Under the pieces are notes generated by a model. That model was not told where the DNA came from and ran no database searches. It worked only from the letters and a program-made list of their open reading frames with translations. A program made the position numbers and the translations under genes. A stretch of DNA of 64,000 nucleotides from Macrostomum lignano (Eukaryota), in NCBI GenBank assembly GCA_002269645.1, contig NIVC01003764.1, positions 1-64,000 on the forward strand, read 5' to 3'. This document shows positions 1-64,000 of the stretch, in pieces (the first letter of the stretch is position 1; each line of letters opens with the position of its first letter).

Positions 1-319
1 CTCTCCATTCGCATTAGCTAATTGGATAAATTTACCTGCTATGGTCATACCGGCATACGAAAGTCTCTCTTGCAGGCGATTCTGTCTACCTCTAATATTT
101 CATTTGCTCATGCGTCCATTGGTATAATGAGCTGTAAAATATATAAATATACATACTCAGACTCAGACTCAGCTACAAGGGGCTCTCTGGGCATCCGGAT
201 ACAGCGGGGATAGGCTCGTTCCCATAGCCACTGGCAGCTATTGTGCTCCGGTGGAGCCGGTGGTACCTGCGTCCGCAGCGCAGTCCCCATCCAGTGAGTC
301 CAGAAGGGGATGGTCGCTC

Positions 320-480
320 GCCCAGTAGCCCTTAGTAGCGTACATGTAGAGGAAGAACTGGCAGAGATTCTCGGGTTCGAAGATTTCGGAAAGTCCGAGT
401 TTGGGCCGAGGTTGTCGAGCCTGTCCTGAGTGAAGGCAGGGCATTCACAGATGAAGTGCTCCGCATTCTCACCCGGAGAG
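320..480 (-). mobile_element. Degenerate 3' end of a non-LTR retrotransposon (C-terminal Cys/His knuckle after RT)
   Basis: Minus-strand translation ENAEHFICECPAFTQDRLDNLG matches the E-x-x-E-H-F-x-C-x-C-P-A-F-x3-R-x3-LG motif at the C-terminus of LINE ORF2 proteins. No RT core is visible, so the limits are approximate. Confidence 0.5.
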
Positions 481-1985
481 GCAGATGCAACCCATGTACC
501 ATCGATTATAAGTATTTTAGCGATATTTTGAAACATATTTTCGAAAATTATGTCTCTGGTCGCAATGGGTTTTATTTCCAAAATTGCATTTGCTCACAAA
601 GCTTGAACCATGCTGTTGATCACTGTACTCAGCTCGGATCGTAGATGATATTTTGCTTGACTTGTAATAAATTTCAGATGGTCACCAGCTGATTATACGT
701 TGGTGTGTGATGTGTAGCAGGCAGGCATATTTTACCGGGTTCACAGTCTGTGAAGGTTAATAATGGTTGGCATGATCCAACGTAAAAAATTAGCCGCGTG
801 TAGTTCAAGGAGTTCAGCGGACACTGTGTGTCTATCGAACTATGGCACGTGTCTCTTTAAGCAGTAGTTATTCTGATACTCGCCTGTCTGACAAGACAAA
901 GTTGAGATGTACGTGACATACATGTGGTGTAGTGGAGCCTAGAGTGCAGAGCAAATTTGTAACCTGCGATCGAGAGTCTTTATAATGTTGCGATAACATG
1001 TAGCAAATGGAACTATAGCCTGTACCCCGGCCACTCTACCATTCTCTTCAATGTGCATCATTTCCTGTATCTGATTGAAACCAGTGTGCAAATGGTTTCT
1101 ATCACGGCCAAAAATGACTGAAACGCATACGGAATCAACTGTACAACATCCATTGTGAAGAGTGAAACTAGACCGGCTTTAACTTACGAGGGGCGTGCTG
1201 AAAGTGTTGAGCACGTGTAGCCCATGAGTCACAGCTGCAGGCGCTTGTATTTACATATATCTATCACCCTTCTAATGAAAGTATAGATCTTCAGCATCTT
1301 TTAAATGTTAATTATTCACAATTGCTTTTGAAAGTCGATTAGCACCCCTTATCAAAGGTACTCCATCCGATGAAACTCATAAATCGAAACTATAAATCGT
1401 ATCATAATAGCTTACCACCAGCGAAAATGCAATGTCTCGAAAGTTTCACTCAGCCTTTGGAGACCAAGCCGGCCTTCCCCTGCCACGGTTTTTCGGTGGT
1501 ACAATTATGAGGGCAAAGTGGGGCCAAAGAAGCCTTTTGATGACGAGCCTCTGAATATACGTCCAGCTTCTGCCGTCATGGATGAGAACATCGCTGCTGT
1601 TCGCAGAATGATTGATGAAGACCAACGTGTCGAGATCAAAGGATTGGTTCTGGGCATTGGATCGGCAGCGCTAACATATCCTTTCTGCATGAGAAGCTGG
1701 ATCCTCCAAGCATTGCACCCAATTGATACCTCACCACAACCTCCTGGAGGACCAAACAGCGAACAAGGTTGCGTTTGTTAGTGCGAATTTGGGCAAGAAT
1801 TATTTGTTTTTGGCAGATCAAAGTGGTGCTGGGTGATCATCACAGCCGTGACGAAGAGACCTGAATCTGCATGTACCAGTATAGTACCCAGAAACCAAGC
1901 AGCAGTTTTCAGTTTGGCTCTTTTTGGATATACATGTATACACGACGACTACATTGCTCCAGGACAATATTGCTCCAGGACTTAC

Positions 1986-2212
1986 TGTTGTGGGTGCGCG
2001 AGCATACGTACTTAACTCTATATGTTCAGTGTGCGGCCCGTCGGGCACGTTAATTTGCGAAAACGCGTTACGCAATAATCTAACATCCAATTTTTCTCAC
2101 AGCGTTAGAAAAAGTTAATATATTAAGTTAATATATAAATACAGGCCGTGGTCCGGCGAGACTCACTAAGTTTCTTTTCTGGCAACCAAACCTACGCGTT
2201 CAATACACAACA
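1986..2212 (+). repeat. 5' LTR (227 bp)
   Basis: Direct repeat of 4411-4619; starts TGTTG, ends CAACA. Confidence 0.95.
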
Positions 2213-3937
2213 ATGGCGACGAAGATGGCAGACTTCAGTTTCAACCCACCAACGCCGTACCTGGCTAGCCCGGGCGAGCCAAGCTGCCCGTGGCCAAGGT
2301 GGAAAAGTCAGTTCGCGATCTATTCAACGGCAACGGAACTGGACAAAACGTCGGAGGCGAAACAAATTGCCGTCCTTCGACACTGCCTCGCGCCGGAGGG
2401 CCAACGGCAGGCGGAAAGCGTGGAGGCGAACGACATGAAGAAACTGCTCGAAGAAATGGACAAAATCTTCGTGCCGAACAAGAGCGTCATCGGAGCTCGC
2501 TACAGGTTTCGGTGCAGGGAGCAGCGACCAGGGGAGCCGGTGCAGCAGTTCGTCAGAGATCTGCAGCAGCTCGCGGCCGATTGCGCGTTCAAGGACCTGA
2601 CGAAGGAGATGGTCCGCGATCAGCTTATCGAGAAAACGTGCATGCCACGTATCCGTGAGAGGCTGCTGATGGAACCAGACGACCTGACATTGGAGAAGTC
2701 CCTGCAGCTCACCAACCAAATCGAGACGGCCATCAACGAAGCCAAGGTCCTCAACGGCATATCAGGGGCGTCTCAAAAGACAGTGCACGCCGTCTCAAAG
2801 CAGAAAGTCAGAGCCAAGCCCAAAACGCGCAAGGACAGCGAGAAGTGCAGGCGATGCGGCGGCGACTACAGCAAGAAGCACAAGTGCCCGGCAATGGGAA
2901 AAACGTGCAAAAACTGCCGTAAACTGAACCACTTTGCCGCTGTGTGCCGAAGCAAGACGGTGGCGACAGTCGGCGAGGAGGTGAGCACCATCCTGCAAGT
3001 CGCGAACCAGGATCCGACTGCCGTCCACAACATCGAATGCGCGGTCCGCGACGAGCTGCTGACGCTGACGCTGGACAGCGGTGCCTCCGTGTCGGTGATC
3101 AGCATGTCCGACTTCCAGAGAGTTCGACGACACGCAACCAAGGGAAGCGGACCACCAGCACGGTTCGTGGCCTACGGAGGCTCGCACATCAGGACCTACG
3201 GGACAGCGACGCTCCCGGTCACGTTCAAGGAAAAGACGGCCTCGGTCTGTTTTCATATCACCGAGGGCAGCTCAAGCCTTCTTGGGCGTTCCGACTTCTC
3301 GAAGTTTGGTGTGTCTCTTCAAATTAACCATCTCGGTGACGAGGGCTCACAACTCCAGGACAACTCCAAGGACCTCTTCGAGTCGATCAGGCAACAGTCC
3401 AGCACGCCAGCAGGAGCCTGGGAGGAGCTGCAGCTCGAAATCTGCGGAGAGTTCAGAGCGGCGCCGCGTCACCAGAGATTCGTGATCCTGCTCATCGATC
3501 AGTTCAGCCGATGGCCAGAAGTCGCGCTCGTAGAATCGGTCACAACCAAGGTAGTCGTCGACTTCCTCGAGGTCATCTGGTCGAGGTGGGGCATCCCGAA
3601 GAGCATCACAACCGACAATGGACCCCAGTTCGGTCGAGAGTTCGACGAGTACCTGGCAAGCCTGGCGATCGAACACAAGCGAACGGCAGTGTACTGTCCA
3701 GAACAAAACGGCAACGTCAGGCGATTCAACCACTTGGACACACTTAGTGACAGCGCACTTGGTCGCCGGGTGGACCTTCTGCAAGGCGGTCCGAGCTGTC
3801 GTCGCGGCCTACAGGGCGACCCCAACGCACGTCATGGGTTCGAGTCCACACGAGCTCATGACTGGCCGACCAATACGCACCCCGCTGCTCGCACTCCAAC
3901 CGGACTCGGAAGCCAAGCGGACGACGTCAACTCATGA
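2213..3937 (+). CDS. Gag-protease-integrase core fusion ORF (574 aa) of the Gypsy element; integrase C-terminus continues in shifted frames to about 4349
   Basis: Gag with CCHC knuckles (CRRCGG..HKC, CKNCRKLNHFAAVC); aspartic protease LDSGASVS; integrase core LIDQFSRW and TTDNGPQF. After about 3735 another frame gives YRATP..SPHELMTGR and KLEPKLAGPFRV, and a further frame gives the LRRSEHERRLP tail. Confidence 0.85.
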   Translation: MATKMADFSFNPPTPYLASPGEPSCPWPRWKSQFAIYSTATELDKTSEAKQIAVLRHCLAPEGQRQAESVEANDMKKLLEEMDKIFVPNKSVIGARYRFRCREQRPGEPVQQFVRDLQQLAADCAFKDLTKEMVRDQLIEKTCMPRIRERLLMEPDDLTLEKSLQLTNQIETAINEAKVLNGISGASQKTVHAVSKQKVRAKPKTRKDSEKCRRCGGDYSKKHKCPAMGKTCKNCRKLNHFAAVCRSKTVATVGEEVSTILQVANQDPTAVHNIECAVRDELLTLTLDSGASVSVISMSDFQRVRRHATKGSGPPARFVAYGGSHIRTYGTATLPVTFKEKTASVCFHITEGSSSLLGRSDFSKFGVSLQINHLGDEGSQLQDNSKDLFESIRQQSSTPAGAWEELQLEICGEFRAAPRHQRFVILLIDQFSRWPEVALVESVTTKVVVDFLEVIWSRWGIPKSITTDNGPQFGREFDEYLASLAIEHKRTAVYCPEQNGNVRRFNHLDTLSDSALGRRVDLLQGGPSCRRGLQGDPNARHGFESTRAHDWPTNTHPAARTPTGLGSQADDVNS

Positions 3938-4410
3938 CCGGGTCGCCACGGCAAAGCAACGAGCAAAGAGCGACACCGACCGTCGGCGGCATGCATCAGC
4001 GACGCGGACCGCGGTCATCCAAGACGGCTCCTGGGTGCACATCTCCAAGCCGATGGCACCTGGCAAGCTGGAGCCGAAGCTCGCCGGGCCGTTCCGGGTT
4101 CTCAAGCGATTCAAGACGTACAACCGTGCTGCTCGGAAACGGCAAGCGGTGGCACCTGCGGCGCTGCGTGCCGGCCGGACCTGGCAAAGGAAGCGACGAC
4201 GACGGCGACGCGCAGCTCGACGAAGGTGGTGGCGGCCCGGAGGTGGATCCGCCAGGACCGCCTGATCATCTCGCTGGGGACCCGCCGGCACCCCGCCGGT
4301 GCTGAGAAGGTCAGAGCACGAGCGTCGACTGCCAATGCGCTCGTGAACTGAACCGTGTATGATGCACTGAACTGACATGCGATTACTTAGGGGAATCTCA
4401 TGTGGGAGGA

Positions 4411-4619
4411 TGTTGTGAGTGCGCGACCATACGTACTTAACTCTATATGTTCAGTGTGCGGCCCGTCGGGCACGTTAATTTGCGAAACGCGTTACGCAAT
4501 AATCTAACATCCAATTTTTCTTACAGCGTGCATGTTAATATATAAATACAGGCCGTGGTCCGGCGAGACTCACTAAGTTTCTTTTCTGGCAACCAAACCT
4601 ACGCGTTCAATACACAACA
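4411..4619 (+). repeat. 3' LTR (209 bp)
   Basis: Differs from the 5' LTR by 3 substitutions, a 1-bp indel and a 21-nt versus 4-nt block. Confidence 0.95.
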
Positions 4620-5580
4620 CTTACAGTATCTTAGTACGTGTTGACTGGTGAAATAATCATGCAGTTTCCTGTCGCTTGTGTTTGATGCGTGCATGGAGCA
4701 CACTTCGCCCAAGTGAAGAACTTTTTTGTGTCAAAAAACAATACCAGAGCATCCACATACGGCTGCTGAAACTTTGGCATTTCGTCAAAGTTTGGAGTTT
4801 AGTTCTGCCTCGCCCGCCAGTCCGGGGTGACTTGTCGTGGTTTTGCCTGGCACCGCACCGACAGACTTCTGTTGCCTTGGCTGTCGTTAACGTCATTTCA
4901 CTTTTGGCCTCTGCTTTTGCCTTTCTAACTTAACTATACGCGTTTTTCTCAGCTGGTGCCTTTATTGTTTGAATTCTCACTTTCTATAATGTGGGTCTAG
5001 CGGTTCAAGGTTCTTCAGCTCCTTAATTCTTCTATCAGGCAGTCAGAGCAAACCGTATAAGTTGACCGGATCTCCAAGTACTCAGGCTGAAATAATTATG
5101 TCCCTCGGAATATCTCACCTTCAATAACTATTAAGACAAATAAGTGGATTAGGACTTAGGTTTTGCATTTTTGGCAGATTGGAATTTTTTACCTCCGATC
5201 CCCCGCTGCCGGTGGGACGTCTTTGCGTGGTTAGCAACAGCGAGGGAATAGAGGCAATAGAAAATTGAGGCAATAGAAAATCTGGGACTCAGTCCCCTAG
5301 TTGTACACGAATTTAGTTAGTTCTAGTAGGTTGCTAAGTGTGTGGGTTAGAGATTATTCAGGGTTTTGCAAATATATGTGTTGCGTTAGATAAATTTTGG
5401 GATAGAAAGATTTTAGAAAAAAAGCATAGTTTTCCTTCTCTTAATTCTGTCCATGGTTGATTACACAGTCCTAGCTCTCTTTCTCTCTCTCTCGGTTGTC
5501 AAGCTTCTTGCGGTTGATCTCGCCTTCTTGGGCAGCTCCAGTTGAATAGGAGGTCTGATTCTGCTCTCGTGTTCGCCAGA

Positions 5581-5700
5581 TTCTTATTATTCTTATTGAT
5601 TGTCATTGTTATTAGTATTATTATTATTATTGTTATTAAGATTATTATTATTATTACTATTATTATTAATATTATTATTTTTTTTATTTTTATTTTTATT
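5581..5700. repeat. Imperfect (ATT)n microsatellite
   Basis: Runs of attattatt read directly. Confidence 0.9.
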
Positions 5701-7044
5701 AAAGCTATTAGTACAGCTAAGCTCGTATTTAGCATTATTAAAGTTATGATTGTGTAGTTCTTTTCACCATCTTTGCTATCCGGGGTTAATTGTAATAAAC
5801 TAGAGAAATAAACTTTTGTGTTAAAATGACACTAAATACACTAATTAATGACACTAAAATTATAAAATGCAGCTGCTCAACTGAATGTACTTGACGTGAC
5901 AGTGCCCATTTGAACCACTGTACTCTGGGAGAACTACGTGCATGTATTAAAAATTCGCTGCAGTCAAAAAATGCCTAGGCGCACAGATTAAAAAAACACT
6001 TTCGAAAAAAGTTCCAACAAACAAAACTTTGTTTTTTACGCTGGGAGGCACTGCAATACATATAAAAAATTAGGTCCAGTCAGCAAACTTCTAGGCACAC
6101 CGTTAAATAACAATTAGGAAAAAGTAGCTTGTATCTATAATCTACAAACAAATCTACAAACAAATCTGTCGCCGCTTTGATTGTCGCCAGATCGTCTTGT
6201 CACCAATTGGACACCCGACGGCAGTAGGCTAGACTGGGAAAAAGATCAAAAAATCTCCAGGCTAGCCTGGGAAAAGATCTTCTGTTGATCTTTCTTGTAT
6301 ACGTTGCCTGGAAAAAGATCATCTTTGCCTAAATGAATTAAATATATAAGTGCCAATGCAGAAAGAAGCGAAACGCATATTTGCTTGATATTCGCTTAAA
6401 ATGACAGAAGTTTAAATTGAATTTTTTCTCCTAATTTGAATTGTATATTTCTACGAAACTCTGTTTCGAAAATGTTTGCCAACCCACGCTGGCACGCTAT
6501 ATAGCAAATTCTATTATATTGCAAATAGAAGTTGGATTGTACTTTGTGTAGAAGTGAACTATATACTAAGCATACAAAATGTTTCCAAAAAACTTCTTTT
6601 AATTGTTTTGCATAGCAAGCTTAGTAAAAACTAAAAAAAAACAATTAGAAAGCACTTAACATTAACAAGCTACTGACTCTATAAATTGATGCTATCGTCA
6701 ATATCAGATATCAATGGCTATATAGTATTTAGTAGCATGCTAGCAATAGACCATATGTCTAGCACTGTGCCACTGTACAACTTTCTAAATCCAGTGCTTT
6801 AATGTAAAGAGAGCTATATATAAAGTATTACAATTATAAAGCTATACTGTTAATAAATTCTAAAGCCCTGTAGTAGTATAAAGCTATACTACCATACATA
6901 TTATAGCTGGATACAGTATTGGAATAGAATAGCTGGATAGGCTATTAATTTATTTTATAGCTACAGTTTCTATTATTAAAAATGTTTAGGTTTATAGAAA
7001 CTATTATATATAGTTGCCTATATCTCTAAAAACTATTGTATATC

Positions 7045-8395
7045 ATAAGCCTAGCCCCATCCCTAGTCCTGACCCTAGCCCTAGCTCTACTTAGCCCTAG
7101 CCTTAACCTTAGCAGCCATAGCCATAGCATTAGACAAAACTCTAACAATAGTCCTGGCCCTGGCACTAGCTTGGCTATAGCCCTAGCCCAGCCCTACCCT
7201 AGCAATAGCCCTAGCTTAGCCCTAGCTTGAGCTCAAGCCCCAGCCTAGCCCCAGCTCAAGCTCTAGCCACACTACAGCCCCAGCAGCCAGCTCCAGCTTA
7301 AGCTCAATCACCAGCCCAGCCTAGCCCTAGCCCTAGCCTGTACTCTATCCTAGCCCCAGCCCTACCCCACTCTATCCCAGCCCCTACTCTAGCCCTAACC
7401 CTAGCCCCTGCCCCTGCCCTAGCCCCAGCCCTACCCACCCCAGCCCCAGCCCTACCCACCCCAGCCCTACCCCACTCCAGCCCCAGCCCTACCACACCCT
7501 AGCCCCTGCTCTAGCCCCAGCCCTACCCCATCTCAGCGCCAGCCCTACCCCATCCCAGCCCCTGCTCTAGCCCCAGCCCTACCCCACCCCAGCCCCAGCC
7601 CTACCCCATCTCAGCGCCAGCCCTACCCCGCCCCAGCCCCAGTCCTACCCCACCCCAGTGCCAGCCCTACCCTATCTCAGCGCCAGCCCTACCCCATCCC
7701 AGCCCCTGCTCTAGCCCCAGCCCTACCCCACCCCAGCCCCAGCCTTACCCCACTCCAGCCCCAGCCCTACCCCACTCCAGCCCCAGCCCTACCCCACTCC
7801 AGTACCCCACTCCTACCCTACCCCAGCCCCAGCTCTACCCCACCCCAGCCCTAGCCCTACCCCACTCCAGCCCCAGCCCTACCCCACCCGAGCCCCAGCC
7901 CTAGCCCATCTCAGCGCCAGCCCTACCCCATCCCAGCCCCTGCTCTAGCCCCAGCCCTACCCCACCCCAGCCCCAGCCCTACCCCATCTCAGCGCCAGCC
8001 CTACCCCGCCCCAGCCCCAGCCCTACCCCACCCCAGCGCCAGCTCTAGCCCCAGCCCAGCCCTACCCCATCTCAGCGCCAGCCCTACCCCGCCCCAGCCC
8101 CAGCCCTACCCCACTCCAGCCCCAGCCCTACCCCACCCCAGCCCCAGCCCTACCCCACCCCAGCGCCAGCTATAGCCCCAGCCCTACCCCACCCCAGCCC
8201 CAGCCCTACCCCATCTCAGCGCCAGCCCTACCACATCCCAGCCCTAGTCCTACCGCACCCCAGTGCCAGCCCTACCCCATCTCAGCGCCAGCCCTACCCC
8301 ATCTCAGCGCCAGCCCTACCCCATTCTAGCCCCTGCTCTAGCCCCTGCCCTAGCCCCAACCCTAGCTCCTGCCCTAGCCTTGGCCCTAGACCCCA
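7045..8395. repeat. C-rich satellite built from AGCCCT/AGCCCC and ACCCC modules
   Basis: Repeated ccagccctaccccaccccagcc; the opposite strand is rich in G-runs. Confidence 0.9.
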
Positions 8396-9590
8396 CAGCA
8401 CTGGCCCTTTCACTATCCTAGCCCCAATCCCAGCAGAATTCTACTTCTTTGACTCCTGCACATCTGCACCCCTGCACTCCCTGCACCCCGTGCACTCCAC
8501 ATGTACTGATTGTATTTTTATGAATGCTTTTTACTTGTTGCTTTAATCACTAATTCCTCCCAGGCAGTCCTTCTAGGCTATCTTTCCTAGGCAGCCCCCC
8601 AGGCAAACCTCTCAAGGCAGCTTTCCCAGGCAAACTCTCCTAGTCAAACCCTTCAAGGCAGCCTTCCCAGACTACCCCTCCCAGACAGCCCTCCCAGACA
8701 GCCAACAAACAACCAACCAACCCAAACTTGTTGAATAAGTTTCATGTATTTTATACAAAATAGCCTAGTAGTTTTATGTATTTTACAATTTGAAAAATCC
8801 TTATATTGTATACATTTGGCTGTCAATTTTATTTTGTTTATTACCGACTAGCAGACTAATGACTTACATTCGAAGTTACCACTCTTTTACCCTATGGATT
8901 TGTATAAATTAGATGTAACCTGTATAATTATTAAAGTATTTTTTGAAGTTTTGATTGATTTATTTTGAGGTTCATTATAATTTTGAAAGATTTTAGAAGA
9001 TCCATAGGCTATGTAAATTATAGTAATTCAATATAGAATATAGCTTTAGGTTCATCCTACAATGAGATTTTCATGCAAATTGTCTAAGCATACATTAAAT
9101 TCTCGTCAATAATAGTAAACATGTTGTGATAAATGAGCATAAAAAATATTTTTAGGTCATAATTTAGATAAAATTAAAAATAAACAGACAAAATATTAAT
9201 ATTTATTTTTATGTATTTCATCTAGTCTAGACATTGTTAGGCTAGGCCTAATTTTTTATATATTTTTCGAGCTTATACTTGTATACAAGATTAAAAGGTT
9301 TATTTAAAGGAATAAATGTATTCAGCTTTTATGCTTTCAATCAGCATTATCCACTTTGTAAATATAAAACATCCTTTAATAAATACTTTTGTTTCAACAA
9401 ATCATCAATTTATCAGAAAATTGATTGATAAGTTGGTTTTGAATTTATAAACAAGCTAATAATGATCCAAAGTACTCTCAGAAACATGCTAACATTTTAG
9501 ATTTTTATGATAATATTAATGATTTACTATGTTATGACTTTTATGATATAATTACCTAATAATTGCAGCATTTGTTGAACAATAGCAGAC

Positions 9591-12500
9591 ATGTCAGATG
9601 GCAAGAATGCAAATTTCCATGTCACTGCCAGTCAGCACCTGTCCAATGCAATTCAGTCACTAGAGCGCCTTGCACTGGAAGTTGACCCCGATGAAGCTAT
9701 CATCTCAGGTCTCGATGGGGAAGCTGCCTGGCTATCAGCGGAGCTGCGAGACATTCGACAGCGACTTCGGGATGCTCGCCTTCGAATGCACTCGCCGCGC
9801 CTGCTGCCACCAGTGCCTGCTGTGCCTTCGCATCTTGAGGTTAATTCTCGAATATTTTAGAAGCTGAAATGAAGGGAAGAGTCGCTCAGCTACCCTCTGG
9901 TCAAGAGACTCTCTACTCTCTAGCTTTGGGGGCTGGCCCTACAACTCACTAGTGAATAGCGACTCTGTGACGATTCTTGCGACTTTTTAACGACTCAAAC
10001 GCGTCTAATGCGTCAAAGAGGCGACTGTTGCGTCACAAGCGCGTCACGTGACTTGCAGAATCGTGAAAGAGTTGTCCAAGAATCGTTGTTTTTGTCTTTA
10101 ACTTTCTACTAACTCAGTAGGCTTGTTAGAGTGCAATTAGAGTTCAATGGGCTACATTCGGTGTTTATGGCGTAACTGTAACTCTGACTCTTCTAATGCG
10201 GTTAGTGCGTCTCAGAAGTGGCGCACTAAAGACTCTACAGCGACTCCAGCACGCCTCAAGTACGACTCTACCGCTCCAAAGTCGTTTCACAGTCGCAGAC
10301 AATAAAACGCTTCAAAGTGACTTTTAGGCGACTCTTTGGTGACTAGATTCTCATGGGTTTGGGCGGCAGATTCTCATGGGTTTGGGTGGCAGATTCTCAT
10401 GGGTTGACTGGCAGATTCTCATAGGTTGATTGGCAGATTCTCATGGGTTGAGTGGCAGATTCTCATGGGTTGAGTGGCAGATTCTCATGGGTTGATTGGC
10501 AGATTCTCATGGGTTGAGTGGCAGATTCTCATGGGTTTGGGTGGCAGATTCTCATGGGTTGAGTGGCAGATTCTCATGGGTTTGGGTGGCAGATTCTCAT
10601 GGGTTTGGGTGGCAGATTCTCATGGGTTGAGTGGCAGATTCTCATGGGTTGATTGGCAGATTCTCATGGGTTGAGTGGCAGATATTCTCATGGGTTGAGT
10701 GGCAGATTCTCATGGGTTGAGTGGCAGATTCTCATGGGTTTGGGTGGCAGATTCTCATGGGTTGATTGGCAGATTCTCATGGGTTGAGTGGCAGATTCTC
10801 ATGGGTTGAGTGGCAGATTCTCATGGGTTGATTGGCAGATTCTCATGGGTTGAGTGGCAGATTCTCATGGGTTTGGGTGGCAGATTCTCATGGGTTTGGG
10901 TGGCAGATTCTCATGGGTTTGGGTGGCAGATTCTCATGGGTTTGGGTGGCAGATTCTCATGGGTTGAGTGGCAGATTCTCATGGGTTGATTGGCAGATTC
11001 TCATGGGTTGAGTGGCAGATATTCTCATGGGTTGAGTGGCAGATTCTCATGGGTTGATTGGCAGATTCTCATGGGTTTGGGTGGCAGATTCTCATGGGTT
11101 GATTGGCAGATTCTCATGGGTTGAGTGGCAGATTCTCATGGGTTGAGTGGCAGATTCTCATGGGTTGATTGGCAGATTCTCATGGGTTGAGTGGCAGATT
11201 CTCATGGGTTTGGGTGGCAGATTCTCATGGGTTTGGGTGGCAGATTCTCATGGGTTTGGGTGGCAGATTCTCATGGGTTTGGGTGGCAGATTCTCATGGG
11301 TTGAGTGGCAGATTCTCATGGGTTGATTGGCAGATTCTCATGGGTTGAGTGGCAGATATTCTCATGGGTTGAGTGGCAGATTCTCATGGGTTGATTGGCA
11401 GATTCTCATGGGTTGAGTGGCAGATTCTCATGGGTTGAGTGGCAGATTCTCATGGGTTGAGTGGCAGATTCTCATGGGTTGATTGGCAGATTCTCATGGG
11501 TTGAGTGGCAGATTCTCATGGGTTTGGGTGGCAGATTCTCATGGGTTGAGTGGCAGATTCTCATGGGTTTGGGTGGCAGATTCTCATGGGTTTGGGTGGC
11601 AGATTCTCATGGGTTTGGGTGGCAGATTCTCGTGGGTTGATTGGCAGATTCTCATGGGTTGATTGGCAGATTCTCATGGGTTGAGTGGCAGATTCTCAAG
11701 AGTTGGGTGGCAGATTCTCATCGGTTGAGTGGCAGATTCTCATGAGTTTGGGTGGCAGATTCTCATGGGTTGAGTGGTAGATTCTCATGGGTTGAGTGGC
11801 AGATTCTCATGGGTTGAGTGGCAGATTCTCAAGAGTTGAGTGGCAGATTCTCATGGGTTGAGTGGCAGATTCTCATGGGTTTGGGTGGCAGATTCTCATG
11901 AATTGAGTGGCAGATTCTCATGGGTTGAGTGGCAGATTCTCATGGGTTGAGAGGCAGATTCTCATGGGTTTGGGTGGCAGATTCTCATGGGTTGACAGGC
12001 AGATTCTCATGAATTAAGTGGCAGATTCTCATGAATTGAGTGGCAGATTCTCATGGGTTGAGTGGCAGATTCTCATGGGTTGAGTGGCAGATTCTCATGG
12101 GTTGAGTGGCAGATTCTCAAGAGTTGGGTGGCAGATTCTCATGGGTTGAGTGGCAGATTCTCATGGGTTGAGAGGCAGATTCTCATGGGTTTGGGTGGCA
12201 GATTCTCATGGGTTGAGTGGCAGATTCTCATGGGTTGAGTGAGACTCAACTAGCGCTGTTCAACCAACCCCAATCAGGGCATCGGCAGCATCTTCAAGAA
12301 GCAGCGAAACGGCGATCTCAAGATTCGGCCGGACGCCACCATCCCAGAGCTGTGCACCTCAATCAGACTGTTGAATCACGTCAAGATGTCTCTGCTCGGT
12401 CGCAGACCAAGTCTGTCTGAGCCGCCAGACACTGCAGACGTACCCGAAGGTGTTCTGTCCGGTTGGCGGCAGATGTTCGCCAGCCCATTGGCGGACATTG

Positions 12501-15407
12501 TCAAAGGCGGCTTGGCCAAGTCTCTGCTCGACTGGCACGCTGAATTGCTGGCTGAGTGTGACAGAGCGGAGGAGCTGGAAGCTGCGGGCTGCTCAGAAGA
12601 GAATAAAAATGTAATTATCGATTTGTTTCTATTTGTTTTCTTATGTAGTTTTATTATCTACCGATGTCATGGATTATTTTAGGAAAAATAATCTTTAGCT
12701 TGATTAGACAGTAGATTAGGAATATTAGGTTTGCATTAGGGGAACTCGTAGGTTATTAGGTATTGAATTAGGGGAACTCATAGGCTATTAGGTATTGAAT
12801 TAGGGGAACTCATAGGCTATTAGGTATTGAATTAGGGGGAACTCGTAGGTTATTAGGTATTGAATTAGGGGAACTCATAGGCTATTACATGTAGGTATTG
12901 AATTAGGGGAACTCATAGGCTATTAGGTATTGAATTAGGGGAACTCATAGGCTATTAGGTGTTGGATTAGGGGAACTCATAGGCTATTAGGTATTGAATT
13001 AGGGGAACTCATAGGCTATTAGGTATTGAATTAGGGGAACTCATAGGCTATTAGGTATTGAATTAGAGAAACTCATAGGCTATTAGGTATTGAATTAGAG
13101 AAACTCATAGGCTATTAGGTATTGAATTAGGGGAACTCATAGGCTATTAGGTATTGAATTAGGGGAACTCATAGACTATTTATTGCTCGTAGGCCAATTT
13201 GAATACCAACTATAGGATTACGAGTAAAATTAAACAATTGACAGCCCAAAGACGCTGCCGCAGCCCGTCGCGCTCTGCTATCGTCGCAGTCGGCCGCCGA
13301 CGAGGCCGCCCTCGCCGACTGGCGTTGGACAGAAATTTTGGCGCCCCTGATGCCGCCCAAGTCAGCGCCAGATTCGGCGCCGGCTGTCGACTTCAAGTCG
13401 GCTCTGGTGTTCGCCGGTCTGCCCGCAGATCTGCTGCCATCAAGTTTGTCCACCGGCTCCTGGCGACTGGAGCTGGCGGCCTGTGCCGGCAGCCGGATGT
13501 ACGGCCTGAGCACCCCGCAGTCGGATGTGGACTACCTGCTGGTGTACAGCCGGAGGGATGAGTTCAGGCACCTGCGGCATCCCCCAGACACAACCGAATC
13601 CAGGGGACCGGATAAGACCGTGAGTGAGCTCTTGATCCCTAATCCTCCTTAATCCTCACGCCTCCTAATCCTCACGGCTCCTAATCCTCACGGCTCCTAA
13701 TCCTCACGGCTCCTAATCCTCACGGCTCCTAATCCTCACGGCTCCTAATCCTCACGGCTCCTAATCCTCACGGCTCCTAATCCTCACGGCTCCTAATCCT
13801 CACGGCTCCTAATCCTCACGGCTCCTAATCCTCACGGCTCCTAATCCTCACGGCTCCTAATCCTCACGGCTCCTAATCCTCACGGCTCCTAATCCTCACG
13901 GCTCCTAATCCTCACGGCTCCTAATCCTCACGGCTCCTAATCCTCACGGCTCTTAATCCTCACGGCTCCTAATCCTCACGGCTCCTAATCCCTAATCCTA
14001 CTTAATCCTCACGGCTCTTAATCCTTTCCCTAATCCTCACCACCCATAATCCCAGATCGAGTTCGGTTGCTGCGAAGCGGCAGAGTTCGCCCGGCAGTTG
14101 CTCAGGGGCAGCATAGTGCAGCTGGAGCTGCTGTTCGCACAGCCGGCCGCTCGGCTGTTCGTGTCACCCGCCTTCGACTGGCTGCTGCAGCGGCGGATGC
14201 GTCTGGCCACGGAGAACTTCATCAGGCAGCTGCTGGGACTGGCGAGTCAGCTGGTCAGGACGCTGAGCAAAGCGGAGGTGCTTGGCAATAGTTTAAACTT
14301 GGTGATTTAGAGTTTGGAGCTTAGTGAATTAAAGTTTGGAGCTTAGTGAATTAGAGTTTATAGCTTAGTGAATTAGAGTTTAGGACTTTAGTGAATTAGA
14401 GTTTAGAGCTTAGTGAATTAGAATTTAGCTTGTACAGTTGACGTTGCAATCTCCACCCATCGCAGGTCAACCCAGACCAGTTCCCACCAGCCGAGGCCCG
14501 CAAGGTGGGCAAGGCTGCCTACCAGCTTGAGCACAAACTCAACCTTCTGACTGACCTGGCCGCGGGCATCGAACCCCGAGTCACCCTGGAGGGTGCCGAG
14601 CGCGAGCGAGTGCTGGCTCTGAGATCAGCTGACTGGGCCGACCCTGCCAGCAGGCGGGCACTGGCTCGGGCCTCACTCGACAGGTAAGACGTTTTAAAGC
14701 TCTTTATGTGAGGCTGTTTGACCTTCTAATGTATCCTAGTGCACTGGGACCTTGAAATGTCACCTGATTGAAATTGCAACCTTCAGGTGTTAACAGATTT
14801 AAAAAGGACCTTCAAATACTTTAAATTATCGCCTCTTGGAGACAATGGTCCTTCAAATATCACCTGGTAGAGAATATAAGTTTAGTGTCTCTTGGTTAAA
14901 ACTTAGACATTCAAATGTTACATAGTTAAAGCTTTGACCTTCAAATGTCACTTCGTTAAAGTTTTGACCTTCAAATGTCACTTCGTTAAAGTTTTGACCT
15001 TCAAATGTCACTTCGTTAAAGTTTTGACCTTCAAATGTCACTTCGTTAAAGTTTTGACCTTCAAATGTCACTTGGTGGAGAATATGACCTATGCTTAGGA
15101 CCATATCACACGTACCTGATGTCATCTGATTAAAGCAGTGACCTTCAAATCTCACCTGGTTAAAACTAGCACCAGGTAGTCATCAGGTGGTGACTTTAAC
15201 CTTCATATGTCACCCAGTAGAATCTCTCCTGTGACTTTTAAACTAGTTTTTCAACCTTCAAAAACGTTCTATCCCAGGCACAGAGCAGTTAAACAAACTC
15301 TGGCATCGCGAAGCAGCCGGCTGGCTGAGAACTGCCCGACAGATTTTCTCACCGACTGGCTGCAAGTTGTGCACTTTGGGAGCCACATCTCCGAGGCTGA
15401 GTCTTGA
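9591..15407 (+). CDS. Six-exon gene encoding an RlaP/YcgL-like (Pol-beta superfamily) nucleotidyltransferase, about 508 aa
   Basis: Exons 9591-9839, 12278-12610 (alternative in-frame acceptor at 12254), 13245-13619, 14056-14277, 14466-14683 and 15278-15407, all GT-AG with matching phases (0,0,0,0,2). Catalytic motif AGSRMYGLSTPQSDVDY, then EFARQLLRGSIVQLELLF, SPAFDWL..RR, KAAYQL..KLNLL...AAGIEPRV.LEG.ERE.VL and FLTDWLQVV, the layout of the COG3541/PF10127 family as I recall it. Confidence 0.8.
10345..12240. repeat. 22-bp minisatellite (GGCAGATTCTCATGGGTTGAGT)n in intron 1 of the NTase gene
   Basis: About 85 tandem units with variants. Confidence 0.95.
12735..13170. repeat. 32-bp minisatellite (TTAGGGGAACTCATAGGCTATTAGGTATTGAA)n, NTase intron 2
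   Basis: Tandem units read directly. Confidence 0.95.
13636..14040. repeat. 16-bp minisatellite (CTCCTAATCCTCACGG)n filling NTase intron 3
   Basis: Near-perfect tandem units between donor 13620 and acceptor 14055. Confidence 0.95.
14306..14425. repeat. 22-bp repeat (TTAGAGTTTGGAGCTTAGTGAA)n, NTase intron 4
   Basis: About 5 diverged units. Confidence 0.85.
14920..15070. repeat. 30-bp repeat (TCAAATGTCACTTCGTTAAAGTTTTGACCT)n, NTase intron 5
   Basis: 4-5 near-identical units plus decayed flanks. Confidence 0.9.
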
Positions 15408-15597
15408 TACTCAGTGTGACGTCTGTTAGTCGTACAATCATAGTTCCGCTTATATTTATGGCTAATAAACACTTATTCAATTGTGATAAATATGAATAAA
15501 ATTATGTTTATGATTGTATTTATACGCTCGCATTTTATAATTTATAATAAAAAGATTTGCTTTCATGGTCAATTCTGCTGTGATAAATTTTTTAGAT

Positions 15598-16000
15598 CCC
15601 ACCAACCCAAATCCCCATTATACTCGTACCTTCGATCCCTAAGACCTTCAATCCCACCACCCCTAATCCCAACCACCCTAATCCCCACCACCCCAAATCT
15701 CCACCACCCCTAATCCCCACCACCCCTAATCCCCAACACCCCTGATCATCCCCACCACCCCTAATCCCCAACACCCCTGATCATCCCCACCACCCCTAAT
15801 CCCCAACACCCCTGATCATCCCCACCACCCCTAATCCCCAACACCCCTGATCATCCCCACCACCCCTAATCCCTACCACCCCTGATCCCACCATCCCTAA
15901 TCCCACCACCCCAAATCCCACCACCCCTAATCCCACCACCCCTAACCCCACCAACCCTAATCCCACCACCCCAATCCCACCACCCTTAATCCCCACAACT
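15598..16000. repeat. C-rich repeat (CCCCACCACCCCTAAT core) downstream of the NTase stop
   Basis: Tandem variants read directly. Confidence 0.9.
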
Positions 16001-17311
16001 GCTAATCAGCACCATTTTAAATTGTCACTACGGTCTAATGGTAATCAAATTTTAAAAGTAATAAATATTATAAGCAATGCTAATTAATGTATTTACACTA
16101 TTCAGCTATTCCCAATGAGAATATAAAATTCTATTTTAACAAAATGAGCTAAAATCGAACAATCATTTTGAGCTGCAATGTTTTAATTATGTACGATTTA
16201 GTTCAAAGTTTTATTTTACTTAAACATTTGAGCAAAGCAAACAAGCGAAAGAGAAAAAAATAAGCATTTAAGGTTAGGATAGGGTGATTTTTGTGATAGT
16301 GAAGAGCTGCTAAACTTTTCTACTTTAAGTAGCATATTGAAGATATTAAGAAGTTTAAACAAGCTGCATATATGAAATAACTAGTTGTACATGCAGTTGT
16401 TTAGTTGGTAGCCTTTTTTACTTAAAATTTGGCGTAAATCTGTTTACCTGCTTATAAATTAGTTTTGTGTCCGCTTAATTAGCATGACAAATAAATATTA
16501 TAAGGCGCTAGAGATGCCAGTACTGCGTTAGTAGCAATGGAAACAAAGGTGATTAGCATTGACAGAATACCTAAAGTAACAATTTTCTCCGTCCTCGAAA
16601 GAAAATTTACATCGAAAATAAAAAGATATCTATAGTTCCACTTTTCGAGGACAGCACGGCAGTTTGAAATCGCGCGAAAAATCGGTTAAGAGAAAATCGA
16701 TTTATTAAAACAAAAAGAGGTTACTTACTGAGGTAACCTTTTCGAAATTACGAAGTAGAAATTCACAGACTGACTTCCGTCTTTAAGTCGTGTTTCTCTG
16801 GCGCCAAAAAAAGCAAAAAAATATAAAAATTTCGAAATGGAAATCGAAAAAAGAGAAACACGGAAAGTTGAAAAAGACTTTCTATCGCTTCTGTTCAATT
16901 TGCGTTACTGTAAGTAGAGTGGGCTGACCATGCGAGCGCGTGTTTTGCAAAGCGGTAAAAGCTGCTAAATATACATTAGAAAGCAATAAATATATCTGAT
17001 ATATATTCGTATGTATTGGATGCATTGCTTTGTTTGAGTGACTGAGTCTCTATTTCAGCTCACTTGGACATTCCTGTGGTTGAAATTAAACAGTGTCCGG
17101 AAACTTTTGCAACACCCCTCGCATTAGCGCAATGCGGAAAAAAGCAATTAAATATGGAATGAAGATTTTATTGGATCCTCAAGTACCTTTGCTAGACCGT
17201 TTCTAGGTGAGCTATAGCTGTGTTTCAAAATTTAAAAATGTTTTGCAAACTAACAATGCGTGACTAGCCATCATTTCTTGGAATGCGAGACGCACTATAC
17301 ACTTTAAAAGG

Positions 17312-20300
17312 CTACAAGTCTGTGGTCAGATCTCTTCCACGAGAAGCCGTTTGAGTAGTGTGAGTATCGGTTGGCATCTTGTCCAGCATCCAGCCTCCAT
17401 TGTCGATGGTTGCCGGGCCAACCAGGCATTGAAATCGCAGGCCGGTGTTGCCATCCACCGGCTGAATCGTCTCCGCCCGGAACTCCAGGCCGCTATTGGC
17501 GAATTCCTGGGCGGAGGCGAACAGTTTCGGATGATGATGCCGAAGGCTGACAACGCGACGCGTCAGGTCGCGTTGCAACGCTGTCAGATTATTTCGTCTT
17601 CCAGCCCGACGCTTCTCCTGCTCCAGCTCGTTGCTCGACGTTGTCGCCGCGTCGTCGACGCACCGGACGACAGTCCAGCAGCGAAGCAGCGGGCCGCCAT
17701 CGTCACCAGTGTTGCGCGTCTGCGGGTAGCTGCTCGCCAGGGGGAGGGCGGCGCAGAGAACGAAAGTCGAACCTTGCATCGACGAGCTGCGGTCGGCTTC
17801 GGCAACGGTAGCGACGGATGCGTCAGGGTCCGCCTCTGCAGCCGGGTCGCTCCACGGCAGGAAGGTTGGCGGACGCAGCAGGGTCGGGATGTTGCTGTTG
17901 CTGCTGCTATTGTTGGACATAGAGACTCCGGATAGGACTAACTGGACGCAGCCACCGCTGTCTGCAGAGACGTTCGAAGCTCCTCGCTTAGCCAGTCGAG
18001 CCAGTGGCGGCCCGGCTCGACACGCTGCTCGTCTCAGAGCCGACCGGCAGGCGGCCAGCTGGCGGTCGAAAGCGCAGACGCGACTGTGCGCTGCCCAGTG
18101 CGCTCGACGGCAAGGGTCTGAGCAGTAGCCGACTGTGGCGCAGTTGGGGCAACCGCAGGGACAGCCGCCGTCGCCGCCACTGACGCGACTGCATCGCAGG
18201 TTGCAGCAGCGCCCAATAGCCGACGGAGCTGCTGGCAAAGCTAGCGAATCTGTTGGCTGAGTCTCCGACTTCCGCGCCGACTTCTTGGCGATACAGAACA
18301 GGGCAGCTGCTTCGTCCGCCGTTCGAGACTCGTCGTTGGAAAGTTGCGCGTTTCTACGATCGATCGACTGCAGCAGCGTTCGAGTCTCGGACATCCGGGT
18401 CAGACCGGCTTCGTAGCTCGGCGCCTCGGCGGGACCTTCAGCTAGGAATTTAACGGCTGCTTGTTCTTCTGACTGATGATTTTTCTGGTCTACGGCGTCT
18501 TTCAATCCGGTGGCGTGGACTGCGAGTGAAGAGGACCTCGTTGGTGGCGGCGGAGGCGGCGGCTTGCTGGACGTCGATAAGGTGACTTGACTCGGCTGCG
18601 GCTTCGATGAAAAGTCACTTGGTCGCAGAGTCAGAGTCAGCAGCGGAGGCGGCGGAGGCGTCGGCCGCAGTTGATCTGTTTTACTGACGTCTCCGTCAGG
18701 TGTTCGGCTGTCTAAGCTGCTCTGTTTGATGTAGCGCCTCGGCTGCGAGCCGCTCTCAGTCGACTGGTGTTTCTTGGGTTGCACCAGCTGTTGCGGCTCG
18801 GCTTGTAGACGGTTTGTCATCCCGGCTGGCAGGCTGACAAACTTTGGCATGATGAGCACCGCCCTTGACACCTGATTGGTTGCGGCCGAATCGGACATCG
18901 TTGGGGTTGCTGACGTCACAGACGAAGCCGCTGATGCTGTTGCCACCGCTGCGGCCGCTTCTGACTGAACTTTTCGTCGCCATGGATGTTGCTGTCTCTC
19001 GCCAGGTTGCTTCTGGCGGTCCCAGCATGCCGCTACCGACTGCGGCCGTCCACTGTCGCCGCCATCGCCCAATGGCAAACTGTCAATCCAGTCGGGTAGG
19101 TCAAGGCGCGACAAGGATCTGTGTGCATGACAACGGGAGAGTTTGAAATAATCATGCCTAATCCCGATCCCTGATCCCGATCCCTGATCCCGATCCCTGA
19201 TCCCGATCCCTGATCCCGATCCCTGATCCCGATCCCTGATCCCGATCCCTGATCCCGATCCCTGATCCCGATCCCTGATCCCGATCCCTGATCCCGATCC
19301 CTGATCCCGATCCCTGATCCCGATCCCTGATCCCGATCCCTGATCCCGATCCCTGATCCCGATCCCTGATCCCGATCCCTGATCCCGATCCCTGATCCCG
19401 ATCCCTGATCCCGATCCCTGATCCCGATCCCTGATCCCGATCCCTGATCCCGATCCCTGATCCCGATCCCTGATCCCGATCCCTGATCCCGATCCCTGAT
19501 CCCGATCCCTGATCCCGATCCCTGATCCCGATGACTCACCTACAGATGACCTTCTCGCTCTCAGATTTCGCCCTGGCCTCCAGCCTCTCGATGAAAGTTG
19601 GATGGCACCTGGTCTGAAGTGCTCGCTTCGACTGGCCCGCTGGCTGCTGCCTCTGCCGGTACCTGTCGCCTCCTTTTCTGCTGCCTCTGTCGGCAAGCAG
19701 GTCTTCGCTGGCCGCCCGACCGACTTCTTCCCGGCTTTCGCCGAGGCCTCCAAGATCGGCCAGGCTGCTGGCGCCTCGACGATTAACTGCGCCGATTTCG
19801 TCTAAGTTTGTCTCCGCGAAGGCTTCAACAGCGGCAGCCTCCATCAGGCAGCGGTGCAGTTCGTACAGCGACACGGACTTGCTGTCCTCGCCGCGATCTG
19901 TCAGCGGCGAGTCAGTCGGCGATTCGTCGGCATCTCTAGCGGCATCCAGATCAGTTGATTTGAATCGGCGGCGCCAAAATTCTCGCCGCTGCGCTACCAG
20001 TGTCGGCGGTGGCACCGGCGGCGGCGCCGAGCTCTGGCCGGCGAAGATTCGCAAGGCGTCTTCGTCGCTCATCAAGTGTCGCAGCTCGTAGCCGCGGTGA
20101 CTGTCGGAGCTCAGGGGCTGCTGCTGTACAATGGTCGCTTGAATCGGTGTTAGCAGCGGCTTATCGTCGTCTGGTGATGAGTCGCTGCTGTCCGGAATGA
20201 AGGCCGCCTCCACGGTCAGCGCTGCAATTGGCGGCGCCGCGTCAGTTGTCGCCGCGGCGCTCTCCTTAGCGCTCAACTCCTCTAGCTGACGCTTCAGGCT

Positions 20301-22190
20301 CAGCAGGCGCTGCTGGTGCAGCATCGACTCTGAAGACAAGGCATCCGGGTGACTGCTTCTGCACGCCAGAGACGGCAGCGGCGAGGACGGCGGCGGTGGC
20401 GGTGGCAGCAGCGGCTTCAGGGTCGACGGCGGAAACGTCGCCGAAGGCTGCATTATTGACTCGAGGCCGCCGCCGTCGACACCGACGCCGAAGTAGCCCT
20501 GAGCTGGAGTCCCGACCGCTGACGGGCTCACTGTGCAGGACGTGGAAACCAGAATGTGCAGCAGCTGTGGCTGCGATGCTACTGTCGCAGTCTCGCTGTT
20601 CCGACCGTCGAATCCGTTGAAGTTGCCGCCAACTGCACGGACGATGCCTACGGCGCTGTTGGCGGCGAGCCCGGCCGCTCTAGCCGTCGCCCTGGCAACG
20701 GCGGCTCCGGCGCTGGCTGCGCTGGCCTCCGACGTGACGACGCCAGGCTGTTCCTCGGTGCGGCTGTTGATCCAGCTGCCGTTGTAGTCGGTGACTCTCG
20801 CGCTGGAGGACGCGATGGCTCTGACTGCGCCGGCCAGCTCTGCGGAGGAATCGGCCAGTAATAAATAAACGCATTTTTAAAGGGGCTGGTGCAGTCGAGG
20901 TTTTCATAGCGGGCACTATGGATGCCATAAACTTTTGCCGCTCTTAGCTCGTACCTGGCTACGCGCACCTCCTCATTTCAATTGAGCGTTATGTACTTTT
21001 TTCTGCGTCTCTGGGTGAAGCGTTTTTTTCATCTATATTTACAAACTAACTCTTTGCAAAGGCAGAGAGTCTTAGCAAACTTGTCTCAATCAAGTCAGTT
21101 ACTTTCTTTCTGCTCCAATTATCTCCTAAGTCGAAGGGATTAGGGAGACAGTCACGGGAGAGGAAGGCCTACACGAGTGTCATTTGTTCCTAATTAATCG
21201 ATTGGCTCGTACTATGGGTCCGAGCCAATTAAGTTCTTACTCAATTCTGTATCCATTATGTACTTCCGTAGACAGCCATACCTTTCGGGGCTGCATGCCT
21301 GCGTACAGTACTGACGCGCTTGCATGTGAGTCAGCGGAATGTTCAGATGTCGCCGAAGGCTTTGCGCCAGGGTACCCGCAACTTTCCAGCGAATATTTAT
21401 TTTAGCTCGTACTTATCATTAGCGCTAAAACTACGGCAGTTTGATTTACCTTCTGGCCGCCTTTTAGTGTACTGCATGATCGCATTTGACTCCTCTGCAT
21501 TGTTGCTGTCTTCTTCTGGATCGATCACGTCTGACTCTGCCGACTTGCCAGAAGCTGCTGTCAGCAAGCGCAAGCCTGTCTGACACAGACTCGGATCCGA
21601 GCAGCTGCGGGTCGGGTGCTTCGTCAGCGATCTGCAGCACTCAGTCGGCTGGAAGCCTCTGCCGCAGCTGCCACCGCCGCCGCCGCCGCAGCCGCCACAG
21701 CGGCCTCCTCAGCGATGGCTCCAAGGCGTCGACAGCCGCTACTTGCGCGGCTTTGTCTGCCATTTCGCAGCAGAATCTGCTGCTGCCGGTGCTGCTGCTG
21801 CAGTCGGCGTCGGGCTTCGCGTCGGACGTCGCGTCGGGCCGTCACAGCCGAGGATGCAGCCGCCGCGGCCGTCTGCGGATGTAAGTCCAAGAGGTCCAGG
21901 TCGTCCTGTGAGAGCACTGGCAGTCGCTGCTTGAAATCGACAGTAAAAGCGTTCACAACCGCGGCTGTCGCAGCTTTTGCCGCTGCAGCCGCCGGCGCGT
22001 CAGCTGGCCACTCCGCGTCGCTGGACTCGCTAGACTCCGATGAAGTCGAGTACTCGATGGCCTCGGCGTCGGGCTCATGCAGCCAGGGCCGTCGCAGCCG
22101 TTGCCGATGGGCTCTTGGTTGGTGTTGCTGCTGCTGCTGCTGCTGAGGCTGTTGCTCCTGCTTCGGGGATACAGCAGATTTAGAGGTCCC
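17312..22190 (-). CDS. Large low-complexity protein with C-terminal MYND-type zinc finger, AJM1 (apical junction molecule)-like; 5' structure unresolved
   Basis: Phase-consistent exons: ...-21450, 20839-19540 and 19157-17312 (stop). The C-terminal exon has CPNCATVGYCSDPCRRAHWAAHSRVC followed by LARLAKRG..GGCVQLVL, PTFLPWSD and FVLCAALP, resembling the AJM1/C9orf172 C-terminal domain as I recall it. An upstream Gln/Ala-rich frame (about 22190-21624) needs one extra base to join the downstream frame. Confidence 0.6.
19161..19532. repeat. 13-bp minisatellite (GGGATCGGGATCA on the minus strand) forming almost the entire intron 19158-19539
   Basis: About 28 perfect units between donor GTGAGT (19539) and acceptor TTAG (19158). 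Confidence 0.95.
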
Positions 22191-24429
22191 GCTGTAGTTC
22201 TACGCTCACAGCGACTCTTAATGATCTGGACGACCCAGCCAATCGGCGTATAAGCTCCGCATCTCCCATTCAGATTGCTCCGCCCAGCCGTTCCTCATGC
22301 CCACGGAATTCCCACTAGCTTTCGCTTCCATTTCCTCTCCGCATCTCTTAGTATCGCTTGCACTTTTCTCGAGAGAAAAAAAACTTGCTGATGTTGGGTA
22401 CCCCGCAGTGCTGCCCCGAATCCGCGAAAGAGCGGCGATGATGATGAAGAGGGAAACTGGGCGGATGGAGATCGACGAATTACTTTTGCTGCTGCGACCT
22501 GTGTGGCTACTGCATGACTGCTGTGTGTTCTTGTTTGAAAAAGAACTGCCCACTGATGTTCTGCATTAAACATGGCTCTGGGCTTCCATCCATCCAACCT
22601 AATATACACCAACTGAACATTCTTAGCTGCAGAGTTTAGCTGGCGTCAAGACGGCTGTCCCGGATGCGAGTGCGTGTCGTTTGTGACTTACTCTTACTTA
22701 AAGTTGCAAGTACAAATAGAGATGCAAAATTAACTTACCTGCATCGCTTCGGCTGATGGTAGAGCCTCTAGTAGAGGATCTGCAAACGATGGAGATGAAA
22801 CTTGACTTTGGTTTTGCTTGAATGTTTTTGGATCCAACTAATCAGGACAAGAACTGTGACTAAACTCAGACCAGCCTTAGTGACCATGGCTGGTCCTTTT
22901 TGAGGCAACGAGCTAGAAATTGCCGCTAACTTGGCATTCATTTGCTGCCGCTCTGTTTACAGTTTGCGAAAGCAAAAAAAAGAGAATTGAATTGTTAAAC
23001 AGGTGAAAAATATTGTCGTTCCAGTGTCGACTGCACTGCCTTTGAGAATGGAGAGAGGAAAGAGGTTCATTTCCGACTCGGGTAATTCATTGCATTCCGC
23101 GCTCCACTGAAGCATGCCACCCCGTTTCCATATTCAAGTTGGCATGTTGTCGCTGCCCGAATGTAATGCTCGAGTGTAATTGAATTTTAACATGTCATGA
23201 AAGAATTGCAAGAGCGATGGAGAACAACTTCTTCAAAAATGGTTGACTTGACTTAGGCGGCCCTCCCTCCCTTCCTCAAGGACTTCTCCACTCCTCGCTC
23301 CATCTGTTCGGCTCCGCCCCAGCCTTCAATTTCCATGCTACATCCCCGCGGCATGCAGACTACCCTTCAATTCAATTCCAAATTTGCCGTCCCAAGTTGG
23401 TCAAAGAGAAAAAATCGAATAGGAAAAATGGCTTAGGCAGTTTCCGGACAGCTGATCGACCGCGGCCCATGGGGCAGTTCCAGGCCCAAGTAGGGCTTGG
23501 AAGAAAAGTTCTGGAGGAGAGATGGCAATCCGATCCAAGCAATTGTCGCTGGTTGTCAAGCCCAGTCAGCCAGTGGCAAGCGGGGCGGCGCACCCACCCA
23601 CCCACTCGGTCGTGTCCTCGCATCCCTCCCGTGGAGGCAGGCATCAAGCAAGTCAGTTTTTGTCTGTATAACTCTCTAATAAATATTCTAGTAGAAGTTA
23701 AAGCAAATAGAACGTTGGGTTCGGTTTTTGAAAAGTTTTTAACCCCAAACGGAGTCAATTTCCATGGAAAACATGAGTATTGACTTTGAACTAAACAAAA
23801 TCAGTATTTGAATGAATGTATGAGCAGATAGAAAGAGGACAAGAAAAGTGCAAAAGCTTCATAATGGGATTTTTCAGCTCGCGTTGCAGAAATCTCACCT
23901 ACTTTTAGTTATAATCCACTTCCTGTTGCTTCTACTTCACTAGAAATTTCTTTTTATAGTCAAAGAGCTAGAGAGGAAGGGAGAATGGAGTTAAAGAAGA
24001 TGATGAAGCATGAGCTAAATAAGCGAGGCGGAGCGGCGGCGGAGCAGTCACGCATGCTGTGTGCGAGAGCCACTGTGGTCGCATATGGGCTGAATATTCA
24101 TTTGATGCGTGCAGTCCAGACGAGAGACCCGTTCCAACAGGCTATGCTGATTATTCAGAAAAAAATAATGAATGCGAAAAAACTTTCACTAGCGAGGTCT
24201 CAAGACACTTGTGGTGCCTGCAGGGGCCACAACTATCAAAATGAGAGTAACATATCTTTTTCGCTCTATTCGTCTCTAGGGATATTTGAGAAGTCGCATG
24301 ATCGGTCTCATCTGTACCACGTCTTTCACATCAGTGTTGTCCGAAGCGAAAGTGAACCAAGCTTGATAACCTGACAGAAGCTTAATTTTAGCCACCTCTT
24401 GCACAGGGCATCCACCAATGCAAGATAGT

Positions 24430-24945
24430 GGCGCCCACCAAGAGACAAAAGCGCCCACCAAGAGACAGGGACGCCCACCAAGAGACAGAAGCGCCCACCA
24501 AGAGACAGGGGCGCCCACTAAGAGACAGGGACGCCCACCAAGAGACAGGGACGCCCACCAAGAGACAGGGGCGCCCACCAAGAGACAGGGGCGCCAATCA
24601 AGAGACAGGGGCGCCCACCGAGAGACAGGGGCGCCCACTAAGAGACAGGGGCGCCCACCGAGAGACAGGGGCGCCCACTAAGAGACAGGGGCGCCCACCG
24701 AGAGACAGGGGCGCCCACTAAGAGACAGGGACGCCCACCAAGAGACAGGGGGCGCCAATCAAGAGACAGGGACGCCCACCAAGAGACAGGGACGCCCACC
24801 AAGAGACAGGGGCGCCCACCAAGAGACAGGGACGCCCACCAAGAGACAGGGGCGCCCACCAAGAGACAGGGACGCCCACCAAGAGATAGGGGCGCCAATC
24901 AAGTGACAGGGGCGCCAATCAAGAGACAGGAGCGCCCACCAAGAG
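24430..24945. repeat. 20-bp minisatellite (GGGGCGCCCACCAAGAGACA)n
   Basis: About 25 units with variants. Confidence 0.95.
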
Positions 24946-24969
24946 ACTGAAACCTATGTGTCTCAATCC

Positions 24970-25257
24970 GCAGCCCTGTGGTCAAGCGCGGCGCTCTGAT
25001 ATGCCATGCTGCGTCCCAGGCTCGATTCCAAGTGTAGTCCACATTAATCTGGGGCTAAATCGGAATCTCGGCATGGCTCTGCTCGTGTAATTAACACCCA
25101 GCTTAAGGGGCCAACCCCCAAGGCTCAATGAAGTGTACATGCCTAACGATAAATAAAGTTAGGGCCGCTGTACACTCCTGTGTGGGTGTGTGCCTGTGCG
25201 TATGACTGCGTACGTATCCGCGCGCTTGTGTGCCTGCTCAGGGGAGTCGGTGGAATG
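24970..25257 (+). mobile_element. tRNA-derived SINE-like element, copy 1
   Basis: A-box-like TGGTCAAGCGCGG (24979) and B-box-like GGCTCGATTCC (25019); colinear similarity with 26030-26301 over the whole length. Confidence 0.65.
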
Positions 25258-26029
25258 CCACCAACTGCGTGAGGAAATTGCATAAATCACATGAAGGATT
25301 GAATCGGATTGAATTTATGTACTTCGACCTTTCCCGTCCCGATTTATTGACTTCTAAACTGCGATTTTATTTTTTTCAGTAGAGTCGCGGTTCTACTAAA
25401 ACAAACCAGCTTCCGTGAAGGATTTCAAGCCGTAAAATATGACTAAAGAATTTATTACATTTTCATCGTTCTGGTGTGTAGCAGTTCTATCGTTTGATGC
25501 TTACAAAATATACCGACAAAATTCCTAATTCCAAACAAGATACTGATCTGAAGGCTTGAAGCGAATTGCGCACCCAGACGATCAGAGAGGGGGCACCCTC
25601 TGAAGACGAAAGTTAGGAGGCAGTTGAAGCGTGGGTCTGTCCGTCTTACTTTCTATCCCAGTTAAGCGGCGGGCTACATCTTTATCCTACAGCATTATCG
25701 CTACCCCATGCTACTAGCCACCTGCAGATATGCACTGGCTAAATCACTTTAGAATCCCCATGTGCTGCCCTGCATTTTCTGCGGATTGTGTGACCTCAGT
25801 TGCTCCCTGAACCGCTCTAGGAAAATTAATATTTATTTATTAGATTTTTGTAGATTAGGTAAGGTTAAGGAGCAATATATTCAATACATACAGTTTAAAT
25901 TCACTTACAATATGCCTCGGTTACACATGTAAATAATCGCATTTCAGGGAGCTTGGGCGTACGCATTTATACTTGCCAATACTTAATTCTTGTTCGAACA
26001 ACATTTTCTGCTTACTACTTACTAGTAGT

Positions 26030-26301
26030 GCACTGCCCAGTGGCTTTGAATTTACATCTGACTCTCCAGCCATGACCCCCTGGTTCGATTCCCGCGGCCA
26101 CATTCATTTGAGGCTTGTGTGCATGAAAATTGGCTGGGAGTTTTCCTTCGATTAACACCCTTGAAGGCCAAACTCCAAAGGCACAGAAAGTGTGCAATGC
26201 CTGACGATTAGAAAGTCAATGAGCCGCTGTGCACCCTGTGTGAGTGAGTGCCGGCGTACTGTATTAGCGCGCTTGTAATGTGCTCAGGAGTCAGCGGAAT
26301 G
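26030..26301 (+). mobile_element. tRNA-derived SINE-like element, copy 2
   Basis: B-box GGTTCGATTCC (26082). Shares ordered blocks CCACATT, ATTAACACCC, AAGTGT.CA.TGCCT.ACGAT, GCCGCTGT.CAC.CCTGTGTG, GCGCGCTTGT and CTCAGG..GGAATG with copy 1. Confidence 0.65.
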
Positions 26302-26454
26302 GACAGAATTGTCCCACTGATGCTCGTAGGACGTAGTTCGTAGTTTAGTGAATGAGCAAGAGAACTTGCCTTTTTTCTGTCTGCGGGTTGATTGTCATGT
26401 CTTAATCGGAGAGGGGTTACCCAAAATCCTAAAGTACTCAGTCCAAAAACGTAC

Positions 26455-28451
26455 CCAATAAGTTGTCAATCGATCCTTCCGATGTTTCCTTGTCGCTCTC
26501 GTCCATCGCATCCTCTTCTTCAGTTTGTAGTTCGAAAGTCCTGTCTGCATCTTCGATTGTTTGAGACTTATCATGGTCAGTGTCGAACTTTTTGAAGTCT
26601 TCAATTGCGCCCTCATCGTTGTTGTTGACTTCTTTTTCATCCCTGCCAATCCATTCTTGTTGATGTTCCTTTTCTGCGAAATACTCTACGTTCTCGGATC
26701 CACCATCGCTGGCCGTGACATATGAATCGCAACAGGAGCTGCCCATTGCTGTCAGATAGCAGCACCCGGATGATACTGAAGCATGCGAAGACTCCACTGC
26801 CGCGTCAGTGTCCTCCTCAATGATGGGAAACAAGCACCGGCTGCAGCCCTCAAGCCAGCGATTGTTTGCTCGAAGAATCTCTTGAATTCTCAGATACTCA
26901 TCGCGTTCGTCGACGGTTTCATCGTTGTCTTCTTCATCGAGCTCTTCGTCAGAGGCTGCTGCGTCCTCATCCAGATCAGTTCTGCGTGGCAGCGGAGGCG
27001 GCGGTGGTATGAAAAAATTGTCGTCCAACGTTGCGTTTGCATCTTCGACACAGCCAACTGCTGTGCCCCACGGAATAGGGGGCTTCTCATCGCGATGGTG
27101 AAAGCTCATGCTCCATTCCTTGTTCATATCCTCTTCCTCGTCCCAGAGCAAAGCTCTTCGACCTGACGAGGCCCAGTGTCGCGGCGTTGGTGGCGGCTTC
27201 TGCAGCGTTGCTTCTTTCTTAGTCTCAGCTGCCGCCATCGAGGCTCCGCCGAGCGGACTTGACTCGCCCTCGGGTGAATGACGTTTCGAGAAATCATTTC
27301 CCGCGCCTCCGCCGCCCTCTCCGTCTGTATCGTCACGACGCTCATCAGCACCACGGATGCTGCAGCCGTTTATGGTGTTTTCTTTTGCCGTCTCATTCTT
27401 TTGAAGCCGGTTGCGTAGGTTCTCAAGGTCGGCCTTAATTTCAGCAAGCCGGTCAAGCAGCTCGTTGTAGTTCAGCGGCAGCGGCGGTGGCGAAACTGGC
27501 GGCTGTGGTGCCATCTCCAGCTCAGGCGTTCTCGGATTTTCGACCATCGGCGGAGTCGACGGCGGTGAAGCAGAAAGCGGTGGCTGAGCAGCTGCTGGGG
27601 CAAAAAGCCAGGAAAAATAGAGTTGGTACATCGGTTCAGTGCTTCATGTCGCAGCTGGTTGGACTGATTTGGATCATCTAGATTTGATGACTTTGCTAGA
27701 ATTTCCTGGTTCTTCTTTAGACCTAAATTTAACAATGGCTGATGCTGTGTTTGTTCTAAAAAATCATTTACGGACGAGTGATTTTTGCTGCTCAGCTCTG
27801 CATGTTGCTGCGTTGGCTGCACTTTTCGGCCTTCTTCTAACATGATGTTTGCAGTTGCTCCGTTATCAAGCTTTTATCGTCGGGAAAAGGCATTAAACCG
27901 TCTACATTTCTGCTCGTTTTTTGTTTATCTTCTTCAACCTCTCGGTCTGGAAAGCGTACGCCAATGCTGGTTTGCAGCCTGCGCTCAAAAAACACGCTCG
28001 AGTCGATTTTAGAAGCATCATTGATGTCAGACACGGGCGCGACAGACGTTGAGCAGTCGACGCGAAACCAAAACGCTGCGTACTGACGTCTGACAAAGCC
28101 GGCGTAGCTGTGCAAGCAGCGAGGACTCGAGCTGGCATCGCCCAAACCGTAGCGGCAGTCCGTGCCGAGTTGCATACGGCGCAACAGGCTTCGGTTGTAG
28201 TCGTCAATTGAAAGCGGAGATGATGACGGCGGCTTAGTCGGGGGTAGCGGAAGCGTCTGAGCTGGAAGCGTTGAGCTCTCAGATTCTGAATGAAGAGCGA
28301 CTTGGTACTTCCAATTTTCGTCTTTCAATTTTGATGTCTGCTCCGTCATCAGCTGACGCCCCCAACAACCAACCGCCGCTGCGGTAGCCGCGGCCGCTGC
28401 TGCAGCAACTGCTCTGCTGCCAGCCGTCAGAGCTAGGACTTGGCTGAGCAT
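26455..28451 (-). CDS. Long coding exon of an unknown Pro-rich/acidic protein, broken by two apparent single-base deletions
   Basis: Three overlapping ORFs (27837-28511, 27472-27843, 26438-27631) join into one frame of about 665 codons from ATG 28451 if one base is added at the homopolymers 27872-27875 and 27602-27606. Candidate donor GTACGT at 26454; otherwise stop at 26438. No family recognised. Confidence 0.55.
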
Positions 28452-30794
28452 GACGGCTCCGCTTCTGCCGTTGCCGTCATTCTCTCGCAAAAAATTGTAG
28501 AAAAAAAGCAAATCCGAAACGAATCGAAAAATCTGTCGGACCGACTGACAATCAGTTTTGACAGTTGCTGCTGCTGCTGCTGCTGCACTTCCCTGCCTCT
28601 CCGTATTGCTGCCTTTCTCTAGTCTTTAAAAATAGAACAGAACAGAAGGGGAGGTTCGCTATGTGCTTCCCCAATCCAATCAACCCCACTCCCATACTCT
28701 TTTCCCTCTCCCTCCTCGCCCTTCTCCAAACCGTCCTCCGTTCTCTTCAAGCGCAACTTGAATCTCTTCTCAACGGCGTTTTCCTTTCCCTGTGTCTCCT
28801 GTCTTACCCTTGGCGCCGCTCACAATGCCTTTAGCGACTTCCCTCCCTCTCTCCTGTAATGGCACTGCAACAGTGTGCGAGCACCATTCAGTCTCTTGTC
28901 GGTATTTCCCGGCCCTGCTTTTTTGCACTGAGTGTACACTGATTAGACTGGAGATATATTTTTCTATTATTCAGTCGTGTTCCATTGTGTTTCTTTTTGC
29001 TACCCAATGCGGCCACTAGAGCAGAAAAATTAATAACCGAGACAGATTCTCTGTATCGTCCTGGTCGGTGGTAGCACCCTGAGATACAGTGCAAATTCAA
29101 TGGACACTCAGCTAATGTGTGCATTTTCCTACAAGGGAGGAGTGGGGAACTGGAGAATGGAGCCGTTCCCTCAAATATGAGCGACCAACCCCTACCACCC
29201 CAGAGCCTTGCCTACGTCAACAAGCAGATATAATACAGTACAGCCGTTACGACCGCCCACCCCACCCCCTGTCGTAGTTGAGCTAATGCACAACGGAAGT
29301 AAAGTTGATATATATAATGGCCTACACATATGCTATTGTAATGCGCTATGTAGAATCAGCAGCGCTTGCCAATGCAGGCGTCAGCAGTCACAGAGGCCAA
29401 CTAACTGCGACAGCGTATGGCTTTAGTTGAGCGAAAAAAACCCGCCAACGCCCGGGCCATGTTTGACGCGGGTTGATCTGCGAGTGCAAAAATCACGCAT
29501 CAAGCTGTAAACAGTTTAACTGTGCATATGGCTCGGGTGACTTTAATTTGGAACTCTTTTTTCTCTCTACTAGATCTGAACTCTACCTCGCATTTTCACT
29601 TCGTTCCGCTTGTGTGGTCCGCTGCCGGGAGGGTCTCGCCGTTGTAAAACCAACAAAGCGGAACGGAATATTTTTGCTTTCCCTACTCCCACCCCCCCCA
29701 ATCTCTACGAGTCCTCGCTGGTTGAAAAAAATGAAGACGAGAAGCAAGGAACTTTTTCCTATAGTTAAGCCAAGGAGACCGCTTAGCATGAAAGTCTGGG
29801 TGGTCTGGGTGGTTTTTTTAATGCACGATTAAGGCCAGTATTGATCAACTTGCGATTCTTGAGGCAGTGTAGCCTATGAGCTAATCAAGTTGTTGCTTGA
29901 GTTGCTACTCCAAACTCTTGTACAGGATCTCCTTGAGTAAGTAGCTCGTGAAACCAACCGGCAATGCATAGCGGCGTCAACTTTGACAAACAAGGAACGG
30001 TTGAAATTTTAGGGGGGAAAGAAAGACGATCAAGTGCCTGTCGATTTTTGTTTGCTCGCTTTTGATATGGGAGCGAATGAAATGTAGCCATAATTCGACG
30101 ATTGGGAATTGGCAGCTTTTACCTCCCCGTGTAGCAAATGTCGATTATGACTTGAAAAAAGCGAAGCAAAATTTAAAATAAAGCCTGCAAACCATTCTAT
30201 CTGGCTTCAATAGCCTCTATTTACGAGTTATTTCGTAACAGTGACCTTTTTTGAACTGAATGCATTAAAAACGGAAGTACACATGTACTTTAAGGATACA
30301 GAATCGGTTTGCTAGTCTTACAGTCAACCTGCAACCAGTGAGACAAGCCTTCCTGCTCGTAAACAAACTCTCACACGGTGTACATCGGCCCTGACTTTCT
30401 GATTGTCAGGGAATGTGCACTCTCTGTGCCTGGGGGGGGGGGTTGTCCCTCTTGGGTGTTTATCACAACAACCCCCGAGACCAATTTTCGTGCATGAATG
30501 TCACGTGAATGTCGTCGCATACGGAATCCAGCCGAGACGTTTATGGCGTGGAGACTATTGTCAATTTTGCTTTCATTGAATAGTCATTTTAAAACTGTTT
30601 CCAATTAAAAGTACTTTTGAATTATTTTTTAGGCAAAGATACATTTTTTTAAGCACTATTCAATTCCTAGCAATTGGGGCGCCCAAAAAGCAATTAGGCC
30701 TAGGGACTAAAATTATTTATGTGAATCCTACTTGCCTTAACATCTCAGCAATTCCCCCATTAACCCTTGCCCGTACCATTGAAATCTTATCAAT

Positions 30795-31490
30795 TCCCCC
30801 AAAAAATCCTTGACATCTCAGTAGTTCCCCCAGTAAGCCTTGACATATCAGCCATTCCCCCAGTAAGCCTTGAAATCAAAGCAATTCCTCCAGTAAGCCT
30901 TGACATCAAAGCAATTCCCCCAGTAAGCCTTGACATCAAAGCAATTCCCCCAGTAAGCCTTGACATCAAAGTAATTCCCCAGTAAGCCTTGACATCAAAG
31001 TAATTCCCCAGTAAGCCTTGACATCAAAGCAATTCCCCCAGTAAGCCTTGACATCAAAGTAATTCCCCAGTAAGCCTTGACATCAAAGCAATTCCTCCAG
31101 TAAGCCTTGACATCAAAGCAATTCCTCCAGTAAGCCTTGACATCAAAGCAATTTCTCCAGTAAGCCTTGACATCAAAGCAATTCCCCCAGTAAGCCTTGA
31201 CATCAAAGCAATTCCTCCAGTAAGCCTTGACGTCAAAGTAATTCCCCCAGTAAGCCTTGACATCAAAGCAATTCCTCCAGTAAGCCTTGACGTCAAAGTT
31301 CCTCCAGTAAGCCTTGACGTCAAAGTAATCCCTCCAGTAAGACTTTACATCAAAGCAATTCCCCTAGTAAGCCTTGACATCAAAGTAATTCCCCCAGTAA
31401 GCCTTGACATCAAAGCAATTCCCCCAGTAAGCCTTGACATCAAAGTAATTCCCCCAGTAAGCCTTGACATCAAAGCAATTCCCCCAGTAA
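30795..31490. repeat. 30-bp minisatellite (CAGTAAGCCTTGACATCAAAGCAATTCCCC)n
   Basis: About 23 units. Confidence 0.95.
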
Positions 31491-32272
31491 TTATTCAATT
31501 ATATCTAGCAAATAAAACTCCAGTCAATATGCTATGCAGTAAGCTCTAGAGCCGGCACAACAGACAGGTGAATTATTTATTAACAAAGTTAATCGAAGTG
31601 CTTCTACTATTGTAGCCTTCCGTGCACTGTGGTAAACCGCAACTTTGATGCGATTTAATTTCGACTCTCAAATCAGTCCCCTATAAGACATCAGAACTTC
31701 TTACTATAGGAAGACGGCGGCACAAGAGTGACGCCATCAACTGGCATCAGCCAACTCCCAGCGGTGCAGTCAGTTGAGGCGCGCATATCATTAATTATTT
31801 ATGAGGCTCTGAAAAAATCTGAATCCCTCTGTGAGACTTGCAACGAAATAATTAAAGACGGCAGTCAATTAGAGTCGTCAGGAACATAAGTCCCAAAGGG
31901 CGAAGTACTGATCTCGCACACATGCAATTTTCTATTTTTGCTTTATCATACTACCAAAACTTAAAACCGAAGTAGTAGTATGTTGAGTGTGTTAGTATGC
32001 CTACGACTGCAAGATTTAATAATTTCTCACTTTGTTCTTATCGAGTCGGCCCCAGCCCGTGTCTCGCATGCACAACTCACTCAAAGCGAGAGAAAGTGGT
32101 GTTCGTTGATAGCACGTAGGTGGGTCGACCGGCGAGTTTTATCGGGTTCAAAGTGCAACACCAAACTGTAATGCTTTAAATACTCTGATAGATACTCTGG
32201 TCCTGAGTTCAAAACTAGCTGCTAATCATTACGTGAAAGTGTCAACGGAACCTTGCACGTCCATTCGTCGTC

Positions 32273-35200
32273 ATGGCCGGTTCTTCCTCTGGCGCTCGGC
32301 TGTTGCTTTCGTCGCCGAAAATTGCACGCAACCTGCTGAGCTTGTCGATGTCATTCCTGCTGATGTTCACCAGCTACCAGGGCCTGGCATCGTTGCAGAG
32401 CTCCATCAACTCAGTTGGCGGCCTGGGTACGGCGGGCCTGGCGGTAACTTACGCTTGCGTGGTGCCTTCGTCGCTTCTGGTGTCGCCGTTGGCTTTGGAC
32501 TGGCTGGGTGCCAAGCGGACAATGCTGCTCGGGATGCTGGGCTACGTCATCTATTTCCTCCTGAGCTTGGCGCCTGGCTGGGCCACCATCATACCCGGCT
32601 CGGCTCTGCTGGGTCTGTGCGGAGCGCCGCTCTGGGCTGGAATGAGTTTGTACACTGTGCAGCTCGCTGCCATTGCGGACGCCGAGGCTGCGGCTGACGA
32701 CAAAGGACGTCAGAATAATGGCGATAAAGGCGGCAAAAAAGTTGCCACTTTGCCAGTGTTCTTCGGAGTCTTCTTTACAATAGTTACCAGCTGTGAGTTC
32801 TCGCGCTATCGGCCGGGGGCTGTCGTTTCTGACCACGGTACGATCTTGGCAAAGGCGTTGCGCCAGGGAGTTCCCTCAGACCTGTAAATATTGACAGAAT
32901 TTACAGTAAGCGCTTTCTTGCTGGCTGGGTTTCGACTGCCTTGTAGATTTGCGGCAGTGCCCAACGCACTCTGGTGAACTCGGGAACTATTGTAATTAAA
33001 TTTCATCTTTGGTGGACATGGATTGCCAAATATACAAAAGCTATGATTTTTCACCAACCCCAGGCAATATTTGGGGCAACTTGATCTCATATTTGACGCT
33101 GGTGGATCGCAGTGATGGAGGCGTCTCCAACTCAACAGCCGCTATCAGCAATTTCAGCTGCGGCTATCGCTTTTGTCCAGCGAAACCGGCTGCTGGAGCA
33201 GAAGCACCCACCAGCGACGCCGAAGTGGAGGCGCTTGGACCCGGCGGGCTGCCCGCTGTGAAGGTGTGAAAAATGCCGAATTTAAGATTAAAGAAGAAAG
33301 CTTATTTCAAACTTTTTAACTTCAGTCCCCATGAGTGCACTACAGCAATGCATACCCACAGCACCATTGACAATTCTAGAGCACCACTGACATCCCAGAG
33401 CACCACTGACAATCCAGAGCACCACTGACATCCCAGAGCACCACTGACATCCCAGAGCACCACTGACATCCCAGAGCACCTCTGACATCCATGGAGCACC
33501 TCTGACATCCCAGAGCGCCCAGAGCACCACTGACATCCTAGAGCATCACAGACATCCCAGAGCACCACTGACATCCCAGAGCACCACTGACATCCCAGAG
33601 CACCACTGACATCCCAGAGCACCACTGACATCCCAGAGCACCTCTGACATCCATGGAGCACCTCTGACATCCCAGAGCGCCCAGAGCACCACTGACATCC
33701 TAGAGCATCACAGACATCCCAGAGCACCACTGACATCCCAGAGCACCACTGACAATCCAGAGCACCACTGACATCCCAGAGCACCACTGACATCCCAGAG
33801 CACCACTGACATCCATGGAGCACCTCTGACATCCCAGAGCGCCCAGAGCACCACTGACATCCTAGAGCATCACAGACATCCCAGAGCACCACTGACATCC
33901 CAGAGCACCACTGACATCCCAGAGCACCACTGACATCCCAGAGCACCACTGACATCCCAGAGCACCACTGACATCCCAGAGCACCACTGACATCCCAGAG
34001 CACCTCTGACATCCATGGAGCACCTCTGACATCCCAGAGCGCCCAGAGCACCACTGACATCCTAGAGCATCTCAGACATCCCAGAGCACCACTGACATCC
34101 CAGAGCACCACTGACAATCCAGAGCACCACTGACATCCCAGAGCACCACTGACATCCCAGAGCACCACTGACATCCCAGAGCACCACTGACATCCCAGAG
34201 CACCACTGACATCCCAGAGCACCACTGACATCCCAGAGCACCACTGACATCCCAGAGCACCACTGACATCCCAGAGCACCACTGACATCCCAGAGCACCT
34301 CTGACATCCATGGAGCACCTCTGACATCCCAGAGCGCCCAGAGCACCACTGACATCCTAGAGCATCACAGACATCCCAGAGCACCACTGACATCCCAGAG
34401 CACCACTGACATCCCAGAGCACCTCTGACATCCATGGAGCACCTCTGACATCCCAGAGCGCCCAGAGCACCACTGACATCCTAGAGCATCACAGACATCC
34501 CAGAGCACCACTGACATCCCAGAGCACCACTGACATCCCAGAGCACCTCTGACATCCATGGAGCACCTCTGACATCCCAGAGCGCCCAGAGCACCACTGA
34601 CATCCTAGAGCATCACAGACATCCCAGAGCACTATTGACATCCTCAGTCCTTTTTCATCCCTAGTCCACTATGAGTTGTTGTTAATGACAGATGGAACAC
34701 TTTTCGAATATTATGTAGCCATCTTTACTCCGTTAAATTAAATATCCATTTCAGTTTTACACACTGATGTCCTGTTTCATCGCAACAGCAGTGGTCTCCG
34801 TGCTGGTGATGTTCTTCCTCGTAGATCGAAACGATCCACCGAAAAACGAGGAGCCAGTCAAAGCCGGAACGCAGCAGCAAGTCTCTCAACTGTTAGAGAG
34901 GCTTCGTAAAGCGCTGGCTCAATTGGTGGATCCGAGGCAATTGCTTCTGGTGCCTTTGACCATCAATGCTGGACTGTCACAGGCTTTCTCACTCGGTGAC
35001 TTTACTGAGGTTTGAGACACGCGAAGCTTAAGTTGTTTAATCGACCCGTATCGTTTGCCTGACATTGATGTACATCGCTGGCGAATGGGTATTTTTACAT
35101 TACGTCGGCTAACGACAAGGTTATACGGCGGCAAAACGTCAGTGTAGCGTAATACGAGCTAGTACCCACTTCGAGTGGGTTTTCTAATAGCCCCCTTTAG

Positions 35201-37338
35201 AAAGTGAAGGCACATGTAAATATGAAGTTAGTGGGTGCCTGACACACGTTTCTGCTAGCGGAATGGTTAACGAAAGACGACCTAAATTTAAGTAGAGCTT
35301 CTTAGAAAAACGATTTAAGGTTGTCGTTGTTTTAGTTTTTACGATACGAGATATAGCTTGCCCTCATCAGTTCGTCACTAAAAAGTAGGCCGTTAAATGC
35401 CATAAAAGTTGACCATTTACGAATGTTCTTCCTACGTAGTCTGTTACGTAATCGTAATCTTTTTTCAATACGTAGTTCTATTTATTTTTGTGTTTAAAAA
35501 ATGAAAAAGGTTTATGGAATTCGATTGTATTTTTCCAGTATTTTAAGTCGTCCCATAGAGCAACCGCAGCTCCATGCAGAGAGAACAATTAATTCATGCC
35601 ACCCGTTCGAAAAGCGCAGGGTTTCGTAGCCTGCACCTCGGGCATCGCCTCCGTCGGCCTGGTGATGATCAGCTACGGAGTGAGTCAGGTTGTGACCGGA
35701 CTGCTTGCTGGACAGGCTGCGGCTCGAGTTGGCCCAGCTCCGGTGCTTCTGAGTGGTGAGAAGGATCGAGAAAAATGAAACTTTGTTATAAGCTCGCATG
35801 TCACTCGTGCTATGGTGTCACTGTCTAATCGCATTCGGGTATTTTCTGGTTAAACAGTTATAGGTGCGCTCGTATTGAAGTTCCAACTTTTCGATATTTT
35901 CGATAGTTTAAATTCGATCGATACAGGGTATTTTAAAGCTATTTATTAGAAAATTTGCGCCTCTTAACCAAACAATTTTAGGTCACTCAATCAAGCTCTT
36001 TTAGATCACTCAATCAAGCTCTTTTAGGTCACTCAATCAGGCTTTTTTAGATTACTTAACCAGGCTATTTTAGGTCACTCAATCAAGCTCCTTTAGGTTA
36101 CTCAATCAAGCTCTTTTAGGTCACTCAATCAGGCTTTTTTAGATTACTTAACCAGGCTATTTTAGGTCACTCAATCAAGCTCCTTTAGGTTACTCAATCA
36201 AGCTCTTTTAGGTCACTCAATCAGGCTTTTTTAGATTACTTAACCAGGCTATTTTAGGTCACTCAATCAAGCTCCTTTAGGTTACTCAATCAAGCTCTTT
36301 TAGGTCACTCAATCAGGCTTTTTTAGATTACTTAACCAGGCTATTTTAGGTCACTCAATCAAGCTCCTTTAGGTTACTCAATCAGGCTCTTTCAGGTCAC
36401 TCAATTAATCTGTTTTAGGCAACTCAACCAGCCTCTTTTAGGTCACTCAAACGGCTTTTTTAGGTCACTCAATCAGGCTCTTTCAGGTCACTCAATTAAT
36501 CTGTTTTAGGCAACTCAACCAGCCTCTTTTAGGTCACTCAATCAGGTTCTTTTATGGCACTCAATCAAGCTCGTTTAGGCAACTCAATCAGGCTCTTTTA
36601 GGTCACTCAATCAGGTTCTTTTATGGCACTCAATCAAGCTCGTTTAGGCAACTCAATCAGGCTCTTTTAGGTCACTCAATCAGTCAGTTTCGGATCACTC
36701 AGTCAAGCACTTTTTGGTCACTTGGTGTGAAAACTATGTTTACTCAATAAAATATATTGGTGCTATCAGGATTACTTAATCCACCATTTATTGTTTGTTC
36801 AATCATGGTAGATTAAATATTTTAGCTTTCTTATTATTCTCGCAAAAAATTTCTAGCACTAATGGGTCTGCTAGCGATGGAAGTCGGCTCGCTGTTCTGG
36901 GAGGTGCTTCCACAGCCGGAGTGGCCGCTGCACGGCATGGCTGTCGCCTGGGGCGCCGTGGACTCCGTCTGGGTGACGCTTCTTAACGGTGAGATTGTGG
37001 CTTCATTATTGACTTTGCCACTACTAGAAATTTTAGCTCGTTTATGAAATGAAATTATGAATTATGAAACTTCAGCCCTCTACGGCGAATACTTTGCCGA
37101 CAACGCTGGGGCGGCGTTCTCCGCTCTCCGCCTCTGGCAGTCTCTTGGCTTCATCATTGGCTTCTCATACAACAAGCTGCTTTGCATCGAGCAGAAGTTG
37201 TACGTCATGATTGGTTTGCTGGGTCTCAGCGCCGTTACCTTTGTTATCTGCGTCCTGATCAACAGGCGTAAGACAATTCAGGTCATTGCACCGCTGCAGA
37301 CAGCCGATTCCGAGAAACAGTTGAGCGAAAATGATTGA
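32273..37338 (+). CDS. unc93a: UNC-93-like MFS membrane protein (UNC93A-like), 6 exons
   Basis: Exons 32273-32792, 33064-33263, 34755-35009, 35620-35755, 36857-36988 and 37076-37338 with consistent phases. Motifs FTSYQGLASLQSSIN..GGLG, GAPLW, IWGNLIS and ALYG.YF..AAFS.LRLWQSLGF...KLY. Confidence 0.9.
33375..34640. repeat. 19-bp minisatellite (CCAGAGCACCACTGACATC)n with higher-order blocks, UNC93 intron 2
   Basis: Read directly; a variant cassette recurs several times. Confidence 0.95.
35976..36710. repeat. 23-bp minisatellite (TTTTAGGTCACTCAATCAAGCTC)n with 92-bp higher-order repeat, UNC93 intron 4
   Basis: Four-unit block repeated about 4 times. Confidence 0.95.
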
Positions 37339-37535
37339 AGTGAACAACAAACTCCAGCTTTCTCCAGCTAATTTGTTTATTTGTTTGTTCCTACGAATTG
37401 TAACAGTTTTATTGATGCTTCTAAAAGTATTTACTTTGAAATTTAAAAAAGTAAAACTACAAGCTTAAAAAATTTTATTCATAAAATCGGTTCGAATTTG
37501 GTTTCCATGACAACCACGTCCAAATCGATATAAGC

Positions 37536-40382
<2,847 letters not shown>

Positions 40383-42145
40383 GCTTTGCTGTTTCTTGTT
40401 TGAGTAAAAATGTTTGAATAAATGTAGCAGCACTGGAAGCTTCTGTCTCAATCGCCACCCTGATGGGATGGTGATTATATACTCCGTGCTCGTAAAAATA
40501 CTCACTATTGGTGGGGTCCGCTCTGCCATGCAGCTCCCCACTTTATCAGGACGGCAAGTCAGATCTGCGAGCAACTCAGATAGATCCACACTGAATTGGC
40601 TGCTGGCCCACAAACCAATTCATCTCAGAAGAAATCCTAACAACACATGTAGCCATTCCAGTATATGTGGGCATCAATATTTTATGATTAGATCTTGTGG
40701 AAATGTAGGGCTCCACGTACGCTACATCTGCATGCGGCACACAAGTTATAAACATCTTTACCTTGTGATGCATGCATTGACCACTCTAGGAATATTTTAA
40801 GTCAACTATAATAGCTATTGCTGAGCCATAAAGCTCTAGTACATTTATTACTTGTCAGATGCTTTTACACGAATTTACACAATTTTCATGGCACGTCACG
40901 TGATGACTTCCTGCCATGTGGTTTGACATGTACGCAAAAATACCCAGAATATTTTGCCGATAAAAATCATTTCCTGGTCTATAAATTACGGCTGAATCGA
41001 CCCAGCATTTTATTGTATGATATTTATGGGCACACACCAAACACCACAATTTGCCTCTCTGTTGCAGGCCACTCAACTGAAGCGCATGGCGCCGCTCGAA
41101 AGAAATGGCCAGTGCCATTAAGTAAAGTCATGCTCGTTTCTGGTGGCATCAGTTTTTAGCATCCCCAGCAGCAGCTGCATGTACATCTTGCTTGGCTAAT
41201 TCTCACCGGCGAACCTACTATGAGTTATACATCAATTATAAATAGAAAGTAAATTTACCTGTACCAAGAATCTGTACATGCACATGTACAATGTAGATGT
41301 ACATGTATGTATATTTATCGAGTCTCTGTGGTGAAGAAATCGTATGTAACATTGTCGAATTTTGTTAAGGTCAGACCGATCGATGTATTCAAAATTCAAA
41401 TAAATGCTTTATTTTACACACGCAAAATGCATATCGACCAATCATAACTGAAGATGATGTACAGAAGTAGTAAAACGTATCAGCTACTGTAGTCAATTTC
41501 CAGGCCTTCACTACTCCTGTATGTTTAGCAAAATTGGTGCAGTTACTAATAGCATTGGCTAAGAGTAAAAGAAGCTTGCACATATACAAGCGCATTTACA
41601 TGTATAAGATGTACTTAGTGGCACCAATAAAGTATAAAAGGCATTTATTAGTAATTAAACAGATGCTGTCACAGGATTCAGTAGCATTGCTTAGCAGCAA
41701 TAATAAGGCAGAACAGTACAATATGTTCAATTCAGTCCTCCATGCTTCGAAGTATACGGAACTAAACTTTTATATCTATCTCTTAAACTTATAAATTAGC
41801 CATATATATTAATAAATATATAGCTGTACATGTACAGTCTCATCCATACATTGAACCAGTCTGTTTAATGTTTAAGTCCGGATCCGATATTTTGAATTGA
41901 TTTATACAATGTTGGATATTCAGCTAAACAAAAATCTGCGAAACAAACTGTTTTTAAGCGCAGCATCTAACCAATAAATTCTGAATATTGAATGATTTTT
42001 GGCGGAAACGGAAAGGAATTACGATTTTTATAACTAAAAGCAAAATCTTTTATCTTATTTTCCTAACTTTCTTACAACGTACATTTGTAGCGTGCGTGAT
42101 ATAGGTTCTCTGCTTTCACATTCGCACTCTAGCGTTTGCCTTCTA

Positions 42146-42154
42146 TATATAAAA
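42146..42154 (+). promoter_or_regulatory. Candidate TATA box of the ferritin gene
   Basis: TATATAAAA about 115 nt upstream of the ATG, in AT-rich sequence. Confidence 0.35.
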
Positions 42155-42266
42155 CAACGTGTTTAGCTATCAGCGCGTTACGTATAAAATAACATACGTA
42201 TATATACGCAATAGTAGGCCCTACTCATAGACCGAACTATATAATATTAATAGCTAACTAGCCACA

Positions 42267-45200
42267 ATGAGCCGTGTACGCCAGAACTTCCATGAGGACT
42301 GCGAGGCCGCTATTAACAAGCAGATCAACATGGAGCTGTATGCCTCGTACACCTACCAGGCGATGCACTTCCATTTCTTGCGCGAAGATGTTGCCTTGAA
42401 GAGTATCGCCGGATTCTTCGGCAAGAGCTCCGAGGAGGAGCGAGAGCATGCCGAGAAGCTGATGAAGTACCAGAACATGCGCGGCGGCACCATTGTCTTG
42501 CAAGATGTACAGAAGCCCGCCAAGCAGACCTGGGGCTCCATGCTAGAAGCTATTCAGGATGCTCTGGAGCTTGAGAAAGTTGTCAATCAGGTGAGCTTCA
42601 GTGTATAGCAGGCCTTTTTAAGCCTTTTAAATAAAATTAGGCTCTATCATCAGGCCTAACTGCCTAGGCCTAACACTACTAGGCCTACAGCAACAGGAAT
42701 TTTTAATTAACCTATAACTATAAGATAAGTATAATTTGCTTTGTAGAATGTATACTTTAATATTATTTATAACAAACAAAATAACATAATGTAGAATATA
42801 GGGACCAATTCACTTTTTAATTAAACAGTTTCATTTTATTTAAGATTTATTCTTTATATATATATTTGTTAAATTAAATCTAAATGTAATTCACATAAAA
42901 AGAAAAGGGTAAGGCTTAGCCTAATGCAATGAAATTGAAATAAACTATGCTAGGGGTGTTTCCTGTTCACTGAGAATCTTACTAAATGCCACCAAAAGCT
43001 GTCCCAGGGCTCTTATTTATTCTTTAGCTTCACTCTTTGCCACCAAAGTTGTTGCAGGCCTGTTAGTTCTGTGTTTCTACTTAATGTACTTTTTGCATAA
43101 ATGTACTACTAATATTGGTAGCGTCTACTTATCTATTTATATAGGTAGCGTCTACTTATCTAATTATATTGGTAGCATCTACTTATCTATTTATATAGGT
43201 AGCGTCTACTTATCTAATTATATTGGTAGCATCTACTTATCTATTTATATAGGTAGCGTCTACTTATCTAATTATATTGGTAGCATCTACTTATCTATTT
43301 ATATAGGTAGCGTCTACTTATCTAATTATATTGGTAGCATCTACTTATCTATTTATATAGGTAGCGTCTACTTATCTAATTATATTGGTAGCATCTACTT
43401 ATCTAATGGTAGGCCTAGCGGTTGTACATGTACTGTAACTTTTGCCTGAGTGGTCTATTGGCACTGTCTACTCTTATATCTCTCAGTCCTGGCATTCCCA
43501 GGATCAAAGGGTCATAGCTTTATATTTTCCCTGCCCTGAAGCGACTTTCCCTCACTATGAAGTGGTTCTTCTGCCCTGAGGCGAATTCACTATTTTCTAA
43601 TGTTTTCCTACCCTGAGGCAATTCTCGCTTTTTAGCGGATCTTAATACTACTCCCGATTTGGGGCTTCTACTCTAAGAAATGATTAAATCTTTAAGTGAT
43701 TTCAATATTTAGAACAAACTAAGTTTGTTTATTGAAAACCAAGAGGCAGCAAACGGTCACGATTTATTTTTTCTAGCCCAATCTGGGCTCTTATTTATAT
43801 TATGAATTGGCATAATTTAAACAAAATAATAATTCCCAAAAATATTTTTACAGATCACAACGTTTAAACAAAATATTTAGTTTTTTGTGCAAATTTGAAC
43901 AAAAGCTTTTCTAAGAAATACAGTATTCGTGCATAAAAATAGTTATTACTTCAGTACTTCTTAGGCACTATATCAAAACCAAGGCCAAGGCCCAAGCAAG
44001 GCAAGGGAATACTAAATATATATAATAAGTTTTATTAAAAATCAAAATATATAGAAAATATTAGGCCCACTTATAAGACAATTTTGCCTAGGCCAAGGCC
44101 TATGTATGGCACAATTCCTTGGTTAAAACCAAAATAAATTTACTTCTTTAATAATTGTGATAATTCTTTTTTATATGCTTTTCAAATAACTGCACCTTAA
44201 TGGTCTATGCTTATATAGTTATTAATAATAATTTAGTAAGTAATCATTTTGCAATTTTACCAATTTTCTATGGCTATAAAATTTAATTTGTTATAAAAAT
44301 GCAATTTAAATTAGGCCCCCTAAGGCCTAGTCCAGGGGTCGGCAAACTGCGGCCCGCGGGCCAGATCCGGCCCGCGTCATCTTCAAGTCCGGCCCGCAGC
44401 ACTCTTACTATCTGACAATGTAAAAGTGGCCCGCGAACCAATTTTGTGTTGAAACATTCAACTTTTCAAGCAAAATTAGCTTTCACCTCGGCATTCCTAT
44501 CACAATACTGTGTCAATTTCAATTGTCGTGTTGTTGGTGGCATTTGGTCTATCATATAAAATTGTCGGCTATCCTTTAGTAGAATCGTTCGTTAAATTAA
44601 TTTTTGTTTGAATTTGATTTCTTTCTATTTTTAGAGTCCAAAAATATGAAACAAGTGAACAATCTAACAGTTTACAATTAAATATACTGGCAGCTAAATT
44701 GTTTGTTATAGTCGGTTGCCACATCACGACACGAGGGTACTATTTTAACGTTGGGTAATAGGGGTAATAGTGTCACTGGGTAATTTTATCCAGGACACAT
44801 TTTTCCACAATTTTTGAATTTGTGCGTTGATGTCAGGAATTCTTAAAATAGTATAAGTTTTGCGCGCACAAAGCATTAATATGTTTATGGTCAAAGTTGG
44901 TGACAGTGCGGAGCTGGGGGACTTTTAAAGGGAGATGCATTTGAGATTGAAAAATTAGCTACCGAGCTGCCATACTGGGATTCAAGTCAAGCCACTGCTT
45001 ACTTTGCTGATTTTGGACTATTACTCTCTGGATGGCTGGATCTGGATGACCAGTGGCCTCAAGTTGGATTGTGTCACTGTTTAACTTTCAATAGTACCCT
45101 CATGTCGTGATTTGGCAATTAACTATAACAAACAATTTAGCTGCCAGTACATGTTAAACTGTTGGATCGTTCACTTGTTTACATTTTTACTCTAAAATTA

Positions 45201-47516
45201 GAAATGAATTAAATTCAAGCGAAAAAATAATTTAACAAACGATTCTATAGGATACCAAATTGTCATTTATAGCCTCAATTTGTTGTGCATTTTTTTGGCC
45301 CACCACCTCAGCCAGTCGTCCAATCCGGCCTGCACTGAAAAAAGTTTGCCGACCCCTGGCCTAGTCTAATTGCAGCCTAGTTTAATCTAGTAGCCTTTTC
45401 TATAGGCCTATGGCTATAGTATTTTAAACCTTTAGTTTTATCATTACTATTATATAATATTATACTTTTTATTTCTAAAAATGGTTATCATTTTAGTTAT
45501 GTATATTTTCACTTTACTATAGTAGAAATTCTAGTATGATTTAAAATGTTATTCTTTTAGAAATTTTGAAAAATAGTTATTATGACATTTATATTAGATT
45601 GTTTTTAATTAAATTAGAATTCCTTTTATCCATTGCTTATTTATAGCTAGGCTTATATATTTAAGTTTTTTATAGTAAACTATTACTCAAGAGATATAGG
45701 CATTTTGGTCCTTTTGATAATTTAGTCTATGCCACCCCTGATCCTTCAGACAGTATCTTCCCTGATCCTTTAAGCACCACCCTCCTTGATCCTTCAGACA
45801 CCACCCTCCCTGATCCTTTAGACAGTATCTTCCCTGATCCTTTAAGCACCACCCTCCTTGATCCTTCAGACAGCGCCCTCCCTGATTATTCAGACACCAC
45901 CCCCCTGATCCTTTAGACAGTATCTTCCCTGATCCTTTAAGCACCACCCTCCTTGATCCTTCAGACAGCGCCCTCCCTGATTATTCAGACACCACCCCCC
46001 TGATCCTTTAGACAGTATCTTCCCTGATCCTTTAAGCACCACCCTCCTTGATCCTTCAGACAGCGCCCTCCCTGATTATTCAGACACCACCCCCCTGATC
46101 CTTTAGACAGTATCTTCCCTGATCCTTTAAGCACCACCCTCCTTGATCCTTCAGACAGCGCCCTCCCTGATTATTCAGACAGCACCCTTCCTGATCCTTC
46201 AGACAGCACCCCTGATCCTTCAGAGTCAGACAGCACCCTCCCTGATCCTTCAGGCAGCACCCTCCCTGATCCTTCAGACAGCACCCTCCCTGATCCTTCA
46301 GACAGCACCCTCCTTGATCCTTCAGACAGCGCCCTCCCTGATTCTTTAGACAGCACCCTCCCTGATCCTTCAGACAGCACCCCTGATCCTTCCGACAGCA
46401 CCCTCCCTGATCCTTCAGGCAGCACCCTCCTTGATCCTTCAGACGCCACCCTCCCTGATCCTTTAGACAGTATCTTCCCTGATCCTTCCGACAGCACCCT
46501 CCCTGATCCTTCAGACAGCACCCCTGATCCTTCCGACAGCACCCTCCCTGATCCTTCAGGCAGCACCCTCCTTGATCCTTCAGACGCCACCCTCCTTGAT
46601 CCTTCAGACAGCACCCTCCCTGATCCTTCCGACAGCACCCTCCCTGATCCTTCAGGCAGCACCCTCCTTGATCCTTCAGACGCCACCCTCCCTGATCCTT
46701 TAGACAGTATCTTCCCTGATCCTTCAAGCAGCACCCTCCTTGATCCTTCAGACGCCACCCTCCCTGATCCTTTAGACAGTATCTTCCCTGATCCTTCAAG
46801 CACCACCCTCCTTGATCCTTCAGACAGCACCCTCCCTGATCCTTCCGACAGCACCCTCCCTGATCCTTCAGGCAGCACCCTCCTTGATCCTTCAGACGCC
46901 ACCCTCCCTGATCCTTTAGACAGTATCTTCCCTGATCCTTCAAGCACCACCCTCCTTGATCCTTCAGACAGCACCCTCCCTGATCCTTCAGACAGCACCC
47001 TCCCTGATCCTTCAGACACCACCCTCCCTGATCCTTCAGACACCACCCTCCCTGATCCTTCAGACACCACCCTCCCTGATCCTTCAGACACCACCCTCCC
47101 TGATCCTTCAGACAACACCCTCCCTGATCCTTCAGACAACACCCTCCCTGATCCTTCAGACGGCACCCTCCCTGATCCTTCAGGCACCCCACCCTCCCTG
47201 ATCCTTCAGGCACCCCACCCTCCCTGATCCTTCAGACACCACCCTCCCTGATCTTTCAGACACCACCCTCCCTGATTCTTCAGACACTAAAACCTATTCA
47301 CCCACCTCCCCACCCCACCAGAGCTTGCTGGATCTGCAGAAACTCGCTGACAGTCGCGGTGACCCCCAGCTGTGCGATTTTATCGAAGGCGAATACCTGA
47401 AAGAGCAGGTGGAGTCCATCAAGGAGCTGGCTGACCACGCCACTAATTTGAAGCGAGTTGGCTCAGGTCTCGGCGAGTTCATGTACGACAAGGAAGCTTT
47501 CGGCGAATCTTCTTGA
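42267..47516 (+). CDS. fth: Ferritin (H-type, ferroxidase residues intact), 172 aa, 2 exons
   Basis: Exons 42267-42590 and 47322-47516 (phase 0). [77 protein letters not shown] and GLGEFMYDK. Confidence 0.97.
43113..43405. repeat. 27-bp repeat alternating two variants (54-bp dimer), ferritin intron
   Basis: GGTAGCGTCTACTTATCT(AATTATATT) alternating with GGTAGCATCTACTTATCT(ATTTATATA). Confidence 0.95.
44333..45358. mobile_element. Non-autonomous hAT (Charlie/Buster-type) MITE, 1026 bp, in the ferritin intron
   Basis: Perfect 16-bp TIRs CAGGGGTCGGCAAACT / AGTTTGCCGACCCCTG; exact 8-bp TSD GCCTAGTC (44325-44332 and 45359-45366) with central TA; no transposase ORF. Confidence 0.93.
45733..47285. 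repeat. 24-bp minisatellite (CCCTCCCTGATCCTTCAGACAGCA)n running up to the ferritin exon 2 acceptor
   Basis: About 60 variant units. Confidence 0.95.
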
Positions 47517-48644
47517 AAATTCTTGATTGGTGTGCATTGATATTGACTTCAGGAGAGACTTCAGGAGCAATTTAGTAGCTATAGAATTCACAGCTGTGTG
47601 CAAAAAATAATCTGTACGAAGTTCTGTTATAATCCCGTTTAATCTTGTCATTATTTATACAGTAGTTAAGTTGATATAAACCGTTATAAATTGTTGTTTA
47701 AGTAACCCGATATCATGGATCTTTTCAAGCAATTGATATGTTTAACTGTATTAGTTATTATATTACTTTGAATAATACTTTTCCGAGCTAAATAAATTGA
47801 ATAATTTCTGTAGGGCAAGCTTTCCGAATTCCAAAATTATAGTTCTGCAAAATATAAAATTTTCTAGTTTGTTTGTAGTCTCTTATTTTCTACGATAGTA
47901 TTGATAGTTGTTGGTGTTGTCTAATCTCTAATCTCCTCTTTCCTTTTCTTTTCTAATTCCTCTCCTCTTCTCTAATGACGAAAATGATAACTATTTAAAT
48001 TATATTAAAGTACGATATCATTCAGATTAAAGGACCATGACTTATTTATAGTCGTAGTCTATTTCTATAGCAACGCTGATGAAAAACTAATTTGGGCAAT
48101 CTATTTTAAAAAGTTAATAATTTTCGTTGCTTACTACTTACATGTAGAAGTAGACAGTTGAAGTGCTAGGATTTTAAAGGCAGTCAGCCATAATTTTGAA
48201 GCGTAGTACTGTTTAATGCATTACTGACAAATGACCCCCCAAGTTCTTTTTATATTAAAAGCTGTGAGGTAATACAATTTACCAATATGACAGTAGACTG
48301 CATGCTTTCTCACATAAGAATGATCTCTCTTAGTATCTCTTGATCATGAGGTCTGATATGCAATTTCCGGTTAATCAAGGCACAGTATACATACATATCT
48401 GCGTATTCCTGTGAATATTCAAAGGATTAATCTTATGTCGATGTATCAGCTTAAAGAGCTTGTTTAGAAATTATTTCTCGCGAATGAATATACTAATCCC
48501 TCTATATTACAGTGTGTTTCTTATCAAGCATTCTCATTGCATGTATGTATTACAACTGCATGTATGTACGTGTACATTCTCTGCAAGTTTAATGTAGTTG
48601 ACGAAGTCTCTCTGTACAATGTACTATAGTCTTTTGGTGCCGCG

Positions 48645-49865
48645 AGAGGGAAAGGAGATTGGCACCGAGAAGGAATAGAGATTGGCATCGAGAAGGAAGG
48701 GAATGGCGCCGAGAAGGAATGGAGATTGACGTCGAGAAGGAATGGAGATTGGCACCGAGAAGGAATGGAGATTGGCGCCGGGAAGGAATGTAGATTGGCG
48801 TCGAGAAGGAATGGAGATTGGCACCGAGAAGGAATGAATATTGCCGCCGAGAAGGAATGGAGATTGGCGCCGAGAAGGAATGTAGATTGGCGTCGAGAAG
48901 GAATGGAGATTGGCGCCGAGAAGGAATGGATATTGGCGCCGAGAAGGAATGGAGATTGGCGCCGAGAGGGAATGGAGATTGGCGCCGGGAAGGAATAGGA
49001 ATGGCGTCGAGAGGGAATGGAGATTGGCGCCGAGAAGGAATGGAGATTGGCGCCGAGAAGGAATGGAGATTGGCGCCGAGAGGGAATATAATGGAGATTG
49101 GCGCCGGGAAGGAATGGGAATGGCGTCGAGAGGGAATTGAGATTGGCACCGAGAAGGAATGGAGATTGGCGCCGAGATGGAATCGAGATTAGCATCGAGA
49201 AGGAATGGAGATTGGCGTCGGGAGGGAATGGATATTGGCGCTGAGAGGGAATGGAGATTGGCGCCGAGAAGGAATTGAGATTGGCGCCGAGAAGGAATGG
49301 AGATTGGCGCCGAGAGGAAATGGAGATTGGCGCCGAGAGGGAAAGGAGATTGGTGCCGAGATGGAATCGAGATTGGCGTCGAGAGGGAATGGAGATTGGC
49401 GCTGAGAGGGAATGGAGATTGGCGCCGAGAAGGAATGGAGATTGGCGCCGAGAAGGAATGGAGATTGGCGCCGAGAGGAAATGGAGATTGGCGCCGAGAA
49501 GGAATGGATATTGGCACTGAGAAGGAATAGAGATTGGCATCGAGAAGGAAGGGAATGGCGCCGAGAAGGAATTGAGATTGGCGCCGAGAGGAAATGTAGA
49601 TTGGCGCCGAGAAGGAATGGAGATTGGCACCGAGAAGGAATGGAGATTGGCGCTGAGAAGGAATTGAGATTGGCGCCGAGAAGGAATGGAGATTGGCGCC
49701 GAGAGGAAATGGAGATTGGCGCCGAGAGGGAAAGGAGATTGGTGCCGAGAAGGAATTGAGATTGGCGCCGAGAAGGAATGGAGATTGGCGCCGACAATGA
49801 ATGGAGATTGGCGCCGACAATGAATGGAGATTAGCGCCGACAATGAATGGAGATTAGCGCCGAGA
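48645..49865. repeat. 23-bp minisatellite (GGCGCCGAGAAGGAATGGAGATT)n
   Basis: About 50 variant units. Confidence 0.95.
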
Positions 49866-50399
49866 AGACAGACAGGAGAGCAGTTCGGGCAGAATTTGAA
49901 TGACGGCTAGGCAGCCTTGAGAAGAATGCCATACACGGTTCAGGTGCCAGTTCCATACCTAGAGTCTGCGTGCTTCCTAATTTTGCCAAGATCGTTCAAC
50001 TTCAGCTATCGTGACTCTGACCCTGAATTCACCAGTCAGCTCATCTCACCACCCAGACCTTTTGCCCCTCAATCTTCTAAGGTTTTTTTATATTCTCAAA
50101 ATCGCAAAGCAGCAAGACGACCCAGAGAGGTTCAAGCAAAGACCAGGAAGAGGCTAAAGATTGCATTGTTGAGTTGCTTTTAGCTCACGGGCTGATGGAG
50201 CGCAGAGGAGACTGCAAGCTTCCGGTGAGGCCGTTCTTCCACTCTGGTAGCTATTATATAAAAATATTACGGGCCCGACCCGTTGCAGTGAGGAAGTCAG
50301 GGGGGACAAAAGTTGATTCCATGCAGGCTTCTTCCAGAAAATTAATTCTCTGCGTGCCACGGGATGGTAGAAGCCACGGCTTTTGGCTTTTGTATAGCA

Positions 50400-51495
50400 T
50401 TCCTCACCCAGAATCCCCAATCTTCCCCATCCAGAATCCTCAATTTTCCCCACCCAGAGGCCTCAATCTCCCCACACAGAATCGTCAATCTTCCCCATCC
50501 AGAATCCTCAATCTTCCCCATCCAGAATCCTCAATCTTCCCCATCCAGAATCCTCAATTTTCCCCACCCAGAGGCCTCAATCTCCCCACACAGAATCGTC
50601 AATCTTCCCCATCCAGAATCCTCAATCTTCCCCATCCAGAATCCTCAATCTTCCCCATCCAGAATCCTCAATCTTCTTCATCCAGAATCCTCAATCTTCT
50701 TCATCCAGAACCCTTAATCTTCCCCATCCAGAATACCCAATCTTCCCCATCCAGAACACCCAATCTTCCCCATCCAGAACACCCAATCTTACGCATCCAG
50801 AATACCCAATCTTCCCATCCAGAATACCCAATCTTCCCATCCAGAATACCCAATCTTCCCCATCCAGAATACCCAATCTTCCCCATCCAGAATCCTCAAT
50901 CTTCCCCATCCAGAATCCTCAATCTTCCCCATCCAGAATACCCAATCTTCCCCATCCAGAACACCCAATCTTACGCATCCAGAATCCCCAATCTTCCCAT
51001 CCAGAATACCCAATCTTCCCCATCCAGAATCCTCAATCTTCCCCATCCAGAATCCTCAATCTTCCCCATCCAGAATACCCAATCTTCCCCATCCAGAACA
51101 CCCAATCTTACGCATCCAGAATACCCAATCTTCCCATCCAGAATACCCAATCTTCCCCATCCAGAATCCTCAATCTTCCCCATCCAGAATCCTCAATCTT
51201 CCCCATCCAGAATCCTCAATCTTCCCCATCCAGAATCCTCAATCTTCCCCACCCAGAATACCCAATCTTCCCCACCCAGAACACCCAATCTTCCCCATCC
51301 AGAACACCCAATCTTCCCCATCCAGAACACCCAATCTTCCCCATCCAGAACACCCAATCTTCCCCATCCAGAACACCCAATCTTCCCATCCAGAATACCC
51401 AATCTTCCCATCCAGAATACCCAATCTTCCCCATCCAGAATACCCAATCTTCCCCATCCAGAATACCCAATCTTCCCCATCCAGAATCCTCCAAT
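50400..51495. repeat. 23-bp minisatellite (CCATCCAGAATCCTCAATCTTCC)n
   Basis: About 45 variant units. Confidence 0.95.
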
Positions 51496-52134
51496 CTGAT
51501 AGCAAATGTAGCTATTTACTTGAGTCTGTACAAACACAGACATTTTTGTCCATAAATTTATATGCCAAGGACCACTAGGAACACTTCGTTATAGTCAAGT
51601 CTAGTAGTCCTTGGTATATGCATAGCGATGGTGTCCAGTCGCACAATGCAGTGATCAAATATAGTATCTAGTATTTGTTTATGAGAGTATCGATCTCAGC
51701 ACTGAAGATTGCCTGTTTTCTAAAATATCTCTATGCTCAATGTCTGCAGGGAGTTCGGCTGCTGCTCGGGTATCCAAGTCACCTCCAGGTGTGACCGACC
51801 AATCGGCAAGGATAGCAAAATGAGATGATAGATTTCTATTGTCTCTTTTTAATGCAAATTAACCGCTCTGTTTTGTCTGATAATAGTGTCTGCTGGTCAG
51901 CTGGTAGTCTTTTTGGTGTCTTAAATTTACATTGCTATTCCTGTATCATTATAGCAATGCATGTACGAGCTAAAATTATTGATATCGCAGTTGCATAAAC
52001 CATTGAACGAAATCATGAGACAGGTGAAACCTGGGATAGAAAAAATCCGCGCGGCCCGTAAGCCTCTCTAATCCAGCTCTCGGGTCCTTTGAAACTTCAC
52101 AATGGCAATGGGGCCCGCTTAGGTTTGTCACACT

Positions 52135-53303
52135 TCTCAGCTCTCTTCTATCCTCTCTTCTCCTCACTCATCTCTTCTCTCCTCTCCTCTTCTTTCTTCT
52201 CCTCTCCTCTCCTCTCCTCTCCTCTCCTCTCCTCTCCTCTCCTCTCCTCTCCTCTCCTCTCCTCTCCTCTCCTCTCCTCTCTTCTCCTCTCTTCTCTCCT
52301 CTCCTCTCCTCTTCTTTCTTCTCCTCTCCTCTCCTCTCTTCTCTCCTCTCCTCTCTTCTCTTCTCTCCTCTCCTCTCCTCTCCTCTCCTCTCCTCTCCTC
52401 TCCTCTCCTCTCCTCTCCTCTCCTCTCCTCTCTTCTCCTCTCTTCTCTCCTCTCCTCTCCTCTCTCTTGTCCTCTCTCCTCTCCTCTCCTCTCCTCTCTT
52501 CTCTCCTCTCCTCTCCTCTCCTCTCCTCTCCTCTCCTCCTCTCTCCTCTCCTCTCCTCTCTCCTCTCCTCTCTTCTCTTCTCTTCTCTCCTCTCCTCTCC
52601 TCCTCTCCTCTCCTCTCCTTCCCTCTCTTCTCCTCTCTTCTCTCCTCTCCTCTCCTCTCTCTTGTCCTCTCCTCTCCTCTCCTCTCTCCTCTCCTCTCCT
52701 CTCCTCTCCTCTCCTCTCTTCTCCTCTCTTCTCTTCTCTCCTCTCCTCTCTTCTCTCCTCTCCTCTCCTCTCTCCTCTCCTCTCTTCTCTTCTCTCCTCT
52801 CCTCTCCTCTCCTCTCCTCTCCTCTCCTCTCCTCTCCTCTCCTCTCCTCTCCTCTCCTCTCCTCTCTTCTCTCTCTTCCTCTCTCCTCTCCTCTCTCTTG
52901 TCCTCTCTCCTCTCCTCTCCTCTCTCCTCTCCTCTCCTCTCCTCTCCTCTCTCCTCTCCTCTCCTCTCTCCTCTCCTCTCTTCTCTTCTCTTCTCTCCTC
53001 TCCTCTCCTCCTCTCCTCTCCTCTCCTTCCCTCTCTTCTCCTCTCTTCTCTCCTCTCCTCTCCTCTCTCTTGTCCTCTCCTCTCCTCTCCTCTCTCCTCT
53101 CCTCTCCTCTCCTCTCCTCTCTTCTCCTCTCTTCTCTTCTCTCCTCTCCTCTCTTCTCTCCTCTCCTCTCTTCTCTCCTCTCCTCTCCTCTCCTCTCCTC
53201 TCTCCCCTCCTCTCCTCTCTCCTCTCCTCTCCTCTCCTCTCCTCTCCTCTCCTCTCTCCTCTCTCTCTCTCTCTCTCTCCTCTCCTTTCTTCTCTCCTCT
53301 CCT

Positions 53304-53342
<39 letters not shown>

Positions 53343-53490
53343 CTCTCTCCTCTCTCTCTCTCTCTCTCTCCTCTCTCTCTTCTCCACTCTCTCCTCTCCT
53401 CTCTCCTACCTCTCTCTCTCTCTCCTCCCTCTCTCTCTCCTACCCTCTCTCTCTCTCCTCTCCTCTCTCCTCTCGTCTCTGTTCTCTTTT
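52135..53490. repeat. About 1.35-kb polypyrimidine/polypurine tract (CTCCT/CTCTT/CT modules)
   Basis: Almost exclusively C and T on the + strand. Confidence 0.97.
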
Positions 53491-54221
53491 CTTACTCGTA
53501 AAAGGGAAAGATGAGAAGGGCGGATCGAACCCTGGGCCCCAGGTTCAATTCCGCGCGCGTCTGTCTGTATTAATGACCCTTTTCAAATCTGTTTGCTTCT
53601 TCAATCAGTAAAAGATTAGAAAAAAACAATCAGATTCTGTGAGAGAATCAAAGGGGAAGGAACTTACGGAAAAGAGCATTGTTGTGCAGACAAAGGTGGA
53701 TTCACAGGCCCGAGAAATTCTTGATTGAGCTAAGTGGCCCTGTAAGTCTTGCTTTTTTGACACTTCTTCTGCAGCACTAGAGATTCAAACCCTTATTAAG
53801 CTGACACCATCAATTCAACAGCTGCATGTGCCGTGGCTTGCAAAGATTTCTATCAGGAAGTTTTTCTGAAGCCGAAAGGAAACTTTTAGAGGATTTTTTC
53901 ACTCTTTTTGTCACCCCGCGCTGCAGTCCTCGCGGTACAGAGGGAGAGAGAAGGGGCCAGAATGCCTTCAGGGGCCCACGAGCCTCGCTCTTGAGCCTGT
54001 CTGACAGCTCAGATCCAAGAGCAAGTGTTTGCTTTTGGTTTGAGTTGATTTTTTTTAACAATCAAGATTAAGAGGAACTGCGGAGCCAGGCCATGTGCCC
54101 TAAAGGAATTTTCTTTCTTGCGACAAGATACCAACTTTTTAATTTATCATTTCGCTTTATCAACTATAGGGGTCAGTGCAGGTAGTTAACCTTGGACAAC
54201 CGGAGTAGAATTACACTAGGC

Positions 54222-54740
54222 ACCAGCACCAAGGGGCGCCAGCACCAAGGGGCGCCAGCACCAAGGGGCGCCAGCACCAAGGGGCGCCAGCACCAAGGGG
54301 CGCCAGCACCAAGGGGCGCCAGCACCAAGGGGCGCCAGCACCAAGGGGCGCCAGCACCAAGGGGCGCCAGCACCAAGGGGCGCCAGCACCAAGGGGCGCC
54401 AGCACCAAGGGGCGCCAGCACCAAGGGGCGCCAGCACCAAGGGGCGCCAGCACCAAGGGGCGCCAGCACCAAGGGGCGCCAGCACCAAGGGGCGCCAGCA
54501 CCAAGGGGCGCCAGCACCAAGGGGCGCCAGCACCAAGGGGCGCCAGCACCAAGGGGCGCCAGCACCAAGGGGCGCCAGCACCAAGGGGCGCCAGCACCAA
54601 GGGGCGCCAGCACCAAGGGGCGCCAGCACCAAGGGGCGCCAGCACCAAGGGGCGCCAGCACCAAGGGGCGCCAGCACCAAGGGGCGCCAGCACCAAGGGG
54701 CGCCAGCACCAAGGGGCGCCAGCACCAAGGCGCCAGCACC
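54222..54740. repeat. Near-perfect 16-bp minisatellite (CCAGCACCAAGGGGCG)n
   Basis: About 32 essentially identical units. Confidence 0.97.
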
Positions 54741-55541
54741 AAGCTTATACCCTTAACCTTGTCGAGTTGGTTAAGTGTCACTATTCTGTGTTTTTACTGC
54801 ATGCCCAGAGTTGCAATCAACTTCAGTCACCAGCAGAATTTCGGTTGAAGGAGAAATTCAATGCGAGCCTAAAACAGTTCACAAACCACAAACACACTTC
54901 GTGGATGTTAAAAAAGTCATAAATAAATTTGTTTTATGATTCTGCTATTATATAGGTTAGGTTGTATGTTTCTAAAGAGATAAACTCAGGGTCTACAACT
55001 GTTCAGTTGGTTTTTTAGAACAACATTTTTACGCAGCGTCCGCACGCTACAGTGGCGGTCACTGCCGCTGACTTGACAGGCAGAGAGCACAAAGACTCGC
55101 AGGTCCAGCCCAGATCCTTTCTCGGGAAATCCTGAAGCTTTGCCAGACGAAAGAGTGAATAAAGCAAGCAGCAAGAAGGAGAAGCAGTCTCTCTCTCTCG
55201 CGTGATGTGGGAAGACGAGAGCAGAGAGCGGAACCAATGCGCTCAGCTTCCTTCCTCCGCATTGGCTAGCCCTGCTCCCGACTCTGCCCTGATCCCCACC
55301 CACCTCACGTTTTTCAATTCCCTAGCTAAGATGAGGAAATATTTCACACCTCAACCATCCCGTTCTCATTTTATAGAGACTTTACTTGCATTTGGTGAGG
55401 GCTGCACACTCGACCAGTCAGTCAGGCAGAGCCATTGGCACATCAAAGTCAAAGCAACTTCCTGAGCAGCTCTCGTTTATTCTCTAGCAAAAGCTGTGTC
55501 TTCTTAATACTGTAGCTGTCATATAACTGCTTAACCTGCGA

Positions 55542-58500
55542 ATGCAGACTCTGAAACAGGAGGAATATTATAGGGCCTGCGCTCTGACTGCCTCTGGCGG
55601 CGGGCATGGACACGAAATTGGCGGTGAGTTGCCTGCAGTCTCCCTGCATTCTCCCTGCATTCTCCCTGCATTCTCCCTGCATTCTCCTTGCAATCTCCCT
55701 ACATTCTCCCTGCATTCTCCTGCATTCTCCCTGCATTCTCCCTGCATTCTCCCTGCATTTTCCCTGCATTCTCCCTGCATTCTCCCTGCATCCCCGTGTT
55801 AATCCATCAAGCTAAAACTCTTACTAATCCACAAGCAAATCATGCACAAACTCTGCAGAGTCTCCTTCAGCTCCCTACCCAAAGTGCAGCTGGCAGCGGC
55901 AGTTGAACAATGGCAACCCGCACTCCACAGCAGCGCCTTCAGCGGGTGAGCTTTTAATTTAGCAACTTCTCAAACTTAATTTATAGACTGAAAATATCAA
56001 AATCAGTGCATGAGGCAACTAACTCTGGTTACACTGTGTAACCTGACACCACGGTATGGTCTGCTATGAGCAGATGATTGGAAATTTTTAGTGGACCTGC
56101 CATGTCACTTATAGCAGAATTGATGCTGCGGACGAGTCCGGGGGCGGGCAGGGCAGACAGACAGGCCAGTTTCCTGCCCGCCATCATTTCCGCACGAACG
56201 CTGTGTATGCAAGCGTCAGTTGAGACATAATTATTGAGCTTTGATTACTGCGGACATGACAGCTCAGGCCCCGTTGGCCTCTTCTTCCTTGGAGGAGGCT
56301 TGAAGTGACCGCTAGATAATGATAGCAGCATCCATGTTGCAGATGCGGAGACAAGTGAAATCGATACACCCCCCAAGTTTGCATTATCCAAAACTTATAA
56401 TTAACACTTTGCAGTGTGTATTAATAGTCATGGTGGCTGATTTCAATAGGACCTAAATTTAAAATCACTTAAAAGATGTTTTATCATTTTATATTTAGGT
56501 CTTGTGAAGTTTAGGTCTTGTGAAGTTTAGGTCTTGTAAATTTTAGGTCTTGTGAAGCTTAGGTCTTGTGAAGTTTAGGTCTTGTGAAGCTAGTTTAGAT
56601 CTTGCGAAGTTTAGATCTTGTGAAGTTTAGGTCTTGTGGTTTCGGTCTTGTGAAGTTTAGGTCTTGTGAAGCTTAGGTCTTGCGAAGTTTAGGTCTTGTG
56701 AAGCTTAGGTCTTGTGAAGCTTAGGTCTTGTGAAGCTTAGGTCTTGTGAAGCTTAGGTCTTGTGAAGCTAGTTTAGATCTTGCGAAGTTTAGGTCTTGCT
56801 AAGTTTAGGTCTTGCTAAGTTTAGGTCTTGTGAAGTTTCGGTCTTGTGAAGTTTCGGTCTTGTGAAGCTTCGGTCTTGAGAAGTTTCGGTCTTGTGAAGT
56901 TTCGGTCTTGTGAAGTTTCGGTCTTGTGAAGTTTCGGTCTTGTGAAGTTTCGGTCTTGTGAAGTTTAGGTCTTGTGAAGTTTAGGTCTTGTGAAGCTTAG
57001 GTCTTGTGAAGTTTATGTCTTGAGAAGTTTAGGTCTTGCTAAGTTTAGGTCTTGTGAAGTTTAGGTCTTGTGAAGTTTAGGTCTTGTGAAGTTTAGGTCT
57101 TGTGAAGTTTAGGCGCTGGGCTGATGCTTTTAGGTGATTTGCTGAATTTTATGTTTTATGAATCCCGGCAAATTTCAGTCTTTTATGAGTCTTATTCAAA
57201 ACATCGCTTTCATTTGTCACGACCTTCCTCTTTGCCGCAGGCTATGGAAGTGTCCAGCAGCCCTCACTGGGCCACCTGTACGAGGATTCCGCACTGCAGA
57301 AGGATCTGGGACCTCAGCGTCAGCCTCATCATCAGCAGCAGCAGCAACACCCACCGCAGCAGCAGCAGCAACAGCAGCAACATCAGCATCAGCAGCAGCA
57401 GCAGCAGCACATCTCGCAGCCGTTCCACCAATCTCACTGGAGACCGCAAGGTAAATCTCAATTTCAAAGAAAAAATCCCCAATCTAAAAAATCTGAGTTT
57501 TTTTATCCTACTCATTTTTCCAAAGCTCAGTTTTGATTTATTGTGTCACGGAAGTTTACGATCCTACCATATTTGATTTAAAAAAACATGGCATGCTCAC
57601 GTAGAGCGAAATGACAGCTCGTGGAATTATGAGGCCACGTGCGCGCTGAGCTCGCCCAGCTCACTGAGAGGGGATGCTGGGTGACGCCAGCCTCCCATGC
57701 AGGCACTCCCCCACGCGTCAAACAAGCCTTGGATACAAAACGTAGGAAGCTGGGAAATGATCTAACTGTGAACACGATGTCTGTTTGATCGCGTTTCTTT
57801 AGAAACAAAATCAAGTTACCAATGCGTCGAATATAGAAACTGATGGCTGCTCATTCGTCACGCAGTTCTTGTCACATTTCTTCTGTTAGTTAGATATTTA
57901 TGGCCCATTGTGACATTCCAAAAATCAGAAACATTTAGCATAACATTTCTTCACACTGTCCCTATAGCAATGGTCTTCCAAAACCGCCCTCAGCACAGCG
58001 CCCATAGAACAGCGCCCATAGAACTGCGCCCATAGAACAGCGCCCATAGAACAGCGCCCATAGAACAGCGCCACCAGAAAAGCGCCCATAGAACAGCGCC
58101 CATAGAACAGCGCCCATAGAAAAGCGCCCATAGAACAGCGCCACCAGAAAAGCGCCTATAGAACAGCGCCCATAGAACAGCGCCCATAGAACAGCGCCAC
58201 CAGAAAAGCGCCCGTAGAAAAGCGCCCACAGAACAGCGCGCATAGAACACCGCCACAAGAAAAGCGCCCATAGAGCATGCAGCGCCCACAGAACAGCACC
58301 CATACAGCAGCGCCCATAGAACAGCGCCCATAGAACAGCGCCCATAGAACTGCGCCCATAGAACAGCACCCATACAGCAGCGCCCATAGAACAGCGCCCA
58401 TAGAACTGCGCCCATAGAACAGCGCCACCAGAAAAGCGCCCATAGAAAAGCGCCCATAGAACAGCGCCCATAGAACTGCGCCCATAGAACAGCACCCATA

Positions 58501-61500
58501 CAGCAGCGCCCATAGAACAGCGCCCATAGAACTGCGCCCATAGAACAGCGCCACCAGAAAAGCACCCATAGAACAGCGCCCATAGAACAGCGCCCATAGA
58601 ACGGCGCCCATAGAACGGCGCCCATAGAACAGCGCCCATAGAACAGCGCACATAGAACAGCGCCCATAGAATAGCGCCCATAGAACAGCGCCCCTAGAAC
58701 AGCGCCCATAGAACAGCGCCCATAGAACAGCGCCCCTAGAACAGCGCACATAGAACAGCGCCCATAGAATAGCGCCACCAGAAAAGCGCCCATAGAACAG
58801 CGCCACCAGAAAAGCGCCCATAAAAAGCGCCCATAGAACAGCGCCCATAGAGCAGCGCCCATAGAACAGCGCCCATAGAACAGCGCCCATAGAACAGCGC
58901 CCATAGAACAGCGCCCATAGAAAAGCGCCCACAGAACAGCGCCCATAGAACAGCGCCCATAGAACAGCGCCACAAGAACAGCGCCCATTGAGCATGCAGC
59001 GTCCATATAACAGCACCCATAGAGCAGCGCCCATACCGGTAGAACAGCGTCCATATAACAGCGCCCGAGCATAGCGCCCATAGAACAGCGCCACCAGAAA
59101 AGCGCCCATAGAACAGCGCCACCAGAAAAGCGCCCATAGAACAGCGCCCATAGAACTGCGCCCATAGAACAGCGCCCATAGAACAGCGCCCATAGAACAG
59201 CGCCACCAGAAAAGCGCCCGTAGAAAAGCGCCCACAGAACAGCGCGCATAGAACACCGCCACAAGAAAAGCGCCCATAGAGCATGCAGCGCCCACAGAAC
59301 AGCACCCATACAGCAGCGCCCATAGAACAGCGCCCATAGAACAGCGCCCATAGAACTGCGCCCATAGAACAGCACCCATACAGCAGCGCCCATAGAGCAG
59401 CGCCCATAGAACAGCGCCCATAGAACAGCGCCCATAGAACAGCGCCCATAGAAAAGCGCCACCAGAAAAGCGCCCATAGAACAGCGCCACCAGAAAAGCG
59501 CCCATAGAAAAGCGCCCATAGAACAGCGCCCATAGAGCAGCGCCCATAGAACAGCGCCCATAGAACAGCGCCCATAGAACAGCGCCCATAGAACAGCGCC
59601 CATAGAAAAGCGCCCACAGAACAGCGCCCATAGAACAGCGCCCATAGAACAGCGCCCATAGAACAGCGCCCATAGAAAAGCGCCCACAGAACAGCGCCCA
59701 TAGAACAGCGCCCATAGAACAGCGTCACAAGAACAGCGCCCATTGAGCATGCAGCGTCCATATAACAGCACCCATAGAGCAGCGCCCATACCGGTAGAAC
59801 AGCGTCCATATAACAGCGCCCGAGCATAGCGCCCATAGAACAGCGCCACCAGAAAAGCACCCATAGAACAGCGCCCATAGAACAGCGCCCATAGAACGGC
59901 TCCCATAGAACGGCGCCCATAGAACAGCGCCCATAGAACAGCGCACATAGAACAGCGCCCATAGAATAGCGCCCATAGAACAGCGCCCACAGAACAGCGC
60001 CCATAGAACAGCGCCCATAGAAAAGCGCCCATAGAACAGCGCCCATAGAACAGCGCCCATAGAACAGCGCCCATAGAACAGCGCCCATAGAACATCACCA
60101 ACCGCACAGCGCCCAGTTTAACGACTCCATCTCTCTATTTTAGAAAATTCCCAACATAAAACAATCCATTAAGTACCAGCAGAATATGAGTGATTTGCTC
60201 ATTATTACTGTGAGGGAGCATGGAAAGGACCTGGGCCATTGCACCACCATGCCACCATTTTCCTGAACATTTTTTTGGCCTCCGCGGGTGGTCCGTCAGG
60301 GATTCATGCCCTGGAGTTCCAGTTAGAGAACAGCATCAGCAGGCAAGTGCATGCCTGGTGTGACAACAAAGCGTGGGATGTCGCGGTGCCCCACTGAGAG
60401 CTCGGAGTCGGCAGATAAGGGCGACCCATTGTTGCGATGCGGTAACCCGCTGCTTCGAGTGCCGCATAGCGGTGAGAAAAGTTTTAACAGAGGCTCTCAA
60501 CTTACCAAAGCAGCGGGGGCCGGAGGAAAAGGAGCAGTTAAATTTGGCTCATCAATTCGTCAGCAAAGTTTTTTGTCCAGGTTAGATAGGGGCTGTAGGG
60601 TCACCTGCTCATATTTATAATTGGCTAGTGGGTGTGGCAAGTGGTAATTATTACTATCGTATCAAGATTGAAAAATGACACCCCGAAAACATCTCTCATG
60701 CAGCCCGCATTGCTTGGAGCGTTTTAGGACCATATTGGGATGTGCGTTTATATTTTGAATTGAGAAAAATCAAGGAACGTACAATGTTCTTTATTGTACC
60801 TTGAGTGCATTCTGCAGCTGAGGGTACAGTTTGGGAATGAGGCTGTGGATCTAAAATGGCATCTATATCTATCCAAAAAGCGCAAGTAAAAGAATTCCGC
60901 GGTCGCCCACATCAAAATCCATCTTCAAATGCTCGCTTTTGGTTTGAATTCGAACTCATTCACAACTAGCTGTTCCTAACGCACCGTCACCCCAGCAGGC
61001 TCTGGCCAAATCCAGCTCTGGCAGTTTCTACTGGAGCTGCTCTCCGACAACCGCAACTCCGCCTGCATCGCCTGGGAGGGCACCAACGGCGAATTCAAGC
61101 TCGCCGACCCAGACGAGGTGGCCCGTCGATGGGGCGAGCGCAAGTCCAAGCCCAACATGAACTACGACAAGCTGAGCCGGGCGCTGCGCTACTACTACGA
61201 CAAGAACATCATGTCGAAGGTGCACGGCAAGCGCTACGCTTACAAGTTTGACTTTGCCGGCCTCGCTCAGGCGATGCAGCCGCCTCAAGCTGCCGACCCG
61301 TCCACGGCCGCCGCCGCCTACAAGTACCAGCAGCAGTACCAGCAGGAACTGCTGGTCGGCTCCGCCGGCTATTTTGCCGCCGCAGCCGCGACCAACGGCA
61401 AGCTGAACAACTTCTGCGGCATGATGGGCGGTGCTGCCGGATTCTTCCCTGGCAACAGCGTTGGTGGCTACTCCTCCTGGGCCGCCGCCGCCGGCAATCA

Positions 61501-61579
61501 GTCGGCTGCCGCCGCCGCCGCCGCATCGCTGTACCACCCGAACATCTCCGGCTACCCAGGCGCGCAATACTATGCCTAG
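55542..61579 (+). CDS. ETS-domain transcription factor of the ERG/FLI1/FEV subfamily (FEV/Pet-1-like, no PNT domain in this model), about 319 aa, 4 exons
   Basis: Exons 55542-55623, 55859-55945, 57241-57450 (poly-Gln) and 60999-61579, all phase 1. ETS domain [81 protein letters not shown], then an Ala-rich tail. The start codon is tentative and further upstream exons are possible. Confidence 0.9.
55630..55790. repeat. 11-bp repeat (CCCTGCATTCT)n, ETS intron 1
   Basis: About 14 units. Confidence 0.9.
56495..57112. repeat. 16-bp minisatellite (AGGTCTTGTGAAGTTT)n, ETS intron 2
   Basis: About 38 variant units. Confidence 0.95.
57985..60095. repeat. 14-bp minisatellite (GCGCCCATAGAACA)n with recurring variant cassettes, ETS intron 3
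   Basis: About 2.1 kb of tandem units. Confidence 0.97.
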
Positions 61580-63684
61580 GACAGTGAAATGTTTGAATCA
61601 CAAAACCCCGGAGTAAAAATCCTCTTTAGCAGTCTGGTTCAGAGACTTACAGCAGCACATAAGCAAGTTTCTGGGTCATTTTTTACCATTTCAATACCAT
61701 GAACCAAAATAGGTCACTCTCCAATAGAATAGAATAAAATAGAATAGAATAGAAATAGAATCTCTATCAGTCTATCCGCAAAGTTATCAATTGGCACTTC
61801 TCTCTACAGAACTTTAAAGACACTCTTAAATCGTTACATTTTCCAACAGAGGTCCTGTCTGTTTACAAAAAATAGTTCGACCAAACTACGAACATTGAGC
61901 GGGCCGGATTGCTAGTGTGAAGTTTTAAAGGACCCCGAGGGCCGGATAGAGAGGCTTCGTGGTCGGGAGTTTGCCGAACCCCTGGTTGCTTCAATTGAGT
62001 TGCTACTCCATGTCGAGGGTCTGCCTGGTGTAGAACAGCAGCTGGGCTTTGTTGGCAAGCAAAAATTTTTGTTCCCTTTTGCGTTTTTACTGAATTTCCT
62101 TATGTTTTGAATTCGAGTTTCTGAATTTGCTTTTTCGTGTCTCGTAGGACTATTTTTGGCAACAATATCCCATTTATAGCCTCGGTTCACATCATGCTGA
62201 TTAATTTCTCTGACTTCAAAAATTAATGTTAGTGATTTCGGGGCTTCGTCAGTGACTTGGTCTTCGGAAGTGTGACCTCTGCCTCTCTTTCTGCTTCTTC
62301 CGTCTATTGTGTTTTTTTACTAAGAACCAAACGGTGTCCCCGTGAGAGACCCATGATTAAAACAATTTTTGTTGACAATAACCTACCTGCTCACCAAGAG
62401 TCCAATGCTCACTTGTTTAGCCTGGCTTTAAATACTCGGTTTTGTCACCTACGGATTGAAATTTGTAGCTTGTTCTGTAAATAAAATTGCTCAGTTTTCA
62501 AGTTTGCAATTAAAAAAATTGACTCCAAGCATTCTTCTTCTGTTCGGTTGGCTCAGTGCCAAGTCAACAGGCTCTAAGAAGGGCAGCATGTCGAAAAGGA
62601 TTTTCGCCTACAAGAGACGACACGTGCGAAAATACCCATTGAAAATTAGTCAGTCTGGAAATCTTTTATATAGCTGTAAAAAATTAGAAACTGAATTAAA
62701 GAGATTTTTTGTTAATGTGAAGTGATTGTTGGTTAGCAATTTATAAGGGGGCACTTAATGCTGCGGAGACGTTGTCATGGTCTTTGCAGTAAAAAAGATC
62801 TTGGAGTGATTGCCTTATCGGGATCAGGGACGTTTAAGCTACGAGTTAGAAGCCTGGATTGGGAATTTTGTTTTAAGAGGGCCGTTCTTGCCGTAACATT
62901 TCAAATTTTCGCTTGTTGACAGAAGTTGCTGTTAACGACATCGAGAGCTGGAAAGTGGAAAGCATGCAACGAAAAATATCATTTTTGGAGTGCAGTGTAT
63001 GAAATGTTTGAATTTTTTGTAGAAAACTTTCTGGATACTTCAGATTGATAGAAATTAGGTAATTATTAAATAAAATATGCAAAGATAAGTATTAATAAAA
63101 TCGAGAAATTTAACCACGATTCTCTTGCTGCCAGTCCAGATTCTATCTTCAGAACTCCCTGGTTGAATCAAAGCTAACTTGCGTTGCCTTCTTCCCCCAA
63201 GAACACGCGGTTCCCTACGATGTGGCACTCCCACTCCTCCCCTCATCCTCTCTCCTCGCTGTGCTCGCACAGGTAAATAGAGGTTGTGAGGCATTAAAAT
63301 TGTGTAATTAGCTTCCTCAGTCCTTGACGAGATCCATTACTGCACCTAGCTCTGGGGAGCAAATGTCGAGCCCTTGAGGCCTTCTCTTTCTTTCCTTCCT
63401 CCTTTCTTCATGTGATGACTATGTTAGATTATTATTAAGGCATACGGTATAAAGACAGACTCAGGCCAGAGCAGGACATCGCGCTTGTATCAGGCAGCCA
63501 TGCGCAGGCTTTAATGAGAGAGTCAGAAATGATTGGACCGGCACCCGTATTTGACCGTGATTTTGGATAGCATAATTATGAGACTTTTAATTTGAGGAAG
63601 AGCATGGTTATGGTGGATGAAATAAATGAAATTTGGGCTCTTGATGATTCATTTTTGATGACATTCTATAAGAGGAGTGAATCT

Positions 63685-64000
63685 CCGTATTTAGATTCCT
63701 GTGGATGGGCGATTCTCTCCTTATTTAGATTCTTGCAGATGGGCGATTCTCTCCTTATTTAGATTCTTGCAGATGGGCGATTCTCCGTATTTAGATTCTT
63801 GCAGATGGGCGATTCTCTCCTTATCTAGATTCCTGCAGATGGGCGATTCTCTCCTTATTTAGATTCCTACAGATGAGCGATTCTCTCCGTATTTAGATTC
63901 TTGCAGATGGGCGATTCTCTCCTTATTTAGATTCCTGCAGATGGGCGATTCTCTCCGTATTTAGATTCTTGCAGATGGGCGATTCTCTCCGTATTTAGAT
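63685..64000. repeat. 34-bp minisatellite (ATTTAGATTCTTGCAGATGGGCGATTCTCTCCGT)n, runs off the window end
   Basis: About 9 units. Confidence 0.95.

What the first reader, a model, noticed from the sequence alone, without database searches (positions are those of the whole stretch)
9591..15407. Intron-containing animal gene for an RlaP/YcgL-type nucleotidyltransferase, a family known mainly from bacteria and phages
Seen: six exons, invisible as one ORF, splice in phase into a ~508-aa protein with an intact G-S-x9-S-D-x-D motif (GSRMYGLSTPQSDVDY) and the downstream LL.G....LELLF, SP.F..L and K..Y....LL......G..P.V.L.G.ERE blocks. Established: this is the layout of the Pol-beta-superfamily COG3541/PF10127 (YcgL, RlaP) family, which comparative genomics has linked to RNA repair in prokaryotic conflict systems. 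Inference: a domesticated (ancient or horizontally acquired) enzyme with no characterised animal function, possibly in RNA end repair or modification, or nucleotide-based immunity. Uncharacterised invertebrate homologues may already exist in databases.
Basis: partly seen in the sequence, partly recalled or inferred. Interest (0 to 1): 0.85.

Follow-up and report, generated by a model that had tools for sequence, protein, structure and literature searches.

The report
Flatworm RlaP-type RNA nucleotidyltransferase gene
This is a real, transcript-annotated six-exon gene of the flatworm Macrostomum lignano that encodes a divergent, shortened member of the RlaP nucleotidyltransferase family; the family is mostly bacterial and phage, but this copy belongs to an old, uncharacterised animal branch (sponges, molluscs, annelids and others), so it is a new member of a known kind and not a recent gene transfer.

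Summary
Six GT-AG exons (9591-15407, + strand) splice in phase into a 508-aa protein. It is 100% identical to GenBank PAA49903.1 (BOX15_Mlig000355g4), a hypothetical protein of Macrostomum lignano from a transcript-derived annotation.

The family call also holds, though not on first look. The protein misses Pfam RlaP/PF10127's cut-off (18.4 vs 23 bits). Its closest relatives all pass it, and a profile-profile comparison with short RlaP proteins gives 100% probability (E 1.6e-41) over the whole domain.

The catalytic G-S-x9-S-D-x-D motif and the downstream acidic residues (E321, E326) are intact. Two genomic copies differ by 6 synonymous and 1 non-synonymous change.

The closest relatives are animal proteins of about 610 aa in bivalves, gastropods, a chiton, a brachiopod, annelids, a nemertean and sponges. 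They carry a dead RlaP-like module in front of the active one. The flatworm lost the core of the dead module and shares none of the 10 intron positions common to a limpet and a sponge.

Most likely function, inferred only: adding one or two nucleotides to RNA 3' ends, as shown for bacterial RlaP. Conventional eukaryotic nucleotidyltransferases and recent transfer are rejected. Interest is moderate.

The parts
9591..9839 (+). Exon 1 (aa 1-83). It holds the start ATG, preceded by an in-frame stop at 9576-9578. The peptide is helical and corresponds to the N-terminal about 60 aa of the animal RlaP family.
   Evidence: It matches the N-terminal profile of 35 animal orthologues at 10.0 bits, above all 1000 shuffles (maximum 5.8).
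9840..12277 (+). Intron 1 (2438 nt, GT-AG). It is mostly a 22-mer tandem array (10345-12241, about 85 copies).
12278..12610 (+). Exon 2 (aa 84-194). It is the remnant of the helical half of the degenerate first RlaP module (GIGSIFKKQ...CTSIRLLNHV).
   Evidence: tblastn with animal orthologues starts at 12275. Alignments. Module 1 of the orthologues aligns with the RlaP profile at 97.4% probability, E 1.1e-11.
12611..13244 (+). Intron 2 (634 nt), with a 32-mer tandem array at 12723-13180.
13245..13619 (+). Exon 3 (aa 195-319). It holds the linker and the start of the active NTase core.
13488..13535 (+). Catalytic motif GSRMYGLSTPQSDVDY (G276, S277, S287, D288, D290).
   Evidence: S287 and D290 are invariant, and G276, S277, Y280 and D288 are at least 90% conserved, across 66 homologues.
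13620..14055 (+). Intron 3 (436 nt), with a 16-mer tandem array at 13645-14025.
14056..14277 (+). Exon 4 (aa 320-393). It contains E321 (14059-14061, which aligns with the third catalytic Asp of short RlaPs), E326 (14074-14076), LLRGSIVQLELLF (14098-14136) and SPAFDWL (14164-14184).
14278..14465 (+). Intron 4 (188 nt), with a 67-mer repeat at 14290-14427.
14466..14683 (+). Exon 5 (aa 394-466, ending inside a split codon). It encodes the helical domain with the K409..Y412..H416K417 ... P430 ... R446 block (14511-14606).
14684..15277 (+). Intron 5 (594 nt, phase 2), with a 30-mer tandem array at 14886-15073.
15278..15407 (+). Exon 6 (aa 466-508 plus the TGA stop). It encodes the C-terminal helix (DFLTDWLQVVH), which in RlaP packs back onto the NTase domain.
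   Evidence: The domain architecture is described in PMC12776372.
15464..15469 (+). AATAAA, a candidate polyadenylation signal 57 nt after the stop codon.
   Evidence: read from the sequence; function inferred.

Best explanation
SHOWN. This is a genuine nuclear gene of the flatworm Macrostomum lignano: PAA49903.1, at 9591-15407 of contig NIVC01003764.1. Its C-terminal 250 residues are a complete RlaP-type (PF10127, Pol-beta superfamily) module, made of a nucleotidyltransferase core and a helical domain with an intact metal-binding triad (D288, D290, E321). It belongs to an animal branch of the family that dates back at least to the common ancestor of sponges and bilaterians. In that branch a catalytically dead RlaP-like module sits in front of the active one. 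In M. lignano the core of the dead module has been deleted and all ancestral introns have been replaced by five lineage-specific, tandem-repeat-filled introns. The gene is under purifying selection.

INFERRED. By homology with the biochemically characterised Pseudomonas RlaP enzymes, the protein binds an NTP with two divalent metal ions in the cleft between the two domains. It then transfers one or a few NMPs, without a template, to the 3'-OH of an RNA. The likely substrates are damaged or trimmed RNAs such as tRNAs, restoring nucleotides before religation (in animals presumably by RTCB) or marking the RNA end. The RNA substrate, the nucleotide specificity and the pathway in animals are untested.
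For: Gene model and identity:
- Six GT-AG exons give a 508-aa product that is 100% identical to PAA49903.1.
- The annotation is derived only from transcripts.
- A paralogous copy on another contig keeps the same exon structure and the same AJM1_C neighbour.
- The two copies differ by 6 synonymous and 1 non-synonymous change: pN/pS 0.06, binomial p 0.0016.

Family membership:
- 60 of 66 phmmer homologues match PF10127.
- The ten closest relatives score 31.7-77 bits against a cut-off of 23.
- hhalign of the animal clade against short RlaP proteins gives 100% probability, E 1.6e-41, over 225 columns that cover profile positions 6-232 of 251.
- 36 of the 50 columns that are at least 90% conserved in the animal active module are kept, including every catalytic residue.

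Structure:
- The AlphaFold model of the domain has pLDDT 91.1 and pTM 0.89.
- Its best viral matches are phage nucleotidyltransferases, with E down to 2.7e-10 and TM up to 0.75.

Function by homology:
- Pseudomonas RlaP adds 1-2 NMP to RNA 3'-OH and prefers damaged RNA (PMC12776372).
- Some protist relatives fuse RlaP modules to a YTH RNA-binding domain, which points to RNA substrates in eukaryotes.
Against: - The protein itself falls below Pfam's gathering score (18.4 vs 23 bits). It has no NCBIfam or PADLOC hit.
- Several positions conserved in its relatives are changed (Y325C, E332R, M333Q, I341Q, R498H). It is the longest branch of the animal clade.
- The third catalytic residue is Glu, not the Asp reported as strictly conserved in bacterial RlaP.
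- There is no RNA ligase or other RNA-repair gene next to it, and animals have no operons to give such context.
- No biochemical or expression data were examined directly.
- The closest solved structures are not RNA-tailing enzymes. They are HalB (a protein-primed oligo-dA synthase) and antibiotic nucleotidyltransferases.
Confidence: 0.6

Rival explanations
1. Nucleotide-signal or oligonucleotide synthase in immunity. Like HalB of the bacterial Hailong system, the enzyme would make short template-independent oligonucleotides, possibly primed on its own tyrosine, that regulate an effector. It would not repair RNA.
For: HalB chains are the top PDB matches of both models (E 4.5e-5 to 3e-4, TM 0.45-0.55). 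HalB biochemistry is summarised in PMC13434031. A tyrosine (Y280) next to the G-S motif is nearly invariant in the family.
Against: No sequence-level relation to HalB could be detected: a profile search of the PDB found no true hit. TM scores are only about 0.5. Phage RlaP-type proteins match far better. The only characterised family members act on RNA. No PADLOC defence model matches, and there is no candidate effector next to the gene.
Confidence: 0.12
2. Catalytically weakened or regulatory protein. The flatworm copy would be a degenerating or RNA-binding-only derivative, as its N-terminal module already is in other animals.
For: The Pfam score is below threshold. It is a long branch. 14 of 50 highly conserved columns are changed, part of the protein is deleted, and all ancestral introns are lost. 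The family has a precedent for dead modules.
Against: All metal-binding and motif residues are intact. pN/pS between the copies is 0.06. The reading frame is intact in both full-length copies. The model of the active domain is confident.
Confidence: 0.12
3. Small-molecule or protein nucleotidylyltransferase, like ANT(4') kanamycin nucleotidyltransferase or LinB, which share the same two-domain layout.
For: ANT(4'), LinB and AadA structures are among the significant Foldseek matches (E 1e-4 to 1e-2).
Against: Sequence identity is 11-16% and TM is at most 0.46. The Pfam and hhalign assignment is to RlaP and not to the ANT families. In the Pseudomonas study only RNA, among E. coli macromolecules, was a substrate.
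Confidence: 0.06
4. Recent horizontal transfer from a bacterium, phage or giant virus into Macrostomum, or assembly contamination.
For: The family is overwhelmingly bacterial and viral. Structural matches include phage, giant-virus and baculovirus proteins. The flatworm gene shares no intron position with other animals. A retrotransposon fragment lies 5.6 kb upstream.
Against: - The gene has five spliceosomal introns.
- A second copy has a conserved animal-gene neighbour.
- The best hits are all animal proteins (33-36% identity, E down to 3e-31).
- Exon 1 and exon 2 match parts of the animal-specific N-terminal region.
- The sequence falls in the animal clade of a neighbour-joining tree with 63% bootstrap.
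- A limpet and a sponge share 10 introns, which shows the family is old in animals.
Confidence: 0.03
5. A conventional eukaryotic nucleotidyltransferase (poly(A) polymerase, TUTase/Cid1, OAS/cGAS-Mab21, CCA-adding enzyme).
For: It has the Pol-beta-type G-S...D-x-D motif, and there is a weak NTP_transf_2 hit (E 0.08).
Against: PAP, TUT4, Cid1, Pla1 and CCA-enzyme structures score E 0.08-0.5 with probability about 0.1. No Pfam hit to PAP, TUTase, OAS or Mab-21 families was found for this protein or its relatives.
Confidence: 0.01

Closest known systems
Bacterial RlaP (PF10127), e.g. Pseudomonas fluorescens and P. aeruginosa RlaP encoded in RtcB-RtcA operons (Carruthers, Fatma and Huang 2025, PMC12776372)
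   Same: It has the same domain from end to end: an NTase core, a helical domain and a returning C-terminal helix. The motifs also match: G-S-x9-S-D-x-D, (K/R)G..x..ELLF, K..Y(H/Q)..(R/H)(L/K)L, G.ER and W(L)..V(R/H). hhalign gives 100% probability, E 1.6e-41.
   Different: - This is a eukaryotic, intron-containing gene with a 250-aa N-terminal extension.
- The third acidic residue is Glu, not Asp.
- KGNP is replaced by RGSI.
- It has no RNA-ligase neighbour.
- Its own Pfam score is below the cut-off.
- Its activity is untested.
Uncharacterised animal PF10127 proteins of about 610 aa (e.g. Mytilus californianus XP_052084005.1, Lymnaea stagnalis CAL1546317.1, Lottia gigantea LOTGIDRAFT_233515, Lingula anatina LOC106178780, Ephydatia muelleri KAL5460428.1)
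   Same: These are the closest relatives (33-36% identity, E down to 3e-31). They share the N-terminal helix, the helical part of module 1 and the whole active module. They also share clade-specific motifs such as ESRGP..(I/V)E(F/Y)G and (K/R)GS(V/I)V.LEL.
   Different: The flatworm protein is about 110 aa shorter. It lacks the core of the dead first module: 13 of 30 conserved N-terminal columns are deleted. It has two lineage-specific insertions. It shares none of the 10 intron positions conserved between Lottia and Ephydatia.
Phage RlaP-type nucleotidyltransferases (the T4 NrdC.11 group and jumbo-phage RlaP; the structural matches here were to Enterococcus phage Sw5, Bacillus phages Mater and BCD7, and Streptomyces phage BRock)
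   Same: These are the best structural matches available (Foldseek E 2.7e-10, TM up to 0.75). There is also direct tblastn similarity: 30% identity, E 4e-5 to the BRock nucleotidyltransferase.
   Different: The phage proteins have a single module of about 230-290 aa and work alongside phage RNA ligases (PMC7824862). The animal gene has no such genomic partner.
HalB of the Hailong anti-phage system (PDB 9dbh, 9dbi, 9dbj)
   Same: It is the closest solved structure in the PDB copy searched, with the same minimal NTase-plus-helical-bundle layout.
   Different: TM is only 0.45-0.55 at 13-17% identity, with no detectable sequence relationship. HalB makes protein-primed oligo-dA that gates an ion channel.

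Membership tests
RlaP / PF10127 (Pol-beta superfamily) | Score against the Pfam PF10127 model at or above the gathering cut-off (23 bits) | tested here: not met
   The M. lignano protein scores 18.4 bits, E 0.0019, over aa 271-347 only. Its ten closest relatives score 31.7-77.2 bits.
RlaP / PF10127 (Pol-beta superfamily) | Homology over the full RlaP domain, shown by transitive and profile-profile search | tested here: met
   phmmer links it to animal PF10127 proteins at E 3e-31. 60 of 66 homologues hit PF10127. hhalign gives 100% probability, E 1.6e-41, over profile positions 6-232 of 251.
RlaP / PF10127 (Pol-beta superfamily) | Catalytic signature: a G-S motif, a [DE]x[DE] pair and a third acidic residue on a later strand | tested here: met
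   G276, S277, D288 and D290 are present. E321 aligns with the third Asp of short RlaPs (a conservative D to E change shared by all animal members). E326 is also conserved.
RlaP / PF10127 (Pol-beta superfamily) | Two-domain fold: an N-terminal NTase domain, a C-terminal helical domain and a last helix that rejoins the NTase domain (PfRlaP crystal structure) | tested here: inconclusive
   The AlphaFold model (pLDDT 91, pTM 0.89) has a beta-alpha core followed by long helices and a terminal helix. It matches phage RlaP-type models at TM up to 0.75. The PfRlaP structure itself was not in the PDB copy searched, so no direct superposition was possible.
RlaP / PF10127 (Pol-beta superfamily) | Genomic association with an RNA ligase (RtcB, Pnkp/Hen1 and others), which gave the family its name | tested here: not met
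   The neighbours are a retrotransposon fragment, an AJM1_C/MYND gene and an UNC-93-like gene. This criterion relies on operons and has little meaning in an animal genome.
RlaP / PF10127 (Pol-beta superfamily) | Template-independent addition of 1-2 NMP to an RNA 3'-OH | not testable with these tools
   This is known only for the Pseudomonas enzymes (PMC12776372).
Animal two-module RlaP clade (dead module plus active module, about 610 aa) | An N-terminal degenerate RlaP module with the motif TCPWY...ERGEQA.HN in place of G-S...D-x-D | tested here: not met
   The core is absent from the protein and was not found anywhere in the 64-kb window by tblastn. Only the N-terminal helix and the helical tail of the module remain.
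Animal two-module RlaP clade (dead module plus active module, about 610 aa) | Grouping with animal sequences in a tree of the active module | tested here: met
   In a neighbour-joining tree of 98 domains it falls in a 24-member clade with all named sponge and spiralian sequences (200 bootstraps, 63% support), on a long basal branch. This is a distance method only.
Animal two-module RlaP clade (dead module plus active module, about 610 aa) | Ancestral intron positions (10 shared by Lottia and Ephydatia) | tested here: not met
   None of the five M. lignano introns coincides with any of them.
Conventional eukaryotic NTases (PAP, TUTase/Cid1, OAS/cGAS, CCA-adding) | A profile or structural match stronger than the match to any other NTase family | tested here: not met
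   There are no Pfam hits to these families. Foldseek gives E 0.08-0.5 and probability about 0.1.

The most novel reading that the evidence does not exclude
Sponges, spiralian invertebrates and some protists have kept a dedicated RNA-end-restoring enzyme that vertebrates and the classic model ecdysozoans seem to lack. It is a fusion of a dead and an active RlaP module that would work with the tRNA ligase RTCB to rescue tRNAs or other RNAs trimmed by ribotoxins, stress nucleases or viral attack. The Macrostomum version would be a streamlined single-module form. M. lignano is transgenic- and RNAi-tractable, so it could be used to reveal the first animal RlaP-dependent RNA repair or antiviral pathway.
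Probability: 0.3. Interest if true: 0.65.

Novelty: new member of a known kind. Interest (0 to 1): 0.4.

Why it matters
RlaP was first given a biochemical activity in a December 2025 preprint, and only for bacterial enzymes. That preprint notes merely that "a small number" of family members are eukaryotic.

This analysis shows that the flatworm gene belongs to a conserved and apparently unstudied animal lineage of RlaP, one old enough for a limpet and a sponge to share 10 intron positions. If the animal enzymes also tail or repair RNA 3' ends, they would add an enzymatic step to animal RNA repair or quality control that has no vertebrate counterpart among the hits seen here. M. lignano offers RNAi and transgenesis to test this.

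The result is not a categorical surprise. The protein and its orthologues are already in public databases, and most of the orthologues already carry the PF10127 assignment.

Tried and rejected
- Direct family scans of the protein gave only a sub-threshold PF10127 hit in Pfam, nothing in NCBIfam and only a chance-level hit in PADLOC.
- Sequence searches of the PDB, with the single protein and with a 66-sequence profile, found no true relative. The de novo TIM-barrel hits are spurious matches to the variable N-terminal columns.
- The search for homologous proteins returned only the query itself, both with the flatworm protein and with an 8-sequence alignment headed by it. The likely reason is that low-complexity Ala/Pro-rich words filled the candidate list. 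The same tool with the Mytilus orthologue worked.
- tblastn of eight orthologues against the whole window found no exon for the missing dead-module core, either upstream or in intron 1.
- A first tree script timed out, and a second was spoiled by undefined distances. The capped-distance version was used.
- hhalign of the flatworm's mid-region alone against RlaP was not significant (probability 2%). Its assignment to the helical half of module 1 therefore rests on colinearity with the orthologues.
- The idea that the gene is a 5'-truncated retrocopy was considered, because all ancestral introns are gone and the N-terminal domain is missing. It was set aside because exon 1 still matches the family's N-terminus.
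- Burroughs and Aravind 2016 (the paper that named RlaP) is not held in the library.
- No paper mentions Mlig000355.
- Rfam and tRNA scans of the window found nothing.
Full report

Yes, exactly as stated. Between 9591 and 15407 on the + strand no single ORF spans the region. Six segments join through five GT...AG introns into a 1527-nt reading frame of 508 codons plus TGA. The segments are:
- 9591-9839
- 12278-12610
- 13245-13619
- 14056-14277
- 14466-14683
- 15278-15407

Four introns are in phase 0 and the last is in phase 2. An in-frame stop lies at 9576-9578, just upstream of the ATG. Exons are 55-66% G+C against 35-54% for the introns, and GC3 is 0.69.

**2. Where the window comes from**

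The spliced product is 100% identical over its full length to GenBank PAA49903.1, "hypothetical protein BOX15_Mlig000355g4" of the free-living flatworm Macrostomum lignano. The window is the first 64 kb of contig NIVC01003764.1 of assembly GCA_002269645.1, where the gene is annotated at exactly 9591-15407.

That annotation was built only from RNA-seq-guided and de novo transcript assemblies, with ORFs called by TransDecoder (PMC5730564). The junctions are therefore transcript-derived by construction. I did not see the reads themselves.

A second full-length copy (PAA67339.1) lies on contig NIVC01001491.1. It has the same six exons and the same downstream neighbour, an AJM1_C-domain gene on the opposite strand. 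The two coding sequences differ at 7 of 1527 positions, 6 synonymous and 1 non-synonymous (F250S). This gives pN/pS about 0.06, and a one-sided binomial test gives p = 0.0016. The introns differ in length because their tandem arrays have changed copy number.

The other recognisable elements in the window are a retrotransposon gag/integrase ORF (2213-3937), the MYND/AJM1_C gene (17312-21477, - strand) and an UNC-93-like ORF. This is an ordinary animal chromosomal locus and not a contaminant.

**3. What family is it?**

Taken alone, the protein is a borderline case. Pfam gives RlaP/PF10127 at 18.4 bits (E 0.0019, residues 271-347), under the 23-bit cut-off, and NTP_transf_2 at E 0.08. NCBIfam, PADLOC and sequence searches of the PDB give nothing meaningful.

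An exhaustive phmmer search of 1.84 billion representatives found 104 relatives with E up to 0.001. Of 66 aligned sequences, 60 match PF10127, the best at E 1.2e-43. The ten closest relatives all pass the cut-off, at 31.7-77.2 bits.

A profile of the flatworm protein plus seven animal relatives aligns to a profile of 22 short (220-260 aa) RlaP proteins with 100% probability, E 1.6e-41. The alignment runs over 225 columns and covers positions 6-232 of 251, which is the whole domain and not only the nucleotide-binding motif.

Across 66 homologues, S287 and D290 are invariant. G276, S277, Y280, D288, E326, G337, E343, L362, K409 and R446 are at least 90% conserved, and all are present in the flatworm protein.

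The third catalytic Asp of the short RlaPs aligns with E321, which is a Glu in all seven animal relatives aligned. The Pseudomonas study describes three strictly conserved Asp, so this is a conservative departure.

**4. Structure**

An AlphaFold model of the full protein has pLDDT above 90 for about residues 270-500 and is poor for 1-80 and 190-240. A model of residues 246-508, built with 76 aligned sequences, has pLDDT 91.1 and pTM 0.89.

Against predicted viral structures, the best matches are phage "nucleotidyltransferase" proteins, with E down to 2.7e-10 and TM up to 0.75 over about 245 columns. Giant-virus proteins and baculovirus HE65 proteins also match.

Against the PDB, the best matches are HalB of the Hailong defence system, ANT(4') kanamycin nucleotidyltransferase, LinB and the structural-genomics entry 3c18. 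These score E about 1e-4 with TM only 0.3-0.55. The PfRlaP crystal structure was not in this PDB copy.

Poly(A) polymerases, TUT4, Cid1, Pla1 and a tRNA-processing enzyme score E 0.08-0.5 with probability about 0.1.

**5. Who are the relatives, and how old is the gene in animals?**

The closest relatives are animal proteins:
- Mytilus (33% identity, E 3e-31)
- Lymnaea
- the sponge Ephydatia
- Capitella

A search seeded with the Mytilus protein found about 610-aa "uncharacterized proteins" that nearly all already carry PF10127. They occur in many bivalves and gastropods, a chiton, the brachiopod Lingula, the annelid Owenia, the nemertean Lineus and Ephydatia. Further relatives occur in the sponge Sycon and in protists (Diphylleia, Platysulcus, the dinoflagellate Effrenium).

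In a neighbour-joining tree of 98 active-module sequences, the flatworm protein falls on a long basal branch in a 24-member clade that holds every named animal sequence, with 63% of 200 bootstraps.

I mapped the exon structures of the Lottia and Ephydatia genes. These two share 10 intron positions with identical phase, so the gene was already present, with introns, in the common ancestor of sponges and bilaterians. This argues for ancient vertical descent with losses and against recent horizontal acquisition by the flatworm.

None of the named hits came from vertebrates, arthropods, nematodes or cnidarians. My sampling of names was incomplete, so I do not claim absence from those groups.

**6. 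What is peculiar about the flatworm copy?**

In the other animals, residues about 100-370 form a second, N-terminal RlaP-like module. This module aligns to the RlaP profile end to end (97.4% probability, E 1.1e-11). However, it has TCPWY...ERGEQA.HN where the G-S...D-x-D motif should be, so it is a dead module. Several protist relatives also show more than one RlaP-like module.

The flatworm protein keeps two parts of this N-terminal region:
- the family's N-terminal helix, encoded by exon 1, which scores 10.0 bits against the N-terminal profile, above all 1000 shuffles;
- the helical tail of the dead module, encoded by exon 2.

It lacks the core in between. 13 of the 30 conserved N-terminal columns are deleted, and tblastn finds no trace of the core elsewhere in the window.

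In the active module it keeps 36 of the 50 columns that are at least 90% conserved among 39 animal sequences. Most of the changes are conservative.

None of its five introns coincides with any of the 10 ancestral positions, and introns 2 and 4 sit at flatworm-specific insertions. All five introns carry tandem-repeat arrays. This fits a genome in which simple and tandem repeats make up 15% of the sequence.

**7. How it most likely works**

Shown: there is a complete RlaP-type domain with an intact metal-binding triad, and the gene is under purifying selection in an animal genome.

Inferred: by homology with Pseudomonas RlaP, the flatworm enzyme most likely transfers one or a few NMPs, without a template, to RNA 3' ends. 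Pseudomonas RlaP adds one or two NMP to the 3'-OH of RNA, prefers damaged RNA, and restores aminoacylation of over-trimmed tRNA after ligation (PMC12776372). This plausibly restores nucleotides before religation by the animal tRNA ligase RTCB. The RTCB link rests on general knowledge and was not tested.

The fusion of RlaP modules to a YTH RNA-binding domain in two relatives, one of them from the protist Platysulcus, supports RNA as the substrate class in eukaryotes.

Rivals:
- a HalB-like oligonucleotide synthase with a signalling role. HalB is the top PDB match, but only at TM about 0.5 and with no sequence link;
- a weakened or purely RNA-binding derivative;
- an antibiotic-type nucleotidyltransferase.

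I give the RNA 3'-end tailing/repair mechanism roughly even odds. The identity of the gene as an RlaP-family member is close to certain.

**8. Novelty and verdict**

- the direct Pfam score is sub-threshold;
- the origin is ancient and vertical, not a recent transfer;
- homologues are already numerous and family-tagged in the databases.

The 2025 RlaP preprint already notes a few eukaryotic members. I found no paper on animal RlaP, and no paper naming this gene.

This is a new, divergent member of a known kind. It comes with a modestly interesting evolutionary story: an animal-wide fusion of a dead and an active module, streamlined in the flatworm. The organism is also experimentally tractable. 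Interest 0.4.

Noticed in passing
window 9840-15277 (introns 1-5); L003 and L004 for comparison: Every one of the five introns holds a tandem-repeat array (22-mer x85, 32-mer x14, 16-mer x24, 67-mer x2, 30-mer x6). None of the five intron positions matches the 10 positions shared by the limpet and sponge orthologues. Introns 2 and 4 sit at flatworm-specific insertions. Array copy number differs between the two M. lignano copies.
   Followed up: partly
P0005, P0006, P0011, P0142 etc. (animal orthologues); corresponds to the gap between window exons 1 and 2: Animal RlaP proteins carry an N-terminal catalytically dead RlaP-like module (TCPWY...ERGEQA.HN in place of G-S...D-x-D). It is conserved from sponges to molluscs. 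I found no description of it in the literature searched.
   Followed up: yes
P0013 (Platysulcus tardus, 1025 aa) and one other homologue in alignment A1: Protist relatives fuse a YTH (m6A-reader type) RNA-binding domain to two or three RlaP modules. Another homologue carries a Methyltransf_24 domain.
   Followed up: partly
window 2213-3937 (+): A 574-aa ORF with an integrase core (rve, E 1.6e-12) and a weak retrotransposon gag match. It is an LTR-retrotransposon fragment 5.6 kb upstream of the gene and is not annotated as a gene in the record.
   Followed up: partly
window 17312-21477 (-): The neighbouring annotated gene (1044 aa, AJM1_C domain, with a MYND zinc finger in the largest exon) contains a near-perfect 13-mer x29 tandem array (19157-19532). 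The same gene flanks the paralogous RlaP copy on another contig.
   Followed up: no
window 32273-32887 (+): An ORF with an UNC-93 family match (E 4e-6), probably an exon of an UNC-93-like gene.
   Followed up: no
window 7325-8376, 33355-34643, 39456-40304, 45736-47286, 48643-49867, 50400-51497, 52141-53493, 57995-60094: There are many long tandem arrays (periods 4-24 nt, up to 2.1 kb, strongly strand-skewed in G/C). They create long spurious ORFs on both strands. Most ORFs over 150 aa in the second half of the window are artefacts of this kind.
   Followed up: no
window 9583-9593 and 15464-15469: An AG dinucleotide lies two bases before the start ATG (ATAGCAGACATG) and could be a spliced-leader trans-splice acceptor. 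An AATAAA lies 57 nt after the stop codon.
   Followed up: no
P0003 (PAA66164.1, 279 aa) and P0004 (269 aa): There is a third M. lignano locus or isoform that encodes only the C-terminal module, starting at MPPKSAP. There is also a database variant that skips two internal segments. Whether these are real short isoforms or annotation fragments was not examined.
   Followed up: no
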